This document shows positions 1 to 64,000 of a stretch of DNA of 64,000 nt, in pieces. This stretch comes from an uncultured Rhodobacterales bacterium (lineage in GTDB: Bacteria > Pseudomonadota > Alphaproteobacteria > Rhodospirillales > Rhodospirillaceae). The position numbers and the translations under genes are program-made. Location: contig CAZNUW010000008.1 in NCBI GenBank assembly GCA_964576515.1, forward strand, positions 36,307 through 100,306, in the 5' to 3' direction. Every line of letters begins with the position of its first letter. Positions within the stretch are counted from its first letter, which is position 1. Under the pieces are notes generated by a model, which did not search any database, was not told the DNA's origin, and worked only from the letters and a program-made list of their open reading frames with translations.

Positions 1-63
1 CCAGCCGAGAGCCCAGGGGACCGCGCTTGAGAATGCTCAACCTCGACAACTGGCAGATTTGAT

Positions 64-1176
64 ATGAGCGGACAGAAACCGGACGCCTATTCCGCCGCGG
101 GCGTCGACTACACCAAGATCGATCCCCTCAAGATTTCCGCGCAGAAGGCCGCCAAGCGCACGGCCGCGCATCTGGGGCGTTTCGGGTTCACTGAGATCGA
201 AGAATCCCGCGGCGAGTCCGCCTATCTTGTGGATATGGGCGACATCATTGTCGCCTCGATCACGGAATGCCTGGGCACGAAGGTTCTGATCGCCGACCCA
301 ATGCGCGCGATCACGGGCCGCACCTATTTCGACTCCCTCGCCCAAGACACCCTGGCGATGGCGGTGAACGACATCATCACCGTCGGCGCGACGCCGGTGA
401 GCGTGCATGCGTACTGGGCCGCCGGCGGCAGCGATTGGTTTTCCGACGCCCAACGTTCCGAGGATCTCGTGCGCGGCTGGGAAAAAGCCTGCAACATCTG
501 CGGCGTGAGTTGGGGCGGCGGCGAAACGCCGAGCCTGGGCGGGGTCGTCATGCCGGGCACCATCGATCTGGCGGCGTCATGCGTCGGCGTGATCCGGCAG
601 CGCGAGCGGCTTTCCCTGGGCGACAAGCTCGCCGCGGGCAATGCGATCGTGATTCTCGCGTCCAGCGGCATTCATGCCAACGGCGTTTCGCTGGCCCGCA
701 AGACGGCCGCCGAGACGAAAGACGGCTACAGCGCCAAGCTGAGCGACGGACGTTTGTTCGGAGACGCGCTGCTCGATCCGACGGTGTTGTATTCTCCAGT
801 CACCGAAGCGCTGTTCGCCGCCGGGATCATCCCGACCTACTGCGCCAACATCACCGGCCACGGCTGGCGTAAAGTGATGCGCCATCCGGCCCAGTTCACC
901 TATCGCTTCCATACGCTGCCGCCGGTGCCGCCGGTGCTTTCGTACTTGAGCGACGCCGCCGAACTGAGCCCGACCGACGCCTACGGCACGTTCAACATGG
1001 GCGCGGGTTTCGCGATCTTCGTCGATGCGGCACAGGCCGAGGCGACGGCGGAGACGGCGCGGAAGGCCGGTGTTGACGCGTGGGTGGCGGGTACGGTTGA
1101 GGCGGGTCCGAAACGCGTGGCGATCGACCCGATCAACGTCGCCTTCTCAGGCGAGGAACTACAGCTTCGCGCCTAA
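64..1176 (+). CDS. AIR synthase (PurM)-family protein, divergent from canonical PurM
   Basis: 370-aa ORF with GC3 bias. AAGVDY near the N-terminus, AMAVNDIITVGA and GGGETP motifs fit the PurM/AIR-synthase fold. The N-terminus is atypical, so strict orthology is not asserted. Confidence 0.7.
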   Translation: MSGQKPDAYSAAGVDYTKIDPLKISAQKAAKRTAAHLGRFGFTEIEESRGESAYLVDMGDIIVASITECLGTKVLIADPMRAITGRTYFDSLAQDTLAMAVNDIITVGATPVSVHAYWAAGGSDWFSDAQRSEDLVRGWEKACNICGVSWGGGETPSLGGVVMPGTIDLAASCVGVIRQRERLSLGDKLAAGNAIVILASSGIHANGVSLARKTAAETKDGYSAKLSDGRLFGDALLDPTVLYSPVTEALFAAGIIPTYCANITGHGWRKVMRHPAQFTYRFHTLPPVPPVLSYLSDAAELSPTDAYGTFNMGAGFAIFVDAAQAEATAETARKAGVDAWVAGTVEAGPKRVAIDPINVAFSGEELQLRA

Positions 1177-1208
1177 CGACGAACCGGCTTCGCTCGCTTC
1201 ACGAGACC

Positions 1209-1811
1209 TCATCTGACCTTACACGCCACCTCCGTATGGCGCGCGAGGTATTGCTGATGATACTCCTCGGCGTAATAGAACGCGCCTGCGATACGAATCT
1301 CGGTTCTCACGATCTTATTAGACGCCGCAAGGGCCGCGCCAAGAGCCGCTTTCGCCGTCGTAGCAGCCTCGCGTTGCCGCGCATTCAAGACAAAGATCGC
1401 CGAGCGATACTGCGCGCCGACGTCGATCCCTTGCCGCATGAACTGGGTCGGATCGTGATGGGTCCAGAAAATCTCCAGAAGCCGGTCGTATCGCGTTTGG
1501 CGCGGATCGAAAACAACGCGAACGACCTCGGCATGCCCGGTTTTTCCGGTACAGACCTCCTCGTAAGTCGGATTCTCCGTGAAGCCGCCGCTATAACCAA
1601 CATGGGTCGAATAAACGCCTTCGGTTTCCCAAAAAGTCTGCTCGGCTCCCCAGAAACATCCCATGCCGAACATGGCGACGTCCATCTCGCGCGGAAACGG
1701 CGGTACGATGCGATTCCTGTTTACGTAGTGAAATTTTCCCACGGCCAACGGCTCGCTTCGGCCGCGAAGCGCCGTCGTCCGGGTCGGCATCGTCGTCAGA
1801 GAAACAACCAT
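1209..1811 (-). CDS. msrA: peptide-methionine (S)-S-oxide reductase
   Basis: GMGCFWGAE catalytic motif and GYSGG..NPTYEEVCTGKTGHAEVV signature. An alternative start is Met8 at 1790. Confidence 0.9.
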   Translation of the reverse strand: MVVSLTTMPTRTTALRGRSEPLAVGKFHYVNRNRIVPPFPREMDVAMFGMGCFWGAEQTFWETEGVYSTHVGYSGGFTENPTYEEVCTGKTGHAEVVRVVFDPRQTRYDRLLEIFWTHHDPTQFMRQGIDVGAQYRSAIFVLNARQREAATTAKAALGAALAASNKIVRTEIRIAGAFYYAEEYHQQYLARHTEVACKVR

Positions 1812-1842
1812 TCAAACCTCAATAATGCCGTGGTGAACCTGT

Positions 1843-2136
1843 CTACGCACGCGGCGCGGCGGGATAGACTTGCCGCGTCGGTTGAATGACAACGCGCTCA
1901 AAGAGCCCGCCGATCCGGTAGGGGTCCGCGTCGGAAAATCTTTGTGCGTCGTCCAACGCCGCAAATTCACCGATGATGATCGATCCATGAGCGGTATTTG
2001 AATCCGGCGACAACATCGGACCCGCAAAAGCCAAGGTTACACCGGTCTTCTCGATCCACTCGAGATGAGCGGGACGGAGAAGTTGGCGCAACCCGGCATG
2101 GCCGGGTTTGTCGAAACACAGCAGCGAAATGAGCAT
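1843..2136 (-). CDS. YciI family protein
   Basis: About 97 aa from MLISLLCFDKPG... with PMLSPD..HGSIIIGEF...A..F...DPY. AGGAA lies 6 nt upstream of the ATG at 2136, so the ORF-track start at 2190 was trimmed. Confidence 0.75.
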   Translation of the reverse strand: MLISLLCFDKPGHAGLRQLLRPAHLEWIEKTGVTLAFAGPMLSPDSNTAHGSIIIGEFAALDDAQRFSDADPYRIGGLFERVVIQPTRQVYPAAPRA

Positions 2137-2401
2137 GGTCGTTTCCTGGAACATTTGCGGTTGGGGCAAAGACTCTTTCGCAGCTCCCATGTGCTACCCG
2201 CGGGTTCGTCAACGTTCGCACTTCGTTCGATATGAGATGGATAGCTGGTATGCAGTGATGGCATATCGAGGACCAATTGGAGAACGTTCCACCGTGCTCC
2301 CGGAATCACGCGCGTTGCGCGCGATCCGAGCGCCGCGGCCCTCCAACCGCGGACGCCGCTCGCAACGCGTCGCTTCACGATCGTCGCGCAACCGTGATCG
2401 G

Positions 2402-3133
2402 TCACATCACAGACTCCCAGCCGCTGCTTGGACGCGGATGCACGCCGCTTCCATGGACGGCGATGGACGCCAACGGCGGAGCGTGGCGGACCTCGTCCGT
2501 TAGGGCGTCAAGCACGATCGTCTTGTCGTCCCAGCGCACGTCACGCACAGCCTTCACCGACATGAGAACGTCGTGCGCCGTCCACCAATGGCTCCAACGA
2601 ATAAGCAGATGCGTAAGACGCCAGCCATCGTCGTCGACGATAAAATCATGCAGCTTGCCAAGCGCGCCGTTGCTTTCAGCGACGCCATACCCCGCGATTT
2701 CCACAAAGCTGCGCAAGTGAGGGTCCATCCTCCCGCGCGCCGGACCGTCGTCACCGATGCGTTGCAAGATGGGAAAGATATTCGGATCCATCGAGAGGGC
2801 GATCGCAGGAAAGCTTTCCAAACCATCCGCCGCGAACGCGACGGCGCGCGACGTCATCTGCATAGCAACCGGTGGGTCGTCCGCGACATCACGTCCATGA
2901 ACGACGCCATCGATCGACCAGGACGTAGGGAACCGTTGAGACCCTTCGTCGGGTTTCGTGAACGCCGAGGGCGGCACAAGGACTTTGTGCGGATGCATCC
3001 ACGTTCCAACCTCGACGACAAACCAGCGGATGCGCCAAGTCCGGTCATCTATGAGCGCGTCGGTAATCCGGCCGCATCGCGCGTTGCCGGCGTAAACATC
3101 GAACTCTCTCAGCGAAGAAACGCTCCACAGCAT
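2402..3133 (-). CDS. PRC-barrel domain protein (two PRC-like repeats)
   Basis: Repeated pattern 'V..G..G.I.D...D...W.I...VV' in both halves. AAGGAG lies 7 nt upstream of the ATG at 3133. Confidence 0.65.
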   Translation of the reverse strand: MLWSVSSLREFDVYAGNARCGRITDALIDDRTWRIRWFVVEVGTWMHPHKVLVPPSAFTKPDEGSQRFPTSWSIDGVVHGRDVADDPPVAMQMTSRAVAFAADGLESFPAIALSMDPNIFPILQRIGDDGPARGRMDPHLRSFVEIAGYGVAESNGALGKLHDFIVDDDGWRLTHLLIRWSHWWTAHDVLMSVKAVRDVRWDDKTIVLDALTDEVRHAPPLASIAVHGSGVHPRPSSGWESVM

Positions 3134-3184
3134 GACGTTCTCCTTTCTCCCGGATGACGAGGAAAGCGTCTCACGCCCCTTCAT

Positions 3185-3201
3185 ATTTGACTAAGTCATA
3201 T
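3185..3201. promoter_or_regulatory. candidate LysR-type operator (imperfect palindrome ATTTGACT-A-AGTCATAT)
   Basis: Core TGACT-A-AGTCA is a perfect 5-1-5 palindrome. It sits in the AT-rich divergent intergenic region between the PRC-barrel gene and the LysR gene. Confidence 0.3.
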
Positions 3202-3252
3202 TATTTTCGAATAAATACACAATTTATCATTTCATTTGGAAAGAGCGCTCCA

Positions 3253-4176
3253 ATGGACATCACGCTGGCACGGACCTTCCTTGAGGTGGTCGCTTGCGGC
3301 AGTTTCATCGTCGCGAGCGAGCGTTTGCACGTTACACAAACGGCGGTGAGCTCACGTATCAGAGCGCTGGAGTCTCATCTCGGCCGGAGATTGTTCGTTC
3401 GCAACAAGGCCGGCGCCAAACTGACGCCGGCCGGCGAACGCTTCCGGAAGTTCGCGATTACACTGGTACAGGTCTGGGAGCGAGCCCGACATCAAGTCGC
3501 CTTGCCGACGGGGCGCTCCGACGTCATCGGCGTCGGCGCAGATCTCAGTTTGTGGACCCCTGTCATGGCAAATTGGTTGATCTGGATGCACAGCGCGTGC
3601 CCACAAGTCGCCGTGCGCGTCGATGTCGATCTGCCCGCACGCCTCTTGGATGGTCTTCTCAATGGCTCGCTTGACGTCGCCGTCCTCTACGGGCTGCCGA
3701 CCAGTCCCGAATTTGTGTCGGAACTGCTGACGGATGAGAAGCTTGTGATGGTGACTTCGGCGCGCGACGGGATATTCGATCCGTCGCGTTATGTTCATGT
3801 GGATTGGGGCACAAGTTTCAGGGCAAATTTCGAGAACGCATTTCCGGACGCGGGCCTACCCAGCACGACGATCTCGCTAGGCCCATTGGCCCTCGCTCAT
3901 GTATTGGCCGTAGGAGGGTGCGGGTACTTCCGACTACGCGCCGTACAAGAGCACATTCGGGAAAAGCGATTGAGGCTCGTCAAAGACGCGCCCGAGTTCT
4001 CCTACTCCATCCACGCCGTCTATTCTCGCAAGAACGAGAGCCCGGTTTTGGACCAGGTGCGCCATGGATTGCGACTGAGCGCGACAAGCGAAGAGGAGCC
4101 GCCCCGACATCACAGCGCCAATCCCGCACGGCGGCAGGCCGAAGGAAAGCCTAGGAAGAGAGAAATCAGGCGCTGA
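3253..4176 (+). CDS. LysR family transcriptional regulator
   Basis: N-terminal HTH MDITLARTFLEVVACGSF..AS..LHVTQTAVSSRIRALE..LG..LF.R, followed by a LysR substrate-binding domain. Confidence 0.9.
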   Translation: MDITLARTFLEVVACGSFIVASERLHVTQTAVSSRIRALESHLGRRLFVRNKAGAKLTPAGERFRKFAITLVQVWERARHQVALPTGRSDVIGVGADLSLWTPVMANWLIWMHSACPQVAVRVDVDLPARLLDGLLNGSLDVAVLYGLPTSPEFVSELLTDEKLVMVTSARDGIFDPSRYVHVDWGTSFRANFENAFPDAGLPSTTISLGPLALAHVLAVGGCGYFRLRAVQEHIREKRLRLVKDAPEFSYSIHAVYSRKNESPVLDQVRHGLRLSATSEEEPPRHHSANPARRQAEGKPRKREIRR

Positions 4177-4212
4177 AGCCTCATAAACGTAAAAGCGCGG
4201 AGCCGCATAACG

Positions 4213-4306
4213 AACGGTGCATGGTGAAGAGCGGCGGCTCTTCGTCCGGCGGGGTTAAATCGGGTTATACCGGCCATGCACCGTTGGGGACCGTCATGAC
4301 AGTCCC
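4213..4306. other. unassigned structured element: 12-bp closing stem around two hairpins, followed by a 20-bp near-palindrome
   Basis: AACGGTGCATGG (4213-4224) is exactly complementary to CCATGCACCGTT (4274-4285). Inside are GAAGAGC-GGCG-GCTCTTC and a CCGG..CCGG arm. GGGACCGTCA/TGACAGTCCC follows at 4287-4306. It lies between convergent gene ends. Confidence 0.25.
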
Positions 4307-4392
4307 ATAAGGCGCCTGCGGCGACAAACGTATAAAATTGTATTTATTCGACGCTTTTCGTGACGTCATTCACGTCCGCGGCGCGCCCCGGT

Positions 4393-5019
4393 TCAGGCGC
4401 GGAGACGATCCAGGTCGATCTCGCGCGCGACAATCTTGCGCAAGACTTCAGGATAGAGCGCCTGTTCGCTTGCCTGCACACGGGCGGCGAGAGTCGCGGG
4501 CGTGTCGCCGGCTTCCACAGAAACTTTTGCCTGAGCGACCACATCACCATGGTCGTACTGATCGTCCACAAGATGGATGGTTGCGCCGGTTTCACGCTCG
4601 CCCGCCTTCAAGACGGCCTCGTGCACATGCGCGCCGTACATGCCCTGCCCGCCGAATTTCGGAAGCAACGCCGGATGCACGTTCAAGATACGCCGGTGAT
4701 AGGCTTTGAGCGTCGCCGATCCCAGCTTGCGCATGTAGCCAGCCAGGACAACGAGGTCCGCGCCGTGCGCCTTTAGCGCTTCGGCGATCGCGGCGTCGGC
4801 GGCCGCATCCGAGCCCGTGACTTTCGCACTGATATGCGCCCACGGCACAGCGTTCTCCTGGGCCCAGGCAATGGCGGAGCTATCACGGTTATTGCTGATG
4901 AGGACCGCAGGTTCGGCGTCGAGCGTTCCGCCGCGGCACGCCGCAACGATGGCGCGCATATTCGTCCCGTTGTGGGACGCAAGAAAACCGATGCGCGGGA
5001 CGGCGGGCAGCGCGGTCAT
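4393..5019 (-). CDS. purN: phosphoribosylglycinamide formyltransferase
   Basis: LASHNGTN, VVLAGYMR.L and NVHPALLP.F.G motifs plus HLVD..YDHG. Confidence 0.9.
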   Translation of the reverse strand: MTALPAVPRIGFLASHNGTNMRAIVAACRGGTLDAEPAVLISNNRDSSAIAWAQENAVPWAHISAKVTGSDAAADAAIAEALKAHGADLVVLAGYMRKLGSATLKAYHRRILNVHPALLPKFGGQGMYGAHVHEAVLKAGERETGATIHLVDDQYDHGDVVAQAKVSVEAGDTPATLAARVQASEQALYPEVLRKIVAREIDLDRLRA

Positions 5020-5045
5020 GATGCGTGCCCGCCGTTCCGTAATCG

Positions 5046-5468
5046 TTAGCCGACGATTTCGATGCCGGAGAAGAAGAACGCGATTTCGATCGCGGCGTTC
5101 TCCGGCGAGTCAGAACCGTGGACGGAGTTGGCTTCGATGGATTCCGCGTGGACCTTGCGAATGGTGCCTTCGGCGGCGTTCGCCGGATTGGTGGCGCCCA
5201 TGATTTCGCGATTGCGGGCGACCGCGTTCTCGCCTTCGAGAACCTGCGCGACGATCGGGCCCGAGATCATGAAATTGCACAGATCGTTGAAGAACGGACG
5301 TTCCTTATGGACGCCGTAGAAGGCTTCGGCTTGCGCGCGGGACAACTGCAGACGCTTCTGCGCGACGATGCGCAGGCCGCCCTGCTCCAGCATCGCATTG
5401 ATGGCGCCGGTCAGGTTGCGGCGCGTGGCGTCGGGCTTAATGATCGAGAAGGTGCGTTGAATGGCCAT
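5046..5468 (-). CDS. ndk: nucleoside-diphosphate kinase
   Basis: [14 protein letters not shown]..., NAVHGSDS active-site His motif, 140 aa. Confidence 0.95.
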
Positions 5469-5578
5469 GGCGTTCCGTATCGCTCCAGAGGTGATGTTAG
5501 GAAAATGAACCGAAATTTGCGCGGTTTATAGACAAGTGCGCCCGCCTGCGCAACCGAAGCCCACCCACCAGCTAACCC

Positions 5579-5995
5579 TCAGTTAAGAGGGGCTTTTCGC
5601 GCCGGTTCGGCGACCCGCGGATCGACCTGGGCGGGGCCGGCCTGGTGATGGACCATCGCCCAGAGGGAACCGGCCCGGACAAACACATTGGTTGCGGCGA
5701 GAAATTCGACACGCGACGCCATCACCAGCTTTTCAACGCACATGACCAAAGCCACGTCGCCGCGCACCTGAACCTTCTCGGCATGGCACGTGATCCGCGG
5801 CGATTCCGGATTACCCATAATGGCCTGCCAACTCCGCAAGACCGCATCGCGCCCGACGATGGCCACGCGTCCCGGGTGGATGCAACTGACCGCCTTGTCT
5901 TTGGCCCACACCTCGTCCATCGCGCCCGCGTCGCGCGCGGAGAACGCCGCATAGAACGCGGTATTGGCGAACAGGATGGCGTCATGCTCGGACAT
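5579..5995 (-). CDS. SnoaL-like / NTF2-fold (DUF4440-like) protein
   Basis: 138 aa from MSEHDAILFANTAFYAAFSARDAGAMDEVWA. The long upstream ORF extension overlaps the esterase gene and was trimmed. Confidence 0.65.
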   Translation of the reverse strand: MSEHDAILFANTAFYAAFSARDAGAMDEVWAKDKAVSCIHPGRVAIVGRDAVLRSWQAIMGNPESPRITCHAEKVQVRGDVALVMCVEKLVMASRVEFLAATNVFVRAGSLWAMVHHQAGPAQVDPRVAEPARKAPLN

Positions 5996-6046
5996 CTTGT
6001 AGAGGATAAGACTGTTCTGTACCGCGAGGAAGCGCGAGGTTGTTTC

Positions 6047-6751
6047 ATGGCGAATATCGATGCACTTCAAGGCCCCACCCACGCGCCGGCGTCCGGTAAG
6101 GCGCCAACGGCGGCGGTGGTGCTGGTGCATGGCTACGGCGCCAGCGGCGACGACCTGATCGGCCTTGCCCCGTTTTTCGCGCAAGCCCTGCCCGAGGCGA
6201 TCTTCTATTCGCCGAACGCGCCCGATCCCTGGGAAGGCGGCGCCTTGGGCGGGCGGCAATGGTACAGTCTTGCCGGCTTCGATCCCGAGGCCATCAAACG
6301 CGATCCCTTGCGCATGGGCGACACCTTCCGCGCCATGAACGAGCGCGTCGTGAAGGCCGCCGTCCGTCTCGATTTGTTCATCGACCAAATCATTGCCGCG
6401 CACGATCTCGCGCCGGAACGCGTCGCCTTCCTCGGTTTTTCACAAGGCACGATCATGAGCCTGCACGTCGGCCTGCGCCGCGCGCAACAAATCGGCGCGA
6501 TCCTTGGGTTTTCGGGGGCGCTCAGCGCGGCCGACAAACTCGCCGGCGAGATCAAAACCAAACCGCCGGTCGCGTTGGTTCACGGCGCCGCCGATCCGGT
6601 GATCCCGGCGCAAGCAACGGTCGAGACCGAGAAAGTCCTGAAAGGGCTGGATGTGCCGTGCCAGTCGATGATCATCCCTGGGCTTCAGCACGGCATCGAC
6701 AATACCGGCGCGCAGTTCGGCGCGACCTTCCTGCGGCAGCACCTGATCTAA
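6047..6751 (+). CDS. phospholipase/carboxylesterase family alpha/beta hydrolase
   Basis: VVLVHGYGASGDDL, nucleophile elbow GFSQG, and late HG.ADPV..... / H motifs. Confidence 0.8.
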   Translation: MANIDALQGPTHAPASGKAPTAAVVLVHGYGASGDDLIGLAPFFAQALPEAIFYSPNAPDPWEGGALGGRQWYSLAGFDPEAIKRDPLRMGDTFRAMNERVVKAAVRLDLFIDQIIAAHDLAPERVAFLGFSQGTIMSLHVGLRRAQQIGAILGFSGALSAADKLAGEIKTKPPVALVHGAADPVIPAQATVETEKVLKGLDVPCQSMIIPGLQHGIDNTGAQFGATFLRQHLI

Positions 6752-6756
6752 CGCCT

Positions 6757-7164
6757 TCAGAGTGCCAAGCGGTCGGCCTCTTCATCGTCGTCGCGCTTGG
6801 CTTCCTTGGCCTTGTCCAATTTCTTGAACGCGCCAGGTGTGTGGTTGATCCGCGCCAGGCGTTTTTGACGCTCGCGCTTCTTCTCCTTGCCGCGGAGCCA
6901 GAACAGGACGCCGAGGATCGCGACACCGAGCCCGGCCCAGGGCAAGATTACGGTAATCGATTGTTCAAGTTGCATCTGTGCGCGCACTGACGAGCGGCAC
7001 TCGGGCAGATTTCGGCGGCAGGCGTCGCGTTGGGCTTGTTCGGAAGCGGACCGGAACCACGGCAGTTCGATGCCCTGCGTCGGCATGACTTGCGCCCGCG
7101 CTCCGGGCGCGTCCGCAAAGCCCAAGACGAGCACCAACGCAAAAATAAAGCACGTGCGGCTCAT
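6757..7164 (-). CDS. hypothetical exported/membrane protein with lysine-rich tail
   Basis: Signal-like MSRTCFIFALVLVLGFADAPGARA, one TM segment (ILPWAGLGVAILGVLFWL), then a KEKKRERQKR... tail. Confidence 0.45.
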   Translation of the reverse strand: MSRTCFIFALVLVLGFADAPGARAQVMPTQGIELPWFRSASEQAQRDACRRNLPECRSSVRAQMQLEQSITVILPWAGLGVAILGVLFWLRGKEKKRERQKRLARINHTPGAFKKLDKAKEAKRDDDEEADRLAL

Positions 7165-7463
7165 CGAGCCTTCCCCACCATTAGTCGCAACCATGTGAAC
7201 AATGTACAGGAATCAAAGACTTCTGCCCAGCATAGCGGCAACGCGCGCAATCGTTGTGCGCAGCAACATTACCAAGTCCGCGCTTCAATCATCCTCGCGC
7301 GCTTTGCTACACTTCGCGTACGACGCCGACATGAACTGTTTGGCAGGACCGCCGATGAACCCATCGCTGTCTCATCGACAGGAATCACAAAAGGAAGGAT
7401 CACGAAAGGAGACGGGCACCGCGCGCCACATCGACTGCGGTACAAGTAATGCGTGAATGAACG

Positions 7464-7491
7464 AGGGACCGAAGGGTCCCTTTTTGTTTTT
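7464..7491 (+). terminator. intrinsic terminator-like hairpin inside the long leader of the EF-G-like gene
   Basis: GGGACC-gaag-GGTCCC followed by TTTTTGTTTTT. It lies 80 nt upstream of the ATG at 7571. Confidence 0.5.
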
Positions 7492-7570
7492 CAGGCTTAG
7501 GATTTTTCAACGACGGGGATCACATCCAAGCGGCCATCTTTCAAGAAATGACTTCAGGGAGGAAGACGCC

Positions 7571-9637
7571 ATGTCAGATCGCAATGCGAGAACCATGAGC
7601 ACCACCAAGGGCACACGATGCATTGCCCTGGTCGGTCCCCAATCCAGCGGCAAGACCACACTGATCGAGAGCATGATGGTCGCCGCCGGCTCCATCCCGA
7701 AACGCGGAAATATCGGCGGCGGAACAATGGTCAGTGACGCAAGCCCCGAAGCGCGAAACCGGCAGATGTCGACCGAAGTGACGCCCGTGCGATTTTCGTA
7801 CCTCGGAGACGACTGGGTCGTGCTCGATTGCCCCGGCGCGGTCGATCTCGTTCAGGATGCGCAACAATCGATGTTGATCTCCGACGCAGTGGTGGTGGTC
7901 GCCGACCCGGACGAAACACGGATGCTGGCGCTAGGCCCTCTCTTGCGCTTCCTCGACACTCACAAGATCCCCCACTTCCTTTTCATCAATAAGATCGACG
8001 CGGACGTAAGCGGCGTTCAGGACCTTCTGGCCGCCGCGCAACGCCAATCCGCACGCCCCCTCGTGTTGCGCCACGCGGCCATCACAGAAAGCGGGCACAT
8101 CACGGGATATGTCGATCTGGTCGCTGAACGCGCGTATCACTACATAGACGACAAGGCGTCCGAACGTATTCCCATGGACGGGGTCGCGGATGTATCGCTC
8201 GCGGATGCGCGCCGCCTGCTTCTGGAAAAACTTTCGGACTTCGACGATGCGTTGCTCGAGAAACTTCTCGAAGACGCCGTTCCGGACCGGACGGAAGTGT
8301 ACCGCCACCTGACGCGCGAGATGCAAGAAGACTTGATCGTACCGGTCATGATTGGATCGGCCGAACATGGCCACGGCGTCCGCCGTCTGTTGAAAGCCCT
8401 CCGTCACGAGGTGCCCGCAGCCCGCGCGACCGCCGACCGGCTGGGCATTCCCGAGGACGCGCTCGTCGCGCAAATCTTCAAGACGCTTTATGCCCCGCAC
8501 GTCGGCAAACTATCCCTCACGCGTGTCTGGCGCGGCACGCTGAAGGACGGCGACGTCCTGGCCGGGGTCCGGATTACCAATATGCAAGAGGCCACGGAAC
8601 CCAAACAGGCCAAGGCGGGCAAACTTCCCGTCGTGCCGGAAGGCGGCATCGTGGCGCTGAGTAAGTTCGACGCCGGTAAAGCGGGGTCCGTACTGACGGA
8701 AGCGAGCGCGTCGGCGCCGAAGATCTGGCCACAACCGCCCCCGGCCCTTTTCACCGTGGCGCTTGCGGCCAAAGACCGCAAGGACGACGTCAAGCTCGGT
8801 GAAGCCTTGCGCAAGATCTGCGAGGAAGACCCCTCCCTCAACCTGGATCATATGACGGAAACATCGGAGTTGCTTTTGCGCGGACAGGGCGATGTCCACC
8901 TCAACATCGCATTGGAGCGGTTGAAGCGGAAATTCGACCTGACCGTGGCGACGCACGCGCCGCAAGTCCCTTATCGTGAAACCATCAGGAAGGGCATCAC
9001 CCATCACGCGCGTCATAAGCGCCAATCCGGAGGCCATGGGCAATTCGCCGACATCCGGGTCGAGATCAAGCCCTTGCCGCGCGGGTCGGGCTTCGTATTC
9101 ACCGACAGCATCGTCGGCGGCGTTGTGCCGAAGAATTTCATCCCCGCGGTCGAGGCCGGGTTGAAGGATAACACCGCCCACGGTCCGCTTGGATTCAACG
9201 TCGTCGACATCAATGTACGCCTATACGACGGGCAGTATCATAGCGTCGACAGTTCGGATCAGGCGTTCCGCACAGCGGGGCGCCTTGCGATGACGGAAGC
9301 GCTACCGCAATGCGAGCCCGTACTGCTCGAACCCATCTGCGACGTCAAAATCTACATGCCGACCGAATTCACTTCGCGCGTACAACGCACGATCACGCAA
9401 AGGCGCGCGCAGATCCTGGGATTCAACGCCCGCGAGGGATGGGACGGCTGGGAAGAAATCCACGTCAATATGCCGGAAGCCGCGATGCAGGATCTCATCA
9501 CTGAAATCCGTTCGATCACGCAAGGCATCGGCACCTTCGAGTCCGCATTCAGTCATTATCAAGAGCTGATCGGACGGGACGCTGAGCGGGTCGTGCAAAC
9601 CCGGAAGCAGACCATGGGCGCCGGCGCCCATCACTGA
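7571..9637 (+). CDS. elongation factor G-like GTPase paralog (atypical G3 motif)
   Basis: P-loop GPQSSGKTT, NKID, and EF-G domains II-V (e.g. GQGDVHLNIALERLK, SGGHGQFADI, YHSVDSS). GGGAGGA RBS upstream of 7571. The G3 motif reads DCPGAVD rather than DxPGHxD. Confidence 0.85.
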   Translation: MSDRNARTMSTTKGTRCIALVGPQSSGKTTLIESMMVAAGSIPKRGNIGGGTMVSDASPEARNRQMSTEVTPVRFSYLGDDWVVLDCPGAVDLVQDAQQSMLISDAVVVVADPDETRMLALGPLLRFLDTHKIPHFLFINKIDADVSGVQDLLAAAQRQSARPLVLRHAAITESGHITGYVDLVAERAYHYIDDKASERIPMDGVADVSLADARRLLLEKLSDFDDALLEKLLEDAVPDRTEVYRHLTREMQEDLIVPVMIGSAEHGHGVRRLLKALRHEVPAARATADRLGIPEDALVAQIFKTLYAPHVGKLSLTRVWRGTLKDGDVLAGVRITNMQEATEPKQAKAGKLPVVPEGGIVALSKFDAGKAGSVLTEASASAPKIWPQPPPALFTVALAAKDRKDDVKLGEALRKICEEDPSLNLDHMTETSELLLRGQGDVHLNIALERLKRKFDLTVATHAPQVPYRETIRKGITHHARHKRQSGGHGQFADIRVEIKPLPRGSGFVFTDSIVGGVVPKNFIPAVEAGLKDNTAHGPLGFNVVDINVRLYDGQYHSVDSSDQAFRTAGRLAMTEALPQCEPVLLEPICDVKIYMPTEFTSRVQRTITQRRAQILGFNAREGWDGWEEIHVNMPEAAMQDLITEIRSITQGIGTFESAFSHYQELIGRDAERVVQTRKQTMGAGAHH

Positions 9638-9658
9638 CGATACTGCGCTATTTTCGGC

Positions 9659-9697
9659 AGCGCGGCGGTAAATTAAAGACCGCCGCGCTTCTTTTTT
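9659..9697 (+). terminator. intrinsic terminator after the EF-G-like gene
   Basis: 11-bp stem AGCGCGGCGGT / ACCGCCGCGCT followed by TCTTTTTTGCCGTTTTT. Confidence 0.7.
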
Positions 9698-9752
9698 GCC
9701 GTTTTTCAGACGTTATATCAGCCCCATAACAGCGCCCTTGGTGTAGGATAAG

Positions 9753-9998
9753 ATGACGTTTCGCCAAAAGATAAGGACCGTCAAAGAAAAGGTGATGCAC
9801 CTTCCGAAGCCGGTGCGGATCGTCGTCGGGATTCTCTTCGTCCTGTTCGGACTTGTGGGCTTTCTGCCGGTCCTGGGCTTTTGGATGGTTCCGGTAGGTC
9901 TCGGTATCCTTGCGATCGACATTCCGGTTGTCAGGAGATTTGTTCATCGGGTCGTGACCGCGTTCAATCAATGGCGGCGCAAGCGGCGGGGAAAATGA
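9753..9998 (+). CDS. small two-TM membrane protein (PGPGW-like)
   Basis: 81 aa with two hydrophobic helices (IVVGILFVLFGLVGFLPVLGFWMVPVGLGILAI). Its stop overlaps the next start (ATGA). Confidence 0.55.
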   Translation: MTFRQKIRTVKEKVMHLPKPVRIVVGILFVLFGLVGFLPVLGFWMVPVGLGILAIDIPVVRRFVHRVVTAFNQWRRKRRGK

Positions 9999-11488
9999 AG
10001 GGTCTGCGTTTCGGTCTGGCAGTAAGCCTCGTTGCGGCGCTTGGCGCCTGCACGCGCGCGCCTACCGAGGACGCCTTGAAGACAGACCTGCAGCAAATGC
10101 TGGAAACGAATTTCGCGCCCGGCCTGTTGGAGGTCGTGTCGGCGCGCCGCGCGAACGACTTTCCCTTTGTCGCGCCCGGCGAAAACGTCCGCGTCCGCTA
10201 TGACGCAACGTTGCGCCTCAAGCGCGACCACCGTTTCGGCGCGTGGGACCAGATCAACATCGGCATCCTGTCTTCATTGCTTGACGCCAAGCCTGAAGAT
10301 ATCGAGGGCGTGAAAGCCGACGGCAACACGGCCGGCGACGCCATCACCCTGCGCGGACGGATGGCCTATCTTGCGACGCGCGGCGTGCTCGTGCCCAATG
10401 TACGCCCCCCCGCCGCCGAGAAAGCGGATGTGGGCGGCTTCGTGCTGATCGCGAACATCGAGGATGCCCTGGCGCGGCGCTGGGCGTCCGTGAACGAAAG
10501 CGTGCGCGCGTCGCGCCTGGGCCTCATGCTCGACGAATGGAACGATGCGCAAAAGTCCGTCGCGAGCCGCAGCGCCCGCGAGAGCGGCGGCTTCGCCATT
10601 GCCACAGGTGTCGAGGGCAGCGTTTATTGGCGGATCGGCCATGCGGCGGAAGCCGCCGCGCGCAATGCGGACCTCGCGTTTGAGAACGTCGCCGTTTCGG
10701 ACGAACAAGAAGCGCTCGATTTCCTGCGCGACGGCCGCGCGAGCGCCGTCGTGATTCGCAATACGGAAGCGGCCATGGCGCTCGGCGGCGCCTCACCATA
10801 CGACGCCAGCGGTCCTTATCACCTGACCGCGTTGGCGGCGCTGTATCCGGAACCCGTGCACGTCGTGGTCAAAGCCGACAGCCAACTGGGATCACCCGCG
10901 GACCTGTACGGCAAACATGTCGGCGTCGCCGGCACGGCTCGTGTCGACGCGCTGGAAGCGGAAGCAATCTTGCGCGGTCACGGCATTCCGCTGGCGCAAC
11001 TCGCCGCGCCGTTGGCGGCCGTGCCCGCCGCCGACGCCCTCGACCACCTGGAGGCCGGGGCCTTCGACGCCTTGATCATCACCTCCCCCCTGCCCGACGC
11101 CGCGCTGCGGGCCTTCGCCGCCCGCCGGCCTGTCCGCCTGCTTCCCTTCGACGGCGACGCCATTGCTTTCTTGACCAGCGGCCTGGCCAACTACGTCGCG
11201 ATCACGATCCCCGCGCACGCTTATCCCGGCCAGACCCGCCCCTTGGCCGCCGTCGCAGCCGTCGCAATGCTGGTTTCGGTCGATACCGTGCCCGAGAAGG
11301 AAGCCGCCGGACTTCTCGACCTTATGCTGGCGCGTACCGATTACCTGACCGAAGGCAGCCTCACAGGGCTGATGATTGGCCGAAACGACGCCAAACGGGC
11401 TATGACGCTGCCCTGGCACCCTGGCGCCACGGCGTTTTTCGAGGCGTCAACGAAAGACCCCGCGCTCCTTAATCCCCGCGCGCCTTAG
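9995..11488 (+). CDS. lipoprotein with C-terminal TAXI-family (TRAP-type) solute-binding domain
   Basis: Lipobox LGAC. The C-terminal half (..VVIRNTEAA...GKHVGVAG....DALIITSP...YVAITIPAHAYPGQ...TLPWHPGA..FF) resembles TAXI/NMT1-like binding proteins. No TRAP permease gene is adjacent. Confidence 0.6.
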   Translation: MKGLRFGLAVSLVAALGACTRAPTEDALKTDLQQMLETNFAPGLLEVVSARRANDFPFVAPGENVRVRYDATLRLKRDHRFGAWDQINIGILSSLLDAKPEDIEGVKADGNTAGDAITLRGRMAYLATRGVLVPNVRPPAAEKADVGGFVLIANIEDALARRWASVNESVRASRLGLMLDEWNDAQKSVASRSARESGGFAIATGVEGSVYWRIGHAAEAAARNADLAFENVAVSDEQEALDFLRDGRASAVVIRNTEAAMALGGASPYDASGPYHLTALAALYPEPVHVVVKADSQLGSPADLYGKHVGVAGTARVDALEAEAILRGHGIPLAQLAAPLAAVPAADALDHLEAGAFDALIITSPLPDAALRAFAARRPVRLLPFDGDAIAFLTSGLANYVAITIPAHAYPGQTRPLAAVAAVAMLVSVDTVPEKEAAGLLDLMLARTDYLTEGSLTGLMIGRNDAKRAMTLPWHPGATAFFEASTKDPALLNPRAP

Positions 11489-11570
11489 GGATGGTAGACC
11501 CTCGCGGTTGCTTGTCTTGCGCATATTAAACGCGCAGTTGTTGCATATTTTTTACGCTTATTTTTTATAT

Positions 11571-11585
11571 GCCTAATTATTAGGC
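11571..11585. promoter_or_regulatory. perfect 7-1-7 palindrome GCCTAAT-T-ATTAGGC in an AT-rich patch upstream of the sigma-54 promoter
   Basis: Read directly. The surrounding 11520-11620 is markedly AT-rich for this genome (possible IHF or regulator site). Confidence 0.25.
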
Positions 11586-11666
11586 TAATGCCGCGCAGAA
11601 GAATATGATTAGTCATATTTTTCAAGCCTCTCCAACCCCTTGGATTCCCCATTGAATCTCTGGCAC

Positions 11667-11684
11667 TGCGGCAAATTTGCTGCA
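11667..11684. promoter_or_regulatory. near-palindrome TGCGGCAAATTTGCTGCA (possible NtrC-type enhancer site)
   Basis: 16 of 18 positions are symmetric and the core GCAAATTTGC is perfect. It lies only about 12 nt upstream of the -24 element, which is unusually close for an enhancer. Confidence 0.25.
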
Positions 11685-11695
11685 CCGCACAAATC

Positions 11696-11711
11696 TGGCA
11701 TGACCCTTGCA
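11696..11711 (+). promoter_or_regulatory. sigma-54 (-24/-12) promoter TGGCAT-N5-TTGCA
   Basis: Near-consensus match to TGGCAC-N5-TTGCA, 107 nt upstream of the porin ATG and upstream of amtB and glnK. Confidence 0.6.
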
Positions 11712-11817
11712 ATGATGGGGAACGGGCCAACGCCCGACGGACGCGGTGAAGACACAAGGACAGTGTCGCAAAACACCAAAGCCGCCTCCGGAGATCAAAC
11801 TTGCAGAGGGGATACCA

Positions 11818-12519
11818 ATGAACATCAAACTTGTCGGCGCGCTCGGTGCGGCTCTCGCGTTCACGGCGCCGAACATCGCCGCCGCTCAGGACAGCGCGCT
11901 CCCGGGCACCTTTACCGGCAACGTCGCGCTCACCAGCGACTATGTCTTCCGCGGCATCACGCAGACCAATGAAGACTTCGCCGTGCAAGGCGGCCTCGAT
12001 TGGGACAGCGGCGCGGGCTTCTACCTCGGCACCTGGGCGTCTTCCCTGGAGTTCGGCGACGACGCGAGCCTCGAACTCGACCTGTACGGCGGCTACCGCG
12101 GCGCGGTCGAGAACTTCACCTATGACGTCGGCTTCCTTTACTACATGTATCCGGGCGCCTCGGCCCCGGGTTACGATTTTTGGGAAGTGTACGGCAAAGC
12201 CGGCTACAACTTCGGCCCGATGGCGGCGACGGTCGGCATCAACTACACACCCGACAACTTCGGCGCCACGAACAACGACTCCAGCGTCTATTACAGCGGC
12301 GTCCTGAGCGCCCCGATCGGCGACATGTTCGCGATCTCGGCCGGCGTCGGCTACTCGGCGCTTGAAGGCGTGAAGAACTACGCCGACTGGAACCTCGGCG
12401 CGACGTTGAACGTGCCGGACTGGTTCGCGCTCGACCTTCGTTACTACGACACCGACCTTCACTCCGCCGGTCGTCTCTCCGACGACCGCTTCGTGGTGAA
12501 GATCTCTCGCGCCTTCTAA
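11818..12519 (+). CDS. TorF-family putative outer-membrane porin
   Basis: Signal peptide, then G.VALTSDYVFRGITQTNE.FAVQGGLDW....FYLGTWASS motif and a C-terminal ...KISRAF terminal Phe. Confidence 0.7.
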   Translation: MNIKLVGALGAALAFTAPNIAAAQDSALPGTFTGNVALTSDYVFRGITQTNEDFAVQGGLDWDSGAGFYLGTWASSLEFGDDASLELDLYGGYRGAVENFTYDVGFLYYMYPGASAPGYDFWEVYGKAGYNFGPMAATVGINYTPDNFGATNNDSSVYYSGVLSAPIGDMFAISAGVGYSALEGVKNYADWNLGATLNVPDWFALDLRYYDTDLHSAGRLSDDRFVVKISRAF

Positions 12520-12595
12520 CTTGCCAACGGTGCCGCGGCCTCAAAGCCGCGGCACTTTTTCTGACGTCTAACGACCCAACTGGGGGAACAACCAC

Positions 12596-14005
12596 ATGAA
12601 ACGTTTGAGGACTTCGATAACTGCAATGCTGTGGGCCGCAGTGTTCGCGTTGACGCTGGCCGCTCCTGTCGTCTCTCCGGCATTCGCGCAAGACGCCGCT
12701 CCGGCGGCCGAAGCGACGGCCGAGCCTGAAGCCGCCGCGCCAGCGGAAGCCGCTCCGGCCGCGCCTGAAGCCGCGCCGGCCGAAGAAGAAGAGGCGCCGC
12801 CGACGATCGATTCCGGCGACACCGCGTGGATGCTCACGTCCACGCTGCTCGTCCTCATGATGACCATCCCCGGGGTCGCGCTTTTCTACGGCGGCATGGT
12901 CCGCAAGAAAAACGTGCTGGCGACGGTGATGCAGAGCTTCGCCATCACCTGCTTGATCTCGGTCATCTGGATGGTGGCGGGATACAGCCTCGCATTCGGC
13001 CCGGGCAACGCCTACATCGGCGACCTGAGCAAACTGTTCCTGGCGGGCGTGGGGATGGATTCCATCTCCTACACGATGCCTGAAACCGTGTTCATCACCT
13101 TCCAGATGACCTTCGCGATCATCACCCCGGCGCTGCTCGTCGGCGCCGTGGCCGACCGCATGAAGTTCTCGGCGATGGTGATCTTCATCACGGTGTGGAG
13201 CCTGGTCGTTTACGCGCCCATCTGCCACTGGGTGTGGGGCGGCGGCTTCCTCGGCACCGCCGGCGTCCTCGACTTCGCGGGCGGCACGGTCGTGCACATC
13301 AACTCGGGCGTCGCGGGCCTCGTTGCCGCACTCGTCCTCGGCAAGCGCGTCGGTTACGGCACCGAGCCGCTGCCGCCGCACAACCTGGTGCTCAGCGTCA
13401 TCGGCGCTTCGCTCCTGTGGGTCGGCTGGTTCGGCTTCAACGCCGGTTCCGCCGTCGCCGCGGGCGCCGGCGCGGGCATGGCCATGCTGGTCACGCAGAT
13501 CGCCGCGGCCGCAGCCGGTCTCTCGTGGATGTTCGTCGAATGGGCCTTCAAGGGTAAGCCCTCGGTCCTCGGCATCATCTCGGGCGCTGTCGGCGGTCTC
13601 GTCGCCATCACTCCGGCGGCCGGCTTCGTCGATCCGATGGGCGGTCTCATCATCGGCCTGATCGCCGGCGTTGGCTGCTACATCGGCGCCACCTCGCTCA
13701 AGCACGCCCTCGGTTACGACGACAGCCTGGATGTCTTCGGCATCCACGGTATCGGCGGCATCATCGGCGCGATCCTAACCGGCGTGTTCGCTCGTGAAGC
13801 GTTCGGCGGCAAGACCGGCCTGATCGAAGGCAACGGCGGCCAGGTGCTGCTGCAGCTCTACGGCATCGGTGTCACGATCGTGTTCACCGCTATTGCTACC
13901 TTCATCATCCTCAAGGTCGTGGACATGATCGTCGGTCTGCGCGTTGAGAAAGACGAAGAGCGCGAAGGGTTGGATCTCGTCCTCCACGGTGAGGTCGTGA
14001 ACTAA
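12596..14005 (+). CDS. amtB: ammonium transporter
   Basis: Signal peptide plus Ala/Pro/Glu-rich linker, then the Amt core (DSGDTAWML.S..LVL.M..PG.A.FYGG, AGG.VVHI.SG, WFGFNAGS). Confidence 0.95.
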   Translation: MKRLRTSITAMLWAAVFALTLAAPVVSPAFAQDAAPAAEATAEPEAAAPAEAAPAAPEAAPAEEEEAPPTIDSGDTAWMLTSTLLVLMMTIPGVALFYGGMVRKKNVLATVMQSFAITCLISVIWMVAGYSLAFGPGNAYIGDLSKLFLAGVGMDSISYTMPETVFITFQMTFAIITPALLVGAVADRMKFSAMVIFITVWSLVVYAPICHWVWGGGFLGTAGVLDFAGGTVVHINSGVAGLVAALVLGKRVGYGTEPLPPHNLVLSVIGASLLWVGWFGFNAGSAVAAGAGAGMAMLVTQIAAAAAGLSWMFVEWAFKGKPSVLGIISGAVGGLVAITPAAGFVDPMGGLIIGLIAGVGCYIGATSLKHALGYDDSLDVFGIHGIGGIIGAILTGVFAREAFGGKTGLIEGNGGQVLLQLYGIGVTIVFTAIATFIILKVVDMIVGLRVEKDEEREGLDLVLHGEVVN

Positions 14006-14187
14006 CCCATAGGGGAAGCGGGGACGCGCTCGACAGAGTTCGCCACATTCGGGTTCACCCCCGGTGTGGCGAACTTCTCCCCCTCGCCCCGATGGTGATA
14101 AAGTGAGTCGGTCGGCGGTAGTTCGTTCCACCCGATCAGACCCATGGGTTCGCAAGGCAATAGTTCGCGGGATTTCACCCGCGGTGA

Positions 14188-14553
<366 letters not shown>

Positions 14554-14587
14554 GAAATACTCGTAGGCCTCCCAGGCCTCACCTAGA

Positions 14588-14623
14588 GCCGGCCAGGGTC
14601 CTCCCCCCTGCGCCGGCTTTTTT
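14588..14623 (+). terminator. terminator-like hairpin after glnK
   Basis: GCCGGC...GCCGGC stem followed by TTTTTT. The loop is large, so this is moderate. Confidence 0.4.
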
Positions 14624-14628
14624 CTCGG

Positions 14629-15999
14629 CTACCGCGGTGCGCCCGTCGTACCGCCCACGGCTTTCATGAAGCGGTCCGCGAGCGGCGCCATCTTCGCTTC
14701 CGTGAACATCGGGCCGACGAGTTGAACGCCGAACGGGAGATCCTTCTTATTGATGCCGGCAGGCACCGCGAACGCGGCGAGGTCAAGGATGTTGCCGAAG
14801 CCGGTATAGAAGCTGAAGCGCCAGGGAAGCGCGATGGGATCGGCTTCCACCTCCGCGACGGTCCCGGTGATCGGCGATGTGGGGACGAGCAGGAAATCCG
14901 CACCCGCGAAAATCGCCGCCACGTCCCGCTTCAAGGCCTCGAGTTTGTGCAAACCGGCGAACACTTCCGCCGCCTTGCGGTCTTTATTTCCCAAAACCAG
15001 CTTGACGACGTTCGGGTGGCATTCCGCTTCATGCGCCTCGATGAAGGCACCCAAGTCGACCACGCGCTCGGCGATGAACCCGGCTCCGTACAGAAGCGCG
15101 CCAGCATCGCGGAACGGGGCGAAGTCGATTTCAATCTTCTTGCCTCCGATACGCTCCATCGTGTCCACCGCTTTGGCGAACATGGCGGCATTATCGTCAT
15201 CGCCGAAGAATTCGAGATCCGAAGCGCGCGGCACGGCGAACGTGAACGCGTTGCCCGCCACCGGCGGGATCGAAACGCGCACACGCGAATAAATATCGGC
15301 GGAGTCCATATCCGCCAAGGCGTCGAGCACGGCCATCGCGTCTTCGACGTTATGCGCGAGGACGGAGACGCAATCGATGGAGCGATTGCACGGCACGACG
15401 CCGGACGCCGATATGACGCCGCGTGTCGGCTTCAAGCCGACGATATTATTGAACGCCGCCGGGATGCGGCCTGAACCGGCTGTGTCGCTGCCTAAGGCGA
15501 ACGGCACGATGCCCGCGCCCACCGCGACCGCGGATCCGGAGCTGGACCCGCCAGAGCAGTAGTCGCGCCCGAAGACCGAACGCGGAGCGCCGTAGGGCGA
15601 GCGGACACCGGCGGTACCGGTCGCGAACTGGTCCATATTGGCTTTGCCGATGATCACCGCGCCCGCCGCCTCGAGTTTACGGATCGCAAACGCGGTCTCC
15701 GCCGGGGTGAAGGCGTAGGCCGGGCACGCGGCGGTGGTCGGGTAGCCGGCGAGATCCATATTGTCCTTGATGGCGCAAGGCATGCCGAAGAGCGGCATCT
15801 TGGCCCGCGCAGCGGCATCCGCGCTCTCCAGGGCTGTTATGCGCGCATTCAGCGCCGCGGGAGGAATGCGGGTGATCCAGACCGCCGGATCGGGATAGGC
15901 GTCCGCGCGGCGTACGGCCTCCATCACGACGTCCGCCACACGGACGCCCGCAGCATAGGCCGCCCGGATCTCGGGCAACGTGAAACGCATGTTTTTCAT
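14629..15999 (-). CDS. amidase-signature enzyme (allophanate-hydrolase-like N-terminal and catalytic domains, cytoplasmic)
   Basis: KDN catalytic Lys context (PCAIKDNMD), GGSSSGSAVAV, GSDTAGSGRIPAAFN. No signal peptide. Start taken at MKNMRF (15999). Confidence 0.8.
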   Translation of the reverse strand: MKNMRFTLPEIRAAYAAGVRVADVVMEAVRRADAYPDPAVWITRIPPAALNARITALESADAAARAKMPLFGMPCAIKDNMDLAGYPTTAACPAYAFTPAETAFAIRKLEAAGAVIIGKANMDQFATGTAGVRSPYGAPRSVFGRDYCSGGSSSGSAVAVGAGIVPFALGSDTAGSGRIPAAFNNIVGLKPTRGVISASGVVPCNRSIDCVSVLAHNVEDAMAVLDALADMDSADIYSRVRVSIPPVAGNAFTFAVPRASDLEFFGDDDNAAMFAKAVDTMERIGGKKIEIDFAPFRDAGALLYGAGFIAERVVDLGAFIEAHEAECHPNVVKLVLGNKDRKAAEVFAGLHKLEALKRDVAAIFAGADFLLVPTSPITGTVAEVEADPIALPWRFSFYTGFGNILDLAAFAVPAGINKKDLPFGVQLVGPMFTEAKMAPLADRFMKAVGGTTGAPR

Positions 16000-16446
16000 G
16001 TGAAGGACCAAGGAAGGGAAACAGTCTTCCTCCCTACCCCCCTGTCCCCGGCGAGGCAAGCGGAAGGCGTGCGTGACGCCGACGAGAGAATAGGCCGACG
16101 CTGGACGTCCCCGACGGACTCGGCGGCGCCCGGTCGCGTCCACGCCGGGTCTTGAGACGCGATGATTTGCGGAAGCCGGACCTGACGTTTTGTGTGCAGT
16201 GCAGCGTAGAGGCCGCGCTTCAGGCCCCGGGAAATCGCCGTTGAGAGGGCAACGTAGGCGCGCGTTTCAGAAAGGCCCGAGTTACGGGCCGCGGCGGGGA
16301 CCGTACCATAATATGGGATACAAAAGCATATGCCAGGATCACTTATCCCCAAGATGGCACGAATTTTACCGAAACATCCCCTTGCGCTCGGGGGCCTCGA
16401 ATGTAAAGAACTGCCCGGAAGATCAGGCTTTTTTGAAGGAACGACG

Positions 16447-18273
16447 GTGAATAAGGACGTACGCTTGGCCACCACCAATACCAAACTGAATGACCTGGTG
16501 AATGAGATCGCGACCCTGTGCAAGCCGGATCGCATCCATTGGTGCGACGGCTCGGAGGAAGAGTACAACGCGCTTTGCGACGCGATGGTGAAAGGCGGCA
16601 CATTCATCCGCCTGAACGAACAAAAGCGCCCGAACTCCTATCTGTGCCGCTCGCACCCGGGCGACGTCGCGCGCGTCGAACACCGCACGTACATCTGCAC
16701 CGGCGACAAGGAAGACGCCGGCCCGACCAACAACTGGGCCGATCCCGCCGAGATGCGCCAGACTCTGAAGGGCCTGTTCGACGGCTGCATGCGCGGCCGC
16801 ACGATGTATGTGATTCCGTTCTCCATGGGCCCGTTGGGCTCCGACATCGCCCACATCGGCATCCAGATCACCGACTCCCCTTACGCCGTGGTCAACATGA
16901 AGATCATGACGCGCATGGGTAAGAAGGTGCTGGACGTTCTCGGCGACGGCGATTTCGTGCCTTGCATCCACTCGGTCGGCGCGCCGCTTGAACCCGGCCA
17001 GCAAGACGTCGCGTGGCCGTGCAACGAGCAGAAGTACATCGTGCACTTCCCCGAAGACCATGAGATTTGGTCGTTCGGCTCCGGATACGGCGGCAACGCC
17101 CTCCTCGGCAAGAAGTGCTTCGCGCTGCGCATCGCCTCGGTGATGGCGAAAGAGGAAGGCTGGCTGGCCGAGCATATGCTGATCGTCGGCCTTGAATCGC
17201 CCAAGGGCGAGAAGACCTACGTCGGCGCGGCGTTCCCGTCCGCCTGCGGCAAGACCAACCTCGCCATGATCATCCCGCCGCAAGGTTTCGAGGGTTGGAA
17301 AGCCTGGACCGTGGGCGACGATATCGCCTGGATCAAGCCCGCGGCCGACGGTTCGCTGCGCGCCATCAACCCGGAAGCCGGTTACTTCGGCGTCGCGCCG
17401 GGCACGTCCGATAAGACGAACCCGAATGCGATGAAACTGGTGGAGAAGAATTGCATCTTCACGAACGTCGCGCTGACCGACGACGGCGACGTGTGGTGGG
17501 AAGGCATGACCGACGAAGCGCCTTCGCACCTCATCGACTGGCAGGGCAAGGATTGGACCCCGGGCTGCGGTCGCGCCGCCGCTCACCCGAACGCTCGCTT
17601 CACGGCGCCCGCGACTCTCTGCCCGATCTTGGATCCGGCCTGGGACGACCCGAAGGGCGTGCCGATCTCGGCCTTCGTGTTCGGCGGCCGCATGAGCCAC
17701 ACGTTCCCGCTGGTGTTCCAGTCCTTCAACTGGGATCACGGCGTTTATCTCGCCGCCACGATGGGCTCGGAAGCCACCGCCGCGGCCGAGAACCAAGCCG
17801 CCGTTCGCCGCGATCCAATGGCGATGCTGCCCTTCTGCGGCTACAACATGGCCGACTATTGGGGTCACTGGCTGTCCATTAAGGACAAGGTGAAGACTCC
17901 GCCCGCCATTTTCCGCGTGAACTGGTTCCGCAAGGATGAGAACGGCAAGTTCATGTGGCCGGGTTACGGCCAGAACATGCGCGCGCTGGCGTGGATCGTG
18001 GACCGCGTCCACGGCCGCGGCGACGCGGTGGAAAGCCCGTTCGGATTCATGCCGCGCTACCAGGATCTGAAGTGGGACGGCCTCGCCTTCGACAAAGCGA
18101 AGTTCCAGAGCCTCATGCAGATCGACCGTACCCAGGCTTTGCGTGAAATCGACGATCAGAAGAGCCTGTTCGAGCGATTTGGGGACCGCACGCCGAAGCT
18201 GCTCGTGACGCAGCAAGGCGAAGTGCGCAAGCGCGTCGAGGGCGCCGCCGAGGTGTGGAGCCCGGCCGCTTAA
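16447..18273 (+). CDS. pckG: phosphoenolpyruvate carboxykinase (GTP)
   Basis: GTP-PEPCK motifs ([30 protein letters not shown]). Start is uncertain: GTG 16447 has an AAGGA RBS, with ATG 16357 or 16330 as alternatives. Confidence 0.85.
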
Positions 18274-18299
18274 GACGGTCACGGCGTTCAAACAAAAAA

Positions 18300-18325
18300 G
18301 GCCCGCAGCGATGCGGGCCTTTTTC
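18300..18325. terminator. bidirectional intrinsic terminator between pckG and the cytochrome c gene
   Basis: GGCCCGCA-gcga-TGCGGGCC flanked by AAAAAA and TTTTT. Confidence 0.7.
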
Positions 18326-18345
18326 ATGTCTGCCTTGCGGCAGGA

Positions 18346-18720
18346 TTATTCCTTGGTCGCCTCGACCACGTAAGCGACGATATTCGCGCGCACGTCCGGG
18401 TTGGCAACGCCGACGAACGGCATCTTGGTGCCTTTCACGTATTCCATCGGCTTCACGAGGTACTTCTCCAATTCCTCGGCCGACCAGGTGATCGGGGCGT
18501 TTTTCATGGCGTTGGAGTAGGCGTAGTCGGTCCGGTTGGTTCCCGACTTCTTGCCGATGACGCCGTGCAGGTTGGGGCCGATCTTGTTCGGGCCGCCTTT
18601 TTCAACTGTATGGCAGGCCCCGCACGGCGCGAACTGCTTCTTACCCGCCACGGGGTCGCCCGCAGCCTGCGCCGCCATCGGCAGTAGCAGCATCGACGCC
18701 AAAATCAGTGCCTTACGCAT
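18346..18720 (-). CDS. class I c-type cytochrome (c2/c550-like)
   Basis: Signal peptide, CGACH heme motif, distal KMPF Met ligand region. Confidence 0.9.
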   Translation of the reverse strand: MRKALILASMLLLPMAAQAAGDPVAGKKQFAPCGACHTVEKGGPNKIGPNLHGVIGKKSGTNRTDYAYSNAMKNAPITWSAEELEKYLVKPMEYVKGTKMPFVGVANPDVRANIVAYVVEATKE

Positions 18721-18884
18721 GAATCTATTCCCTCTTTGCCTGTCTCTGGGCGTGTTACGGGCTTGATTTAAGCGCCCTCCGGAACCGCCGAATAACGCGG
18801 AACAGGTCCGTCGGGCAAGCCCCCTCGTGGTAACGCATAACGCCTTGAGAAAGTGGCGAATTTCGGCCAGCCCGGCGCCGCGGG

Positions 18885-18910
18885 CGAACAATTCGGCGTG
18901 AGGACACGTT
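18885..18910 (+). promoter_or_regulatory. EcfG-like promoter candidate (G)CGAAC-N17-CGTT
   Basis: -35 matches 4 of 5 and -10 matches 4 of 4, about 35 nt upstream of the EncFtn-like ATG. Confidence 0.35.
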
Positions 18911-18944
18911 CCTTTCGCATCCCCCTCGCGGAAAGGTTTGAAAA

Positions 18945-19262
18945 ATGGCCAGCGACCACCTCCATGCGCCGCGTGAGCGGCTGAGCAAACAGACCCTCGC
19001 CATGCACCAGGCGATCTCGTCCCTGATGGAGGAGTTGGAGGCCGTCGACTGGTATCGCCAGCGCGCGGACGACTGCGACGACGCCAGCCTGAAGGCGATC
19101 CTGCTTCACAACATGAAGGAGGAAATCGAACACGCGGCCATGGCGCTCGAATGGCTGCGGCGCAACAGCACGGACTTCGACAAGGAGCTGAAAGCGTATC
19201 TGTTCACCGAGGGCGATATCGTCGCCCGGGAACACAAGCCCCCTGCCGAGGATGCCGGTTAG
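18945..19262 (+). CDS. encapsulated-ferritin-like (EncFtn family) protein, no encapsulin partner in window
   Basis: MEELEAVDWY and KEEIEHAAMALEWLRR motifs as in the Rhodospirillum rubrum EncFtn ferroxidase centre. The C-terminus ...AREHKPPAEDAG lacks a GSL-type cargo-loading peptide. Confidence 0.75.
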   Translation: MASDHLHAPRERLSKQTLAMHQAISSLMEELEAVDWYRQRADDCDDASLKAILLHNMKEEIEHAAMALEWLRRNSTDFDKELKAYLFTEGDIVAREHKPPAEDAG

Positions 19263-19813
19263 GCGCCGTAAGAGATTTCCAGAACGTCGAGAGTCTCGTC
19301 GCCTGCGGGCGTCCGCAGTTTCACCGTATCGCCTTCGCGCGCCTTGATGAGCGCACGGGCGATAGGCGAGACCCAGCTCACCAGCGACCCATCGTCGATC
19401 CCCGCCGCTTCGTCGAGACCGACGATCTTGATGGTATTCTCGACGCCCTTGGAGGTCGCGTAGGTGACAGTCGCGCCGAAGAACACCTGCGTCAGCGCCT
19501 TCTGACGCGCCGGATCGACAAGTTCCGCGTTCTCCCGGCGTTTGGTGAGATACCGCACACGCCGGTCGATCTCGCGCAGACGCCGCTTGCCGTAAATATA
19601 ATCGCCGTTTTCGGAGCGGTCGCCGTTGCCGGCGGCCCAGGAGACGATCTCGACGATCTTCGGACGCTCGACGCGCAGGAGCTGATGGAGTTCGTCATCC
19701 AGAAGTTTTAAACCGCGCGGCGTCACGTAATTTTTCACGCCGATCGGAAGCGTATCGGCTTCCTCGGGGAGATCGTCGTCCGTTTCCGTTTCTTTGGTGA
19801 ATGCCTTGCTCAT
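19259..19813 (-). CDS. GreA/GreB family transcription elongation factor
   Basis: Coiled-coil region with NGDRSENGDY and a C-terminal FKBP-like domain (SP.ARAL.....GD.V). Its 3' end overlaps the EncFtn-like gene by 4 nt (convergent). Confidence 0.8.
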   Translation of the reverse strand: MSKAFTKETETDDDLPEEADTLPIGVKNYVTPRGLKLLDDELHQLLRVERPKIVEIVSWAAGNGDRSENGDYIYGKRRLREIDRRVRYLTKRRENAELVDPARQKALTQVFFGATVTYATSKGVENTIKIVGLDEAAGIDDGSLVSWVSPIARALIKAREGDTVKLRTPAGDETLDVLEISYGA

Positions 19814-19856
19814 CGCGGCCTCGTCTGCCGCGGGTATAGGTGCGCGGCGCGTTCAG

Positions 19857-20255
19857 TTATTTCTTGCCGTTGCCCATGGCGAGGCCGGCGAGCAGCGCGG
19901 ACAGGATCGCGGTCCCCTTGTGCTTCGCGAACATATCCTTCAAGTCAGCCAAGCCATCGTCGTCGTCACTGGAAATCTGTTGTTGGCGGTTCGGCTGCTG
20001 TAGGGTCGCGCGCGCCACGAGCGCAAATAATCCGCTGAGCGCTGCGAACAGAACCCCCATCACTAAGGCGGCGGCATCGCCGCCGATCCGGGGTATCAAG
20101 AAGAGCCACAGCGCGGCCGCCAGAGCGCCAAGCGACGTAACGCCGCACAAGCCCGCGAGCACAAGCCATTTCGCCGCGCCCGACACACGGCTGACGCGCT
20201 GTGTCAGCCGCATCTCGGCGAGCATCATCAAGGCCATCTTGATGAGCTTTTCCAT
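19857..20255 (-). CDS. phage-holin-family / YqjE-like membrane protein
   Basis: Two to three TM helices. Positioned directly downstream of a DUF883 gene, as in the E. coli yqjD-yqjE pair. Confidence 0.6.
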   Translation of the reverse strand: MEKLIKMALMMLAEMRLTQRVSRVSGAAKWLVLAGLCGVTSLGALAAALWLFLIPRIGGDAAALVMGVLFAALSGLFALVARATLQQPNRQQQISSDDDDGLADLKDMFAKHKGTAILSALLAGLAMGNGKK

Positions 20256-20278
20256 GGAAGGCCCCTGTACGTTCTCTG

Positions 20279-20602
20279 CTACTTCGAGCGGAAGAATACT
20301 TTTGAGATGACGAAGCCCGCAGCAAAGGCCATCAAGAGGCTTGCGATCGGCTGATCGTCCACCTGACGTTCCATCGCGGCAAGCGATTTGCGTCCGCGCT
20401 TCTGCATGTCCTTGTAGAGATCCGCGGCATCATCCTGAAGGTCGTCGGCCATATCGCGCGCGCTATCGAGTGCGTCATCGAGCGACAGTTTCTTGACGTG
20501 GGCGATCGCCTTTTGCACGTCCTTCTTCAGCGCGGCGAGGTCGTCGATGATCGCCTCGATATCCGCGCCACTCACATTTTCAAGTTTTTTGCGCAAATCC
20601 AT
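20279..20602 (-). CDS. DUF883 (ElaB/YqjD/YgaM-like) tail-anchored stress protein
   Basis: Charged helical N-terminal part and C-terminal anchor PIASLLMAFAAGFVISKVF. Start MDLRKK at 20602. Confidence 0.75.
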   Translation of the reverse strand: MDLRKKLENVSGADIEAIIDDLAALKKDVQKAIAHVKKLSLDDALDSARDMADDLQDDAADLYKDMQKRGRKSLAAMERQVDDQPIASLLMAFAAGFVISKVFFRSK

Positions 20603-20760
20603 AGTGAAAGCCCTTCCCACAGGAGGTGTGACGATACGAGAGCCGAATGCCCGACACGTAAAGCCCGACACGTAAAGATAGTTCCGATTTACCGCGAAAT
20701 ATAACGCATTCAACGGTTCGCACGTCTTCCGGTTGCTGTTCTCCGTGTAATCCGCCCTTC

Positions 20761-20785
20761 GGAACTCTTCATAGTGGCGTTCGTT
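20761..20785 (+). promoter_or_regulatory. EcfG-type promoter GGAAC-N16-CGTT (consensus)
   Basis: Exact motif, with the -10 lying 37 nt upstream of the DUF3309 ATG. Confidence 0.6.
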
Positions 20786-20821
20786 ACATCAGGACAAGCG
20801 AGCAAAAAAAGGAAAAGAACC

Positions 20822-20977
20822 ATGCTCAGCACGATCCTGCTTATTCTGCTCATCGCCCTTCTGATCGGTGCGTTGCCAAGCTGGCCGTACAGCCGAGGTT
20901 GGGGTTACTACCCCAGCGGCGCATTCTCCATTCTACTCATCGTCGTCGTGGTCTTGCTACTTGCCGGTCGTATCTGA
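20822..20977 (+). CDS. DUF3309 family small membrane protein
   Basis: 51 aa, ..LLIGALPSWPYSRGWGYYPSG... motif. Confidence 0.7.
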   Translation: MLSTILLILLIALLIGALPSWPYSRGWGYYPSGAFSILLIVVVVLLLAGRI

Positions 20978-21000
20978 ACGGAATTCCCCTAACCAAAGGT

Positions 21001-21037
21001 AAAACCCCGCGAGGCGATCGGCCTCCGCGGGGTTTTG
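21001..21037. terminator. bidirectional terminator between the DUF3309 gene and sodB
   Basis: AAAACCCCGCG...CGCGGGGTTTTG hairpin. Confidence 0.6.
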
Positions 21038-21075
21038 CTTGTAGGTCCTGCGCCTATAAGCGACTAGATGTGGTG

Positions 21076-21696
21076 TCAGGCCTTCGCGAAGTTCTGTGAC
21101 GCAAAATCCCAGTTCAGCAGTTTTTCGACCACAGCATCGACGTGGTCCTTCCGCACATTCTGATAGTCGAGATAGTAGGCGTGTTCCCATACGTCGACCG
21201 TCAGGAGGCAGGCCACGCCGTGAGCCTTCGGCGTATCCGCATCGCCTGTATCTTTCACCTTCAACGTCCCGCCCTCGTACACAAGCCAAGCCCATCCGCT
21301 ACCGAAATGGTCCGTGGCCTTCTGCTTGAGTTCTTTCTTGAGGGCGTCAAGGGAACCGAAATCCCGCTCTATCGCCTTCTGCAGATCCGCGGACGGCGTC
21401 GTTTTCGACGGCGACAGGCTATTCCAATAAAACGTGTGATTCCAAATCTGCGCCGCATTATTGAAAATCTTTCTGTTGTCCTCGTCACCGCAGGTTTCGG
21501 CGACGATATCTTCAAGCGACATTTCGGCGAAGGGCGTGCCCTTCACCAAATCATTGAGCTTGTCGACATACCCTTTGTGATGCTTGCCATAATGAAACTG
21601 GAGCGTCTTGGCGGAGATCACTGGAGCAAGCGCGTCCTCAGCGTACGGAAGGGGCGGAAGCGTGAAAGGACTTGAGGTCGCGTCTTTAGGCACCAT
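21076..21696 (-). CDS. sodB: Fe/Mn-family superoxide dismutase (Fe-type likely)
   Basis: LPPLPY....L.P.IS..T..FHYGKHH..YV and DVWEHAYYLDYQN motifs. Confidence 0.95.
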   Translation of the reverse strand: MVPKDATSSPFTLPPLPYAEDALAPVISAKTLQFHYGKHHKGYVDKLNDLVKGTPFAEMSLEDIVAETCGDEDNRKIFNNAAQIWNHTFYWNSLSPSKTTPSADLQKAIERDFGSLDALKKELKQKATDHFGSGWAWLVYEGGTLKVKDTGDADTPKAHGVACLLTVDVWEHAYYLDYQNVRKDHVDAVVEKLLNWDFASQNFAKA

Positions 21697-21749
21697 GAAA
21701 CTTCTCCTTGAAACAACTTAAAGGGCGCCACTCATACACGAGAATGACG

Positions 21750-21782
21750 AAAAACGAAAACGGCGGCCGCAAGGCCGCCGTT
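21750..21782 (-). terminator. intrinsic terminator after the DUF1328 gene
   Basis: 10-bp stem AACGGCGGCC/GGCCGCCGTT followed, on the minus strand, by TTCGTTTTTCG. Confidence 0.6.
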
Positions 21783-21804
21783 CGCGCAAAAAACAGGCTC
21801 AATT

Positions 21805-21987
21805 CTAGATGGGAGGCGGCGGCGCCTTACCGCGCACCAAGTGGAGCACCAACGTCACCAGGAACACCAAGAGGAACAGGAAGAACAGGATCTGAGCGAT
21901 CCCGGCCGACGCCGAGGCCAACCCGCCGAAACCGAGCACACCGGCGATGATGGCGACGACAAGAAATACGAGTGCCCAACTCAGCAT
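21805..21987 (-). CDS. DUF1328 (UPF0391/YtjA-like) small membrane protein
   Basis: [34 protein letters not shown] pattern. Confidence 0.8.
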
Positions 21988-22058
21988 ATCGATTCTCCTT
22001 TTACATCATATTCATGCACGTGAACGCTGCGATCTGCGTGCACGACCCGCGAACGCGC

Positions 22059-22208
22059 TTAGTTGCGACGCGCGTCTTCGGAAGCATCATCGATCGCGTC
22101 GCCGGCCGAGCGGACGTCTTCGCCAACACCTTCAACGGTGTTGCAGGCCGCGAGGCTCAACGAAAAGACGGTGGCGAGAATGGCGAACAGAGTGGTGGTC
22201 GCTTTCAT
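22059..22208 (-). CDS. entericidin EcnA/B-family lipoprotein
   Basis: 49 aa, lipobox LAAC, NTVEGVGEDV..AG..I. A weak EcfG-like motif GGAAC-N17-AGTT lies at 22272-22297. Confidence 0.7.
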   Translation of the reverse strand: MKATTTLFAILATVFSLSLAACNTVEGVGEDVRSAGDAIDDASEDARRN

Positions 22209-22355
22209 AGCACTATTCCCTTGATGTATAATTCGAAGCACCAATTGCCTTCGACGTAACTCGGACTCATAAACTCGGGAGTACGGCGAGAAGTTCCACG
22301 CTGTTACGTGAGTGCGGATGTTTTTCGCCCGCCGCGTGTGGCGAAATTGAGGCAC

Positions 22356-22385
22356 AAAAAAACCGCCCGCGGGCTTCGCGGGCGG
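22356..22385 (-). terminator. intrinsic terminator after phyR
   Basis: CCGCCCGCG-ggctt-CGCGGGCGG, followed on the minus strand by TTTTTTT. Confidence 0.7.
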
Positions 22386-22411
22386 TTTGTGGCGAAAAAC
22401 AAAAGGCGCTT

Positions 22412-23200
22412 TTAGGCGTCGGGCTGGTCTTCCGCCAGTAACAAGGCCTGGGCGATTGTGGCCTTCACGCTATCGGCCATGAACGGCTTGGTGACAAGGA
22501 ATGTCGGTTCCGGCCGCTCACCGGTGAGAAGGCGTTCCGGATAGGCGGTGATGAAAATCACCGGTGCATCCACCTGCTCAAGAATGTCGCTGACCGCGTC
22601 GATCCCTGAACTGTTGTCTGCGAGCTGGATGTCCGCGAGGATAAGACCCGGACGCCACTTTCCCACGGCGTTGACGGCTTCCTTGCGTGTACGCACCACG
22701 GCGAACACGTTATGACCCATCTCCTCAACGATATTGGAAAGGTCGAGCGAGATGATAGGCTCGTCCTCGATAATAAGAACCGACGTGGGGCTTTGCGCGA
22801 CGAGGTCGTACAAGGCTTCTTTCACCATCCGGCCGATTTCGTCCGGCGTACGATCAAGGATTTGCGCCGCCTCGGATTGGGTGAAATCCTCCATCGCGGT
22901 AAGAAGCAGCGCCTGACGCCGCGCGACACCCAGCGCGTCAAGTTTGTCGCGGAACTTATCGCTCCCCTCACCCACCGCCGTCAAACCGCGCGCAGGCCGG
23001 GTCCCGGACCAAATCACATGAAAGATCCGATACAGCGCCACGCGCGGATGCATATCGCGGTGATACCTGTCCGGAGACTCCACTATGGCCTCCAGGGTCG
23101 CGCGCACATAGGCGTCACCACTGGCCTGCGAGCCGGCGAGCGCCCGCGCATAACGGCGCAGGAACGGAAGGTGGGAAGCGATTTCGTGGGACAGCGACAT
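22412..23200 (-). CDS. phyR: PhyR anti-anti-sigma response regulator (sigma-like domain plus receiver)
   Basis: N-terminal ECF-sigma-like domain (HLPFLRRYARAL.G....D.YV...LE) and C-terminal receiver (VLIIEDEP.I......, ILADIQL, KPF). Confidence 0.9.
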   Translation of the reverse strand: MSLSHEIASHLPFLRRYARALAGSQASGDAYVRATLEAIVESPDRYHRDMHPRVALYRIFHVIWSGTRPARGLTAVGEGSDKFRDKLDALGVARRQALLLTAMEDFTQSEAAQILDRTPDEIGRMVKEALYDLVAQSPTSVLIIEDEPIISLDLSNIVEEMGHNVFAVVRTRKEAVNAVGKWRPGLILADIQLADNSSGIDAVSDILEQVDAPVIFITAYPERLLTGERPEPTFLVTKPFMADSVKATIAQALLLAEDQPDA

Positions 23201-23245
23201 GATGGCTAGATCCTATTGTATCCCCGCGAACGCCGGGCACGCGCC

Positions 23246-23271
23246 AACGACGCCAAGGGGGACAAAGTTAA
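23246..23271 (-). promoter_or_regulatory. EcfG-like promoter candidate TTAAC-N17-CGTT upstream of phyR
   Basis: -10 is exact and the -35 keeps the AAC core. About 45 nt upstream of the phyR ATG. Confidence 0.4.
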
Positions 23272-23452
23272 ACAGGGCACCCGACATAAGGCTAGTTCAT
23301 TTTCGAGACATGAAGGAAGCGTCCGGCGGACGAGCAAGCGCTATGAAACGCATAAAGAGGAAGCATACGGCGACGGCGAGAAGGGCGATTTGAGATCACA
23401 TGAAGTGGCTGACCGTGGCCTGCCCCAGCGGCTGGGGCGTTCGCGGCGAACT

Positions 23453-23494
23453 GAAAAAGAAGAAGCGCCGCGAACCTGGAAGAGCCCGCGGCGC
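23453..23494 (-). terminator. intrinsic terminator after the Gln-rich ORF
   Basis: 8-bp stem GCGCCGCG/CGCGGCGC, followed on the minus strand by TTCTTCTTTTTC. Confidence 0.55.
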
Positions 23495-23505
23495 CCGAAA
23501 AGGCA

Positions 23506-23715
23506 TTATCGCTGCTGTTGATCGCGCCCCTGCTGTCCCTGCTGATTTTGCTGCGACTGCTGGCGATCCTGCTGATTCTGCTGACCTTGCTGGCGTTGCC
23601 GGTCATGCTGACCCTGTTGATTCTGCTGGCGCTGAGAGTCCTGCTGACTGTGCTGGCTCTGCTGATTTTGCTGGCCTTGCTGACGCTGCTGGTCCTGTCT
23701 GGATTTGTCCGTCAT
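23506..23715 (-). CDS. 69-aa glutamine-rich (36 of 69 Gln) low-complexity protein
   Basis: ATG preceded by AGAGGAA at about 7 nt. It has its own consensus EcfG promoter and its own terminator. No hydrophobic residue after Met1. RQQGQQNQQ-type repeats. Confidence 0.6.
   Translation of the reverse strand: MTDKSRQDQQRQQGQQNQQSQHSQQDSQRQQNQQGQHDRQRQQGQQNQQDRQQSQQNQQGQQGRDQQQR
23510..23700. repeat. CAG/CAA (CTG/TTG on plus strand) low-complexity repeat tract
   Basis: Runs of ctgctg / ttgctg with recurring units ctgctgattctgctg and ctgctgattttgctg. Confidence 0.8.
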
Positions 23716-23785
23716 GTCACCGTTCCTCTTTTTTATGAAGACTGCGTGGGCTCGACGTGCAGGGAATAGTTATCCCCTAACGCAG

Positions 23786-23810
23786 AACGGTAGAGGCGGC
23801 GGTTAGTTCC
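23786..23810 (-). promoter_or_regulatory. EcfG-type promoter GGAAC-N16-CGTT (consensus) for the Gln-rich ORF
   Basis: The plus strand reads AACG-N16-GTTCC. The -10 lies about 70 nt upstream of the ATG at 23715. Confidence 0.6.
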
Positions 23811-23858
23811 CGCCTCCATCGGCTTTTTTTATTCTCATGAGGGGAGTGAATGAGAGCC

Positions 23859-24158
23859 CTAGTGGGGGGTGGATCCGGCCTTCGTGGGCGGCGCCGGGGC
23901 GTCCGCGCGCGGCCCCTTATTCTCATCGTCAAGGGCCAAGAGGGCGCTCACGATGGACCCCAGGTGTCCATTCTCGCCCGAAGTCATATTCTCTTCCTCG
24001 GCGACCGCCATCAGGCGGGCGTCGACCTCCCACTGGCGCAGGATCTCCAGCTTCGCCTGACGCGAAAGCCCCGGATAAGTCAGAACGTCCTTCGGATGTT
24101 CAAAAAACTTGCTGGGATTGACCTTCGCCTCGGCGATATTCAGTTGCGTTTGGGCCAT
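23859..24158 (-). CDS. small conserved-looking hypothetical protein (GSR-linked)
   Basis: 99 aa from MAQTQLNIAEAK..., acidic core LSRQAKLEILRQWEVDARLMAVAEEENM. Consensus EcfG promoter immediately upstream. Confidence 0.55.
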   Translation of the reverse strand: MAQTQLNIAEAKVNPSKFFEHPKDVLTYPGLSRQAKLEILRQWEVDARLMAVAEEENMTSGENGHLGSIVSALLALDDENKGPRADAPAPPTKAGSTPH

Positions 24159-24191
24159 ATCGTCACCACATGTCGTTTCCGTGGGACGGGA

Positions 24192-24217
24192 AACGCCGTC
24201 CCTTCCGGCAAAGTTCC
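24192..24217 (-). promoter_or_regulatory. EcfG-type promoter GGAAC-N17-CGTT (consensus)
   Basis: The plus strand reads AACG-N17-GTTCC, about 35 nt upstream of the ATG at 24158. Confidence 0.6.
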
Positions 24218-24316
24218 GGTTGTGGAAAAATCTCGCGGGAGCCCCCTTCGGATTGACGCTCGGGTTCGCATCAAAACCTCCGTTCCTAAAAATCCAAGAG
24301 TTTGAAGAGTTTCCCC

Positions 24317-24341
24317 GAAACACTTTCTACTTGGCGGCGTT
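24317..24341 (+). promoter_or_regulatory. EcfG-type promoter GAAAC-N16-CGTT upstream of the ECF sigma gene (autoregulation)
   Basis: One mismatch in the -35. The -10 lies 37 nt upstream of the ATG at 24378. Confidence 0.55.
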
Positions 24342-24377
24342 GTAACTACTATCGGGGTTCAAATTCAGGGACGGGCT

Positions 24378-24932
24378 ATGGCTAACGAATTCCACCAGAT
24401 GCTGCTTGAGCACCTTCCGCGTCTGCAAGCCTACGCGATCATGCTGACCCGCGACCGCGCCCAGGCCGAAGACCTGCTTCAAGAAACATCCCTGCGCGCC
24501 CTGCGCGCGCAAAGCCAGTTCATGATGGGGACCAACTTCACGGCGTGGATCTATAAAATCCTGCGCAACGAGTACATCAGTTCGCTGCGGCGGAAGAAAC
24601 GCCAACCGGTTCAAATCGAGGATATGCCGGCTGAATTCCTATCGCGCAAAGGCGAACAGGAGAACGACGTTCTATCCCGCGAAATCATCCAGGCGATGGA
24701 CAAGCTTCAGCATGGCCAACGCGAGGTTCTGATCCTGATCTGCGCGAGCGGCCTCAGCTACGAAGAAGCCGCCGAGGCGCTCGGTTGTTCGGTCGGCACG
24801 ATCAAAAGCCGCTTGTGGCGCGCCCGCGCTCGTATGGCGTCGCTCATCATGGGCGACGAAGACACCAAATCCGGGAGAGGCCGTGATTTCATCGAGCCGC
24901 CCCGCGAGATGGCCAGTTCCGCATTCCTGTAG
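24378..24932 (+). CDS. ecfG: ECF sigma factor, EcfG (ECF15)-like
   Basis: Region 2 (DL.QET.L.A......F..GTNF.AW.Y.ILRN.YIS..RR) and region 4 (QREVL.L....G.SYEE.A..LG...GT.KSR. RAR). Located in a phyR/nepR context. Confidence 0.85.
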   Translation: MANEFHQMLLEHLPRLQAYAIMLTRDRAQAEDLLQETSLRALRAQSQFMMGTNFTAWIYKILRNEYISSLRRKKRQPVQIEDMPAEFLSRKGEQENDVLSREIIQAMDKLQHGQREVLILICASGLSYEEAAEALGCSVGTIKSRLWRARARMASLIMGDEDTKSGRGRDFIEPPREMASSAFL

Positions 24933-25063
24933 ATTGTCCCCTCCTCTGCGCCCGCTTACTATGTCTCGAGCCGAAGGCATCACGCCGCCCACACAAGCCG
25001 CCCTGCCACTAAGCCGCGCAGTTTTCAGTCCCCTTGATTTCCAGAAGTTGCTTTCGACCACTC

Positions 25064-25264
25064 ATGAGTGAGAAATCAAAATCAAAGCCTGACGCCACCG
25101 CGGCTTCACTTCGCCCACAAGCGAAGTTCAATCCCGCATTCGATTCATGGCTGGAAACGAAATTGCACAAGATATTCGATTCCGTCGCCTCCGAACCGCT
25201 GCCGCAAGATCTGGTGAAGCTGCTGGACGATATCGATCAGGCGGAAAAGAAAAAGAAGGGTTAG
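25064..25264 (+). CDS. nepR: NepR-family anti-sigma factor
   Basis: 66 aa with the motif L..K L.KIFDSVASEPLPQDLVKLLDDI, matching the NepR core (..V..EP.P..f..LL..l). Confidence 0.6.
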   Translation: MSEKSKSKPDATAASLRPQAKFNPAFDSWLETKLHKIFDSVASEPLPQDLVKLLDDIDQAEKKKKG

Positions 25265-25283
25265 AGTCCTATTCCACGCAAGC

Positions 25284-25318
25284 AAAAAGCCGGCGCGCAT
25301 TTCCGTGCCGGCTTTTTA
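25284..25318. terminator. bidirectional terminator between nepR and the convergent small gene
   Basis: AAAAAGCCGGC...GCCGGCTTTTT. Confidence 0.65.
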
Positions 25319-25338
25319 CTATGTTGATGTGAGTATCC

Positions 25339-25551
25339 CTACGCGGGCTTGTGAGGCGCGGCGGGGCGCTTGCCTTTCTCTTCCGCGCGCACCAGTTCGC
25401 CGGCTTCATCGCCGTCGAGGCTCCTCTTCGCGGCCTGGGCCGCGGGATTCACGCGTCCCGACTTCACGAATTTCTCTGTCGCATCGTTATACTGTTTGGC
25501 AGCCGTCCGACTGCCCTCACCTTCATTCCGGGTACCCTGGTTCTGCGCCAT
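25339..25551 (-). CDS. small hydrophilic stress-type protein
   Basis: 70 aa, NEGEGSRTAAKQYN..T.KFV.SG motif, no hydrophobic segment. An EcfG-like promoter lies upstream. Confidence 0.55.
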   Translation of the reverse strand: MAQNQGTRNEGEGSRTAAKQYNDATEKFVKSGRVNPAAQAAKRSLDGDEAGELVRAEEKGKRPAAPHKPA

Positions 25552-25584
25552 CGATCCATCTCCACCATTGAACTATCGAGATAG

Positions 25585-25609
25585 AACGCGGCGCGGGCGA
25601 CTTTGGTCC
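25585..25609 (-). promoter_or_regulatory. EcfG-like promoter GGACC-N16-CGTT
   Basis: One mismatch in the -35, about 35 nt upstream of the ATG at 25551. Confidence 0.45.
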
Positions 25610-25644
25610 GCCGCGCCTCCGGTAAAAGCTACATAGCCTCGCGC

Positions 25645-26778
25645 TTATTCCGCGGCGCGGCGAGGACCGCGGCTGTCCGCGTGAGGCTCTCCCTCCTCAT
25701 GGCCGTTCTCGTCCTGCCGCTGGCGCCACCAGAAGGCCAGGAGAACCTTGCCGATCGCGACAACCGGGATGGCGATAAACACGCCGATGACGCCCCACAG
25801 TTTCCCGCCCAACAACACGGCAAAGATGACCAGCGCCGGATTAAGCCGCATCCGGTCGCCGATAATGCGAGGCGACAGGATGCTGGATTCGACAAACTCG
25901 GTGATGAGGAATGTCGCCGCGACCCCCAGGATCAGGATGCTGTCCCAACCATCCTGTGTAACGCCGGTGGTGACCGCGATAGTCACGCCAATCGCGGTTC
26001 CGATATAGGGAAGAAACTTAAGTGCGCCCGCGAGCACGCCGATCACGATCGCATAATTGAGGCCGATGGTGTAAAGACCGATTGTATAAAGCACCGCGCA
26101 GCAGAGACAGACCCACGCCTGCCCGTGCAGAAATGCCGACATCACACGGTCGATCCTCCGACCGAGGTAACGCAGCGCGGGGCGTTTTTCCGGCGGCGCC
26201 TCATCCACCAACCACGCCAGCATGCGCGGCCAGTCCTTCAACAGATAGAAGGTGACAACGGGCATCAAAAGCGCAAGTCCGATGGTCGTCGCGAGCGACG
26301 CGGCGAGCGGTACGGCGATGTCCGCGACCGGCGGCTCGGTCGGCGTCGGTTTCACGAGGCCCCCTAAACCGAACTGCTGCAACGCAGGGAAATACGGCCT
26401 CAATTCCTGGCGCATTTCACGCATTAAGCTCGTAAAGACGGTTTGCAGCTCCCGGACCATGGCTTGAAGTTCGCCATACGCGAGAGGCCCGGCCACAGCC
26501 AGTCCGCCGCCGATGGCGAGCACCAATGTGGAAGTAATGAGGCCGGCCGCGATTGCCCGCGAGAAACCACGGCGCACCATCCATGTGGTCAGCGGATCAA
26601 ACAGATAGGCAAAGAGAAAGCAAACCACGAAGAGCGCGAGGATATCCCCCGCGAGCCAGGTGAGCGCGGCGACAATAAGGCCGCCGAGAAAAAGCAGAAG
26701 AAGTTGGTTGGTACCAGAGGTCGTCGTGGGCGACATGCGGACGCCGGGATATGGCCAAGTGGAAGGGGGGTTCACCAT
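25645..26778 (-). CDS. AI-2E family transporter (PerM/UPF0118)
   Basis: Multi-TM protein with the characteristic FLPYIG..IG motif. An alternative start is 26736. Confidence 0.8.
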   Translation of the reverse strand: MVNPPSTWPYPGVRMSPTTTSGTNQLLLLFLGGLIVAALTWLAGDILALFVVCFLFAYLFDPLTTWMVRRGFSRAIAAGLITSTLVLAIGGGLAVAGPLAYGELQAMVRELQTVFTSLMREMRQELRPYFPALQQFGLGGLVKPTPTEPPVADIAVPLAASLATTIGLALLMPVVTFYLLKDWPRMLAWLVDEAPPEKRPALRYLGRRIDRVMSAFLHGQAWVCLCCAVLYTIGLYTIGLNYAIVIGVLAGALKFLPYIGTAIGVTIAVTTGVTQDGWDSILILGVAATFLITEFVESSILSPRIIGDRMRLNPALVIFAVLLGGKLWGVIGVFIAIPVVAIGKVLLAFWWRQRQDENGHEEGEPHADSRGPRRAAE

Positions 26779-26836
26779 AAACGAACGGGAGCGGCAAGTT
26801 AATGCCGCTCCCGCCCCAGAAACCGGCTAAATCGGC

Positions 26837-27040
26837 TCAATGAAGGGCTTTCTCCCAGTCCTTGACCTGGCGCTCGGCGGCTTCCTTCTGGATGCCGTAG
26901 CGCTCCTGGATCCGGCCGACGAGCTGGTCGCGCTTTCCAGCGATGACGTCCAAATCATCGTCGGTGAGGTGGCCCCACTTCTCCTGGACCTTTCCCTTAA
27001 TCTGCTTCCAATTGCCGCTCACCTGATCCCAGTTCATCAT
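26837..27040 (-). CDS. csbD: CsbD family general stress protein
   Basis: NWDQV.GNWKQ.KGKV.EKWG.LTDDDLD.I.GKRDQL.G.IQE.YG. Confidence 0.9.
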   Translation of the reverse strand: MMNWDQVSGNWKQIKGKVQEKWGHLTDDDLDVIAGKRDQLVGRIQERYGIQKEAAERQVKDWEKALH

Positions 27041-27055
27041 GTTCTTGACCTTTCT

Positions 27056-27229
27056 TTAGATGACGAATACCCATGCGATGACGAGTGCGACCAATGCGGC
27101 CGATAGAGAAAACATCAGGACATAGCGGACGCCGTGTCCGGTTTCACCCTGGCGAACCTCGTTCACCGTCAAATCCTCCGGATCTTTCAGCGGCGCCATG
27201 TCGGGTGCGGCGTCGTACGGCTTGTTCAT
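27056..27229 (-). CDS. 57-aa tail-anchored small membrane protein (below the ORF-track cutoff)
   Basis: Hand translation gives MNKPYDAAPDMAPLKDPEDLTVNEVRQGETGHGVRYVLMFSLSAALVALVIAWVFVI*. AGGAGG RBS 5 nt upstream. Stops 15 nt before the csbD start. Confidence 0.45.
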   Translation of the reverse strand: MNKPYDAAPDMAPLKDPEDLTVNEVRQGETGHGVRYVLMFSLSAALVALVIAWVFVI

Positions 27230-27284
27230 GACAGCCTCCTTCGTTCGGACGCGATGAAGAGTCGCACGTCCATGTCCTAGATAT

Positions 27285-27309
27285 AACGTCTTGGTCCGCC
27301 GGAAGTTTC
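27285..27309 (-). promoter_or_regulatory. EcfG-like promoter GAAAC-N16-CGTT upstream of the small-ORF/csbD unit
   Basis: One mismatch in the -35. It lies in the 27230-27328 intergenic gap. Confidence 0.5.
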
Positions 27310-27328
27310 CCGCGGAACGCGCGGAGCT

Positions 27329-27847
27329 TTAAGCCTCGCGCTCGCGCGTGGCTTTCCACCTCGCGTAATCCTCGTCGTATTGCTGAGCCTGACGGCGGCG
27401 CCAGGCGCGATATTCCGCGTCATGCGCATCGAGTTCCGCGCGACGCCAGCGTCGGTACGCCGCGTCGCTGCTATCGAGCGCGGACATCTGCTCATTATTT
27501 TCCGTACCAAACGCCCGCTCGGACGCAAGGCCGTCCATACCGCTCGCGCCGACCTGGCCACGCCACTCCCGCAGACGGGGCTTGCGCCACTCGCGTTCGA
27601 GCCGTTGAACCCCGTAACCGCCGCCGTAGTTCTCACGCTCGTAATCGCGGCCTTGGAATCGCGCATGCCCGCCGCGAGACGTCCGTATCCTGCGCTCTTC
27701 GCGACTTCCATAATCGTGCACATCCATGGAAGATGAGCCGCGGGCGTCAGACTCCAGTTCACGGTCCGCGCGATACGACTGGCGATCTCGCGAACCATAG
27801 CCACACTCTTCGTCACGTGTTCCGTATCGGTCGCGCCGCGGCATCAT
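27329..27847 (-). CDS. highly charged, probably disordered protein with a C-terminal Y-x-x-W-[RK] repeat region (resembles C-termini of SWFGD-type stress proteins)
   Basis: R/D/E/G/Y-rich. The C-terminus is AAYRRWRRAELDAHDAEYRAWRRRQAQQYDEDYARWKATRE. GGGAGG RBS before the tandem ATGs at 27847/27844. Confidence 0.55.
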   Translation of the reverse strand: MMPRRDRYGTRDEECGYGSRDRQSYRADRELESDARGSSSMDVHDYGSREERRIRTSRGGHARFQGRDYERENYGGGYGVQRLEREWRKPRLREWRGQVGASGMDGLASERAFGTENNEQMSALDSSDAAYRRWRRAELDAHDAEYRAWRRRQAQQYDEDYARWKATREREA

Positions 27848-27904
27848 CACCTCCCGTCGCCGGCCAAGTACTTGAAGATTAAGCGCGCCACGCAACACAA
27901 AGTT

Positions 27905-27950
27905 CCGGCGCTGTCGCGCCATACGCGCCGGCGCTGTCGCGCCATACGCG
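27905..27950. repeat. perfect tandem duplication, 2 x 23 bp (CCGGCGCTGTCGCGCCATACGCG)
   Basis: Read directly. It abuts a GGAAC pentamer at 27902-27906 (minus strand). Confidence 0.85.
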
Positions 27951-28042
27951 AAGGTGAGACAGGCTGTTCGTCAGCGCCACAAGATTGCCGCCTTTCAGTC
28001 AAAATTGCCCTGAAGATACAGATATTTAGCCGCACGCCACGC

Positions 28043-28068
28043 GGAACGAATCCCCGCCTCCCCACGTT
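28043..28068 (+). promoter_or_regulatory. EcfG-type promoter GGAAC-N17-CGTT (consensus)
   Basis: About 57 nt upstream of the SH3-protein start. Confidence 0.6.
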
Positions 28069-28124
28069 TCTTCTTCGCTGCCGCCGTTCATTTTCATACC
28101 GGCTCGAAAGTCGCCGGAGTCCGC

Positions 28125-28574
28125 GTGAGGAGCGTCATGACGAAGTCCCCCATTCTGTTCGCCGCGCTATGTGTCACCGCCGTTTTCGCCGCGCCGGCCA
28201 TGGCCGCGAACGGGTCCACCTCGCAAGGCATACAGATGCAGGCTGGACCGGGATCGGACTATCCCGATGTGATGCGTCTCGCGCCCAACCTGAAGGTGAC
28301 CATTCATGGATGTTCGCGGACGTGGGATTGGTGCGACGTTGAGTGGCGCGGCAATCGCGGATGGGTGCCAGCGGCCACCATCGACTACCGGCGCGGCGAC
28401 ACGCTTTTTCCGGTAGCGAATTTTGGACCGCGCATCGGGCTTCCCCAAGTCGACTTCAACCTCGGAAGCTACTGGAACGCTCACTATCGTCAGCGGCCTT
28501 GGTACGCGCAGCGTCAGGCGTGGGCCACACGCACGCAGCCGCCGGTCCGTGTCTTCGCCGAAGTCACGAACTAG
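28125..28574 (+). CDS. exported bacterial SH3-domain protein
   Basis: Signal peptide ...AAPAMA, then an SH3_3-like V.A..L.MQAGPG..YP.V..L.....V...GC....WC.V.W.G..GWV segment. Alternative start at 28137. Confidence 0.7.
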   Translation: MRSVMTKSPILFAALCVTAVFAAPAMAANGSTSQGIQMQAGPGSDYPDVMRLAPNLKVTIHGCSRTWDWCDVEWRGNRGWVPAATIDYRRGDTLFPVANFGPRIGLPQVDFNLGSYWNAHYRQRPWYAQRQAWATRTQPPVRVFAEVTN

Positions 28575-28603
28575 AGGTTTATCAGGCGCCCTCTGCCCGC
28601 ATT

Positions 28604-28707
28604 CAAAAAAAGGCCCTTCCGCACATGGCGAAAGGGCCTTTTTGAAGTCACAGGAATTTCGGCGGAAGCGCGGGGGGAAAAGCGCTGGGGAACACGCCGA
28701 AATCACA
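28604..28707 (-). ncRNA. candidate EcfG-dependent small RNA (about 100 nt, GsrN-like architecture)
   Basis: A consensus EcfG promoter with no ORF downstream. Stem ATTTCGGCG/CGCCGAAAT encloses AGCGC-UUUUCCCCCC-GCGCU. This is followed by the terminator GGCCCTTTC...GGAAGGGCC plus a T7 run. Confidence 0.45.
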
Positions 28708-28713
28708 CACCAT

Positions 28714-28738
28714 AACGGCGGCATCCGATGAAGGTTCC
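28714..28738 (-). promoter_or_regulatory. EcfG-type promoter GGAAC-N16-CGTT (consensus) with no protein gene downstream
   Basis: The plus strand reads AACG-N16-GTTCC. It points toward 28700->28600. Confidence 0.6.
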
Positions 28739-28787
28739 CGCCACAGGCGAGAAAATGACAGCTTTTAGGGTCGCTTTGACGGAGAAC

Positions 28788-29210
28788 CTAGTTGTTTGCG
28801 TGTGCCGGCGCGGCCGCCAAGGTCTGGCGATCTTCGCCACTCAGGGCCTCGATAAGGCCTTGCTCTAACAACTCTATTCCGTAAGGTTTGCGAATGGATG
28901 CACAATCCTGAAGTTCGACCGGAAGGTTCTTGTCATCCATGCCGGTGGTCACGATGACCCGAATACCCCTTTTCCGGAACTGCTCGGCGGCAGGCGCGCT
29001 GCCTTCGCCTTTTAATCTGTAATCGAGCAAAACCGCATCGACATCGCAGGCCTCCAAAGTATCGGCCAGGGACAAGGCCTCCGTAAGCGTCCGGGCTGTC
29101 CCCGCATGAACGCACCCCAATTCGTCCAGCATGATCTCGAGCATGGCATTGATAGGGACTTCGTCTTCGATAACGGCGATGCGTTTACCGGCCAAAACGG
29201 GATGACTCAC
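28788..29210 (-). CDS. single-domain response regulator (receiver only)
   Basis: RIAVIEDE, phospho-acceptor context VLLDYRL, and a T/K motif (VIVTTG..., IRKPY). No output domain. Confidence 0.85.
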   Translation of the reverse strand: MSHPVLAGKRIAVIEDEVPINAMLEIMLDELGCVHAGTARTLTEALSLADTLEACDVDAVLLDYRLKGEGSAPAAEQFRKRGIRVIVTTGMDDKNLPVELQDCASIRKPYGIELLEQGLIEALSGEDRQTLAAAPAHANN

Positions 29211-29566
29211 GTCGATGGTTCCTTGTCAGGTTGAACCTAGCGCCATGTTAACGCCGCATTTCGGGTTTCGTTGCGCTCACAAGTGGAAAAGAACGAGGAT
29301 CCTGGGCGATTTTCCGCGTATCAAGTGCTTCAAACCAAGCTGAAAGCGTCACAATTCCTTCATTGCGAGGCCATCCACCCGCAAGCCGCTCCCGAATGCC
29401 CCAAAAATGGTTGAAAAACCCTATCCAGCACCGGCTCCGCCCTCGAGCCTTCCGGCGTCACGGAAACGATTCTGAAGCGAACGCTTCCCCATTTCTTCAT
29501 TGGACCCCGTGATGCGCGGCCACGCACACTTTTCCCAGCACCAATGGGGTCTCAAGGGGTAAGACG

Positions 29567-30149
29567 ATGATGAAACGGACGTTGATTTGGTCGATCGGCC
29601 TGTGCGCAACGCTAGCCCTTTGCGCGCCGGCGCAGGCAGCCTGGTACCGGGGCAATACCCATACGCATTCCTTGAACTCGGATGGCAACGTCGCGCCGGA
29701 CGCGGTCGTGCGCTGGTACCGTGAGCACGGATATCAGTTCGTGGTGATGACCGAACATGAATACATCACCGATGTCGCGCCATTACAGGCGCTGTTCGGC
29801 GCACACGAGCAATTCCTTGGTGCGCGCGGAGCGGTTGTCCCCGGAAGCAATCACGGCGGCGCTGGCGAAGGGCGATTTCTATTCCTCCACCGGCGTCACC
29901 CTCGACGATGTGACGGCGAGCGCCAAGGAAATCGCGATCAAAATCAAAACCGAGATCCGGCCGCGCGTCAGAACCAACGCACGTTTCATGACGCGCTTCA
30001 TCGGCAGAGATGGAAAAGTCCTGGCCGAAGCGCCGGGAACAGAACCGAAGTATGTAATACGCGGCGACGAGGGCTACATCCGCGCGGCGATCACGGACTC
30101 CAACGGACGTAAAGCCTGGACCCAGCCGGTGTTTACATCCCGGAAGTAA
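29567..30149 (+). pseudogene. decayed PHP-family metal-dependent phosphoesterase (internal deletion plus frameshift)
   Basis: Frame 1 gives a signal peptide plus WYRGNTHTHSLNSDGN...WYREHGYQFVVMTEHEY, then nonsense. Frame 3 resumes with LVRAERLSPEAITAALAKGDFYSSTGV...AWTQPVF. The junction is near 29805-29820 and the central catalytic part is missing. Confidence 0.6.
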
Positions 30150-30177
30150 GAAGCGGGCCCTTACGCAGGGCCCGCGC

Positions 30178-31779
30178 CTATTTCACCTCGACCGTTTGCC
30201 CCGGAAGCGGCGGCGTGTTGACCGGCCGCCGGATCGCCTTGGAAGCCTGCTCAAACGCGTACCCAAGCGAAAGCAGCTTCGGTTCGCTGTAAGCTGTGCC
30301 CAGAAACGAAATCGCGACCGGAAGGTCGTCGGTCGTGAAACCGGCCGGGACGACCAGATCGGGGAAGCCGGTCAGCGGCGCGATCACGGAGGATGAGACA
30401 CCGCCGCCGCCGGAGGTCGACGGAGAGCCCGCGATGGCTGCAGGCCGTGTCCGCCCTGTCGGGTAAACGATGGCGTCCAATTTGTCCTTCTGTAGCGTCC
30501 CGTTAATGAGCGCGCGGGCCATCGGCATACCGAAATCATGGGCGGCGATGTATCCGGGATCGGTCATCGCGCCACTCGCTTTCTCGACCTTGAAGAAGTT
30601 CCATCGGAAGGGATTCGGCCCCTCGCCCGTCGGGCGGAGATCGTTGTAGCTTTCAGCGGCCGCGATCAGGCCATCGAGGTCTTTCGGATATTTCGGTGCG
30701 GTCGTTTTCAGATAGTCGCCGATCTGCACCGCGAACTCGGGCGGATAGATCGACCACAGCATCGCCGAGGCCGAATCAACGAACCACTTTGGCAACCGCA
30801 CATCGACAACGGTAGCGCCGGATTTCTGCATGGTCTTGATGGCGGCCTCCACCACCCAATCGACATCCGGATCGGCGCCCAGATAGTCGCGCGCGATGCC
30901 GATCCGGGCGCCCTTCAAGCCGTCGGCGTTCAGGAACTTCGTATAGTCCTTCTGCGCATTGCCTTTCTGCGTCTGTGTGGTGGGATCGGCTTTATCGATA
31001 CCGGCGGTGACGCCCAAGGAAACCGCGATATCGGTGACATTGCGCGTCATCGGTCCGGCCATGTCGAGACTGAGAGACAGCGGGATCACGCCGTCATGAC
31101 TGATGAGGCCGTAGGTCGGGCGCATGCCGACGATACCGTTGGTGGCCGACGGACCGCGGATCGATCCGCCGGTGTCGGTTCCATAGCCGAGCGGCGCATA
31201 TCCCGCCGCGATGCCCACACCCGTCCCTCCGGAGGAGCCAGACGGCGTGCGCGTAAGGTCGTGCGGGTTCAACGACTGCCCGCCCTTTGAACTTTGAAAG
31301 CCGTTCGCGAATTCCCCGAGATTGACCTTGGCCAGGATAATGGCGCCGCCATCGCGCAGTTGCTTCACGAGATGAGCATCGTCCGGCGGCATACTGCCCT
31401 CGAGCAGGACAGATCCGCCTGTCGTCGCGATATCGACGGTATCGATGTTGTCCTTGAAGATGACAGGGATACCATGCAGCGGGCCGCGGACTTTCCCCGC
31501 CTTGCGCTCCGCATCGAGCGCACGGGCGATCTCCATCGCTTTCGGATTGAGGGCGATCACCGCGTGGAGTTTTGGGCCGGCGCGATCATAAGCCGCAATG
31601 CGCGCGAGACACATTTCGGTGAGTTTCTCGGCGGTCAGCGTCCCCGCCGCCATTGCCGCCTGGAGCTCGACGATCGTCGCCTGATCCATCTCGACCGGGC
31701 GCGCCTGCGCCGGCACGGCAACCATGAGAGCGCCGGCGAGCGCGGCCGCCACCGCCAGCATGCTGACTTGTTTCTTCAT
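30178..31779 (-). CDS. exported amidase-signature (Ser-cisSer-Lys) enzyme, paralog A
   Basis: Signal peptide ...AVPAQA, FKDNID (Lys), GSSGGTGV, GTDTGGSIRGPS. Start MKKQVS at 31779. Confidence 0.85.
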   Translation of the reverse strand: MKKQVSMLAVAAALAGALMVAVPAQARPVEMDQATIVELQAAMAAGTLTAEKLTEMCLARIAAYDRAGPKLHAVIALNPKAMEIARALDAERKAGKVRGPLHGIPVIFKDNIDTVDIATTGGSVLLEGSMPPDDAHLVKQLRDGGAIILAKVNLGEFANGFQSSKGGQSLNPHDLTRTPSGSSGGTGVGIAAGYAPLGYGTDTGGSIRGPSATNGIVGMRPTYGLISHDGVIPLSLSLDMAGPMTRNVTDIAVSLGVTAGIDKADPTTQTQKGNAQKDYTKFLNADGLKGARIGIARDYLGADPDVDWVVEAAIKTMQKSGATVVDVRLPKWFVDSASAMLWSIYPPEFAVQIGDYLKTTAPKYPKDLDGLIAAAESYNDLRPTGEGPNPFRWNFFKVEKASGAMTDPGYIAAHDFGMPMARALINGTLQKDKLDAIVYPTGRTRPAAIAGSPSTSGGGGVSSSVIAPLTGFPDLVVPAGFTTDDLPVAISFLGTAYSEPKLLSLGYAFEQASKAIRRPVNTPPLPGQTVEVK

Positions 31780-31792
31780 GTGCGTTTCCCCT

Positions 31793-33394
31793 TTACTTGG
31801 AAGGAACTTCAATGCCGCCGCCCGGAAGCGCCGGCGTGTTCACGGGACGGCGAATGGCCTTCGTCGCCTGTTCAAGACCGTAGGCCAGGCTGATGAGTTT
31901 GCCTTCGCTGAACGCCGGGCCCAGGAAAGAGATAGTCACCGGCAGATCGTCGGTCGTGAAACCGATGGGAAGGATCAGATCGGGGAAACCGGTGAGGTTC
32001 GCGACCGGCATGGGATAGACGCCCGTAGCGAAACTCGGCAACGGATCGGCGATGCGTTCCGGCCGTTTCGGGGTTGTCGGATAGACGATGGCGTCGAGCT
32101 TATCTTTCGCGAACACACCTTGGACCAGCGCCGTCGCCATGGGCATCCCGTAGTCATGCGCGGCGACATATCCGGGATCGGTGAGCGTGCCGCTGTTTTT
32201 TTCCTGGAGGAAGAATGCCCAGCGGTAAGGGTTCACACCCTCACCGTCGGGCCCCAGGCTCGTGTACTCCTGTGAGCGTTCGATCAATTGATCGAGGTTT
32301 TTCGGGTACTTCGGGGCGGTTGTTTTCAGGTAATCGGCGATCTGTACCGCGAATTCCGGTGGATAGATCGACCACAGCATTGAGGTATGGGAGTCGAGGA
32401 ACCACTTCGGGAAACGGACGTCGACGACGGTCGCGCCCGCCTTTTGCATCGCCTTAATCGCCGATTCCATGGCCCAATCGACGTCCGGGTCCGCCCCCAT
32501 GTAATCGCGTTGAACGCCGATACGGGCGCCCTTCAGGCCATTGGCGTTGAGATACTTCGTGTAGTCCTTCTCGAACTTGCCTTGGCTTTTTTTCGTCGCG
32601 TCGTCCGCCGGATCGACACCCGTCATGACGCCCAACGAGATCGCGAGGTCGGTGACGCTGCGTGTCATGGGACCGCCAGTGTCGAGCGACAACGCAAGTG
32701 GGATGATGCCGTCGCGACTGACGAGACCATGGGTCGGCTTCAAGCCGACGATGCCGTTGACGCTGGATGGCCCGCGGATCGATCCACCCGTGTCGGTCCC
32801 CAAACCCAGCGGCGCGTATCCCGCGGCCACCGCGACACCGGTCGCGCCTGATGATCCCGACGGCGTGCGGGTCAGATCGTGCGGGTTGAGAGACTGTCCA
32901 CCCTTCGAGCTTTGCATACCGTTCGCGAATTCACCCAAGTTCACCTTGGCGAGGATGATCGCGCCGCCGTCGCGCAGCTTCTTGACCATGAACGCATCAT
33001 CGGGCGCCATGTGGCCGTCCAACAGGACCGATCCGCCCGTCGTCGGCATATCGACTGTATCGAAATTGTCTTTCAGAACGACGGGAATGCCATGCATGGG
33101 CCCGCGCACTTTGCCCGCTTTACGTTCGGCATCGAGGGCGCGGGCGATCTCGATCGCCCTTGGATTAAGGGCAATGACGGCATGGATTTTCGGCCCCTTG
33201 CGGTCGAAGGCGTCGATGCGCGCGAGAGAGAGTTCGGTGAGCCGTTCCGCCGTCAGCGTGCCGGCCGCCATGGCCGCCTGCAGTTCGGCGATAGTCGCCT
33301 GGTCGAACTCCACCTGCTTTGCGGCCGCCGGAGCGGCGAGCAATGCGCCCGCGAGCGCACAAACGATCGCCAACGTGCTGACCTGCTTTTTCAT
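31793..33394 (-). CDS. exported amidase-signature enzyme, paralog B
   Basis: Signal peptide ...APAAA, LKDNFD, GSSGATGV, GTDTGGSIRGPS. Confidence 0.85.
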   Translation of the reverse strand: MKKQVSTLAIVCALAGALLAAPAAAKQVEFDQATIAELQAAMAAGTLTAERLTELSLARIDAFDRKGPKIHAVIALNPRAIEIARALDAERKAGKVRGPMHGIPVVLKDNFDTVDMPTTGGSVLLDGHMAPDDAFMVKKLRDGGAIILAKVNLGEFANGMQSSKGGQSLNPHDLTRTPSGSSGATGVAVAAGYAPLGLGTDTGGSIRGPSSVNGIVGLKPTHGLVSRDGIIPLALSLDTGGPMTRSVTDLAISLGVMTGVDPADDATKKSQGKFEKDYTKYLNANGLKGARIGVQRDYMGADPDVDWAMESAIKAMQKAGATVVDVRFPKWFLDSHTSMLWSIYPPEFAVQIADYLKTTAPKYPKNLDQLIERSQEYTSLGPDGEGVNPYRWAFFLQEKNSGTLTDPGYVAAHDYGMPMATALVQGVFAKDKLDAIVYPTTPKRPERIADPLPSFATGVYPMPVANLTGFPDLILPIGFTTDDLPVTISFLGPAFSEGKLISLAYGLEQATKAIRRPVNTPALPGGGIEVPSK

Positions 33395-33411
33395 GTCGGT
33401 TTCCCCCTCTT

Positions 33412-35025
33412 CTACTTCTCAGGAACTTCAATCGTGGCGCCCGGCAGCGCCGGCGTGTTGACGGGCCTGCGGATTGCCTTTGTCGCCTGTTCATACGCGT
33501 AACCAAGCGCAAGAAGCTTCGGCTCCGTGAAGGCGGTGCCCGTGAACGAAATCGTCACCGGGAGGTCGTCGGTCGTAAAGCCTACGGGAACAACCAGGTC
33601 CGGGAAGCCGGTAAGATTGCCGATGCCGGTCGGCACACGGCTGATCGCCGGCGGCGGGTTCTGCGGTCCCGCGATCTGCACGACGCGGCGCATCCCGGTC
33701 GGATAAACGATGGTATCGAGTTTATCCTTGGCAAACATGCCTTCGACCAGCGCACGGCTCATCGGCATCCAGTGGTCGCGTAAGGCGATATAGCCCGGGT
33801 CGGTGAGCTGCTCTGCCTTGGCCTCAACGTTCTTGAAGTAAAGCCAACGCGAGAGATTTGGACCCTCGCCCGTCGGACGCAGATCGTTATACGCCTCGGC
33901 CCGCTCGATCAGTTGCGCGAGGTTTTTTGGATACTTGGGCCCAGTGGTCTTCAGGTAATCGCCGATCTGGACCGCGAATTCGGCCGGGTAAAGGGTAAAC
34001 ACCGCGGGCCCGGTCTGATCCAGGAACCACGTGGGATAGCGCACGTCGATCAAGGTCGCGCCCGCCCGCCGCATCGCCTTCAGCGCCGCTTCAAACGCCC
34101 AATCGACATCGGGATCGGCGCCCGTAAAGTCGCGCGCGACGCCGATGCGCGCCCCCTTCAGGGCGTTCGCATCCAGGAACTTGGTGTAATCCTTTTCAAA
34201 CCTTCCCGCGCTTTTCTTGGTAGCGTCGTCGGCGGGATCCACGCCCGCCGTGATTCCCAATGAGACGGCGATGTCATAGACGCTGCGGGTCATAGGACCG
34301 CCGGTATCCAGCGACAACGCCAGGGGAATGATGCCGTCGCGGCTGATGAGACCGTGTGTGGGCTTCAAACCGACAATGCCGTTCACGTTCGAGGGTCCAC
34401 GAATGGACCCGCCGGTGTCGGTCCCATACCCCAACGGCGCGTACCCCGCGGCAATTCCGACGCCCGTACCGCCGGACGAACCGCCGGGGATACGCGTCAG
34501 GTCGTGAGGATTGAGCGATTGCCCCCCCATGGAACTTTGATAGCCGTTGGCGAACTCGCCGAGGTTCACCTTCGCGAGCATGATCGCGCCTGCGTCGCGC
34601 AACTTCTTCACCAGGAAAGCATCGTCGGGCGCCATGCTGCCCTCGAGCAATACCGAACCGCCGGTGGTCGGCATCTCGATGGTGTCGATATTGTCCTTGA
34701 AGATCACAGGAATGCCGTGGAGCGGACCGCGGACTTTGCCCGCCTTGCGTTCGGCATCAAGCTGACGCGCGACCTCGAGCGCTTGCGGGTTGAGCGAGAT
34801 GACCGCATGGAGCTTGGGACCGGCGCGGTCGTACGCCGCGATCCGATCAAGGCAAAGCTGCGTCAGTTTCTCGGCGGTGAGCGTTCCCGCGGCCATCGCC
34901 GCCGACAACTCCGCGATTGTGGCCTGATCGAATTCGACTTGCTTCGCCGCAGCCGGGACGGCCGTCAACAGCGCCGCGCTCATCATGAGCGCGGCAATCG
35001 CATTTTTGTAAGAGGTCATGGCCAC
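33412..35025 (-). CDS. exported amidase-signature enzyme, paralog C
   Basis: Signal peptide ...VPAAA, FKDNID, GSSGGTGV, GTDTGGSIRGPS. Confidence 0.85.
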   Translation of the reverse strand: MAMTSYKNAIAALMMSAALLTAVPAAAKQVEFDQATIAELSAAMAAGTLTAEKLTQLCLDRIAAYDRAGPKLHAVISLNPQALEVARQLDAERKAGKVRGPLHGIPVIFKDNIDTIEMPTTGGSVLLEGSMAPDDAFLVKKLRDAGAIMLAKVNLGEFANGYQSSMGGQSLNPHDLTRIPGGSSGGTGVGIAAGYAPLGYGTDTGGSIRGPSNVNGIVGLKPTHGLISRDGIIPLALSLDTGGPMTRSVYDIAVSLGITAGVDPADDATKKSAGRFEKDYTKFLDANALKGARIGVARDFTGADPDVDWAFEAALKAMRRAGATLIDVRYPTWFLDQTGPAVFTLYPAEFAVQIGDYLKTTGPKYPKNLAQLIERAEAYNDLRPTGEGPNLSRWLYFKNVEAKAEQLTDPGYIALRDHWMPMSRALVEGMFAKDKLDTIVYPTGMRRVVQIAGPQNPPPAISRVPTGIGNLTGFPDLVVPVGFTTDDLPVTISFTGTAFTEPKLLALGYAYEQATKAIRRPVNTPALPGATIEVPEK

Positions 35026-35028
35026 ACC

Positions 35029-36690
35029 CTATTTCTCGGGGATTTCGACCGTGCCGCCGGCAAGCGGCGGCGTATGTACAGGCCGGCGGATCGCTTTCGT
35101 CGCCTGCTCGAAGCTATGTCCCAAGGCCAACAAACGCGGCTCGCTGAAGGCCGGACCGAAGAAGGAAATCGTGACCGGCAGGTCGTCGGTGGTGAAGCCT
35201 GCCGGGACGACGAGATCGGGATACCCTGAGAGGTTTCCTAAGCTACGGGGTGAACGCACGGAGCCCAGCGGCGGTCCGGGCGGCGCCGCGATCAGCTCGG
35301 GACGAACAACGGTGGTCGGATAAACGATGGCGTCCAATTTATCCTTCGCGAAAATTCCATCCAGCAGCGCGCGCGTCATCGGGATGAAGTAATTAAGCAT
35401 CGCATTGTAAACCGGCCCGTCGAGCGGCACGGATTTCGCCTCGACGTTCTTGAAATATTGCCAGCGCGATAAGTTCGGCCCAACCCCATCGGGCCGCAAA
35501 TCGTTGTAGGCCTCCGCGCGCTCGATCAACTGGTCGAGATTCTTGGGATACTTCGGGCCGGTTGTCTTCAGATAGTCGGCGATCTGCGCTTTGAATTCCG
35601 CCGGATACAAGGTGAATACGACCTGGGTCGCGGAATCGAGATACCACTTGGGCAAACGGACTTCCGTAACCGTCGCGCCGGCCTTCTGCATGGCCTTCAG
35701 GGCGGATTCGATCACCCAGTCCACGTCGGGATCGGCACCCGTATAGTCGCGGGCGATCCCAATACGCGCCCCCTTAAGGGCATCCGCCTTCAGGAACTGC
35801 GTGTAATCCTTGTGGAACTTGCCGTCGCTTTTTTTGGTGTACGGATCGGCCGGATCCAGCCCCGTCATGGGCCCTAGCGAAACGGCGATATCATAGACGC
35901 TGCGCGCCATCGGACCGCCCATGTCCAGGGTCAGCGCCAGCGGAATAATGCCGTCGTGACTAAGAAGACCGTGGGTCGGCTTCAACCCAACGATGCCGTT
36001 GACCGAGGACGGCCCACGGATCGAGCCGCCGGTATCGGTCCCCAATCCCAGCGGGGCATAACCCGCCGCAACGGCCACGCCCGTACCGCCGGACGAGCCC
36101 GACGGTGTGCGCGTCAGGTCATGGGGATTCAAGGACTGACCGCCCATGGAGCTCTGCATCCCGTTGGCGAATTCTCCTAGGTTCACTTTGGCGAGAATGA
36201 CAGCCCCGGCATCGCGCAGACGCTTGACCATATTGGCGTCGTCCGGCGCCATATTGCCTTCGAGCAGGACGGAGCCGCCGGTCGTCGGCATGTCGGCCGT
36301 ATCGAAATTGTCCTTCAAGACGACCGGGATACCGTGGAGCGGGCCGCGAACCTTGCCGGCCTTACGTTCCGCGTCGAGGGCGCGCGCAATCTCGAGCGCG
36401 TTGGCGTTGAGGGCGATCACGGCGTGAAGCTTGGGGCCCGCCCTGTCATAAGCGGCGATGCGATCCAGGCAAAGCTGAGTGAGTTTCTCCGCCGTAAGGG
36501 TCCCGGCGGTCATGGCCGCGGCAAGATCGGCGATCGTTGCCTGATCGAATTCGACGGATTTCGCCGACGCCGGCGCACCGGCGAAGAGCGCACCCGCGAG
36601 GGCGGCCATAGATACAAATCGGGCGGTAGCGTGTCTTTTCACGGCGTGAATCCCCCAATGTCCAACGGATACTAAAGCGTTGTTTGTCAT
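35029..36690 (-). CDS. exported amidase-signature enzyme, paralog D
   Basis: Signal peptide ...APASA, LKDNFD, GSSGGTGV, GTDTGGSIRGPS. GTG at 36642 (VKRHATARF...) with a GGGGGA RBS is a plausible true start. Confidence 0.85.
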   Translation of the reverse strand: MTNNALVSVGHWGIHAVKRHATARFVSMAALAGALFAGAPASAKSVEFDQATIADLAAAMTAGTLTAEKLTQLCLDRIAAYDRAGPKLHAVIALNANALEIARALDAERKAGKVRGPLHGIPVVLKDNFDTADMPTTGGSVLLEGNMAPDDANMVKRLRDAGAVILAKVNLGEFANGMQSSMGGQSLNPHDLTRTPSGSSGGTGVAVAAGYAPLGLGTDTGGSIRGPSSVNGIVGLKPTHGLLSHDGIIPLALTLDMGGPMARSVYDIAVSLGPMTGLDPADPYTKKSDGKFHKDYTQFLKADALKGARIGIARDYTGADPDVDWVIESALKAMQKAGATVTEVRLPKWYLDSATQVVFTLYPAEFKAQIADYLKTTGPKYPKNLDQLIERAEAYNDLRPDGVGPNLSRWQYFKNVEAKSVPLDGPVYNAMLNYFIPMTRALLDGIFAKDKLDAIVYPTTVVRPELIAAPPGPPLGSVRSPRSLGNLSGYPDLVVPAGFTTDDLPVTISFFGPAFSEPRLLALGHSFEQATKAIRRPVHTPPLAGGTVEIPEK

Positions 36691-36926
36691 CCCCCTGCCG
36701 GCCGGATTGCCCGGTCGCGCGCAAGAAGCTTACGCCGCACCGCACACAAATCGCTAGCCCTCTCGAACTCCGGTTTTCCTAAAGCAATTCGCGCATGCGC
36801 CACCGGGCCAAACGCCGATACGCTGCATGATTTATCCCGATATCACTGCGAAAAAGCCCCAGTTTCGCCATCGGCGCCGCGTTTTACGTCCAGGACCATT
36901 GGACGTCACCGGGACGGGGCTCACTC

Positions 36927-37154
36927 ATGCGCGAACTCGACTTGAACGGACTGGCGCACCCGCTTTCCACGCAGTTCACGGAAAGCGAGATCGCGCGTAC
37001 CGCGATCCTTCTCGTGCAGCGCTACGGGACCAGCGCTCTCGATTATGCGCGGCAACGCTGCCTGGAAGCCGTGAAGGTCGACGATGCGAGAGGCGCAGAG
37101 ATTTGGCAAAGGATCATCGACGCCCTGCAGCGCGCCGAAGGAGCCTTCCATTAG
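36927..37154 (+). CDS. 75-aa helical hypothetical protein
   Basis: GC3-biased ORF, ...IARTAILLVQRYG..A..YA..R.LEA...DD..G..IWQRIIDAL. Its 3' end overlaps the fbpB stop by 4 nt (convergent). Confidence 0.4.
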   Translation: MRELDLNGLAHPLSTQFTESEIARTAILLVQRYGTSALDYARQRCLEAVKVDDARGAEIWQRIIDALQRAEGAFH

Positions 37155-38827
37155 CGCGCGGGGTCACTCTCGGGCGGACGGCTCATCTTGGCCAGCATAA
37201 CCACCGGCAATATCCCAAGTAAGACGATTGCCAGGGCCGCGAGACTACCGTCCTCATATGTTCCCCGCGCGGCTTCTCCATAAAGAAGCGTCGCGAGGGT
37301 TTCAAAGTTGAGCGGCCGCAACAGGAGAGTCGCGGAAAGCTCTTTCATGCAATCCACAAAAACAAGCATGGCGGCCGCGCCGATGGCGGGACGAAGCAGC
37401 GGCAAATGAACACGTCGAAGGACACCCGAGGCCGTTTCGCCCAGCGTACGCCCCGCATGATCGAGCGAAAGCGATATCCTCGTAAAACCCGCCTCGATCC
37501 CGCCTGCGGAAATGGCGAGGAAGCGCACGACATAGGCATAAATGAGAGCCGCGCCCGACGACAGGAAGACAAGGCCGACGATCACGCCGAAAAGTCCCTC
37601 CGAGACCGCATTGATCATTCTGTCGACCGCCGCGATGGGACCAAGCAAACCGATCGCTAGGACCGTGCCTGGAATCGCATAACCCAGAGATGCGATCCGG
37701 AAGATCGTCCGTGCGCCGCCACCCGTTTGAAGGCGGGCGAAATAGGCGAGCGTCAGACCGAGGATCACCGTAAGACCGGCCGCGACCGCCGACAGCAGGA
37801 ACGTATTGAAAGCCGCCTCAAGCAAATGGGACGAAATTCCCGCGAACGACGCCCGGCGCCACGCGGTGACCACGAGATGGAGCGCGGGAAGGCCGAATCC
37901 CAACAACACCGGACTTACAACAAGCGCAAAGACGCCCCAACCCTTCAGGCCAAGGACACGTTGCGCCTCAAGACGGCGCGGCTTCTGGGCGGCCACCGCG
38001 TAGGCAAGCCGGCGGCGGAACCAACGCTCCGCGATGACCAGGGCAACCACGATGGCGAGCATGAACAGCGCGATTTGCGCGGCTCCGGCCAGATCGGAGC
38101 GTGTGACCCAGGTGGTGTACACGGCAACCGTCATCGTACGCACGCCCAAGAATTCGGACGCCCCGATATCGTTCAAGGCTTCCATGAGGGCGAGACTGGC
38201 GCCTATCGCCACCGCCGGCCGCGCCAGCGGCAGCGCGACTTTGAAAAAGACAGCCGCGCGCCCGGCACCCAGCGTGCGCGCGGCCTCGATCAGGCTTGCC
38301 GACTGCATCAGGAAAAGGGAGCGCGTTGTGAGATAGACATAGGGATACAGCGCGAATCCCATAAGGAGAATGCATCCGGCCATCGAGCGGGGATCCGGCA
38401 AGCGCAGATCCTGCGGATTGGAGATCCCGGCCATGTCGCGGATGAACGATTGCACAGGTCCAACGGGATGCAGAACGTCAAGGTAAGCATAAGCGATGAT
38501 ATAGGTGGGCATGGCCAGGGGCAGCAGAAGCGCCCAGTCCAGCCACCCACGCCCGGGGAAGTCGTAGGCCGAAACAAGCCATGCCGCCCCCGCCCCGACG
38601 ACGACGGTGACCACACCGACGCCGACCAGCAGGACAGCGGTATCCGCCGCGGCCTGGGGTAGGACATAAGCCGCCAGATGCGGCCATAAGCCGGCGGACG
38701 GGCCCGCGGCGACGACCGCGAGGGCCGCCACCGGCAACAGCACCAAAAAAGCCGCGAGAACCGAGAGAGCGGTCCATCCGCCCGCGGAGGCGTTTCCGCG
38801 CGACGGATGGACGACGGGCGGTGTCAC
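37151..38827 (-). CDS. fbpB: iron(III)-type ABC transporter permease (fused two-domain)
   Basis: 558 aa, about 12 TM segments, two EAA-like loops (EAARTLGAG..., LDHAGRTLGE...). Confidence 0.8.
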   Translation of the reverse strand: MTPPVVHPSRGNASAGGWTALSVLAAFLVLLPVAALAVVAAGPSAGLWPHLAAYVLPQAAADTAVLLVGVGVVTVVVGAGAAWLVSAYDFPGRGWLDWALLLPLAMPTYIIAYAYLDVLHPVGPVQSFIRDMAGISNPQDLRLPDPRSMAGCILLMGFALYPYVYLTTRSLFLMQSASLIEAARTLGAGRAAVFFKVALPLARPAVAIGASLALMEALNDIGASEFLGVRTMTVAVYTTWVTRSDLAGAAQIALFMLAIVVALVIAERWFRRRLAYAVAAQKPRRLEAQRVLGLKGWGVFALVVSPVLLGFGLPALHLVVTAWRRASFAGISSHLLEAAFNTFLLSAVAAGLTVILGLTLAYFARLQTGGGARTIFRIASLGYAIPGTVLAIGLLGPIAAVDRMINAVSEGLFGVIVGLVFLSSGAALIYAYVVRFLAISAGGIEAGFTRISLSLDHAGRTLGETASGVLRRVHLPLLRPAIGAAAMLVFVDCMKELSATLLLRPLNFETLATLLYGEAARGTYEDGSLAALAIVLLGILPVVMLAKMSRPPESDPAR

Positions 38828-39862
38828 TTAGTTATCGAGGCCGACCTTGTCGACCAGTTGGCTGGCGGTTTTACGATGCTTCGCAATATCACCGATGGGC
38901 GTCGTATCGACCTTCAGCGTCCCGAGTTTGGCGATGATGGGATCGATCGGCGCGCCGGCTTTCACCGGATACTCGTAATTCGATTCCGCGTAGATTTTCT
39001 GCGCCGCATCCGAGACCAGGTACTCCATGAGCTTGACGGCATTGTCGCGGTTCGGGGCCGTTTTGGCGACCGCCGCGCCTGAAACGTTGACATGTGTGCC
39101 CGCGCCGTCGCTGAACGTCGGCAGGATCACATTGATCGCCGCGCCCCACTTTTCCTGGTCGGGACCGCCCTTCCCGCTGCGCATCAAACCAACATAATAG
39201 GAGTTCGCGACGCCGACATCGCAAATGCCGCCCATGATGTCGCGCGCGACATCGCGGTCGCCGCCACCCGGTTTACGGCCCGCATTGGCCTTGATCCCGC
39301 GCAGCCACTCCTCGGTTTTCGCCTCGCCGTGCTTGGCGATAAACGCGGCGATCATGGCCGTGTTGTACGGATGCTGACCGGCGCGAATACATACCTTGCC
39401 CTTCCACTTCGGGTCGGCCAGTTCTTCATAGGTAAAGGCCGTCTGCTTCACACGATCCTTGGAAACATAGGCAACGCGGCCACGCATGGACAAGGTGTAC
39501 CAGTGACCGGCCGGATCGCGGAGTTGCGGCGGCACGGCGCTATCGAGCACGCTGGACTTGATGGGTTGCGTCAGGCCTTTTTCCGCGAGATCAACAAGAC
39601 CGCTCAGATCGACAGTCATGAGAATATCGGCCGGTGAGAGTTTGCCTTCGGCGGCGACACGTTCGGCGATCCCTTCCTTCACGAACACGGCGTTCACCTT
39701 GATGTTGTTCGCCTTGGAGAAGGCGTCCAGCAGCGGCTGGATAAGGCCCGGCTCGCGCGTGGTGTAAAGGTTCACTTCCCGTGCGGAAGCCGGAAGCGCG
39801 AAGGCGCCCGCGAGCGCGACGCCGGCGGTAGCGCCGAAGCGGCGAATCATAGTGGTGAGCAT
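38828..39862 (-). CDS. fbpA: Fe(3+) ABC transporter substrate-binding protein
   Basis: Signal peptide, then VNLYTTRE..L..PLLDAF......KVN pattern of the FbpA/AfuA/FutA family. Confidence 0.75.
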   Translation of the reverse strand: MLTTMIRRFGATAGVALAGAFALPASAREVNLYTTREPGLIQPLLDAFSKANNIKVNAVFVKEGIAERVAAEGKLSPADILMTVDLSGLVDLAEKGLTQPIKSSVLDSAVPPQLRDPAGHWYTLSMRGRVAYVSKDRVKQTAFTYEELADPKWKGKVCIRAGQHPYNTAMIAAFIAKHGEAKTEEWLRGIKANAGRKPGGGDRDVARDIMGGICDVGVANSYYVGLMRSGKGGPDQEKWGAAINVILPTFSDGAGTHVNVSGAAVAKTAPNRDNAVKLMEYLVSDAAQKIYAESNYEYPVKAGAPIDPIIAKLGTLKVDTTPIGDIAKHRKTASQLVDKVGLDN

Positions 39863-39866
39863 GACT

Positions 39867-40853
39867 TTATCTCCCAGGTGTTGTTGCGTGATGGTTTGAA
39901 AAAGTAATCAAGTCCGCGGGCGCGTAAGACACGCCGACCTCATCGCCGGTTCTCAACGATACGTTCCCGCGCACGCTGGCTTTGAGCGGCGCACGGTCCG
40001 CCGGACCGGCGAGTGTGATGAGCGTGTTCTCGCCGGTATAAGAAATCTCGACGACCCGGAATTGCGCGGTGGTGGCGTCCGCGACAAGCGCGATGTCATG
40101 AGGGCGGATATAGGCCGGCCCCGCATCTCCGGGAAGTTCATTCAAATCCGAAAAATAGCGGGCTGCGAACAAAGAACGCGGAGAGCGATAGAGCTCCGCC
40201 GGTGTCCCCACCTGTTCGACACGTCCGTCGTGCAACAGCACGATACGATCCGCCAGCATCATCGCTTCTTCCGGATCGTGCGTGACGATCACGGCGGTGG
40301 TTTGCGTTTCGCGGAGCAGGCCAAGGGTCATGCGGCGCACGTCGTCGCGCGTACCGGCATCGAGATTGGAGAACGGTTCGTCCATGAGCAGGAGAGATGG
40401 TCCCGCGACGAGCGCGCGCACCAGCGCCGCGCGCTGCTGCTCGCCGGCCGACAGCGTATGAGGGTAGCGATGAGCCGTGTGGGCGAGACCGACCCGCGTA
40501 AGCAGCGCGGTCGCCGTGGCGCCGGACGCTTTGCGGCCGAAAATCGCGTTCTCATACGTCGTCAGATGCGGGAACAGCGCATAATCCTGGAACATCATGC
40601 CGATACCGCGCTGTTCAGGCGGCACGAAGGTTGCCGGTCCGGAGAGTTCCTGCCCGCCAACGATGATTCGGCCGCTTTGGGGCCGTTCAAGACCGGCGAT
40701 CAGGCGAAGCATCGTCGTCTTGCCGCACCCGGAGCGCCCGAGCAGGCACACAACTTCTCCAGCGGCGGCATTGAAGGAAACACGGTCAAGAACGGCGCGC
40801 GGACCGTAGCCGTGCGTCAGATCGGTGATTTCGAGGTAGGCCGCCGGTCTCAT
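39867..40853 (-). CDS. fbpC: ABC transporter ATP-binding protein (iron(III)-type)
   Basis: Walker A GRSGCGKTT, signature LSAGEQQR, Walker B LLLMDEP, and a C-terminal TOBE-like domain. Confidence 0.85.
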   Translation of the reverse strand: MRPAAYLEITDLTHGYGPRAVLDRVSFNAAAGEVVCLLGRSGCGKTTMLRLIAGLERPQSGRIIVGGQELSGPATFVPPEQRGIGMMFQDYALFPHLTTYENAIFGRKASGATATALLTRVGLAHTAHRYPHTLSAGEQQRAALVRALVAGPSLLLMDEPFSNLDAGTRDDVRRMTLGLLRETQTTAVIVTHDPEEAMMLADRIVLLHDGRVEQVGTPAELYRSPRSLFAARYFSDLNELPGDAGPAYIRPHDIALVADATTAQFRVVEISYTGENTLITLAGPADRAPLKASVRGNVSLRTGDEVGVSYAPADLITFSNHHATTPGR

Positions 40854-40927
40854 CGTTCAGCCCATTTATATCGGAAACAGATGATGGAGGGCGGCGTTGG
40901 CGCACCGCCCTCCACTATAGAGGTATC

Positions 40928-43237
40928 CTAGAACGCCGCGACGGCCGTAAGCAGGAAATTCCGGCCCGGCCCCAACAATACGCGTTGCGCCGGCCAGTTG
41001 GTCGAGACGGCGTAGAACTCATTGGTAATATTGTCGACGTTGACCCGCAGGCGGAGCGCCGGCGTGACTTCATATTCCGCCATCACATTCGCCACGATGT
41101 AGCTCGGCAGTTCGCCGACGAGGCCGTTTGGAATGATGCGTTCGGCATCATCCGGACGCCCCACCCACGAGGCGCCGGTGTACTGGATGCCGCCGCCCAA
41201 CGTGAGCCCCATGGGCAAACGATAGCTGGTCCAGATATTGGCGTTGGTATCGGGCGAGAACGCCAGTTCATTGCCGTTCGTTTGCCGCACCAGGCCGTAG
41301 TCGCCCGGGTTGGCGAGGCGACGGCCCTCGTCCAGCAGATCGCTATGTTTGCGCTTGCTGTCCATGATCAACAGGCCGCCGAAGACCGTCCAAGCCGGTG
41401 TGATCTGACCAGCCAGGCCGAATTCAGCCCCTTGCACGATCTGCTTCCCATAGCCCAGGAGGGCAACCGGCGGCACCGGCGTGATGTTCGGCGCGATGCC
41501 GGTCATGGCGACGTTGCGGCGTTCGGTGCGGAACAGCGCCGCGGTGGCGTTCAACAGATTGTCGGCGAACGACCACTTGGTGCCGAGTTCGTAGTTGAGC
41601 GAGTACTGCACTTTCGAGGTCGCGCTGTTCATCCCCGCGCTGAAACCCGGGAACGCGTTATCGCCTTCGCGCGATACGTCGGTGTTCGACAGGAACGAAC
41701 CCGGCGGCAGCGACGACACGCCGATGGCGGCGTAGAAGCTTCCGGTTTCCGCCGGTTTATAGACAGCGCCGATTTTCCCGCCGACGGTCGTGCGCGAGAG
41801 ATCATAGGTATCGGGGCCCTGCGGGGCGCCGGCCACCGTGCTGGAGTCGATTTCAACGCTGTAGCGTTCGACCCGCAAACCACCGGTGACCTGCCACTGC
41901 GGAGAGAACTCCATCGTGTCGTAAGCGTAGACCGCGATCGTATTGACGCGCACTTCGCTGACCTGAGTCGCTGTGAAGGACGGCAAACCCGCGCGGTTCG
42001 CATTGGGGTTGAACACGCTGATCGGCGCGTTCGTACCCGGATTGGTCTGCGCGGGGAAACGTTCGGCGGACGATTCTTCGCGCTGGAACTCGATCCCGGC
42101 CGAGAACGTATGGCCGACGCTACCGGCCTCGAACGTACCGGTCAGGTTGGTCAGGTTAGAGATGGAGGTATTTTCGCGCGCCGACGCCTGGCGTTGGGTC
42201 GCCACAGTTTGTGTGGCGGCGGCGTAGCTGTTGATCAGCGTATAGACGGTTTCACGGTCCGTCTTCGACCAACGCGTTTGGTTGCTGATCGTGAAACCAT
42301 TCGCGAAGTCGTGCTCGACGCGTCCCAGGACGGCATCGGCGAAAACCAGGTCGTAATCGGTGGACAGGCCGTAGAATTCGTCGCGCAAATCCTTGCCGTT
42401 TAAATTCTGATCATAGCGGAACATCCCTTCCATGAAAGCGCCCGGCACACCCCAATCCGGCAAGTCGTCCTGCTCGGTATGCTGGTAGGAAAGAATGAAG
42501 CGGGTCGGCTGGTTCAAGCCTAATGCAACGGAAGGCGCGATGCCCCAACCATCGCGGCGCGCCACGGAACGCCCGGCCACACCCCCGTCCTGCCACATGG
42601 CGTTCAAGCGCACCGCTGCGCTCTCGGACAAGGGTTGGTTGACGTCCACCGACGTACGGATACGGTTCTTTGAATCGTACTCGTCAAAACCGAAGCTCGC
42701 GAGCGCCGAAGCCGATGCCGTGAGGTTCGGCGTTTTCGTGATGAGATTGACGTAACCGCCCGCGCTGCCACGGCCATTGTCGGCGGCAGGTCCCTTGGCG
42801 ACTTCCACTTGCTCTAGATTGAAAACGTCGCGGCTGTAACTTCCGGAATCGCGCACGCCGTCAATGAAGATGCTGCCGGCGCTATCGAAACCGCGCATGG
42901 AGAAATTCGACAGACCGCTCGTGAATCCATTCTCGCCGGCGTTGAAGGTGATGCCCGGCGTGTTGCGCAGCACGTCGGTCAGGTTCTGTGCGCCTTGCTG
43001 CAAGAACACATCCTGCGGAATGACGGCGATCGTCTGCGGCGTATCGATGATCGGCGCGGTCTGCTTGGTGGACAACGGCTCGAGATTGAGTGGCGCGTCT
43101 TCCTCGATCCCGACCGGCGGGACGGCGAGCGGTTGATCCGCGGCGCTTGCAAATGCCGGCGCGAGGCCGATACCGAGGGCCGTCGCGGCGAGCAAACGGG
43201 CGCGAAAGGACGCCGACGACGTGAATGGAAGAGCCAT
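40928..43237 (-). CDS. TonB-dependent siderophore receptor
   Basis: Signal peptide, plug motifs (TPQTIAVIPQDVF, LTDVLRNTPGITF, SMRGFDS.GSIFIDGVRD) and a beta-barrel ending ...LLTAVAAF. Confidence 0.9.
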   Translation of the reverse strand: MALPFTSSASFRARLLAATALGIGLAPAFASAADQPLAVPPVGIEEDAPLNLEPLSTKQTAPIIDTPQTIAVIPQDVFLQQGAQNLTDVLRNTPGITFNAGENGFTSGLSNFSMRGFDSAGSIFIDGVRDSGSYSRDVFNLEQVEVAKGPAADNGRGSAGGYVNLITKTPNLTASASALASFGFDEYDSKNRIRTSVDVNQPLSESAAVRLNAMWQDGGVAGRSVARRDGWGIAPSVALGLNQPTRFILSYQHTEQDDLPDWGVPGAFMEGMFRYDQNLNGKDLRDEFYGLSTDYDLVFADAVLGRVEHDFANGFTISNQTRWSKTDRETVYTLINSYAAATQTVATQRQASARENTSISNLTNLTGTFEAGSVGHTFSAGIEFQREESSAERFPAQTNPGTNAPISVFNPNANRAGLPSFTATQVSEVRVNTIAVYAYDTMEFSPQWQVTGGLRVERYSVEIDSSTVAGAPQGPDTYDLSRTTVGGKIGAVYKPAETGSFYAAIGVSSLPPGSFLSNTDVSREGDNAFPGFSAGMNSATSKVQYSLNYELGTKWSFADNLLNATAALFRTERRNVAMTGIAPNITPVPPVALLGYGKQIVQGAEFGLAGQITPAWTVFGGLLIMDSKRKHSDLLDEGRRLANPGDYGLVRQTNGNELAFSPDTNANIWTSYRLPMGLTLGGGIQYTGASWVGRPDDAERIIPNGLVGELPSYIVANVMAEYEVTPALRLRVNVDNITNEFYAVSTNWPAQRVLLGPGRNFLLTAVAAF

Positions 43238-43263
43238 TGGAATGAATCCTATAAGTAAGTGAG

Positions 43264-43278
43264 TGATAGTAATTCTCA
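43264..43278. promoter_or_regulatory. Fur-box-like operator TGATAGT-A-ATTCTCA inside the larger palindrome 43253-43285
   Basis: 12 of 14 match to the 7-1-7 TGATAAT-N-ATTATCA. It also fits TGA-N9-TCA. The flanking arms AAGTAAGTGAG / CTCACTTACTT are perfect. It lies 27-41 nt upstream of the receptor ATG. Confidence 0.55.
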
Positions 43279-43431
43279 CTTACTTTGAGATTCATACTTA
43301 AGAACAGCGAATTAGGGTAACAGGCGTGCAACTTCGCCGGAGCGTTGCCCCGGTGCACACTTTGCCCCAATTGTTACACGTCACTCGCCCGAATGTAACA
43401 CGACCGCCGGTTTCGCCAGAGATTGCTCGCT

Positions 43432-44037
43432 TTAAGCGTTCGGGCGTTGGTCGCCTCGCGCGGCGGATTGCTGCGGCGCAACAGTCGCAACGACCCCGGC
43501 CTCGGTACTTTCGGGCACCCTCGCCTTCGCCGCATGCGCGGCTTCTTCCATCGCGGCCAGTGAGCGCGCAAGTTCGTAAATGCGCCGACGGACATGTTCA
43601 TCGCCGATTTCGTAATAGGCGCGGACCAGTTCAAGGGTCTCGCGGCGGACCATGGGGTCGTCCTCGTGCGGCATCTCGATGTCGCCGGCGCCGGCTTGGT
43701 TGCGGGGACTCGCCCCGGCCGTATTGTCATCCATCTCGTCAAAGAAATAGGAAACCGGGCAATCGAGGACGCGGCTCATGTCCCACAGACGGCTGGCGCC
43801 GATCCGGTTCGCCCCGCGCTCATACTTCTGGACCTGCTGAAATGTGAGCCCCATCGCCTCCCCCACCTTTTCCTGGGACAGACCGAGAAGCGTCCGGCGC
43901 ACGCGCAAACGGTTTCCGACGTGAGCGTCGACCGGATTCGGCTTCCCGACCGTGCGTTGCCGTTTGATTTTCGCCTCGGCCGAAGTCGAGCCAGAATGTT
44001 GCAAGTCCATCGCGCGCGCACCTCTATTACTAGACAT
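43432..44037 (-). CDS. XRE-family HTH transcriptional regulator
   Basis: VG.RLR.RR..LG.SQE.VGEAMG.TFQQVQKYE.G.NRI.ASRL. Start is uncertain (44037, 44010 or further upstream). Confidence 0.75.
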   Translation of the reverse strand: MSSNRGARAMDLQHSGSTSAEAKIKRQRTVGKPNPVDAHVGNRLRVRRTLLGLSQEKVGEAMGLTFQQVQKYERGANRIGASRLWDMSRVLDCPVSYFFDEMDDNTAGASPRNQAGAGDIEMPHEDDPMVRRETLELVRAYYEIGDEHVRRRIYELARSLAAMEEAAHAAKARVPESTEAGVVATVAPQQSAARGDQRPNA

Positions 44038-44252
44038 CCCGGCTCCCATAACGCCACCAACGCGAATAAGTTCTGCCCTTGCGTGAAAAAGGTCGGACAA
44101 GACCGCCGAAAAGTTTGTATCCGGCGGCGGAAAAAGGGCGGAAAGAGGGGTAAAAGGTGTCTCAACCAGACGGTTGAAAATTCCCACAACTCACTGAAAA
44201 AACACCATAAATGGAACCAAAACTTGCAGTGCAGCGTTGACGTGGCGCCACA

Positions 44253-44987
44253 ATGGTCAGGTTCCAGATGTCAGCGTCGCCTTCACATTTTTCGATCCTT
44301 CCGGAGACGGCCGCCCATAAGTTCCTCGTGGACATGCGGCTTGCCGCCGACAGGCTGTTCCGGGGCTGGAATCGGGCGCTGGAGAGCGGTTTCGCGAAAA
44401 CCTCGTTGTCTCCCGCTGAGCGCCGGGCGCTCCTGAACCCACATCCGTTGGACGATTACTTTTACGCGGGCTTGGTCGGCCTTCAGGCCGTCGCGGTGCG
44501 AGACAGTTTTTCACCTTCCGTCGCCGAGGCCCTTTTGCGTCAGGTCGCACTTCAGGTCGACGGCGCGGTCGGACGCAGCGATCGGATCGTCTCGAACATG
44601 GTTTTCATCATTTTCGGCCGCATCCGCAAGAACCGTGAGGTCGGCCTTAAAGCGCCCGCTCATGAGGTGGTGACCGACGTGATTCTAGAGCGCCTCGCGA
44701 TCGACCGCATGAGCGCAACACGCCACTTGATGTGCGATGCGCAGTACCGGCGATCATTGGCGGCCCCAGTCACGGACCGAGTGATCTGGTGGGATGCTTT
44801 TCGCGATTTGTACGTCGTGAAGGTCAGCGCGCCGCCGTTGCCGCGTCGCGCGCGGTTCGCGCAAACGATCATAGCGCGCGACCCTGGGCTGGCGCCGCGC
44901 GAAACCCAAGCGCCGTCCGCGCCGGACTTGCCCGCGCTGGCGCTCCAATTGGGAAAATGGCTCACGCCCCGGCCGCACACCCATTAA
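44253..44987 (+). CDS. hypothetical protein
   Basis: 244-aa GC3-biased ORF divergent from the XRE gene. No recognisable motif. Confidence 0.45.
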   Translation: MVRFQMSASPSHFSILPETAAHKFLVDMRLAADRLFRGWNRALESGFAKTSLSPAERRALLNPHPLDDYFYAGLVGLQAVAVRDSFSPSVAEALLRQVALQVDGAVGRSDRIVSNMVFIIFGRIRKNREVGLKAPAHEVVTDVILERLAIDRMSATRHLMCDAQYRRSLAAPVTDRVIWWDAFRDLYVVKVSAPPLPRRARFAQTIIARDPGLAPRETQAPSAPDLPALALQLGKWLTPRPHTH

Positions 44988-45094
44988 AGCGCCCTCCGAA
45001 CCGGCCCGTCTGTCTTGACGCAGTGTTGATTCACTCGGCGAAATTTCTACTATGGCGAGCCCCCTAGATCGGCGCTCTGCCCCCGAGGTCCGAC

Positions 45095-45526
45095 GTGAAA
45101 ACACTGTGGTTCAAACCCTATAAGCCCGACGACTTCCTTTCGATGGCTAAAGGAACGCTCCTTGAACACTTGGGTATTACGCTCGTGGAAATTGGGCCGG
45201 ATTACATCCGCGGCACGATGCCGGTGGACCACCGCACGCACCAGCCTCAGGGCCTCCTTCATGGCGGCGCATCCGTGGCGCTGGCGGAGACCCTGGGCAG
45301 TATCGCCGCAACCATGATTGTCGATCCAGCCACACACATCTGCGTCGGCCAAGAGATCAACGCGAACCACTTGCGCGGCGTTACACGCGGCGGCGTGACC
45401 GGAACGGCACGCGCATACTACATCGGGCGCAGCAGCCATGTGTGGGGGATCGAGATTCACAACGACGAAGGACAACTCGTCTGCGTCTCGCGCATCACAA
45501 TGGCGGTGCGGCCATTGAAGGTTTAG
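45095..45526 (+). CDS. PaaI/YdiI-type hotdog-fold thioesterase
   Basis: GTG start. ..P.G.LHGGAS..LAET.GS.AA and G.....W..EI.N..G.L....R.T motifs. Confidence 0.8.
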   Translation: MKTLWFKPYKPDDFLSMAKGTLLEHLGITLVEIGPDYIRGTMPVDHRTHQPQGLLHGGASVALAETLGSIAATMIVDPATHICVGQEINANHLRGVTRGGVTGTARAYYIGRSSHVWGIEIHNDEGQLVCVSRITMAVRPLKV

Positions 45527-46117
45527 CTAGTCCCTGCGCTGTACGCTGACAGCGATATTCAAGAGCGCGGAACTGAGTTCCAAGCCGCTTGCTCCGGCGG
45601 CGCGGTCGTTGATCGCAAATCTGACGCGGTTATCCAGCACGACGAAATGAATCATGCCGGCAGCGCTGCCCCGCGCCTCGTCGGTCACGGTCAGCGTCGG
45701 ACGCTCGCTCATGACCCGCAACGCATCGGCGATCGATTGCTTCGCGGACCCTGCAAGATAAGCCAAGTGGCAGGGATCCGCCGCGGCAACGCTTGCAAGT
45801 GGATGAACGATCACCCGCCGACCGGCGACCGTTTCATTTTTAACAGACGCGGCGACGACGCCGGCGAAGTTGGTGTCGCCCACGATGCAAATATTCAAGA
45901 CGCTGTCCGGCGCCGTGAAAGCCCCGTCCGGCCATTGCACGAATTCCCCGAACTTCACGAGAAATGCGGCTTTGATCGGATACTCCAACGTCTGTGCCTG
46001 CGCCGCGGCGCGCCCGCCGAACCAGCAGGCCCCGAATATGGCGAAAGCCGCTACCCCCGCGGCCAGCCATCGTCGTCGCCTATGACTATGAAGGCTCAAG
46101 GACATCAATACGCCCAC
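45527..46117 (-). CDS. YfiR (DUF4154) family periplasmic protein
   Basis: Signal peptide, then YPIKAAFLVKF..FV.WP motif and C-terminal F....R..F.IN..AA...GL..SS.LL. The alternative start at 46105 forms a TGATG overlap with the receptor stop. Confidence 0.7.
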   Translation of the reverse strand: MGVLMSLSLHSHRRRRWLAAGVAAFAIFGACWFGGRAAAQAQTLEYPIKAAFLVKFGEFVQWPDGAFTAPDSVLNICIVGDTNFAGVVAASVKNETVAGRRVIVHPLASVAAADPCHLAYLAGSAKQSIADALRVMSERPTLTVTDEARGSAAGMIHFVVLDNRVRFAINDRAAGASGLELSSALLNIAVSVQRRD

Positions 46118-48012
46118 CGCGCCGTGGCAAACACGGAGCGTCGCACCTCACGCCGCGTGGCGAGATCGCCGACTTCCGCGTGACTTTCATGCAAGAGATT
46201 CTCGCCGGACACGGCGAGTTCGAGATTTGGCAACGCGCGCCAAGCGACGCGAAGGTCGAGTTCGGCATAGGCCGGAACGGCGGGATCGGGTAGATCGTCC
46301 ACCGCGCGCACGGCGACGCTAAGATCGACGTCGGACGTGACAAAGACGGTGGAGCGGAGCGACCCTTGGAATGCGGGATCATTCCCGATGTGTTGATTCG
46401 GTATGAGGTCCACCTGCCCGGCAGCGACCCGTGTTTTTTTACCCATGGCATTCACACCGGCATCGAGCCGCCACCAATCACTCATTTGATACGTCGCCCA
46501 GGCTTCCACGCCGTAAGTACGACCGCTCCGGCCATTCTGAAGGCTGAGCGGCGGAACGCCGCCGGCTGACGTCCCCGTCGTGCGGATATCGTTATAGACG
46601 TTGAAGTACGTCGAAACGGAAAGGGTCAATGCGGGCGAGAGTTGGCCTCTGTATCCCATCTCGTAGGCCAGCATCTCCTCCGAATGGAAATCGTTCGCGG
46701 GAGTAAGGATCGGCAGAGCTTCTAGTTCACGATCGATGCGATTAGGGGTACGGACCGCACGCGAAATCGCCGCCCACAAGAAGGTATGGTCGACCGGTTG
46801 CCACGCAAGGCGGCCGCTGGGCATGACCTCCCAACCCGTGAATTGATTGTGTTCGAGTTTTACGCCCGCGATAAACCGCAACTCAGGGGTCAATGTGTAA
46901 GTGTCTTGCGCATACAGATTGACGTGTTCGAGAGTCCGTTCCGACGTCGCGAAAACAAACGGCGGCGCGTTGACGAAGTTCTCCGTATTGCGCCGATAAC
47001 CCGCGCCCCACACCACGTCGTGCGATACGCCGAGACGGAAATTATGCTGAAGCTCGGCATCGTAAGAATCGACACGGTCGAACGTGAATGGCGCGATCCG
47101 CGTCGTTCGGTCGAAGTATCCCTTCACTTTAAGCCGAGACTCATCGAACTGATGGGTCCAACTGACGAGCGCGTTTCCACCCCTCAACTTCGCGAACGCG
47201 TCGTCTGAGGTCGCATTGTACATATCGCCTTGGAGGGTCAACTCGTTGCCGCCCGCGGACCAGTCGGCACGAAACCCTCCTTGCATCTTCGTGAATGAGT
47301 CCCCCGCCGTCGCACCGGCCGCGGTTCGCGAGTGGCCGGACCGCGACGCCTTGATGTAAGTCCGGTAGGTCAGAGCATCGCCGAGGCGTCCTCCGTATCG
47401 TGCGCCGCCGCTCTGATCGACGTCGCCGCCGCCAATTTTCACCAAGGCGCCCTGGGTGTCCGCCGATGATTTCGTGATGATATTGATGACGCCGTTGACG
47501 GCATTCGCACCCCATAACGTCCCGCCGGGACCGCTGATGACTTCAATGCGCGCGATGTCGTCGAGCAGCGTATCCTGATTCTCCCAGAACACGCCCGAAT
47601 GCAGCGGCGAGTAGAGGCTTCGGCCGTCCATGAGCGCGAGCAGCTTGTTGGATGCTTCCGGTGTATTGAACCCCCGCGCGGAGATTGCATAAGAAAGCGC
47701 GTCCACGCGGCCAACCAGAAGATTTGGCGCGATACGCAGGGCCTCCGGAATTGTGCGTGCGCCGGAGCGGCGGATTTCGTCAGGCGTGATCACATAAATC
47801 GAGGAAGGCGCCGAGAGAAGCGGTTCGGCGCGCCGAGAAACCGACGATATTTCCATGTTCGCAAGTTCCTCGATGGATAGGCGCATCAGATCGGGGAGTT
47901 CCGCCCCCGCGTTCGCCTCCATGGCCACGGCGCCGGCGCTCGCCACGAAGGCGGTCCCCAGGACCATCGCCGGCATAAACATTCCCATTCCATTGAAGCC
48001 GAATGGTTTCAT
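46105..48012 (-). CDS. TonB-dependent receptor
   Basis: LSIEELANMEISSVSRR..., IPEALR.APNL.V, GP.G.LWGANAVNGVINIITK, and a barrel ending ...ATARWAY. Confidence 0.85.
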   Translation of the reverse strand: MKPFGFNGMGMFMPAMVLGTAFVASAGAVAMEANAGAELPDLMRLSIEELANMEISSVSRRAEPLLSAPSSIYVITPDEIRRSGARTIPEALRIAPNLLVGRVDALSYAISARGFNTPEASNKLLALMDGRSLYSPLHSGVFWENQDTLLDDIARIEVISGPGGTLWGANAVNGVINIITKSSADTQGALVKIGGGDVDQSGGARYGGRLGDALTYRTYIKASRSGHSRTAAGATAGDSFTKMQGGFRADWSAGGNELTLQGDMYNATSDDAFAKLRGGNALVSWTHQFDESRLKVKGYFDRTTRIAPFTFDRVDSYDAELQHNFRLGVSHDVVWGAGYRRNTENFVNAPPFVFATSERTLEHVNLYAQDTYTLTPELRFIAGVKLEHNQFTGWEVMPSGRLAWQPVDHTFLWAAISRAVRTPNRIDRELEALPILTPANDFHSEEMLAYEMGYRGQLSPALTLSVSTYFNVYNDIRTTGTSAGGVPPLSLQNGRSGRTYGVEAWATYQMSDWWRLDAGVNAMGKKTRVAAGQVDLIPNQHIGNDPAFQGSLRSTVFVTSDVDLSVAVRAVDDLPDPAVPAYAELDLRVAWRALPNLELAVSGENLLHESHAEVGDLATRREVRRSVFATARWAY

Positions 48013-48163
48013 CCCGATCCCTCGGTGCTGTGCTAAATTCCCGCGGCATGCTAGATGATGCGCGCGGGCGCCGCCACATCACGCACCGCCGAACGGCGTC
48101 AAAAGGAATAGCGCGCCGGCAAGGCGGGGCTCCAACTTGGGTCGGAAAGGTGAGCTTTTCAGC

Positions 48164-49918
48164 ATGCGAGCCTTAGGCACGTCTTCGAGCCGCGCCATGC
48201 TGGGCCCCCTTTCGGTCATCTTAAGCGCAACGGTTGTAATTGGTGCTGGCCTTCTCGCAGCGATTTACGACACGCAGGTCTATCAATCCCAAAAAATCCA
48301 GGAAGTCCGGGTTCAATCCCAGATCCTGGCGAACGGCGTCGCCGCCGCCCTCGCCTTCGAGGACCGGGACACGGCCATGCAATATGTGTCGGCTCTCCAG
48401 GCCAATCCTGAAATCTCGGCGGCGGCGGTCTATAGTCTCGACGGCTCGATTTTCGCGAGCTATGCCCGCGACGATCTTCCCCTCCCCATACCGCCCTATA
48501 CGGGCCCGGCCGGGTTCGTCGACGGCGTTCTGGTGACGTCGCTGCCCGTCGTCCAGAATAACCGGCTCCTGGGGCGTGTTTACCTCAGGCTCCCAGGAGA
48601 ACCATTGAGCCGCCGCGTCCTGCGGTATGGCGGCATCATCCTCCTGCTCGCGATGGGGAGTCTCGTCTTCGCCGTATTGGTGACGGCGCGCCGCGAACTC
48701 GCCGCGAAGAACGATGAACTTCAGGCCCGGAACGCCAGCCTCCTGGAACAGATTGATGCGCGCGAGAAGGCTGAAGACGCGCTGCGGCAAAGTCAGAAAA
48801 TGGAAGCTGTCGGACAACTGACCGGCGGCATCGCCCATGATTTCAACAACATGCTTGCCGTCATCATCGGGGCTTTGGAGCTTCTCAAGCGGCGCGCCAA
48901 GCGCGGCGAGACGAATATCGATGAATTGGCGGACGCCGCGCTCGACGGCGCACAACGCGCGGCGTCGTTGACGCAACGCCTGCTCGCGTTCTCTCGCCAA
49001 CAAGCCCTACGCCCGGAACCGGTGGACGTTAATAAGCTTGTCGCCGGCGTATCGGAACTGCTGCGCAGAACCATCGGCGAAAACATCCGCATTGAAACCG
49101 TACTGGGGGCCGGAATGTGGCGCACCAGCGTCGACCCTCATCAACTTGAGAACGCCTTGCTCAATCTCGGCGCCAACAGCCGTGACGCGATGCCGGACGG
49201 CGGACGCCTGACCGTGGAAACGGCGAACAGCCACCTCGATAACGGCTACGCCCAGAGCGCCGGCGTTTCACCAGGCCAATACGTTATGCTCGCGGTGACG
49301 GATACCGGCTCGGGTATGGAACCCGATGTCGTCGCCAAGGCGTTTGATCCCTTCTTCACAACCAAGGGCGTCGGCAAAGGGACAGGTCTTGGTTTGAGCC
49401 AGGTCTATGGATTCGTGCGCCAGTCCGGCGGACACGTAAAAATCTACAGCGAGGTCGGTCAGGGCACGAGCATCAAGATTTACCTGCCGCGTTTCATGGG
49501 TGAACTGGCGACGCCCGCCACCGCCGCGTCGGAGGCGATTGTTCCCGAGACCGACGGAACGTGCGTCCTCGTGGTCGAAGACGAGGAGGCCGTCCGCAAT
49601 TTCGCGGTCGCGGCTCTTAAGGAAATCGGCTACCGCGTCATTTCGGCGCCAGATGCCGCCCTTGGCCTGGCTCAGCTGAAGCAAAACCCGGATGTCGCCG
49701 TGCTTTTCACCGATATCGTCATGCCGGGCTTGAACGGGCGTCAACTTGCGGACGAGGCGCTTCGTCTTCGCCCGACCCTTAAAGTGCTGTTCACGACCGG
49801 ATACACAAAGAACGCCGTTGTGCACAACGGCGTCCTCGATGCCGGCGTTCATCTTCTGAGCAAGCCATTTACCATCGAACAGTTGAGCACAGCGATGCGT
49901 ACCGTCCGCGACTCGTGA
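48164..49918 (+). CDS. hybrid sensor histidine kinase/response regulator with a periplasmic sensor domain (CHASE8-like by pattern)
   Basis: TM1, a periplasmic segment (A.GVAAALAFEDRDTA..YVSAL.ANPEI.AAAVYSLDG..FASY), TM2, H-box GGIAHDFNNML, N/G boxes, and a receiver (VLVVEDE..., LFTDIVMPG). The ORF track starts at TTG 48137. Confidence 0.85.
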   Translation: MRALGTSSSRAMLGPLSVILSATVVIGAGLLAAIYDTQVYQSQKIQEVRVQSQILANGVAAALAFEDRDTAMQYVSALQANPEISAAAVYSLDGSIFASYARDDLPLPIPPYTGPAGFVDGVLVTSLPVVQNNRLLGRVYLRLPGEPLSRRVLRYGGIILLLAMGSLVFAVLVTARRELAAKNDELQARNASLLEQIDAREKAEDALRQSQKMEAVGQLTGGIAHDFNNMLAVIIGALELLKRRAKRGETNIDELADAALDGAQRAASLTQRLLAFSRQQALRPEPVDVNKLVAGVSELLRRTIGENIRIETVLGAGMWRTSVDPHQLENALLNLGANSRDAMPDGGRLTVETANSHLDNGYAQSAGVSPGQYVMLAVTDTGSGMEPDVVAKAFDPFFTTKGVGKGTGLGLSQVYGFVRQSGGHVKIYSEVGQGTSIKIYLPRFMGELATPATAASEAIVPETDGTCVLVVEDEEAVRNFAVAALKEIGYRVISAPDAALGLAQLKQNPDVAVLFTDIVMPGLNGRQLADEALRLRPTLKVLFTTGYTKNAVVHNGVLDAGVHLLSKPFTIEQLSTAMRTVRDS

Positions 49919-50039
49919 AACTCGCCACATTCACGGTGTATTTCGGCGCGAGCGCGTCACGAGAATGAAATTCAGCCACAACTCGCCACTAAAATACCTT
50001 TTTGTTGGGCGATGCAATTAGCCGGGGTTCGCGCGTTGT

Positions 50040-51674
50040 ATGCGTATGACCCTGAAGAACAAACCCCTTGTATTTGCTCTGGCCGCCGGCTTCGCGTTCG
50101 CAACCGGCGTGGGCATTTTCACGCTAACACGCACAAGCGGCGATCCATCTTCTTATGTTCAATCAGTCCCCACGTCGCCGGGCGTATCGCGGGACAACGC
50201 CGTTCCTGCTGAATACGGCGCGCTTCAGTCCGCAGTAGCCGCGGTCCATGATCCGTCGCTGCGGGCGGACCTGGAAAAAATCTATGCGATCGCGGCGTAT
50301 CGCCCTCTGTGGGAGAACGACCGCGGCGGTCGGAAACGGTTGAAGGCGCTCGATCCTGTCGTCCGCTCCCTCAATGCCCAGGGTCTCGATGCTCATTTTA
50401 TCTCCGAAGCCAAGAATGATTTGGCGACCTCGGACAGTGTGGAGGCGCGCCAGCAAGCCGATCTCGCGCTGACTGCGGCAGTATTGCGCGCCGCGCGGGG
50501 ACAGCGGTTCGGGTTCATCGACGCGAAAAGCTTGGGATGGCATATCGCCTCCGACGAGAGCGACGTGGCGACCCACCTGGGCGAGGCGTTGTCAGGCAAC
50601 GATCTCGCGGAGTTCTTCGACGGCCTTGCGCCCCAAGACCCTCAATTCAGGGTCCTGACGGATGCCCTGAACCGCTATCGCGCAATCGCCGACGCCGGAG
50701 GATGGGCCCCTATCCCCGGAAACCAGGAAATCGACTTCGCCGGAGATTCTCGAATTTCGACGCTGCGCGCCCGCCTTGTTGCGGAAGGCTACGTCGCCGC
50801 GAACGCCGATACGAACACGGTCATCGAAGCCTTAAAAGTCTATCAATCGCGAAACGGCCTTGAACCCGATGGGCGCGCGGGACGGGCGACCCTCGCCGCC
50901 TTGAATGTCCCGATTGAGGAACGTATCGGCCAAATCGTCGCCAACCTCGAACGGCGGCGACATATGCGACACAACATGCCCGATGACTATATCGTCGCCA
51001 ATATCGCCGATCAGACCGTCACGGTCATACGCAGCCACAAGGACGATTTGCGCCTGCGCACGGTCGTAGGATCGCGGCGGCACGCGACCCCGATGATCGA
51101 GGCAACAATGACCGCCGTGACCTTGAACCCGCCCTGGCATGTCCCGACCTCCATCATCACCCGGGAAATTCTGCCGAAGTTGGACGCCGATCCGCAATAT
51201 CTTGAAGACAACAATATGCACGTCGTCGCGGGTTCATGGGACGACCCGAAATCGCTGCGCGTGCGCCAGAATCCCGGACCAGGCAACTCCCTCGGCCATG
51301 TAAAATTCGAGATGCAGAATCAGTGGAACATTTATCTCCACGACACGCCGAGCCGTTCTCTTTTTGAGAAACCCGATCGATATTTCAGCCATGGTTGCGT
51401 GCGCGTCGATCAGCCCGAGGAACTTGCGCAGACTTTGCTGTCCGGCCATAGCGTGGCCGACCTGAAGGACATTATCGCAAGTGGCGAAACGCGAACCCTA
51501 AGTCTTGAAAATCCCCTACCGGTTCTGGTCCTCTACTGGAGCGTGTTCGCGGACGTGGAGGGTCGCCTCCAGTTCCGGCGCGATGCCTATGCACGCGATT
51601 CGCAAACGGTATCGGCCCTCGCCATGGCGGGACTCTACAAAAATTTCCCGCAAGTTGTGGACCAAGGAAACTGA
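50040..51674 (+). CDS. L,D-transpeptidase family protein (YcbB/LdtD-like)
   Basis: PG-binding-like segment (..VYQSRNGLEPDGRAG..TL.ALN) and a YkuD catalytic motif HDTP....F......SHGCVRV. Confidence 0.85.
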   Translation: MRMTLKNKPLVFALAAGFAFATGVGIFTLTRTSGDPSSYVQSVPTSPGVSRDNAVPAEYGALQSAVAAVHDPSLRADLEKIYAIAAYRPLWENDRGGRKRLKALDPVVRSLNAQGLDAHFISEAKNDLATSDSVEARQQADLALTAAVLRAARGQRFGFIDAKSLGWHIASDESDVATHLGEALSGNDLAEFFDGLAPQDPQFRVLTDALNRYRAIADAGGWAPIPGNQEIDFAGDSRISTLRARLVAEGYVAANADTNTVIEALKVYQSRNGLEPDGRAGRATLAALNVPIEERIGQIVANLERRRHMRHNMPDDYIVANIADQTVTVIRSHKDDLRLRTVVGSRRHATPMIEATMTAVTLNPPWHVPTSIITREILPKLDADPQYLEDNNMHVVAGSWDDPKSLRVRQNPGPGNSLGHVKFEMQNQWNIYLHDTPSRSLFEKPDRYFSHGCVRVDQPEELAQTLLSGHSVADLKDIIASGETRTLSLENPLPVLVLYWSVFADVEGRLQFRRDAYARDSQTVSALAMAGLYKNFPQVVDQGN

Positions 51675-51775
51675 TCCGCGTCGGTTGCCGACTTTCATTA
51701 CGTAATGCGTAGAAACGCCCGATGACGTAATCCGACGATTGCCTCGCGCCGCAGGCCGATGATAGGCCTGACGTC

Positions 51776-52345
51776 ATGGGGCATAATCCGGACGCAACGA
51801 AAAATCACCTCCCGGCCACGCGCCGCCGGGTGATCGCAGGCGCCGCCGCTGCGGCCGCGGCATTCTTCATACGGCCGAGTTTCGCGGCTATACCCATTCC
51901 CGGGCCGCGCCGCTTACGATTCCAGAACCTTCACACGGGTGAAACCGCCACAACGGACTACTGGGCCGACGGGCAGTATCTCCAGGGCGGTCTCGACGAC
52001 ATCGCCAAGGTGCTGCGCGATCACCGTAGCGGCACAGTCCACCCCATTGATCCCGGATTGCTCGATCTCCTGCACAAGGTGCAAGGCGCGTTGGAAACCA
52101 CCACCGCGTTTCACGTCATCTCGGGCTACCGCTCGCCGGCGAGCAACGCAAAGCTGGCGGCCGCCAGCACCGGTGTCGCAAAACGAAGCCTGCATATGGA
52201 TGGAAAGGCGATCGATATCCGAATTCCGGGCGTCGCTTTGAGCAACCTCCATAAAGCGGCCAAGGCGCTTCAGGGCGGCGGCGTCGGTTACTACGCCCAA
52301 TCCAACTTCGTGCATATGGACGTCGGCCGCGTCCGCTACTGGTAA
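51776..52345 (+). CDS. DUF882 / YcbK (MepK)-like M15 peptidase, Tat-exported
   Basis: Twin-arginine TRRRVIAGAAAA..., then ISGYRSP..N........S.H..G.A.D.R and the C-terminal YY..S.FVH.DVG.VR.W. Confidence 0.8.
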   Translation: MGHNPDATKNHLPATRRRVIAGAAAAAAAFFIRPSFAAIPIPGPRRLRFQNLHTGETATTDYWADGQYLQGGLDDIAKVLRDHRSGTVHPIDPGLLDLLHKVQGALETTTAFHVISGYRSPASNAKLAAASTGVAKRSLHMDGKAIDIRIPGVALSNLHKAAKALQGGGVGYYAQSNFVHMDVGRVRYW

Positions 52346-52360
52346 GCTGCGGCCACCCGG

Positions 52361-52912
52361 TCAGGGCTGAATGACGAGACCGTCGATGTTCGCTTCACGC
52401 GGCACGCCCGGTGTCGTGACGGTACCGAGATAAAGATAGCCCACGACGTGATCGCCGGGTGCGAGACCGATCGCCGACTTGACCCCGGGGTCATAGGCGG
52501 CCGGGCCCGTTTTCCACATGGTGCCTAGTCCCAGCGCATGCGCGGCAAGGATCATGTTTTGGAGCGCGGCGCCGACGGCGACGACCTGTTCAACTTCGGG
52601 CACCTTATGATGCGGCGGCGTGCGGGCGGCCACGGCGACGATGGTCGGCGCGCGCATCGCCTTTAGCCCTTCACGCTCCAGCTCCTCGTCGGAAATGCTA
52701 GGCGTCATGCGCTTACGCATGGCGCGCATCGCCTGCGCAAGGACGCCGCGTTTGTCGCCGTCGAGCACAACAAACCGCCAGGGCGCCAAACGGCCATGAT
52801 CGGGCGCACGCGCGCCGGCTTTGAGGATCGCCTCAAGCTGTTCAGATGTCGGACCGGGGGCGCTCAATTTAAGCGCCGACGCCCGGCTGTTAATAGCGGT
52901 GAGGATATCCAT
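52361..52912 (-). CDS. nitroreductase family protein
   Basis: I..R.S.....P.P....L..IL.AG.RAPDHG.L.PWRF.V. AAGGA RBS before the ATG at 52912. Confidence 0.8.
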   Translation of the reverse strand: MDILTAINSRASALKLSAPGPTSEQLEAILKAGARAPDHGRLAPWRFVVLDGDKRGVLAQAMRAMRKRMTPSISDEELEREGLKAMRAPTIVAVAARTPPHHKVPEVEQVVAVGAALQNMILAAHALGLGTMWKTGPAAYDPGVKSAIGLAPGDHVVGYLYLGTVTTPGVPREANIDGLVIQP

Positions 52913-53011
52913 GGGGCCGTCCTTTGGCACGTGATACGGCCTATATATACGACGCCTCGGACAAAAAAAGACCCGCCGAAGCGGGTCTTTTCTAGTGGAT
53001 GCGCTTTATCC

Positions 53012-54964
53012 TCAGAAATCCGCCGCCAAGGCAATCGAGTACCGGCGCTGCGGGATGTACTGGAAGAAGAAGTTGTTTCCGCCCTGGAGGTCCCAGGAAT
53101 AGGTGTTTGTGAGGTTCTGCACGCGCGCGCGCAGGTTCGCCGAGGCGCCGAAAACCTGGAAACGGTAGCGTACGCCCATATTCACGACAACACGCGACGG
53201 AATATCCGCCCGGTTGATCGTGTTTCCAAAACCGCGATCCGTGTACTCCAACTGCCCCTCCAGCGAGACGCCGCGCCAAGCGTCCGGGCCGTATTGGAGA
53301 TCGAGGCGCGCCGACGCCTCGTCCTTACCCGGCGGCACGTTGCCGATCACACCCTGATCGACCAATGAGCCGGAGACGCGCGGCTGCAACAGCACGCCAC
53401 CGGCAACAACATTCAGCCCGGGCAGCGGCTGTCCCGTGAAGGACAATTCAAGGCCGCGTTGACGCATATTGCCAACGACCGTGTACAGATTCGTCGCATC
53501 GCGATCGAAGAACGGTTTCGAGATCTGAAAGACCGCGCCATTCACGCGCATGCCCGGCATGATCACATACATAAAGCCGAGCTCGGCCTGTTTTGTCAGC
53601 GTCGCCGGCACCGCTTCGCCGCGATTACGAGCTGATTGCGGCGTCGAACCACCGTCTTCAAAGCCCTTCGTATAACTGGTGAAAAGCGTGAGGTCCTGGC
53701 CCGCCTTGAGCGACAACGAACCGTTATAAAGCAAGGGCGTCTGCTTGCTGACCTGGGTCGGATTCACCGGATGGGTCAACGTGCGTTCGTAGGTCGTCTT
53801 TTGAACGCCGATGTTGACATCGCCTACATTCCGCCACTGCCCGAAATACTGCGCCCCACCGGTCAACTGCTTCGCGCTATCGAGGCCTTGGGGGCTATGC
53901 ACCCAGGTCGGCTCAATGACCTGCGGCATCGCGTTTATATTCGCCGTGCCGAAAAACGACTGCGCGCTGCCGCCAGATGGACGTGAGAGCTGACGGCCAC
54001 GCCCCATCAAATAGACGGTGTGACGGATATCACCGGCGGTAAATACGCCCTGCGCCTGCACTTCACCGGAGGTCGTCTTGATGACGATCGGCAACAGCTT
54101 CTGGAACGTTACATCGGTCGTGCCATCAGGCTGCGTGTTGTTGAAGAAGGTCGTATGGTCTTGCCGTCGGTCATAAGTGGCGCGGAACAAACCCGCACGC
54201 AGCGTCCACATACTGTTGATCGTCGCGCGTCCAACCGCGCCGTAGTTCGTGTCGTGCTGCTCCCACTGGTTCCATTCCTGCGCGAAGTTCTCGCCGCGGG
54301 TCTGTTCCGGCGGAAGATAGTCGCCGCCGACGTAAATGAACGGCATGCCTTCGGAATTGGCGCGGCTGGCGCGGCCCCAAAAGGACACAAGTTCCATCGC
54401 GTCGCTCGGCGTCCAGCGCATCAACCCCGCATACGAATGATCGTCCGCGTCCGCGTTCATGTCGCTGACATAGCGCGTGCGCTCGGCGCCGCCGCCGATG
54501 CTGAGTTTTCCGGGGATCACCGGAATCTGCGTGTCGATCTCAAGACTTGTCTGATCGTAGGGCCCGAGCGTCGCGACGACGCTGGTGACTTGCTTGTCCA
54601 TCGGCTTGCGCAATCTAATGTCGACGACCGCGCTTGGCGCCGGGAATGGGAACGTTAGGGCGTTGACACCCACGCGAACCGTGAACCCGGAGAACAGTCG
54701 GTCGACCAGGACGTCGCCCGGCCCGGTCGACGGCCGATCGAAGTACATGCCTTCGATGCGAACGTTGCCGGACTGTTGTGGATTGAAGCCACGCGCATTG
54801 CGGGCGTCGTAGAGACCGATCGTCTCGTTCCCAACCGTGGTGCCGAAGGCATCATCCGCCGCGGCGACCGCGTTATCATCGGCGCGTTGCGCCCATGCAC
54901 TTGTGGACTCCAGGCTCGACACACCGAGCGCAAGGATGGCCCAACGAACCAAACTGACCTGCAC
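53012..54964 (-). CDS. TonB-dependent-receptor-like outer-membrane beta-barrel protein
   Basis: Signal peptide, a short plug-like N-terminus (NVRIEGMYFDR), alternating beta-strand pattern, and a terminal ...SIALAADF. The GTG 54964 start is preferred, with the ORF-track start at 55009. Confidence 0.7.
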   Translation of the reverse strand: MQVSLVRWAILALGVSSLESTSAWAQRADDNAVAAADDAFGTTVGNETIGLYDARNARGFNPQQSGNVRIEGMYFDRPSTGPGDVLVDRLFSGFTVRVGVNALTFPFPAPSAVVDIRLRKPMDKQVTSVVATLGPYDQTSLEIDTQIPVIPGKLSIGGGAERTRYVSDMNADADDHSYAGLMRWTPSDAMELVSFWGRASRANSEGMPFIYVGGDYLPPEQTRGENFAQEWNQWEQHDTNYGAVGRATINSMWTLRAGLFRATYDRRQDHTTFFNNTQPDGTTDVTFQKLLPIVIKTTSGEVQAQGVFTAGDIRHTVYLMGRGRQLSRPSGGSAQSFFGTANINAMPQVIEPTWVHSPQGLDSAKQLTGGAQYFGQWRNVGDVNIGVQKTTYERTLTHPVNPTQVSKQTPLLYNGSLSLKAGQDLTLFTSYTKGFEDGGSTPQSARNRGEAVPATLTKQAELGFMYVIMPGMRVNGAVFQISKPFFDRDATNLYTVVGNMRQRGLELSFTGQPLPGLNVVAGGVLLQPRVSGSLVDQGVIGNVPPGKDEASARLDLQYGPDAWRGVSLEGQLEYTDRGFGNTINRADIPSRVVVNMGVRYRFQVFGASANLRARVQNLTNTYSWDLQGGNNFFFQYIPQRRYSIALAADF

Positions 54965-55127
54965 TATTTCCCCCCAAAGGCCGCCCCCCCGCGGAGCCCT
55001 ACCCGCCACAGCCTATGCCACATCCCACGCCATCGGGCCATATAGGAGACACGGTAAAATGAGGTGATTTCGGAGGGAAACCGTCCCGCAGGGCCATTTT
55101 TTTCGGCTCCGCCAGGAGGCACAAGGC

Positions 55128-55164
55128 TCAAAATAACAGGGGCCGGACAAGGCCGACCCCTGTT
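55128..55164 (-). terminator. intrinsic terminator after the MBL-fold hydrolase gene
   Basis: AACAGGGG...CCCCTGTT hairpin, followed on the minus strand by ATTTTGAG. Confidence 0.5.
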
Positions 55165-55172
55165 ACATCCGC

Positions 55173-56120
55173 TTAGGGAAGTTTGCCGTCGGCCTCTTGA
55201 TAGATCTTCGCGATGGCCAAGCCCTGTTGAGAACCGATCAATGCCCAATTTTTATAAGGCCCCCAATTCGCTTGTTTTACCGCCTCGCAGTTCTGAGTCG
55301 ATGCGCAGGGCGCGCCCGCCTTATGCAGCCGCTTCGCCTCCGCAATGACGTATTCGGTCGCCTTGCGGGACTCCGTGAGGTCCGCCTTCAACTCTTCCTT
55401 GGTGTCGACGAACCCATGTCCCGGAATGTTCCAATCGGCGTTCATGGCTTCGGCTTTCTTGAGCGTCGCAACCCACTCCGTCGGATAAGCCGACCGCATC
55501 GCCGGAAAAACGTCGCGCAGGTAGATCTCACCAAGGAAAAGGACTTTGCCCGCAGGCAGGTAGACCGCGAGGTCCCCGCCGGTATGCGCGCGCCCCAGGT
55601 TCAAGACCTGAATTTCAACGCCACCGACATTCAACACGCGCTTGTCCGTCACAAGTTCTGTCGGAATGGCGGCGTTCTTATTCCGCGCCATGTTTTTCTG
55701 GGACACCGGGGTCGATACAAACACGGCGTCCGGCCATGCGGCCTTCAGCTCCGCATTGCCGCCCACATGGTCGATGTGGTCGGAGCCGACGATGACGTAC
55801 TTCAAGGGTTGCGGCGTGATCTTCTTGATGCTGTCGACAAGACGCTTCCCGTCCATGGGGTCGCCCTGACCGTCGACCAGCACCGTGCCTGCGGACGTAA
55901 CGACGATCAGGCTGACGGTATTGATGGCCTTCCCGTCCGGGTCCGGCGCGTGCGTATCTTCATAGGCATAAACGTTGGGAACAAGCTGCTGCCAGCGCGG
56001 GAAGTCCTTCTCGGCAAGGCCGCGCGCCGCGATATCCGCCGATTTCGGAAACTTGTCCGCGGCGACGGCGACGGATGAGACGGCAAGCGCAGACGCAACG
56101 ATCAAACCAAGCATCCTCAT
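55173..56120 (-). CDS. exported MBL-fold metallo-hydrolase
   Basis: Signal peptide. The HxHxDH-type motif is degenerate here (GSDHIDHVGGN), plus a later H.GGD motif. Confidence 0.75.
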   Translation of the reverse strand: MRMLGLIVASALAVSSVAVAADKFPKSADIAARGLAEKDFPRWQQLVPNVYAYEDTHAPDPDGKAINTVSLIVVTSAGTVLVDGQGDPMDGKRLVDSIKKITPQPLKYVIVGSDHIDHVGGNAELKAAWPDAVFVSTPVSQKNMARNKNAAIPTELVTDKRVLNVGGVEIQVLNLGRAHTGGDLAVYLPAGKVLFLGEIYLRDVFPAMRSAYPTEWVATLKKAEAMNADWNIPGHGFVDTKEELKADLTESRKATEYVIAEAKRLHKAGAPCASTQNCEAVKQANWGPYKNWALIGSQQGLAIAKIYQEADGKLP

Positions 56121-56141
56121 GGGAGCCTCCCCTGGTTGAAG

Positions 56142-56606
56142 TTAGATCGGTAGTGCGGTCGTAGTCTTGATTTCGGACACGGCGGCGAACGAGTGTACTT
56201 CACGCACACCCGGCACGCGCGACAGCTTCTCGAAATAGAATTTTTCGTATTCGTGCAAATCGTGAGTCACGACCCGCAGCAGGAAGTCGAATCCGCCAAG
56301 GATCACGTGACACTCCATGACCTCCGGGAACGCCCGGATGGCCTGGGCGAAATCGTTGAGGTTGGGCTGATCGTTCTGAACGACCTTCACCTGCACGAAG
56401 AATTGGGCCCGTAGATCAAGCTTATCGCGATCAAGGACCGCAACGATTTTCGAGATATATCCTTCGTCCTTGAGGCGTTGAATACGACGCCAGCACGGCG
56501 ACTGGGACAATCCGACGGCTTCGGCGATTTCCGCCGCCGACCGGGACGCATCCTCCTGAAGCGTCCGAAGGATCTTGAGGTCGATCTTATCCAGTTCAGT
56601 CGCCAT
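56142..56606 (-). CDS. Lrp/AsnC family transcriptional regulator (BkdR-like by context)
   Basis: LDKIDLKIL..LQ.D...S..EIAE.VGLS.SPC.RRI..L...G.I. Confidence 0.85.
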   Translation of the reverse strand: MATELDKIDLKILRTLQEDASRSAAEIAEAVGLSQSPCWRRIQRLKDEGYISKIVAVLDRDKLDLRAQFFVQVKVVQNDQPNLNDFAQAIRAFPEVMECHVILGGFDFLLRVVTHDLHEYEKFYFEKLSRVPGVREVHSFAAVSEIKTTTALPI

Positions 56607-56638
56607 GGCGTCCTCTCATCAGCCGCATACCGGCACCG

Positions 56639-58024
56639 CTAGACATGAACAGCCGCGCCGACTGTACGGAGCGCCGCCTCGAAAAACCCTTCCGACAACG
56701 TCGGGTGAGCGTGAATGATGCCCTGGATGTCCTCGATGGTGGCGCCCATCTCCAGCGCCATCGCAAACTCACCCGAGAGTTCCGACACCTTCCGGCCAAC
56801 CGCCTGAACGCCCAACAGGCGATGATCGTCCTTGCGCGCAATGACGCGTACAAAACCGCCGTCGTCGGCGCCTTCCAGAGTCATCGCACGGCCATTGGCC
56901 GCCCAGGGGAACGACGCATTCAATACTTCACCGTTCACCTTGTCGTCCGGACCCAAGCCGACAGAAACGATTTCAGGTTCGGTAAAGCATACTGCCGGGA
57001 TCGCCACAGGATCGAATCGGCGTTTGTGACCCGCGATGATCTCAGCGACCATTTCACCCTGCGCGGACGCCTTGTGAGCCAGCATAGGCTCGCCGACCAA
57101 ATCACCGATGGCCCACACGTCGCGCATGGAGGTACGGCACTGATCGTCGACCTTGACGAAGCGGCCGTTCATATCCACGCCCATTGCTTCAAGGCCCCAG
57201 CCTTCCGTGCGCGGTTTACGTCCGACGGCTACCAAAACCTTATCCGCTTTGACGTCGGTCTTCTTGCCGTCCGGCCCTTCGACCGTGAGCGCTCCCTTGG
57301 CAAACCCTTGCGCTTTGGTGCCCGTCAGAACTTCGACGCCGTTCTTCTTTAGCCACTGAGCCACGGGCGCCGTCAGTTGCTTGTCATACGACGGCAGGAT
57401 GCGGTCAGCCGCTTCCACCACCGTCACTTCGGCGCCGAGCTTGCGGAAGGCGATCCCCAGTTCGAGACCGATATATCCTGCACCGACCACAGCCAAGCGT
57501 TTGGGCAAGGTCGGCAGATCAAGCGCGCCGGTGGAAGAGACGATGTCGCCGCCGAACGGGAGGTGTGGAAGTTCAACGGGGTCAGAGCCCGTCGCCAGGA
57601 TCACATGTTCCGCGACGATCGTCGTATCGCCGACAGTGCAGGTTTTGGCGTCGGAGAATTTCGCCCAACCGGAGATGACACGAACTTTCGCCCGCTTCAG
57701 AAGCGCGGCGACCCCACCGTTGAGACGGTCGACGATGCCTTCTTTCCATTTCACGGTGGCGGCAAGATCGAGCTTCGGCGGCGCGGACAACGAAATGCCG
57801 ACGTGCCCGCCCTTCTCCGCCGCATGGCGCATTTCCTCAAACATGTCGGCGGCGTGAATAATCGCCTTCGAGGGGATACAGCCGCGAATGAGGCAGGTGC
57901 CGCCCAGACGGTCGCCGTCGACAACCACCGTATCAAGGCCAAGTTGACCGGCACGGATTCCCGCGACGTATCCGCCCGGCCCTCCGCCGACGACAAGAAC
58001 TTTGGTTTTAATCGTTTCAGCCAT
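56639..58024 (-). CDS. lpd: dihydrolipoyl dehydrogenase (E3)
   Basis: GGGPGGY FAD motif, redox-active GGTCL.RGCIPSK, C-terminal HAHPTLSE. Confidence 0.95.
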   Translation of the reverse strand: MAETIKTKVLVVGGGPGGYVAGIRAGQLGLDTVVVDGDRLGGTCLIRGCIPSKAIIHAADMFEEMRHAAEKGGHVGISLSAPPKLDLAATVKWKEGIVDRLNGGVAALLKRAKVRVISGWAKFSDAKTCTVGDTTIVAEHVILATGSDPVELPHLPFGGDIVSSTGALDLPTLPKRLAVVGAGYIGLELGIAFRKLGAEVTVVEAADRILPSYDKQLTAPVAQWLKKNGVEVLTGTKAQGFAKGALTVEGPDGKKTDVKADKVLVAVGRKPRTEGWGLEAMGVDMNGRFVKVDDQCRTSMRDVWAIGDLVGEPMLAHKASAQGEMVAEIIAGHKRRFDPVAIPAVCFTEPEIVSVGLGPDDKVNGEVLNASFPWAANGRAMTLEGADDGGFVRVIARKDDHRLLGVQAVGRKVSELSGEFAMALEMGATIEDIQGIIHAHPTLSEGFFEAALRTVGAAVHV

Positions 58025-58051
58025 GAGGGAACTTTCTCAATGCTACGCGGG

Positions 58052-59338
58052 CTAGCGCATGAAAATGGTGGCGGGATGCTCGAGCATCGCCTTGACGGTC
58101 TGGATGAAACTCGCCGCGTCGAAACCATCGATGATGCGATGGTCGAACGAGGAGGAGATGTTCATCGTCTTACGGATCGCGATCTGACCGTTCCGCACGA
58201 CCGGACGTTCGACGATCTTATTTGGCCCCACGATCGCGACTTCCGGACGATTGATGATAGGCGTATGGGTAATGCCGCCCAATGTGCCGAGGCTGGTGAT
58301 CGTGATCGTCGAACCACTCAGTTCCTCGACCGAAGCCTTACCGATGCGCGCGGCCTCGGCGACGCGTTTAAGCTCCGATGCCGCGTCCCAAAGATCGCGG
58401 GCTTCCGCATGACGCACGACCGGCACCATCAACCCGTTCGGGGTTTGGGTCGCGATGCCGATATGAACGGGCTTATGACGATAGACAACGTTCGCCTCGT
58501 CGTCGAACGTCGAGTTGATCTGCGGATGGTCGGGTAACGCCGCGCAAATGGCGCGCATGAAGAACGGGAGCAGGGTCAATTTCGGCTGATCGGCCCGTTT
58601 GGTCGCGTTCATATACAAACGCAAATCGTCGAGTTCGGTGACATCCACCTCCTCGACATAGGTGATGTGCGGGATGTGCCGCTTTGCCGCCTGCATGCGC
58701 TCGGCGATCTTGCGTCGAAGACCGATGATCTTGATTTCCTCGACGCCGCTTCGCTTCACGAGGCCCGCCCCGCCGCCGCCGGAGGCCGTCTGGGCGCCGC
58801 TGGCCACATAGGCATCGAGGTCTTCGTGCGAAATGCGCCCGCCGGGACCTGTTCCGGGAACATACTGAAGTTTGACGCCCATCTCGTCCGCGCGCTTGCG
58901 GACGGCCGGCGAGGCTAAAGGCCGCTCGCCTACGACACGCGGCTGAACCGCCCTTTCCGCCGCCGGTGACTTCGGCGCCGCCGCGACGGGCTCCTGCTTC
59001 GGCGCCGGAGGTGGGGCCACCGCGGGCTTCGGCGCTTCCACTTTTGGAGCCGGCGCAGGTTTCGCCGCCGCCTTCTCGTCGGAAACGTTGCCCGCGCCCT
59101 CGACCTCAAACGTGATCAGGATGGATCCGACGGCCGCCTTGTCCCCCGCCTGTCCGGCGGTTTCAGTGACGATGCCGACGACGGGAGACGTCAGCTCGAC
59201 AGTCGCCTTATCGGTCATCACGTCGACGATCGGCTGGTCTTCCTTGACCGTATCGCCGGGCTTCACATGCCAGGTAACAATTTCCGCTTCGGCGGTGCCT
59301 TCGCCGACATCGGGCAGCTTGAAGATGAACTTTGCCAC
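58052..59338 (-). CDS. bkdB: branched-chain 2-oxoacid dehydrogenase E2 (dihydrolipoamide acyltransferase)
   Basis: Lipoyl domain (DVMTDKATVE), Ala/Pro linker, E3-binding segment, and catalytic DHR..DG motif. Confidence 0.9.
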   Translation of the reverse strand: MAKFIFKLPDVGEGTAEAEIVTWHVKPGDTVKEDQPIVDVMTDKATVELTSPVVGIVTETAGQAGDKAAVGSILITFEVEGAGNVSDEKAAAKPAPAPKVEAPKPAVAPPPAPKQEPVAAAPKSPAAERAVQPRVVGERPLASPAVRKRADEMGVKLQYVPGTGPGGRISHEDLDAYVASGAQTASGGGGAGLVKRSGVEEIKIIGLRRKIAERMQAAKRHIPHITYVEEVDVTELDDLRLYMNATKRADQPKLTLLPFFMRAICAALPDHPQINSTFDDEANVVYRHKPVHIGIATQTPNGLMVPVVRHAEARDLWDAASELKRVAEAARIGKASVEELSGSTITITSLGTLGGITHTPIINRPEVAIVGPNKIVERPVVRNGQIAIRKTMNISSSFDHRIIDGFDAASFIQTVKAMLEHPATIFMR

Positions 59339-60352
59339 TTATGCCTCCACGACCCGACGAAGAGCTTCGCTGACACGCTTCGGACCCGGGAAATATTGCC
59401 ATTCAAACGCGTGCGGATACGGCGTGTCGTAACCCGTGACGCGCTCGATGGGCGCTTCAAGGTGATAGAAACAGTGTTCCTGGATGAGCGCCGAGAGTTC
59501 GGCCCCATAACCGGACGTGCGTGTCGCCTCGTGAACAACGACGCAACGGCCCGTCTTCTTGACCGATTCAACGATGGTATCGATATCCAACGGCACAAGC
59601 GTGCGCAGATCGATCACTTCCGCATCGACGCCCGCCTCCTGCGCCGCCGCGATGGAAACGTGAACCATCGTGCCGTAGCAGATCACCGTGACGGCCTGCC
59701 CCGGACGCACGATGGCGGCTTGGCCGAGAGGGATGCTGTAATATCCTTCCGGCACTTCACTGGCGGGGTAGGACGACCACGCTTTCACGCCCTCATCGCT
59801 GTGGCCGCTGAAGGGGCCGGTGTAGAGACGCTTCGGTTCAAGAAAAATCACCGGATCGTCGTCTTCGATACTGGCGATCAACAAGCCCTTGGCGTCGTAA
59901 GGCGTCGAGGGGATGACGGTCTTCAAGCCGACCACATGGGTAAACAGGCTTTCCGGGCTTTGACTGTGCGTTTGACCGCCGTAAATCCCACCGCCATAGG
60001 GCGAGCGCACCACCATGGGCGCAAAGAATTCACCCGCCGAGCGATACCGCAAGCGCGCGGCTTCCGACACGAGTTGATCCATTGCGGGGTAGATGTAGTC
60101 GGCGAACTGAACTTCGACGACGGGACGCAAACCGTAGGCGCCCATACCGATGGCCGCGGCGACGATACCGCCCTCGGTGATCGGCGCGTCGAAGCATCGA
60201 TTCACGCCGAACTTCGCCTGCAGGCCTTCCGTTGCGCGGAAAACACCGCCGAAATAGCCAACGTCCTCGCCGAAGACGACGACTTTCTTGTCTTTTTCCA
60301 TCATCGTGGCCATCGCGGAGTTGATGGCCTGCACCATGTTCATCGTTGCCAT
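59339..60352 (-). CDS. bkdA2: 2-oxoisovalerate dehydrogenase E1 beta subunit
   Basis: MNMVQAINSAM....D..V...GEDVG..GGVFR.T.GL. The start at 60352 lies 2 nt after the E1-alpha stop. Confidence 0.9.
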   Translation of the reverse strand: MATMNMVQAINSAMATMMEKDKKVVVFGEDVGYFGGVFRATEGLQAKFGVNRCFDAPITEGGIVAAAIGMGAYGLRPVVEVQFADYIYPAMDQLVSEAARLRYRSAGEFFAPMVVRSPYGGGIYGGQTHSQSPESLFTHVVGLKTVIPSTPYDAKGLLIASIEDDDPVIFLEPKRLYTGPFSGHSDEGVKAWSSYPASEVPEGYYSIPLGQAAIVRPGQAVTVICYGTMVHVSIAAAQEAGVDAEVIDLRTLVPLDIDTIVESVKKTGRCVVVHEATRTSGYGAELSALIQEHCFYHLEAPIERVTGYDTPYPHAFEWQYFPGPKRVSEALRRVVEA

Positions 60353-60354
60353 GA

Positions 60355-61623
60355 CTAGAACCCCGCCTCCTGACGCTGGCGGCGTTGACGCCAATCCGGC
60401 TCCTTGAACACATCTTCGAACATTGTCTTCGGGCTGGCGGTTTTACCTTGCCCGAGCGTGCCGGCGGCTTCGGCTTCCTTCTGGATCGCGCGCACTTCGG
60501 CGATCAGCTCTTCTTCCATCGCCGCATGTTCCTTTTCGCTCCAGACGCCGCGCGCGATCAGGTGCTTCATGAGGCGGTCGATGGGATCGCCCAGCGGCCA
60601 CTTCTTGCCTTCTTCCGTCGAACGGTAGCGCGAAGGATCGTCGCTGGTGGAGTGACCTTCCGCCCGGTAGGTGAACAGTTCGATCACCGTGGCGCCCAGG
60701 TTTGCGCGGGCGCGTTCGGCGGCCCATTGCGTCGCGGCATAGACGGCGAGGAAGTCGTTTCCGTCCACGCGCAGCGCCGGCAGGCCGTAGCCGATCCCGC
60801 GCGCCGCGAACGGCGCTTCTTCGCCCCCGGCAATGCCCTGGAACGACGAGATCGCCCACTGATTGTTGACGATATTGAGGATGACCGGCGCATGATAAAC
60901 CGCAGCCAGGGTCAGGGCGTAGTGAAAGTCCCCTTCCGCGGTGGAGCCGTCGCCGACCCACGTCGCGGCGATGCGTGTATCGCCGGACATCGCCGAGGCC
61001 ATGGACCAGCCCACGGCCTGCGGATACTGCGTCGTCAGGTTGCCGGAGATGGTGAAGATGCTGTGCTCGCGCGCCGAATACATGATCGGCATCTGGCGGC
61101 CCTTCAGCGGATCAAGCGTGTTTGAATACACCTGTCCCATCATCGTCAGCAGCGGATAACCGCGCGCGATGTAGATGCCCTGCTGGCGATAAGCGGTAAA
61201 ACACATGTCGTCGGGTTCCAGCGCCAGCGTCGCGGCGATGCTGATCGCTTCCTCGCCCGTACACTTGATATAGAACGACGTCTTGCCCTGCCGTTGCGCG
61301 CGGTACATGCGATCGTCGTAAACACGCGTCAAGACCATCAGGCGCAAGCCCTTCTTCAGGGTCTCGACCGAAATCTCAGGAACCCACGGGCCGATCGGCT
61401 GATGCTTATCGTTCAACACGCGGATGAGGGCGTAGGCGAGATCGCGCATGGCCTCCGGTTTGGTATCGACGGCGGGGCGCCGCACCTCGCCGGGCGCCGA
61501 CAGGGCCAGCTTGCTGTAGTCGGGATCCTGCCCCGGACGGGCCGGCGGCGTCGGAAACTTCAGCTCCAGCGCGCTGTTGTGGCGCGCCGGGACGGTGTCG
61601 GGTTTAGCGACGGATTTGGGCAT
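60355..61623 (-). CDS. bkdA1: 2-oxoisovalerate dehydrogenase E1 alpha subunit (TPP-dependent)
   Basis: GDG...EGDFHY.L..A....APVI....NN.WAIS TPP motif and YR...HSTSDDP. Confidence 0.9.
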   Translation of the reverse strand: MPKSVAKPDTVPARHNSALELKFPTPPARPGQDPDYSKLALSAPGEVRRPAVDTKPEAMRDLAYALIRVLNDKHQPIGPWVPEISVETLKKGLRLMVLTRVYDDRMYRAQRQGKTSFYIKCTGEEAISIAATLALEPDDMCFTAYRQQGIYIARGYPLLTMMGQVYSNTLDPLKGRQMPIMYSAREHSIFTISGNLTTQYPQAVGWSMASAMSGDTRIAATWVGDGSTAEGDFHYALTLAAVYHAPVILNIVNNQWAISSFQGIAGGEEAPFAARGIGYGLPALRVDGNDFLAVYAATQWAAERARANLGATVIELFTYRAEGHSTSDDPSRYRSTEEGKKWPLGDPIDRLMKHLIARGVWSEKEHAAMEEELIAEVRAIQKEAEAAGTLGQGKTASPKTMFEDVFKEPDWRQRRQRQEAGF

Positions 61624-61957
61624 TCTGTCTCACTGAGAAATGGCCGCGACCCTGCGCGTCAGAACGGACTGCAAAGCCGGAGCATTTGAGGTGAACTTCG
61701 TAAAGTCTAATGGCCGGAGGGCGGTTTTTTTTACCAAACGACCTTTCCGGGAGCACTCGTCATTGCATGAATTTTGCGCTCGGTTGGCAAATTAAGCAAG
61801 GTGTTGGCGCGTGCAGTGCAACATGCGCATAATTGCGCGTGGCAACCATTTCATTAGGTAAGGAGCCCTGCCCTAACTTGGAAGGCGTCGCATTGCCACA
61901 CCGGAGGTATGATCGCGCGGGCATTTCTTGCGTCGACACAGTCACCGGGAGGGACTT

Positions 61958-62536
61958 ATGGAAGCCACGTTCACGACCTTGGTCGATCAATTCATCAGCG
62001 GGAGATTGAGCCGCCGCGACCTGATCCAGAGCCTCGCCGCGGCGAGCATCGTCGGCGGACCGGCCGCCACCGCGCAGGCTGCGGCAAAGCGCGACATCAA
62101 AGCCATCGCGGTGAATCACATTTCGTATCAGGTGAAGGACTATGCCAAGGCGCGCGATTTTTACGCACAGCATTTCGGGATGAGCGTCAGCCATGACAAC
62201 GGACGTCAGGCTTTCATGACCTTCGGCGACACCTTCTTGATCCTGCGCCAGACGCCGGACCGGCAGACCCCGCTTGTCGACCACATCGCCTATACCATCG
62301 ACGGCTACGGCGCCGACCTTGCCAATTTCAAGGCCGACAACGAAGGCATGGGCGCGGAATTGAGGAACCGTGGACTCAATCCTGAAGTGGATACGGAACT
62401 GTCTTGGACGGTGAAAGACCCGGAAGGGTACACCGCGCAGGTGGCGCCCGCTTTGATGAAGCCGGGAAATCCGACGTTTGAACGGGTGATGTCCGCGCAA
62501 GGCCGCCCACAAAACGCCAAATCAACCGCGAAGTGA
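61958..62536 (+). CDS. Tat-exported VOC (glyoxalase/bleomycin-resistance/dioxygenase) family protein
   Basis: Twin-arginine SRRDLIQSLAAASIVGG..A.A, then VNHISYQV.DY.KARDFY...FGM. GGGAGGG RBS before 61958. Confidence 0.75.
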   Translation: MEATFTTLVDQFISGRLSRRDLIQSLAAASIVGGPAATAQAAAKRDIKAIAVNHISYQVKDYAKARDFYAQHFGMSVSHDNGRQAFMTFGDTFLILRQTPDRQTPLVDHIAYTIDGYGADLANFKADNEGMGAELRNRGLNPEVDTELSWTVKDPEGYTAQVAPALMKPGNPTFERVMSAQGRPQNAKSTAK

Positions 62537-62604
62537 ACCTGCCGGTTCGATAAAACAAGAACGGCGGGGACAGTCCCCGCCGTTCGCGCCTTGAATGGGG
62601 CGCC

Positions 62605-63735
62605 TTACTGGGCCGGCGTCGCGGCCGGCGCCGGATTTCCAATCACGGCCGCCGTCTCACGCGGCGGGTGATTCACATAGACCTGGGTATACTTGACATT
62701 GAGAGCCCCGGAAATGCCGCGCATTTGGCCCGTTTTGGGATCCGGGTAGCCGTCCGCCAGACGGTTCAAAGCCCGATAGAGCGACGGCGCCGAGAGCTGG
62801 CCGTAGCTCTGATGGTGGGTCGACCACGACGTGTTGAGATGGTGATTGAACCACTCCACGTCGATATAACCCGCGATCATACCCTCCGCGCCGTTCTCAG
62901 TCAGGCGCAGTTGATACTGCGCGCCGCGAATATAATGGAAGTCGTTGGTATCGAACGCCTGTCCGCTCGGGAAACGATAGTCCGCCGCGTCGGTGATCAA
63001 TACGCCGTCGACGATCTTGCCCTTCCAGTGTGAGATGAACGTCCTGCCAAAACGCATGTCGGGGCGTTGCGTCCCGCCTGAGATGAACGACTCACCGGTG
63101 GCCGACGTCAGGAGCGGATCGAGGCCGCGGTAGGAGGTCACCTCCACCTCGGGATCGTTCACAAGACTGTCGACACCGGACAGCTCGATCATCATGCGGT
63201 TGTAGTTGTAGCGCCGCATGTACTCCTGTTCGAAGTGATAGATGGTTCCTTCCGGCGCACGGTAGTTGGCGATACAGCCGATCGCCCGGTAGAGCTGATT
63301 GTCGATCCCCTTCACGCCATCGGGGTTGGTGAAGTCCTCCGGCCCGGTTTTGCCGTCGAGGTCGAGACCATAGGAGACTTTTCCGCCGGCATCCTTGAAC
63401 GTGAAAGCTTCCTCGGTGGTGTCCGGAAACCACTGACGCGCCTCGCGCATGATCTGCGTTTCGACCAACGTGCGCTTTGTGCCGTCGTTCGGGAAGAGTT
63501 GCTTGAACTGTTCGCGCGGTCCGTCGTTATAACCAACCGGACACTCCACCTTGCCTTCGGGTGATTGATGAACAGCCCATGCGCGATGGGTCATCACATA
63601 GGCGATGCGGCCGTCGACGACGCTCTGACGCTTCACACCTTCATAGACCTTGCCGTCATCCGGCGCGGAAAAGGCCTGGCCGCACAACGCCACCACCGAC
63701 AGCGCCCCAAGAGCGCACGAATTCATCAGCTTCAT
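62605..63735 (-). CDS. secreted protein of unknown function
   Basis: 376 aa with signal peptide MKLMNSCALGALSVVALCGQAFSA and a GGGGAGGGA RBS. No motif recognised. Confidence 0.6.
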   Translation of the reverse strand: MKLMNSCALGALSVVALCGQAFSAPDDGKVYEGVKRQSVVDGRIAYVMTHRAWAVHQSPEGKVECPVGYNDGPREQFKQLFPNDGTKRTLVETQIMREARQWFPDTTEEAFTFKDAGGKVSYGLDLDGKTGPEDFTNPDGVKGIDNQLYRAIGCIANYRAPEGTIYHFEQEYMRRYNYNRMMIELSGVDSLVNDPEVEVTSYRGLDPLLTSATGESFISGGTQRPDMRFGRTFISHWKGKIVDGVLITDAADYRFPSGQAFDTNDFHYIRGAQYQLRLTENGAEGMIAGYIDVEWFNHHLNTSWSTHHQSYGQLSAPSLYRALNRLADGYPDPKTGQMRGISGALNVKYTQVYVNHPPRETAAVIGNPAPAATPAQ

Positions 63736-63750
63736 TGTCCCTCCCCGAAC

Positions 63751-63776
63751 AAAAAAACGGCCGGTTGAACCGGCCG
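63751..63776 (-). terminator. intrinsic terminator after the partial upstream gene
   Basis: CGGCCGG-ttgaa-CCGGCCG, followed on the minus strand by TTTTTTT. Confidence 0.7.
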
Positions 63777-63785
63777 CTTTGCTGT

Positions 63786-64000
63786 TTAACCCGCGTTTGA
63801 AAGGAAGTCGTCGCGGGTCCAAAATGCCTTCCAGCCGTTGCGGTACCCGTTGAACTCGCCCCAGGCGTCGCCGTTGGCGTCGCCCGGCTTCTTATCTCCG
63901 CCGTGGGTGTAAATCGGGCGGTCGCGGAACGTCCACACATGCAGAGCGCCCGGCGCGTCGGGCTTCGCAACGCGGCCTGTCTGCGGGTCGATCCAGCTTG
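63786..64000 (-). CDS. partial CDS (3' end only): lipoprotein with Yx(FWY)xxD-type repeat (COG4315-like)
   Basis: Hand translation of the minus strand gives ...WIDPQTGRVAKPDAPGALHVWTFRDRPIYTHGGDKKPGDANGDAWGEFNGYRNGWKAFWTRDDFLSNAG*. The 5' end lies beyond the window. Confidence 0.55.
   Translation of the reverse strand, partial: SWIDPQTGRVAKPDAPGALHVWTFRDRPIYTHGGDKKPGDANGDAWGEFNGYRNGWKAFWTRDDFLSNAG

Follow-up and report, generated by a model that had tools for sequence, protein, structure and literature searches.

The minus-strand reading frame at 23506-23715, hereafter the Q-ORF, is shown here by comparison of orthologous loci to be a protein-coding small gene with a highly hydrophilic, slightly basic predicted product, conserved in frame within a clade of uncultured Rhodospirillaceae. 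It lies in the window, the whole stretch of 64,000 nucleotides that was analyzed, and the host organism is known from metagenome bins only, with activated sludge and comparable material as its likely source (for example the runs behind ERR2586216 and ERR2586217). We favor, with moderate confidence, the reading that the Q-ORF encodes a lineage-specific, dispensable, σEcfG-induced disordered microprotein that is co-transcribed with phyR and has been lost at least twice, and for which we infer a function of the hydrophilin-like class. Features of the locus are collected in Table 1.

Table 1 Predicted and conserved features around the Q-ORF, in window coordinates.
Feature	Coordinates	Strand	Basis or remark
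phyR, anti-anti-sigma response regulator, probable downstream cistron	22412..23200	-	Pfam PhyR_sigma2, PhyR_sigma-like, Response_reg
Rest of phyR leader	23201..23452	-	no EcfG-type or σ70-type motif; distal ~100 nt conserved with or without the Q-ORF
Conserved small uORF MSGALFNFVPLGVVGACPAFAGIQ*, 24 aa	23213..23287	-	ends 12 nt before phyR ATG
Terminator-like hairpin and T-rich tract	23453..23496	-	hairpin 23463-23496, 14 pairs (9 G-C), MFE fold; this genome only
CDS, 69-aa glutamine-rich microprotein	23506..23715	-	translation, in-frame orthologues, codon-position-3 bias, pN/pS 0.26
Predicted tryptic peptides of the Gln frame			SRQDQQR, QQGQQNQQSQHSQQDSQR, QQNQQGQHDR
Shine-Dalgarno AGAGGAA, 7 nt before Q-ORF ATG	23723..23729	-	sequence
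σEcfG-type (general stress response) promoter motif, GGAACTAACCGCCGCCTCTACCGTT	23786..23810	-	exact GGAAC-N16-CGTT, conserved in relatives
Conserved 99-aa gene directly upstream of the Q-ORF promoter	23859..24158	-	exact protein in public collection

Coding evidence for the glutamine-rich frame

The Q-ORF comprises 69 codons and translates exactly as MTDKSRQDQQRQQGQQNQQSQHSQQDSQRQQNQQGQHDRQRQQGQQNQQDRQQSQQNQQGQQGRDQQQR. Gln accounts for 36 residues (52%), the remainder being R (8), D (6), S (5), G (5), N (4), H (2), K (1), T (1), and M (1), and the sequence beyond Met1 is free of A, V, I, L, F, W, Y, C, and P; translation and composition count thus agree with the initial annotation, which had described a 69-aa protein with 36 Gln that lacks aliphatic and aromatic residues past Met1. 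The protein has a GRAVY of -3.07 (Kyte-Doolittle) and a net charge of +3. The 29 long ORFs of the window contain 3.1% Gln, and among all 279 window ORFs of at least 50 aa the second-highest Gln content is 12%, which makes the protein a gross outlier. Secretion or membrane location was rejected, a hydrophobic segment being absent. Tandem Repeats Finder identified degenerate periods of 9, 18, 30, and 36 nt (61-82% match), and two copies of the peptide QRQQGQQNQQ are present, starting at aa 10 and aa 40, in line with the repeat units described initially. The two copies differ at 4 nt, all of them synonymous third positions. Ser is retained via AGC-to-TCC codon switches, and codons other than those for Gln also take pyrimidines in their variable third position (GGC/GGT, CGT/CGC, AAT/AAC).

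Orthologues were identified at seven syntenic loci: the window locus (WIN), L001, L002, L005, L008, L009, and L016, the last being the one new and useful locus among only seven obtained in a metagenome scan with a PhyR alignment. The seven proteins measure 63-80 aa and contain 41-52% Gln, with GRAVY values of -2.70 to -2.93 in the six outside the window. ATG, Shine-Dalgarno sequence, and an MTD/MTN start are kept in all, and a C-terminal QQQ(K/R)-stop in six of the seven, L016 ending in ...NRSRT. Also conserved across the set are the non-Gln residues, the N-terminal MTDK(S/N)K, a C-terminus of basic character, and an overall positive charge.

Frameshifting indels between orthologous loci had been named at the outset as the mark of a non-coding repeat. 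Gaps in the pairwise DNA alignments are all multiples of 3, the one exception being two gaps (1+2) that compensate each other between the two most divergent sequences. Substitutions fall mainly on third codon positions, with counts for positions 1/2/3 of, for example, 5/11/27, 17/12/36, and 11/10/28. Pooled pN/pS (NG86) is 0.26 in the Gln frame. The antisense frames give 0.83 (Leu) and 1.43 (Ala), and the remaining sense frames 1.36-1.73; such ratios can be biased by an excess of transitions at two-fold sites and by ambiguous alignment where sequence complexity is low. None of the ~230 Gln codons over the seven genes, a number derived from the composition table, has mutated to a stop; a single transition would turn any Gln codon into one, and the lack of stops therefore counts against an untranslated tract. 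In-frame indels, third-position bias, pN/pS, and synonymous repeat differences all bear out the original proposal of a genuine protein-coding gene. The sequence nevertheless evolves fast, with a pN of ~0.2 between WIN and L001 while PhyR is 97% identical, and constraint therefore acts mainly on composition.

Length differs between species, and in L001 a 30-nt unit of the Q-ORF is perfectly duplicated in tandem. The phyR leader is the probable birthplace of the gene, which would grow and shrink through tandem, in-frame duplication of CAR-rich units 9-30 nt long, making it a compact case for gene birth and length evolution through in-frame repeat duplication. The suggestion that the tract is a slippage hotspot holds for this in-frame variation between species (63-80 aa) and not within the strain, where no polymorphism was seen: the CDS has the same sequence in two more independent assemblies (three in all), and within-strain slippage hypervariability was rejected.

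Promoter, phyR leader, and loss in relatives

The CGTT end of the promoter motif lies 70 nt before the Q-ORF ATG. Exact GGAAC-N16-CGTT occurs three times in the window against 0.74 expected, and since at least three matches were obtained in 7 of 100 shuffles, this count alone is not significant. At the homologous position in WIN and L001-L009, however, GGAAC and CGTT are invariant and the spacer is variable. Purine-rich equivalents of the Shine-Dalgarno sequence (GAGGAA/GGGGAG/GGAAGGGA) precede all Q-ORF orthologues. The exact promoter motif and the AGAGGAA ribosome-binding site pointed out initially are thus both present and conserved. The σEcfG consensus is GAAC-N16,17-C/GGTT, and σEcfG-dependent promoters upstream of phyR, as well as positive autoregulation of phyR, are established (PMC4814048).

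In four close relatives without the Q-ORF (L003, L004, L006, and L007) an EcfG-type motif is located 156-272 nt upstream of the phyR ATG. As the same promoter fronts phyR in these genomes, the Q-ORF occupies the phyR leader. No EcfG-like motif was found between Q-ORF and phyR in the seven loci, and no σ70-like match in four of the six loci scanned (WIN, L001, L002, and L008), L009 and L016 each giving one weak 9/12 match. With no promoter motif in between, the Q-ORF would most simply be the first cistron of the phyR transcript, a reading of co-transcription that rests on the absence of recognizable promoters, real examples of which simple consensus scans can miss.

Immediately downstream of the Q-ORF, the window hairpin begins 9 nt past the stop codon and is followed by CTTCTTTTTC. 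No equivalent of hairpin plus T-run was found on the coding strand of L001, L002, L008, L009, or L016, all of which have strong hairpins without U-tracts; the terminator attributed to the gene is therefore present in the window, but absent from the five orthologous loci scanned. MFE and centroid folds of 23455-23779 contain no antiterminator pairing into the Q-ORF, the terminator being an isolated hairpin, and folding of the Q-ORF RNA revealed no exceptional structure (z = -1.3). In 23200-23900, an Rfam search with a permissive cut-off found no match, and the five weak matches elsewhere in 20000-28000 (E 0.04-0.3, far under gathering scores) are due to chance.

These results change the picture of the transcription unit. 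General stress response (GSR) control stands insofar as a conserved EcfG-type promoter precedes the Q-ORF, but this is the ancestral phyR promoter and not one of its own. With a shared promoter, a terminator confined to the window genome, and no promoter motif before phyR, the unit can be called stand-alone only in part. Its placement between phyR and ecfG needs qualifying as well, since ecfG is not its direct neighbor: the 99-aa gene, preceded by an EcfG-type motif of its own (GGAAC-N17-CGTT, 24192-24217(-)), separates the two. No Pfam or NCBIfam match was obtained for this gene, and no terminator was found between it and the Q-ORF promoter.

A neighbor-joining tree of phyR places Q-ORF-bearing loci on deep and shallow branches, with L003 and the L004/L006/L007 group nested among them, and L003 retains leader sequence that is missing from L004, L006, and L007. 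Read on this tree, the loci show that the Q-ORF was deleted at least twice in close relatives, the promoter being left directly before phyR. By the evidence of two independent losses, the Q-ORF is dispensable. With the Q-ORF, the core PhyR-NepR-σEcfG circuit gains a new variable element, and natural presence/absence variants in close relatives offer a comparison for the effect of a leader cistron on phyR positive feedback.

Database searches and annotation

A word-indexed search of 5.8 billion proteins returned no match with the Q-ORF protein or the seven-sequence alignment, exhaustive phmmer against 1.84 billion representatives gave no match to the protein, and none was found in Pfam, NCBIfam, or PDB sequences, which is weak evidence of absence. 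In a control at that database size, true Q-ORF orthologues scored E = 0.39 to above 1e8, compared with 1e-9 to 1e-26 without composition correction. The HMMER composition correction costs 40-65 bits, orthologues are therefore missed, and the null searches are uninformative. As even true orthologues escape searches of the HMMER type, low-complexity microproteins of such kind are systematically invisible.

Exact look-up in a 15-billion-protein collection identified none of the seven Q-ORF proteins nor the alternative-start form of L008; the window protein is on record on no contig, and alternative-frame ORFs of the window are absent as well. Across the seven genomes, no gene call for the Q-ORF is present in the public collection. 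In the Logan assemblies L020 and L021, which carry the same sequence, an 83-aa gene is instead called automatically on the opposite strand, overlapping the Q-tract, a call that we judge to be wrong. A search with this antisense Leu-rich ORF flagged no further loci. The Q-ORF thus exposes an annotation blind spot, in which a gene with clear comparative evidence for selection on its protein is missing from the collection and called on the wrong strand.

Proposed role, alternatives, and related systems

Under stress, σEcfG would transcribe the Q-ORF from the autoregulatory phyR promoter, and the microprotein would be made alongside PhyR from the promoter-proximal cistron. In the window genome, the hairpin and U-tract after the stop codon would probably end most transcripts; the cell would then make more microprotein than PhyR, with a dampened positive feedback on phyR. 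The product is most likely a disordered hydrophilin-type stress protein, acting as a bulk protectant or as a nucleic-acid or protein binder, and unlikely to be an enzyme or a folded regulator. A single-sequence AlphaFold2 model consists of one long helix (pLDDT 91), at odds with a disordered protein, but predictions of this type are unreliable for Q-rich low-complexity sequence and the model was judged uninformative for fold search.

Hydrophilins, in the definition of Garay-Arroyo et al. 2000, contain more than 6% Gly and exceed a hydrophilicity index of 1 (PMC7448490), and membership further implies that the protein accumulates and protects under water deficit. The Q-ORF protein lies beyond the hydrophilicity threshold (>1.0; GRAVY -3.07 in WIN), and its Gly content is above 6% in WIN (7.2%), L001 (12%), L002 (6.1%), L005 (8%), and L016 (11%), and below it in L008 (3%) and L009 (4%). 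Like E. coli YciG, RMF, and CsbD/YjbJ, B. subtilis GsiB, and the LEA-like Zmo0994 of Zymomonas, it combines small size, extreme hydrophilicity, and probable disorder with a predicted general-stress sigma promoter (PMC7448490, PMC5437024). It differs from these hydrophilins and small stress proteins in being dominated by Gln (41-52%) rather than Gly/Lys/Glu/Ala, in lacking KGG or LEA motifs and any Pfam/NCBIfam match, and in its location within the leader that precedes the GSR master regulator gene, whereas hydrophilin genes are scattered through the regulon.

Alternatively, the Q-ORF might act in cis as a leader frame, the peptide being irrelevant and translation of Gln codons coupling phyR to charged tRNA-Gln, and so to nitrogen status, via termination/antitermination or Rho. 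We regard this as unlikely, although several features would fit: the position in the phyR leader behind the phyR promoter, the 36 Gln codons among 69, the WIN hairpin just past the stop, loss of the frame while phyR stays, and a second small uORF that abuts the phyR ribosome-binding site and points to a complex leader. Attenuation leader peptides (trpL, hisL) and stress-regulator uORF leaders likewise are enriched in one codon family, lie in the leader of a regulated gene, and are followed by a terminator, as in the window genome. The orthologues, with 63-80 codons, are nevertheless 3-5x longer and thereby far above known attenuator leader peptides, their Gln codons are spread along the frame instead of gathering toward its end, the terminator is missing by the same criteria in five of them, and no competing antiterminator is seen in MFE or centroid folds. 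Moreover, the non-Gln residues, start motif, basic C-terminus, and positive charge are conserved, and the preservation of Ser through AGC/TCC switches argues for selection on the peptide itself.

A Q/N-rich criterion attributed to Michelitsch and Weissman (2000) is reportedly at least 30 Q/N per 80 residues, and Q+N amounts to 40 of 69 residues in WIN and to 32-40 in the other orthologues, all of at most 80 aa. Self-assembly of such a protein in stress, by amyloid formation or phase separation, as a prion-like or condensate scaffold or switch is quite improbable in our view. Yeast-type prion domains are charge-depleted and usually need some Tyr or hydrophobic residues, whereas 22% of the Q-ORF protein is charged (15/69; 8 R, 1 K, and 6 D, evenly spread), aromatic and aliphatic residues are absent, and Gly and Pro occur in the orthologues. 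Prion-like domains are known from bacteria, C. botulinum Rho being an example (PMC4703818, PMC6400439), and those of the Harrison 2019 census resemble the Q-ORF protein in being Q/N-rich, of low complexity, and sporadically conserved (PMC6400439). They are, however, domains of larger proteins, unlike the Q-ORF protein, which is a Q-rich tract as a whole, with high, evenly spread charge and a stress promoter. If protective or self-assembling, the protein would provide a minimal bacterial model for Q-rich disordered proteins.

A more far-reaching scenario, to which we give little credence, combines both ideas: a recently born leader microprotein gene (de novo, by repeat expansion) might have a dual role, in which Gln-codon-dense translation and the hairpin gate σEcfG transcription into phyR, possibly reporting glutamine or nitrogen status, while the polyQ-like product self-associates, as polar-zipper helices or a condensate, into a stress-time scaffold.

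Read as (A-R-N)n, a (CAR)n tract is the distal-face motif of Hfq, as in the E. coli rpoS leader. The tract could accordingly be an untranslated CAG/CAA-rich repeat or RNA element of the phyR 5' leader, for instance one bound by Hfq, which we consider very unlikely. The (CAG/CAA)n sequence does fit A-R-N, with R at codon position 3, where most of the variation (G/A) falls; the tract is dispensable, and no gene caller reported it. In an A-R-N repeat, N (codon position 1) should be freest to vary, yet it is as conserved as position 2 (5/11/27 and 11/10/28), and pyrimidines are found at variable third positions of codons other than those for Gln. In-frame indels, a conserved start, Shine-Dalgarno sequence, and stop, the lack of stops among codons one transition away from them, ordinary RNA structure, and the lack of an Rfam match in the region likewise speak for a translated microprotein gene.

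That the real gene is the antisense leucine-rich ORF (83 aa, 23518-23769(+)), encoding a small hydrophobic membrane peptide, is hardly credible despite the automated calls in L020 and L021 and a frame open in five of the seven orthologues: openness follows mechanically from a sense frame without TTA, CTA, or TCA codons, antisense coding was rejected on stop codons in L002 and L009 and a pN/pS of 0.83 versus 0.26, the start would be TTG with no promoter-like site, and conserved promoter, Shine-Dalgarno sequence, and ATG all lie on the minus strand.

The preferred reading, a small hydrophilic stress protein, has parallels outside the hydrophilins. SspE, the γ-type small acid-soluble spore protein of Bacillus, is a small Gln/Asn-rich hydrophilic repeat protein made under σG in sporulation, dispensable, and used as an amino-acid reserve. 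By description, it is alike in size, Gln/Asn content, repeats, control by a dormancy or stress sigma factor, and dispensability, and differs in phylum and programme. Hpn-2 (Hpn-like) of Helicobacter pylori, a protein of ~8 kDa with ~40% Gln and 25% His, is similar, again by description, in size, Gln content, narrow lineage, and a dedicated regulator (PMC3856676). Hpn-2 binds nickel and is regulated by NikR, whereas the Q-ORF protein has a σEcfG-type promoter and no metal-binding signature; with 2 His among 69 residues in WIN, 0-4 per protein in the orthologues, it falls outside the His range of Hpn/Hpn-2 (25-47%), and metal binding was rejected because His and Cys are too scarce (2 His, 0 Cys). 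Given the 40% Gln of Hpn-2 (PMC3856676) and Q-rich disordered regions counted in ~16,600 bacterial proteins (PMC6400439), the initial annotation had gone too far in stating that no characterized bacterial stress protein of such composition is known.

The small uORF before phyR occurs in 20-25-aa versions in L001-L008, with in-frame indels and variable columns distributed 4/4/11 over the codon positions. The surrounding 10 kb form a general-stress island with genes for CsbD, entericidin, DUF1328, and Fe-SOD (Pfam) and several EcfG-type motifs; the CsbD gene lies 3 kb from the Q-ORF, and a DUF3309 gene is called at the homologous position in L020.

Coding signature of the glutamine-rich gene

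The 69-codon minus-strand ORF between an EcfG-type promoter motif and phyR, within the core general stress response (GSR) locus, encodes MTDKSRQDQQRQQGQQNQQSQHSQQDSQRQQNQQGQHDRQRQQGQQNQQDRQQSQQNQQGQQGRDQQQR. Gln accounts for 36 of the 69 residues, the remainder being R, D, S, G, N, H, K and T, and no residue after Met1 is hydrophobic (GRAVY -3.07, net charge +3). Across the long ORFs of the window (61% GC) the Gln share is 3.1%, and among the 279 ORFs with 50 aa or more the next in Gln content has 12%. The initial annotation had reported this translation and composition together with a GGAAC-N16-CGTT motif, an AGAGGAA element and a hairpin with T-rich tract; we located each of them on the minus strand within 23453-23810. 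By count alone the motif is not statistically remarkable within 64 kb, with three occurrences versus 0.74 expected, a number equalled by 7 of 100 shuffles. Tandem Repeats Finder detected solely degenerate periods of 9, 18, 30 and 36 nt in the tract.

Features of the GSR locus in window coordinates
Feature	Position	Strand	Remark
Fe-SOD gene	21076-21696		
DUF1328 gene	21805-21987		
Entericidin gene	22059-22355		
phyR	22412-23200	-	diagnostic Pfam domains
Small uORF	23213-23287	-	24 aa, MSGALFNLILPTRVIRAGIQ and stop
Hairpin	23453-23496	-	14 pairs, then CTTCTTTTTC; terminator-like
Q-rich ORF	23506-23715	-	69 codons
Antisense Leu frame	23518-23769	+	83 aa
AGAGGAA		-	Shine-Dalgarno-type, 7 nt 5' of Q-rich ORF ATG
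GGAAC-N16-CGTT	23786-23810	-	EcfG-type promoter motif, exact match
99-aa gene	23859-24158	-	MAQTQLNIAEAKVNPSKFF...EEENMTSGEN...; conserved, between ecfG and Q-rich ORF
GGAAC-N17-CGTT	24192-24217	-	own EcfG-type motif of 99-aa gene
GAAAC-N16-CGTT	24317-24341	+	37 nt 5' of ecfG start
ecfG	24378-24932	+	diagnostic Pfam domains
nepR	25034-25264	+	diagnostic Pfam domains
70-aa ORF	25339-25551	-	MAQNQGTRNEGEGSRTAAKQYNDATEKFVKSGR...; hydrophilic, adjoins nepR
CsbD gene	26837-27040		

A PhyR protein scan with one genome per species yielded ten close loci (L001-L010), all from metagenome bins labelled Rhodospirillaceae or similar. L016 and a few loci at greater distance came from a scan of metagenomes. 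The Q-rich ORF occupies the same position and strand in L001, L002, L005, L008, L009 and L016, with the L008 version identical in L013 and L019. Orthologues share an ATG-ACN-GAY/AAC start with the window and encode proteins of 63-80 aa with 41-52% Gln, GRAVY of -2.7 to -2.9 and a net charge of +2 to +5.

Pairwise DNA alignments of the orthologues were built blind to reading frame. Except for gaps of 1 and 2 nt that compensate each other between the two most divergent sequences, all gaps measured 3, 6, 9, 15, 21, 24 or 27 nt, and substitutions fell mostly at the third codon position of the Gln frame (for example 5/11/27, 17/12/36 and 11/10/28 for positions 1/2/3). By Nei-Gojobori counting in all six frames, pooled pN/pS is 0.26 in the Gln frame, versus 1.4-1.7 in the antisense Ala frame and in both remaining sense frames. 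Just one further frame scores low (0.37); it is antisense, with shared third positions, and packed with stop codons. Two QRQQGQQNQQ copies in the window differ by 4 nt, every one at position 3, peptides repeated within single genes show synonymous differences only, and Ser is preserved through AGC-to-TCC switches in L005 and L008. A single transition converts CAG or CAA into a stop codon; none has arisen from ~230 Gln codons in seven genes at a synonymous divergence of 0.6-0.86. Frameshifting indels in orthologues, named beforehand as evidence against a gene, were looked for in these alignments and did not appear. The comparative evidence thus supports a translated, protein-coding ORF.

Position in the phyR leader and gene loss

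In the intergenic alignment, nine loci have identical -35 and -10 elements; over its first ~40 nt the transcript is well conserved across L001-L008 and divergent in L009. The Q-rich ORF was not found in L003, L004, L006 and L007 (PhyR identity 94-95%), nor in the more distant L010, L015 and L017. Since the EcfG-type promoter lies 156-272 nt 5' of the phyR ATG in L003, L004, L006 and L007, and a σEcfG-dependent autoregulatory phyR promoter is a known GSR feature (PMC4814048), the promoter upstream of the Q-rich ORF would be that of phyR. Between the ORF and phyR, EcfG-type motifs are absent from all seven loci scanned, and σ70-type matches are absent from the window, L001, L002 and L008, with one weak match (9/12) each in L009 and L016. 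Given this lack of an internal promoter motif, co-transcription with phyR is the most economical reading. The scan that picked up the window's terminator identified no canonical one on the coding strand of L001, L002, L008, L009 or L016, and strong hairpins without U-tracts lie 3' of the ORF in these loci; the window's terminator probably passes just a fraction of transcripts on to phyR. The gene had been described as a stand-alone unit inserted between phyR and ecfG. It does have its own promoter motif, ribosome-binding site and terminator in the window, but the promoter appears to be that of phyR, the terminator is window-specific, and ecfG is not adjacent, as the 99-aa gene intervenes.

Together with the hairpins 3' of it, the ORF makes up ~400 nt of sequence between the promoter and the conserved distal phyR leader. 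In the phyR tree the ORF is carried by the deep branches (L009, L016) as well as by several shallow ones, and the loci without it, L003 and the L004/L006/L007 group, fall within this set; leader sequence is kept in L003 and gone from L004, L006 and L007. The simplest history would be a single origin after the L010 split, followed by at least two deletions. L001, with its perfect 30-nt duplication, shows that gene length shifts via in-frame tandem duplication. A slippage hotspot had been suggested; length indeed varies among orthologues, but the tract is stable within a strain: the coding sequence is identical in three assemblies of the window's strain, and the L008 version is unchanged in a separate metagenome.

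Two strong, sequence-conserved hairpins without U-tracts lie within the ~110 nt that follow the ORF stop in L001, L002, L005 and L008 (paired segments CCGCAA-N10-TTGCGG and CCTCCCGCGCC...GGTGCGGGAGG), at the place where the window carries a different, terminator-like hairpin. A small conserved uORF, 20-25 aa across L001-L008, occurs with or without the Q-rich ORF. It stops 11-12 nt short of the phyR ATG, its stop codon abutting the phyR ribosome-binding site. Its frame is kept across indels of +12 nt (window) and +15 nt (L001), variable columns distribute 4/4/11 over codon positions, and it may encode a leader peptide whose translation is coupled with that of phyR.

Product class, rival readings and detectability

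At the sequence level, these comparisons show a protein-coding, compositionally constrained and dispensable microprotein gene that lies in the phyR leader behind a conserved promoter of EcfG type. σEcfG would induce it jointly with PhyR, and the product would be of hydrophilin type, a polypeptide that is disordered, very hydrophilic and slightly basic. AlphaFold2 without alignment predicts one long helix (pLDDT 91); AlphaFold2 tends to return a helix for Q-rich sequence, and we regard the prediction as this tendency and not as evidence of fold. Hydrophilins are defined by Gly >6% and hydrophilicity >1 (PMC7448490); the window's protein exceeds both values, and those of L008 and L009 lie under the Gly threshold, so class membership is not uniform. 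A prion-like or condensate role is a less probable alternative: the Q/N content reaches the threshold for Q/N-rich proteins, but aromatic residues are lacking and 22% of residues are charged and evenly spread, both of which speak against prion behaviour of the yeast type.

A role purely as leader peptide or attenuator would agree with the leader position and Gln-codon density but is weakened by the length of the ORF, a terminator not conserved among orthologues, folds without an antiterminator alternative and selection acting on residues other than Gln. The conserved codon position 1 and the in-frame indels contradict a non-coding or Hfq-type (A-R-N)n RNA element; the RNA of the tract is also not unusually structured.

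Coding in the antisense Leu frame was rejected: its pooled pN/pS is 0.83 versus 0.26, stop codons interrupt it in L002 and L009, and it has no coding signature. In two independent Logan assemblies with an identical locus, the gene caller nevertheless placed an 83-aa Leu-rich gene here, antisense to the Q-rich ORF (L020 929-1180(-), L021 1586-1837(-)). The frame owes its openness to the lack of TTA, CTA and TCA codons in the Gln frame, and these observations indicate a mirror artefact called on the wrong strand. None of the seven Q-rich proteins is present in a collection of 15 billion proteins, which does contain two neighbours from the same genome, the 99-aa and 70-aa products. HMMER-based searches with the Q-rich protein, its alignment and the antisense ORF were all empty; in a control at the same database size, composition correction hid even true orthologues, and the empty searches therefore do not show a narrow family distribution.

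Small hydrophilic proteins of general-stress regulons are well known (YciG, RMF, CsbD, GsiB). The initial annotation knew of no characterised bacterial stress protein of such composition. The composition is unusual yet has precedent, as H. pylori Hpn-2 is likewise small and Gln-rich (8 kDa, 40% Gln; PMC3856676) and Q-rich disordered regions are catalogued for thousands of bacterial proteins (PMC6400439). Unlike in the latter, the entire protein is here the Q-rich tract, which is new. Also new are the location of the gene inside the leader of the master regulator of the GSR, where natural variants with and without it exist, and its invisibility to current annotation and homology tools.

The surrounding stress island

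The 99-aa gene is found in all related loci, including the distant L010, L015 and L017; its product has no Pfam or NCBIfam match and looks like an uncharacterised core GSR-locus protein. The 70-aa product likewise has no family assignment (Pfam, NCBIfam) and is a candidate small stress protein. The motif upstream of ecfG is a plausible autoregulatory promoter. Here ecfG precedes nepR, opposite to the usual nepR-ecfG order. L009 and L010 (CANJMF010000022.1, CANJBL010000002.1) come from bins named 'Candidatus Marinimicrobia', a label that looks doubtful: their PhyR locus is 73-80% identical to the alphaproteobacterial one of the window, both carry the 99-aa gene, and L009 has the Q-rich ORF. L020 has a DUF3309 gene call at the homologous position. 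With at least seven EcfG-type motifs over both strands, 20000-29300 is a dense general-stress island.

Follow-up and report, generated by a model that had tools for sequence, protein, structure and literature searches.

Alphaproteobacteria possess stress-induced small RNAs (sRNAs) of the alpha-r14/'cuckoo'/CcsR type, which have C-rich anti-Shine-Dalgarno hairpin loops with CCUCCUCCC, show RpoH-type dependence, and often consist of hairpins or genes repeated in tandem. [quoted passage not shown] 2018, eLife, PMC5869019). Six tandem cytosines in a 5' loop of GsrN target G-rich sites of mRNAs, the katG leader among them. GsrN has a role in surviving peroxide and osmotic stress and is processed endonucleolytically to a stable 5' isoform, and its BLASTn homologs are confined to the Caulobacteraceae (PMC5869019). 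GsrN-like sRNAs have been predicted next to GSR loci of Caulobacteraceae, Rhizobiaceae, Brucella, Rhodopseudomonas and Bradyrhizobium, and most of these predicted homologs, C. crescentus excepted, lie close to phyR, ecfG and nepR (PMC5869019). Another alphaproteobacterial sRNA, SuhB, is under LysR-type control in Sphingopyxis and has a regulon largely distinct from the EcfG regulon (preprint 10.64898/2025.12.09.693200).

We analysed a 64,000-nucleotide stretch of DNA (the window) from an uncultured Rhodospirillaceae-like lineage that lies outside the coverage of Tien et al. 2018. Region 28605-28706 of its minus strand is probably a gene in its own right, encoding a small regulatory RNA of about 100 nt that would act in trans. 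From comparison of related sequences, it is a conserved, structured, non-coding and strand-specific element with a conserved, predicted EcfG-type promoter and terminator. We infer, from the anatomy of the RNA and the GsrN precedent, that it is transcribed under the control of EcfG and acts by base-pairing; the direction in which it regulates is likewise inferred. The locus comprises the following features.

22412-23200, minus strand: phyR (NCBIfam PhyR, 340 bits)
24378-24932, plus strand: ecfG (ECF sigma domains, Pfam)
about 25064-25264, plus strand: nepR (Pfam NepR, 28.4 bits against a cutoff of 25.7)
28137-28574, plus strand: convergent gene for an SH3-domain protein (Pfam SH3_3; stop codon at 28574)
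28605-28706, minus strand: predicted sRNA of about 101 nt (RNAfold, covariance model, 17-copy alignment A5)
28714-28717, minus strand: putative -10 element CGTT, 16 nt 3' of the -35 element, invariant in full-length copies
28734-28738, minus strand: putative -35 element GGAAC of an EcfG-type promoter (direct reading; GGGAAC in most copies)
28788-29210, minus strand: co-directional upstream gene for a single-domain response regulator (RR; Pfam/NCBIfam receiver domain; stop at 28788)

The window thus carries a complete PhyR-NepR-EcfG core (22412-25264) in the order phyR (minus), ecfG (plus) and nepR (plus), with nepR 3' of ecfG; the usual gene order is nepR-ecfG. A near-consensus GAAAC-N16-CGTT lies ahead of ecfG (about 24319-24343, plus strand), and GSR-type cargo surrounds the core, namely CsbD, an AI-2E transporter, superoxide dismutase (SOD) and small hydrophilic proteins. 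The sRNA is situated about 3.3 kb from the end of nepR, 3.7 kb from ecfG and 5.4 kb from phyR.

RNAfold was used to fold 28707-28604, with 200 dinucleotide shuffles as background. Related loci were identified by a PhyR-anchored scan of species-representative genomes, metagenomes were scanned with a pattern of the invariant positions, and the contigs of eight homologs of the SH3 protein were added to the comparison. A covariance model was built from the first alignment and then run on 18 sources. The sequence of Caulobacter gsrN was taken from the gene-block sheet of PMC5869019, with its 5' end fixed by the RT primer. Candidate targets were sought by a duplex scan of the window with three unpaired sRNA segments, the scope being these 64 kb and small loci.

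The sequence-only reading from which this work started had placed an exact EcfG motif on the minus strand at 28714-28738, and re-reading returned the same exact match: GGAAC at 28738-28734, a 16-nt spacer, and CGTT at 28717-28714. Both GGAAC and CGTT are unchanged in every full-length copy that spans the upstream flank, and the 16-nt spacer between them drifts in sequence at constant length. The general motif GGAAC-N15-17-CGTT occurs six times in the window against 2.4 expected, a count reached in 3 of 100 shuffles, and four of the six strict motifs fall within 23.8-28.7 kb. Since the promoter motif alone is only about 2.5-fold above chance in the window, the case for the sRNA rests on context and conservation. 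The start site of Caulobacter gsrN, derived from supplement file 12 of PMC5869019, is 8 nt after CGTT, and this distance places the 5' end of the sRNA to within about 2 nt; by this analogy, +1 would be at about 28705-28706, at the base of the lower stem. The 3' end is the U7 run at 28611-28605. The only open reading frame (ORF) across the region is, as had been noted, an antisense one (28167-28724, minus strand, 185 aa), which runs antisense to the SH3 gene and has no Pfam match.

The predicted transcript folds at -43.9 kcal/mol, compared to -25.2 +/- 3.0 kcal/mol for the shuffled sequences (z = -6.2; none of the 200 shuffles was as good). RNAfold returns exactly the fold that had been drawn by eye, except that the lower stem has 10 bp, including a terminal G.U pair, rather than 9. 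The parts of the RNA are listed below in 5' to 3' order.

28695-28704, minus strand: 5' arm of the lower stem, GAUUUCGGCG, pairing with 28655-28664
28687-28694, minus strand: 5' internal loop UGUUCCCC, 8 nt, consensus CGUUCCCC (alignment A5, individual folds)
28667-28686, minus strand: upper hairpin AGCGC-UUUUCCCCCC-GCGCU with a 5-bp stem and a 10-nt loop (RNAfold)
28655-28664, minus strand: 3' arm of the lower stem, CGCCGAAAUU, covarying with 28695-28704
28639-28654, minus strand: single-stranded linker CCUGUGACUUCAAAAA, 16 nt (alignment A5)
28605-28638, minus strand: intrinsic terminator with an 11-bp G+C-rich stem, a 5-nt loop and U7 (sequence and RNAfold)

The G6 reported on the plus strand at 28672-28677 corresponds to a C6 run on the minus strand (28677-28672), which is the proposed seed of the RNA. 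Across copies, the apical loop that holds it consists of a variable A/U part of 1-5 nt followed by C5 to C12. When each copy was folded separately, the same architecture was obtained, and the C-run was unpaired with a probability of 0.99-1.00 in 17 of 17 copies, bearing out the claim of an exposed C-rich loop. A second conserved C-rich stretch, GUUCCCC, sits in the internal loop, which is near-invariant and unpaired both in alignment A5 and in the individual folds. The linker CCUGUGACU is invariant but for one G-to-A change in locus L008, with a mean unpaired probability of 0.96 and a minimum of 0.88 across copies; it is possibly a second seed or a protein or RNase site. The terminator reads GGCCCUUUCGC-CAUGU-GCGGAAGGGCC followed by U7.

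The PhyR-anchored scan gave ten related loci (PhyR identity 73-97%), all from uncultured 'Rhodospirillaceae bacterium' metagenome-assembled genomes (MAGs), two of them mislabelled Marinimicrobia, and BLASTN found the sRNA region in eight. The metagenome scan yielded one new true copy (L015), one duplicate contig (L014, identical to L008) and one chance match (L013), a yield which indicates that the sRNA family is narrow. Among 5.8 billion proteins, no more than 29 are homologs of the SH3 protein at 51% identity or higher. Exactly one copy per locus was found by the covariance model in 17 of the 18 sources, at 92-136 bits; the window copy scored 127.5 bits (E = 2e-28), and the same search detected no paralog of the sRNA in the window. 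Altogether, 16 further full-length copies were recovered from related MAGs and metagenome contigs, making 17 with the window. They can be aligned from the -35 box to the U-run and not beyond, the flanks being unalignable on either side.

Conservation of the structure in relatives, which had been put forward as a check, was examined in these 17 copies. RNAalifold independently recovers the three helices originally drawn, and covariation is present. Standard pairs occupy 98.6% of cells in the structural alignment, compared to 31-54% when the partners are slid by 1-3 columns. Double-sided changes occur at nine pairs: five of the ten pairs in the lower stem (97% of cells paired) and four pairs in the terminator (100%). 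None of 500 column shuffles reached the observed pairing and covariation values. We regard these statistics as supportive only, given that the 17 sequences are fairly closely related and that the test is not phylogeny-aware. The GCGC/GCGC of the upper stem never varies, so that covariation neither supports nor contradicts this helix.

The same alignment bears on strand and coding potential. There are 24 G.U cells and 3 A.C cells, the latter being what G.U would become on the other strand; the excess of G.U over A.C indicates that the folded molecule is the minus-strand transcript, the strand to which the promoter had been assigned. No conserved ORF is present among the 17 copies, in keeping with the non-coding transcript proposed earlier: nine lack any ORF of at least 12 codons from the 5' region, and in the remaining copies the ORFs agree in neither frame nor sequence. 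Length varies by 1-2 nt in the loop and the segments next to it, and the changes in loop length are non-multiples of three.

Two related sources depart from this pattern. The contig L017 (a Logan contig; 1900-2150, minus strand) carries a decayed copy with an intact -35 element, CGCT in place of the -10 element, and its 3' two-thirds deleted; it ends after the 5' half of the upper stem and is followed directly by the SH3 stop codon. Either the copy was lost naturally, in which case at least one population can do without the gene, or the assembly is at fault. In L010, the most distant relative, the 20 kb examined contain no sRNA copy, RR gene or SH3 gene, and a search of these 20 kb for an EcfG-driven non-coding RNA found that every EcfG motif precedes an ORF.

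The RR gene lies directly upstream of the sRNA and is co-directional with it, adjoining it in 16 of the 17 loci. No hairpin or terminator is present in the 50 nt that lead from the RR stop codon (28788) to the -35 box. Transcripts of the RR gene probably run into the sRNA, and part of the RNA pool could be 3' UTR of the RR mRNA; this route and that from an own promoter are not mutually exclusive. We nevertheless think it unlikely that the RNA is mainly such a 3' UTR, either as a processed 3'-UTR sRNA or as a cis-acting stabiliser or terminator of the RR transcript, with a promoter that is at most auxiliary. The promoter hexamers are invariant while their spacer drifts, which points to selection on the promoter itself, and the sequence from the RR stop codon to the -35 box is unalignable. 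Furthermore, in L009 (3245-5751) the RR gene is 2 kb away, separated from the sRNA by two opposite-strand genes (296 and 257 aa), yet GGAAC-N16-CGTT and an intact RNA are kept, and the sRNA still adjoins the SH3 gene. The upstream neighbour is divergent there, which suggests that the sRNA has, and needs, its own promoter. A separate observation is that the RR gene of the more distant L009/L015 lineage has its own GGAAC...CGTT (L015, 3444-3419); none lies upstream of the RR gene in the window.

On the other side of the sRNA, the terminator hairpin has A5 at one end and U7 at its other end, and is therefore probably bidirectional and common to the sRNA and the convergent SH3 gene. A terminator scanner did not list it, presumably because an A5/U5 extension of the stem consumes the tail. 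The arrangement with the SH3 gene is tail-to-tail in 17 of 17 loci, even in L009 with its broken RR linkage. Homologs of 145 aa favour ATG 28137 as the start of the SH3 gene, and this gene has a GGAAC-N17-CGTT of its own (28043-28068), which is conserved in orthologous loci. The two EcfG-driven transcripts are predicted to overlap by about 35-40 nt at their 3' ends, within the common hairpin, whose A-run and U-run would let it terminate both strands. These features would suit an element that acts in cis on the SH3 gene, through antisense or terminator-level control or as mere protection against convergent read-through, and that has no role in trans. A terminator is expected at this site anyway, to end the convergent SH3 gene. 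We consider action solely in cis quite improbable, as the most conserved and covarying part of the RNA (the 5' domain, the C-run and the linker) lies outside the overlap with the SH3 mRNA, and a terminator needs none of it; the G.U and A.C counts likewise argue for selection on the fold of the minus-strand RNA.

Very improbable, and largely refuted already by the comparative sequence data, is the proposal that there is no functional RNA, but a chance EcfG-like motif by a conserved bidirectional terminator or else a small protein gene: the motif's modest excess over chance and a 21-codon ORF in the window copy speak for it, whereas the conservation, covariation, strand asymmetry and abrupt conservation boundaries oppose a chance motif, and most copies either lack the ORF or have it in another frame, its ATG lying upstream of the expected sRNA start site.

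The preferred reading, an independent sRNA gene, was then compared to known RNAs. Rfam 15 gave no match at the gathering threshold anywhere in the window, and the best sub-threshold matches at permissive settings were noise (E of about 0.7-1.4). The best sub-threshold match of sRNA type on the RNA strand was SuhB/MmgR (RF00519, alpha-r8), which aligns with the linker (...CCU.GACUU...) and terminator. Its score is 15.8 bits, where the gathering score is 41 (E of about 1), and in view of this noise-level score and of its LysR-type control and largely separate regulon it was rejected as a relative. The alpha-r14/'cuckoo'/CcsR type is set apart, by the general descriptions given at the outset and by Rfam, from the RNA described here, which has a homopolymeric C-run, is single-copy and has an EcfG promoter.

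The comparison to GsrN gave likeness in design. Both RNAs have a consensus EcfG/sigma-T promoter (GGGAACC...CGTT), a start, predicted in the case of the present sRNA, right at the base of a 5'-terminal stem, and a length of about 100-110 nt. In both, a long 5'-terminal stem surrounds an unpaired C-rich tract and a short inner hairpin, and is followed by a single-stranded linker and an intrinsic terminator, with a run of about six cytosines as the best-conserved exposed element. Thus the statement that the RNA has the same design as GsrN stands for topology, promoter and exposed C-run, but not for the position of the C-run. In the minimum free energy fold of GsrN, the C6 tract is on the unpaired 5' side of the enclosed loop, by a GAAA-capped inner hairpin, whereas the present sRNA carries its C-run at the tip of the inner hairpin, in the apical loop. 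The present sRNA also differs from GsrN in having the second conserved C-rich internal loop and the invariant linker motif CCUGUGACUUCC.

Similarity to C. crescentus GsrN does not extend to sequence. The best local match is CCCCCCG, the only stretch common to both, and a score as good is obtained from 906 of 1000 shuffles; the 17-copy profile, run with nhmmer, found no match on the gsrN locus. Orthology to Caulobacter CCNA_R0081 finds no support in these pairwise and profile results, and the sequence-only reading was right not to assert homology. The sRNA shows the three in-silico features by which the GsrN-like class was recognised (Tien et al. 2018), namely an EcfG promoter (GGAAC-N16-CGTT), proximity to ecfG, nepR and phyR (3.3-5.4 kb), and an exposed C-rich 5' loop (C5 to C12, apical, with a covarying enclosing stem). 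As judged from its sequence, it is GsrN-like by design, and membership of the GsrN sequence family is unsupported.

The region around the GSR core is a compact GSR regulon island. Its conserved order is the RR gene, the sRNA, the convergent SH3 gene, a protein of about 180-200 aa, a small membrane protein, CsbD, AI-2E, ecfG, phyR and SOD, and synteny of the sRNA with the core is kept in seven related MAG loci. Five strict EcfG motifs (20761-20785, plus strand; 23810-23786, minus; 24217-24192, minus; 28043-28068, plus; 28738-28714, minus) are positionally conserved in most orthologous clusters, L006 and L015 lacking one position apiece. The motifs lie ahead of the sRNA and the SH3 gene, of two proteins with no Pfam match, one of 99 aa (23859-24158, minus strand) and one of 69 aa that is rich in glutamine (23506-23715, minus strand), and of a site beyond the SOD gene. 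The plus-strand ORFs 23400-23738 and 23850-24305 are antisense artefacts of real minus-strand genes, and tblastn with them still matches orthologous loci because the opposite strand is conserved. Beyond the RR gene, the window has two overlapping ORFs of 181 and 130 aa in different frames (29567-30149, plus strand), neither with a Pfam match. An Extensin-like_C (PF06904) gene is present at the equivalent position in L017, L020, L021 and L023, and a frameshift may have affected the window copy, which would then be a pseudogene or reflect an error in sequencing.

The duplex scan found one site at a translation start, in the leader of a TonB-dependent-receptor-like gene.

53012-54964, minus strand: TonB-dependent-receptor-like gene with a GUG start (no Pfam match itself; homologs carry PF00593)

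The leader (54990-54962, minus strand) reads ...GGGGGGGCGGCCUUUGGGGGGAAAUA-GUG, with G6 at the Shine-Dalgarno (SD) position (54975-54970, minus strand), and nine contiguous bases of it are complementary to UUUCCCCCC. A G5-6 SD is kept in four to five orthologs of 65-80% identity (L024-L027, about 470-500), a conservation that is explained equally well by ribosome binding. Duplex energies of matched and mismatched genome pairs revealed no co-variation between the sRNA and this leader. We regard the SD of the TonB-type receptor gene as a weak candidate target. A second run, G7, was observed in the window 9 nt upstream of this SD.

Other putative targets were rejected. The G6 run at 23864-23869 (plus strand) had been considered as a site in 'nepR', but the plus-strand ORF is an antisense artefact of a real minus-strand gene, the run is not conserved, and nepR is actually 3' of ecfG. 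The sites that scored best for the linker, at 34687-34716 and 31444-31473, are on the opposite strand to amidase ORFs, so that they represent same-sense similarity and not complementarity. The two amidase paralogs of the window share a conserved GIPVIFKD motif, whose sense strand is similar to the linker AUUCCUGUGACUUCAA (28639-28656, minus strand), a similarity that we judge to be a coincidence.

We propose the following course of events for the sRNA. Stress would activate PhyR, NepR would be titrated, and sigma-EcfG would be freed. EcfG-RNA polymerase would then initiate at GGAAC-N16-CGTT and end at the U7 terminator. The 5' domain, with its covarying 10-bp stem, would present the GUUCCCC internal loop and the apical loop of A/U plus C5-12, followed by the invariant single-stranded linker. 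The C-run, and possibly the linker, would seed pairing with G-rich mRNA sites, typically SD regions or 5' leaders. The sRNA may in this way add a post-transcriptional layer to the GSR, like GsrN in Caulobacter.

The sRNA defines a new sequence family with a narrow distribution in an uncultured lineage, and it belongs to a class of regulator that is already described and predicted to be widespread. It opens no new kind of biology, and its uncultured host limits direct testing. It does offer a clean, covariation-supported example for family model building. If confirmed, it would extend the GsrN paradigm to a Rhodospirillaceae-like lineage that is common in metagenomes, including those of activated sludge, with a sequence family that Rfam lacks and that has no sequence relationship to Caulobacter GsrN. 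Confirmation would also support the published prediction that the GSR of Alphaproteobacteria generally includes sRNAs of this kind. A further reading, which we offer tentatively and hold to be rather doubtful, is that the family, rather than being a diverged ortholog of GsrN, is an independently evolved analogue: an EcfG-driven sRNA separately recruited next to the GSR locus of this lineage, presenting a homopolymeric C-run on a 5' stem, locked tail-to-tail to an EcfG-driven gene for an SH3 envelope protein via a common bidirectional terminator, and maybe repressing a TonB-type outer-membrane receptor via the conserved G5-6 SD of the receptor gene. If that analogue reading is true, a C-run sRNA arm acting on G-rich ribosome-binding sites would be a recurrent, selected part of the alphaproteobacterial GSR.

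What the first reader, a model, noticed from the sequence alone, without database searches (positions are those of the whole stretch)
30178..36690. Four tandem, co-directional, signal-peptide-bearing amidase-signature paralogs
Four ORFs of 533-553 aa (30178-31779, 31793-33394, 33412-35025, 35029-36690, all minus strand) are packed with 13-, 17- and 3-nt spacers.
- Each begins with a cleavable-looking signal peptide (AxA, then K/R-x-VE-F/M-DQATI).
- Each retains the complete Ser-cisSer-Lys catalytic apparatus (KDN, GSSG, GGSIRGPS).

Amidase-signature enzymes are mostly cytoplasmic, like the unrelated copy at 14629-15999. A four-fold periplasmic or exported array, apparently kept intact and active, suggests selection for breadth or dosage toward extracellular amide substrates.

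The array lies directly downstream, on the same strand, of a Fur-boxed TonB receptor and fbpCAB operon. One speculative role is periplasmic hydrolysis of amide-linked siderophores or other imported amides. Nitrogen scavenging is an alternative.
Basis: partly seen in the sequence, partly recalled or inferred. Interest (0 to 1): 0.7.

Follow-up and report, generated by a model that had tools for sequence, protein, structure and literature searches.

The report
Operon of four exported Pam-like amidases
Four neighbouring genes encode diverged, apparently exported (probably periplasmic) amide-splitting enzymes related to a known periplasmic peptide amidase; relatives keep the array as a self-contained operon, and it shows no conserved tie to the iron-uptake genes beside it.

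Summary
Four co-directional amidase-signature (PF01425) genes lie at 30178-36690 on the minus strand. Each has a Sec-type signal peptide and an intact Lys/cis-Ser/Ser triad.

One correction: the first gene most likely starts at the conserved GTG at 36642, not the ATG at 36690.

- **Closest relative:** the closest solved relative is Pam, the Stenotrophomonas maltophilia peptide amidase (about 40% identity). By my recollection of the literature Pam is periplasmic, so an exported amidase of this family is not new.
- **Age of the copies:** they are about 70% identical, show no gene conversion, and each has its own positional orthologue in sister Rhodospirillaceae genomes. dN/dS is 0.03-0.07. Copy number in relatives is 2, 3 or 4, always in the same order.
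- **Iron link:** not supported. No orthologous array lies next to the siderophore receptor/ABC operon. Five relatives carry a LysR gene there instead, and the array has its own conserved 13-nt 5' motif and a terminator-like hairpin.
- **Wider pattern:** arrays of 3-7 such amidases recur in Opitutaceae, Nevskiales and Rhodospirillaceae. Many sit directly behind large non-siderophore TonB-dependent receptors.

Most likely role: periplasmic hydrolysis of varied small amides for nutrient scavenging. The substrates are unknown.

The parts
35029..36642 (-). Amidase copy 4, first gene of the operon. Signal peptide MKRHATARFVSMAALAGALFAGAPASA|KSVEFDQ, encoded at 36562-36642.
   Evidence: ORF. PF01425 E 8e-101. 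The GTG start with a GGGGGA ribosome-binding site is conserved in L002, L004 and L028, and also in L007 and L016 where the register is shifted by 1-20 nt. The ATG at 36690 lies in a window-specific insertion. Orthologues are 87-90% identical in L002, L004, L007, L008. dN/dS 0.044-0.060.
33412..35025 (-). Amidase copy 3 (537 aa from the GTG; an alternative ATG lies two codons in). Signal peptide ...AALLTAVPAAA|KQVEFDQ, encoded at 34945-35025.
   Evidence: Orthologues are 92-95% identical in L002, L004, L006, L007 and absent from L008, L001, L005. dN/dS 0.027-0.033.
31793..33394 (-). Amidase copy 2 (533 aa). Signal peptide MKKQVSTLAIVCALAGALLAAPAAA|KQVEFDQ, encoded at 33320-33394.
   Evidence: 40% identical to Pam over the whole mature length. 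AlphaFold model pTM 0.80, with Pam structures 1M21/1M22 as the best PDB matches, TM-score 0.73-0.80. GAGGGGGA ribosome-binding site. dN/dS 0.039-0.074.
30178..31779 (-). Amidase copy 1, last gene (533 aa). Signal peptide MKKQVSMLAVAAALAGALMVAVPAQA|RPVEMDQ, encoded at 31702-31779.
   Evidence: AGGGGA ribosome-binding site. Orthologues are 88-90% identical in seven loci. dN/dS 0.035-0.053.
36726..36738 (-). Invariant 13-mer GCGGCGTAAGCTT in the 5' control region of the array. Function unproven; it could be a promoter, operator or leader element.
   Evidence: It occurs exactly once, just upstream of the first array gene, in the window and in L002/L003, L004, L005, L007, L008, L016 and L028. It is absent from the other 70 loci. 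In the window there is 1 match against 0.13 expected. No Rfam family matches here.
30153..30175 (-). Terminator-like hairpin GCGGGCCC-TGCGTAA-GGGCCCGC followed by a T-rich tail, starting 3 nt after the stop codon of copy 1. Probable end of the operon.
   Evidence: 9 base pairs, 8 of them G-C. The sequence is shown.

Best explanation
The locus is a self-contained four-gene operon. It most likely runs from a conserved 5' element at 36726-36738 to a terminator-like hairpin at 30153-30175. The genes are packed with 3-17-nt spacers, and a G-rich Shine-Dalgarno-like sequence precedes three of the four starts (weaker before copy 3).

Each gene encodes a precursor of about 535 aa. By inference, a 25-27-aa Sec signal peptide takes the precursor across the inner membrane and signal peptidase I cuts after AxA. 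That releases a soluble periplasmic enzyme of about 508 aa with the amidase-signature fold.

By homology to Pam, catalysis uses the Ser-cisSer-Lys triad (S206/S182/K109 in copy-1 numbering). An acyl-enzyme forms, the amide C-N bond is split, and ammonia (or an amine) and a carboxylate are released.

The four copies are ancient paralogues, kept separately and with different residues fixed around the active site. They most likely cover different small amide substrates, with peptide or amino-acid carboxamides as the lead by analogy with Pam. The products would feed nitrogen or carbon scavenging in a freshwater or activated-sludge Rhodospirillaceae-like bacterium.

Expression is probably substrate-inducible, because relatives have an adjacent LysR regulator. 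It appears independent of the neighbouring siderophore-receptor/ABC iron operon.

**Shown:** gene structure, family, triad, orthology, purifying selection, lack of conserved linkage to the iron genes.

**Inferred:** export, periplasmic location, operon boundaries, divergent specificity, physiological role.
For: - **Family and fold:** PF01425 full length. Pam is the best solved relative, E about 1e-94 and 40% identity, and the best structural match.
- **Triad:** columns invariant, aligned to Pam K123/S202/S226.
- **Export:** canonical n/h/c regions with AxA. Pam's crystallised chain index is offset by 37 from the literature numbering, and its residue 1 aligns 3 residues before the predicted cleavage site. 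184 of 197 family ORFs have signal-like N-termini, and some acidobacterial members have Tat-like RREFIAAT leaders.
- **Operon:** spacers and ribosome-binding sites, hairpin, conserved 13-mer.
- **Independence from the iron genes:**
- **LysR next to the array** in L002, L005, L007, L008, L016.
- **Long-term retention of distinct copies:** positional orthologues and tree, dN/dS 0.03-0.07, no shared tract longer than 20 nt, 55 group-specific fixed sites including 107/108 (IF vs VL, next to K109) and 199 (Y vs L, before S206).
- **Scavenging context elsewhere:** large TonB-dependent receptors lie directly upstream of family arrays in 10-11 loci, with ExbB/ExbD/TonB, asparaginase and creatininase genes nearby.
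Against: - No signal-peptide predictor could be run, and there are no localisation data.
- Identity to Pam is only 40%. All four copies score 459-467 bits against NF006006, below its 534-bit equivalog cut-off. Peptide-amide specificity therefore cannot be transferred.
- The AlphaFold model is weak around the active site (pLDDT below 50 for residues 153-188 and 200-207), so no pocket analysis was possible.
- dS is 1.1-1.5, near saturation, so the dN/dS values are approximate.
- The window lacks the LysR gene and the orthologous arrays lack an adjacent TonB receptor, so neither regulation nor the uptake route is established for this locus.
- The promoter scan found no sigma-70 consensus on the minus strand upstream of the array.
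Confidence: 0.65

Rival explanations
1. Iron-linked role. The amidases would act with the upstream siderophore-type TonB receptor and the fbp-like ABC transporter, under Fur control, to hydrolyse amide-linked siderophores in the periplasm.
For: The genes are on the same strand, about 4.1 kb downstream of a true siderophore-class receptor: TIGR01783 scores 231 bits against a 223.5-bit cut-off, and the best match is Fiu-like. An SBP_bac_6/fused-permease/TOBE ABC system follows it. An operator-like 11-bp inverted repeat overlaps the receptor's start region.
Against: None of the orthologous arrays (L001, L002, L004, L005, L007, L008, L016, L028) has this block. The flanks on either side are syntenic. 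A 460-nt gap with a convergent ORF showing coding-like GC3 separates the two. No Fur-like site lies before the array, and the best site near the receptor is 13/19. The array carries its own conserved 5' motif. The receptors found next to family arrays elsewhere are a different, 917-993-aa class sharing only plug-level similarity with this one.
Confidence: 0.05
2. Dosage. The four copies are functionally redundant and are kept only to raise the amount of one enzyme activity.
For: The catalytic core (residues 76-225) is nearly invariant among the copies. Copy number varies between relatives (2, 3 or 4), as expected if individual copies are dispensable.
Against: The copies are about 70% identical with saturated dS and no conversion tracts. 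Each copy is conserved separately across genomes under strong purifying selection. 55 sites are fixed differently between copies, including residues flanking the catalytic Lys and Ser.
Confidence: 0.1
3. Xenobiotic or polymer degradation. The enzymes would act on synthetic amides or carbamates found in wastewater, such as polyacrylamide side chains, nylon oligomers or urethanes.
For: Several close relatives appear, judging by their isolate names, to come from activated-sludge genomes. Amidase-signature enzymes include nylon-oligomer hydrolase and urethanases, which appear as more distant structural matches.
Against: Equally close relatives appear, again from isolate names, to come from lakes and reservoirs. 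The deep, multi-phylum spread of the paralogues predates synthetic polymers. The known xenobiotic enzymes are far more distant than Pam.
Confidence: 0.1
4. Signal or antibiotic inactivation. Periplasmic hydrolysis of N-acyl-homoserine lactones, amidated peptide antibiotics or similar bioactive amides would serve defence or interference rather than nutrition.
For: Amidase-signature quorum-quenching enzymes exist (PMC3676327, listed). A periplasmic location would suit interception of incoming molecules.
Against: The locus has no resistance, efflux or immunity genes. Arrays of up to seven copies behind nutrient-type TonB receptors, with asparaginase and creatininase genes nearby, fit catabolism better.
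Confidence: 0.07

Closest known systems
Peptide amidase Pam of Stenotrophomonas maltophilia (PDB 1M21, 1M22, 5AC3)
   Same: It is the best sequence match (E about 1e-94, full length) and the best structural match (TM-score 0.73-0.80). It has the same Lys/cis-Ser/Ser triad and single-domain amidase-signature fold. It is made with an N-terminal leader that is missing from the crystallised chain (offset 37). Its mature N-terminus aligns with the predicted cleavage sites here.
   Different: Identity is only 40%. Pam has an extra loop of about 7 residues (FRGNDSISGW) and different residues after the nucleophile (GSIVCPA against GSIRGPS). The Xanthomonadales-type relatives seen here occur as single genes (L072, L073, L077), not as a four-copy array. 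Pam's peptide C-terminal-amide specificity was not tested for these proteins.
NCBIfam NF006006 (PRK08137) 'amidase' equivalog and NF005300 (PRK06828) subfamily
   Same: These are the top-scoring curated families, aligned over nearly the full profile length.
   Different: The scores (459-467 and 377-400 bits) fall below the curated cut-offs (534 and 494). The four proteins therefore lie outside the named equivalogs.
[quoted passage not shown]
   Same: In other genomes the same amidase family forms arrays directly behind 917-993-aa TonB-dependent receptors. This is seen in L022, L024, L025, L032, L042, L060-L063 and L078, with ExbB/ExbD/TonB in L057. That is the architecture of such loci. The comparison with CUT/PUL loci rests on my own knowledge.
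   Different: The hydrolases here are amidases, not glycosidases. The window's own array and its orthologues have no such receptor beside them, and the only nearby receptor is of the siderophore class and is not conserved there.
GatA (Glu/Asp-tRNA amidotransferase subunit A)
   Same: It belongs to the same superfamily. Database names given to some homologues say 'glutamyl-tRNA amidotransferase' (P0093).
   Different: TIGR00132 scores 240-260 bits against a cut-off of 481. The signal peptides and the absence of gatB/gatC neighbours argue against it. That label is a misannotation for this clade.
Periplasmic type II asparaginase / glutaminase-asparaginase
   Same: It is a functional analogue: a periplasmic enzyme that releases ammonia from amides for nitrogen scavenging (own knowledge). 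Asparaginase genes flank two of the family arrays elsewhere.
   Different: It has an unrelated fold and catalytic mechanism. No such gene lies next to the window's array.

Membership tests
Amidase-signature (AS) superfamily, Pfam PF01425 | Full-length match to the family profile above the gathering score | tested here: met
   312-339 bits against a cut-off of 27, profile positions 2-445 of 445, for all four copies.
Amidase-signature (AS) superfamily, Pfam PF01425 | Ser-cisSer-Lys catalytic triad and the Gly/Ser-rich signature | tested here: met
   K109, S182 and S206 and the GSSG and GGSIRGPS motifs are invariant in the four copies. They align to Pam K123/S202/S226.
Amidase-signature (AS) superfamily, Pfam PF01425 | AS fold | tested here: met
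   AlphaFold model pTM 0.80. All 50 listed Foldseek PDB matches are amidase-signature enzymes, with Pam first. Local confidence around the active site is low.
Pam-like exported peptide amidases | Closest characterised relative is Pam, aligned over the whole mature protein | tested here: met
   E 7e-95 to 2e-94, query residues 22-523. 40% identity.
Pam-like exported peptide amidases | Cleavable N-terminal export signal | tested here: inconclusive
   Rule-based only: n/h/c regions, AxA at -3/-1, and no twin-arginine or lipobox motif. SignalP and experiments were not available.
Pam-like exported peptide amidases | Curated equivalog score (NF006006/PRK08137) | tested here: not met
   459-467 bits against a cut-off of 534.
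Pam-like exported peptide amidases | Selective hydrolysis of peptide C-terminal carboxamides | not testable with these tools
   This needs enzymology.
GatA amidotransferase | TIGR00132 equivalog score and a cytoplasmic GatCAB context | tested here: not met
   240-260 bits against 481. Signal peptides are present and there are no gatB/gatC genes nearby.
Fur-regulated siderophore utilisation locus | Conserved genetic linkage of the hydrolase genes to the receptor/ABC genes | tested here: not met
   The receptor/ABC block is absent beside every orthologous array.
Fur-regulated siderophore utilisation locus | Fur box upstream of the hydrolase genes | tested here: not met
   No site with 7 or fewer mismatches to the 19-mer consensus in 36680-37160. 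The best site near the receptor start is 13/19. The E. coli consensus may not apply in Alphaproteobacteria.
TonB-receptor-coupled hydrolase locus (CUT/PUL-like) | TonB-dependent transporter gene directly adjacent to, and co-oriented with, the hydrolase genes | tested here: not met
   Not met for the window or its orthologues. Met for 10-11 other loci of the same amidase family.

The most novel reading that the evidence does not exclude
The window's operon may be one instance of an undescribed, widespread type of locus. These would be multi-copy arrays (2-7 genes) of exported Pam-like amidases, often placed directly behind large non-siderophore TonB-dependent receptors and sometimes beside asparaginase or creatininase genes. 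They occur in freshwater and sludge Rhodospirillaceae, Opitutaceae and Nevskiales.

Such loci would work like polysaccharide-utilisation loci, but for amides. A diverse pool of natural amide compounds (a large part of dissolved organic nitrogen, by my own knowledge) would be imported across the outer membrane. A panel of specificity-diverged periplasmic amidases would then deamidate them and release ammonium.
Probability: 0.3. Interest if true: 0.6.

Novelty: new member of a known kind. Interest (0 to 1): 0.35.

Why it matters
The proteins themselves are new, uncharacterised members of the exported Pam branch of a well-known enzyme family, so taken alone the locus is fairly ordinary.

The comparison adds one thing. 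Long-lived, specificity-diverged arrays of these periplasmic amidases recur across three phyla of freshwater and sludge bacteria, often coupled to TonB-dependent outer-membrane transporters. Five full-text searches on these themes found no description of this.

If these arrays prove to be amide-scavenging loci, they would be a concrete genetic handle on how heterotrophs reach the amide fraction of dissolved organic nitrogen. They would also be a ready-made panel of naturally diversified, secretion-competent amidases for biocatalysis; Pam is already engineered for peptide C-terminal chemistry.

The result also corrects a tempting inference from adjacency: the iron-uptake operon next door is a lineage-specific neighbour, not a partner.

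Tried and rejected
- **Exact-sequence look-up of copy 2**: not on record, so the source genome could not be identified.
- **Nucleotide synteny with relatives**: only the amidase genes align, at about 79%. Protein-level synteny was needed.
- **Fur-box scan**: nothing upstream of the array, and only a 13/19 site at the receptor.
- **Sigma-70 promoter scan**: no hit on the minus strand upstream of the array.
- **Sigma-54 reading of the semi-conserved TGGCGG-N5-GTGC before the 13-mer**: rejected for this window, because the window and L028 have AG instead of the essential GG at -24.
- **EcfG (general stress) promoter GGAAC-N16-17-CGTT:** no fit by eye in the alignment.
- **Rfam**: no riboswitch or leader. 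Only sub-threshold noise (JUMPstart at 20.8 bits against 35).
- **Gene conversion between copies**: longest identical tract 20 nt, so rejected.
- **Lipoprotein or Tat export:** no lipobox (only copy 2 has a Cys, in a poor IVC context) and no twin-arginine motif in the four leaders.
- **Literature searches** for tandem or secreted amidase-signature enzymes, TonB-linked periplasmic amidases, and amidases with dissolved organic nitrogen: nothing relevant. The statement that Pam is periplasmic with a 37-residue leader rests on my memory of Neumann & Kula 2002. It is supported here only indirectly, by the numbering offset.
- **Flank analysis of arrays in other taxa**: no inner-membrane transporter is consistently linked.


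Full report

Yes. One search lists four minus-strand ORFs at 30178-31779, 31793-33394, 33412-35025 and 35029-36690, with spacers of 13, 17 and 3 nt. All four match Pfam PF01425 (Amidase) over the whole profile, E 1e-93 to 1e-101.

A four-way alignment gives 69-73% pairwise identity. The columns for KDN (K109-N111 in copy-1 numbering), GSSG (181-184) and GGSIRGPS (204-211) are invariant.

The N-termini have one to three basic residues, a 12-17-residue hydrophobic core, a Pro, and then AxA followed by (K/R)xVE(F/M)DQATI.

One correction concerns copy 4. An alignment of the upstream regions of six genomes, together with direct reading, shows two things. The ATG at 36690 lies in a roughly 50-nt insertion specific to this window. 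The start that is conserved in the other genomes and has a GGGGGA ribosome-binding site is the GTG at 36642. Copy 4 is therefore probably 537 aa, with a standard 27-aa leader.

The separate amidase at 14629-15999 is also PF01425 and has no leader.

**2. What the proteins are**

The best curated family is NF006006/PRK08137 'amidase'. It scores 459-467 bits, below its 534-bit cut-off. GatA (TIGR00132) scores only 240-260 against 481.

[quoted passage not shown] Identity is 40%. An AlphaFold model of copy 2 has pTM 0.80 and mean pLDDT 72, and is weak around the active site. It finds Pam as the top PDB match, TM-score 0.73-0.80.

A review gives Pam's catalytic residues as Lys123, Ser202 and Ser226 (PMC11732141). 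In the crystallised chain these are positions 86, 165 and 189 (counted). That is an offset of 37, which fits my recollection that Pam is made with a 37-residue leader and is periplasmic.

Pam's first mature residue aligns with residue 23 of copy 2. That is three residues before the predicted AAA|KQ cleavage site.

So an exported amidase-signature enzyme has a clear precedent. Across the 77 related loci fetched, 184 of 197 full-length family ORFs have a start codon followed by a hydrophobic stretch just before the mature domain. Most of the remaining 13 also look like Sec or Tat leaders. Export appears to be a trait of the whole clade.

**3. Operon structure and neighbours**

G-rich Shine-Dalgarno-like sequences precede the starts of copies 1, 2 and 4; the one before copy 3 is weaker. 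A G+C-rich hairpin with a T-rich tail begins 3 nt after the last stop codon, at 30175-30153.

Upstream lie a permease (37151-38827), a solute-binding protein (38828-39862), an ABC ATPase (39867-40853) and a TonB-dependent receptor (40928-43279). The receptor is a true siderophore-class receptor: TIGR01783 scores 231 bits against a 223.5-bit cut-off, and it is Fiu-like.

Four points argue against a functional link between this block and the array:
- A 460-nt gap separates the permease from the array. It holds a 75-aa plus-strand ORF (36927-37154) that converges on the permease gene and has coding-like GC1/2/3 values.
- No Fur-like site lies in the gap. The best site near the receptor matches only 13 of 19 positions.
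- The block from 36730 to 43300 has no counterpart next to the orthologous arrays in sister genomes, although the genes on both sides are syntenic. Five relatives (L002, L005, L007, L008, L016) carry a co-oriented LysR gene there. Others carry a 398-aa protein or a GNAT gene.
- An invariant 13-mer, GCGGCGTAAGCTT (window 36726-36738), occurs exactly once per genome, always just upstream of the first array gene. This holds even in L005, where the array starts with copy 2. It occurs nowhere else in the window or in the other 70 loci.

The array therefore has its own conserved control region. No Rfam family matches it.

**4. History of the copies**

A genome-collection scan plus ORF/BLAST parsing shows the same array, in the same order 4-3-2-1, in Rhodospirillaceae metagenome-assembled genomes. 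Their isolate names point to activated sludge and lakes. Each copy is 85-95% identical to its positional counterpart and only about 70% identical to the other copies.

Copy number varies:

| Copies | Loci |
|---|---|
| 4 | L002/L003, L004, L007 |
| 3 (copy 3 missing) | L008 |
| at least 3 | L006 |
| 2 (copies 2 and 1 only) | L001, L005 |

A neighbour-joining tree of 198 family members groups each window copy with its positional orthologues.

dN/dS against orthologues is 0.03-0.07 for every copy. dS is 1.1-1.5, so the values are approximate. Between paralogues dN is about 0.2 and dS is saturated. The longest identical nucleotide tract between copies is 20 nt, so there is no recent gene conversion.

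55 alignment columns are fixed within each orthologue group but differ between groups. They concentrate at 226-275 and 326-475. They also include residues flanking the catalytic Lys (107/108, IF against VL) and preceding the nucleophile (199, Y against L). At five sites copies 1 and 3 share one state and copies 2 and 4 share the other.

This pattern fits divergent specificities better than plain dosage.

**5. The wider pattern**

The same sister genomes carry further arrays of three or four copies (L010, L011, L014, L017, L036) and single genes. That makes at least eight family members in one genome.

Arrays of 3-7 copies also occur in Opitutaceae (seven consecutive genes in Horticoccus, L025; also L031, L034, L038, L048, L078). 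They occur in Nevskiales and related Gammaproteobacteria too (L039, L044, L047, L057, L060).

In 10-11 loci a 917-993-aa TonB-dependent receptor lies directly upstream on the same strand. It has a Plug domain and is not of the siderophore class. These loci are L022, L024, L025, L032, L042, L060-L063 and L078, plus L019 where it lies downstream. Four more loci have one within 6 kb, with ExbB/ExbD/TonB genes in L057.

These receptors share only plug-level similarity with the window's receptor. Other flanking genes are heterogeneous. They include more distant amidases, two asparaginases, a creatininase and an amidohydrolase.

Many arrays start at contig ends, so the receptor count is a lower bound. 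The loci are also not phylogenetically independent; they represent perhaps four or five lineages.

**6. Most likely mechanism**

The locus is a four-gene operon with its own 5' element and terminator. It encodes Sec-exported, signal-peptidase-I-processed periplasmic hydrolases of about 508 aa that use the Ser-cisSer-Lys triad to split amide bonds.

The copies probably differ in substrate range. Peptide or amino-acid carboxamides are the lead by analogy with Pam. At 40% identity, and below the equivalog cut-off, that specificity cannot be transferred.

Nutrient scavenging is the most economical role: ammonia release in the periplasm, possibly with use of the acid product. It is supported only by context in other genomes.

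Gene structure, family, triad, orthology, selection and the lack of conserved linkage to the iron genes are shown. Export, location, operon limits, specificity divergence and physiological role are inferred.

**7. Comparison with what is known, and novelty**

The proteins are new, uncharacterised members of the exported Pam branch of the amidase-signature family. They are not GatA, although some database names say so. They do not form a siderophore system.

Five full-text searches found no description of tandem exported amidase arrays or of their coupling to TonB receptors. For this window I rate it a new member of a known kind, with moderate interest.

The more novel reading is a widespread class of TonB-coupled 'amide utilisation loci'. 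It is not excluded, but it is unproven, and the window's own array does not show the coupling.

Noticed in passing
window 36726-36738 (-); L002 6711-6723, L004 5090-5102, L005 2372-2384, L007 6705-6717, L008 6710-6722, L016 443-455, L028 2832-2844: An invariant 13-mer, GCGGCGTAAGCTT, lies just upstream of the first gene of the orthologous amidase array in every genome that has it, even though the flanks have diverged. It is preceded by a semi-conserved GGnCT(G/A)GCG. Its function (promoter, operator or leader) is unknown, and no Rfam family matches.
   Followed up: partly
window copies 1-4, residues 107, 108, 199, 258, 259 (copy-1 numbering): At five sites fixed within each orthologue group, copies 1 and 3 share one state (I, F, Y, T, A) and copies 2 and 4 share the other (V, L, L, M, T). 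Three of these sites lie next to the catalytic Lys or Ser. The alternating pattern along the array does not match the overall tree and remains unexplained.
   Followed up: partly
L025 6977-21332; L078 4765-16523; L060 3453-19958; L061 2114-15261; L062 7170-14790; L024 5099-13155; L022 4127-12208: Large (917-993 aa) non-siderophore TonB-dependent receptor genes lie directly in front of arrays of 2-7 exported amidases of this family in Opitutaceae, Solimonas and Rhodospirillaceae. In the loci examined, two asparaginase genes and single creatininase, ExbD and TonB-C genes occur near such arrays.
   Followed up: partly
window 43253-43285: A perfect 11-bp inverted repeat, AAGTAAGTGAG-N11-CTCACTTACTT, sits in an AT-rich patch overlapping the first possible start (GTG 43279) of the siderophore receptor gene and upstream of an in-frame ATG at 43237. 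It looks like an operator but matches the E. coli Fur box at only 13 of 19 positions.
   Followed up: partly
window 36927-37154 (+): A 75-aa ORF convergent with the permease gene and divergent from the amidase array. Its codon-position GC values look coding, but it has no Pfam or NCBIfam hit and no counterpart in the related loci.
   Followed up: partly
window 29567-30149 (+): Two overlapping ORFs encode pieces of a signal-peptide-bearing protein with a GNTHTHS motif that resembles a PHP-type metal-binding motif (my reading; Pfam found no domain). The homologue in L004 has about 440 nt more between the two pieces, so the window's copy looks truncated or frameshifted.
   Followed up: partly
window 22412-23200 (-), about 24300-25260, 26837-27055: An alphaproteobacterial general-stress-response locus (PhyR, plus regions matching the ECF sigma factor and NepR genes annotated in L002, and CsbD) lies 3-8 kb downstream of the array and is syntenic in the relatives. 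No EcfG-type promoter was seen before the array.
   Followed up: partly
window 46105-48012 (-), 12596-14005 (+), 14629-15999 (-): Elsewhere in the window there is a second, smaller TonB-dependent receptor, an Amt ammonium transporter and a leaderless (cytoplasmic) amidase-signature enzyme. No link to the array was established.
   Followed up: no
L006, L012, L013, L018, L019, L020, L022, L066: Contigs labelled 'Candidatus Marinimicrobia' carry amidase arrays up to 90-95% identical to those of the window and the Rhodospirillaceae genomes. The bins are probably mislabelled or contaminated.
   Followed up: no
L071 9926-11572; L075 7476-9077: Acidobacterial members of the family have twin-arginine-type leaders (MKRREFIAAT...) instead of Sec leaders, so the export route varies within the clade.
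   Followed up: no
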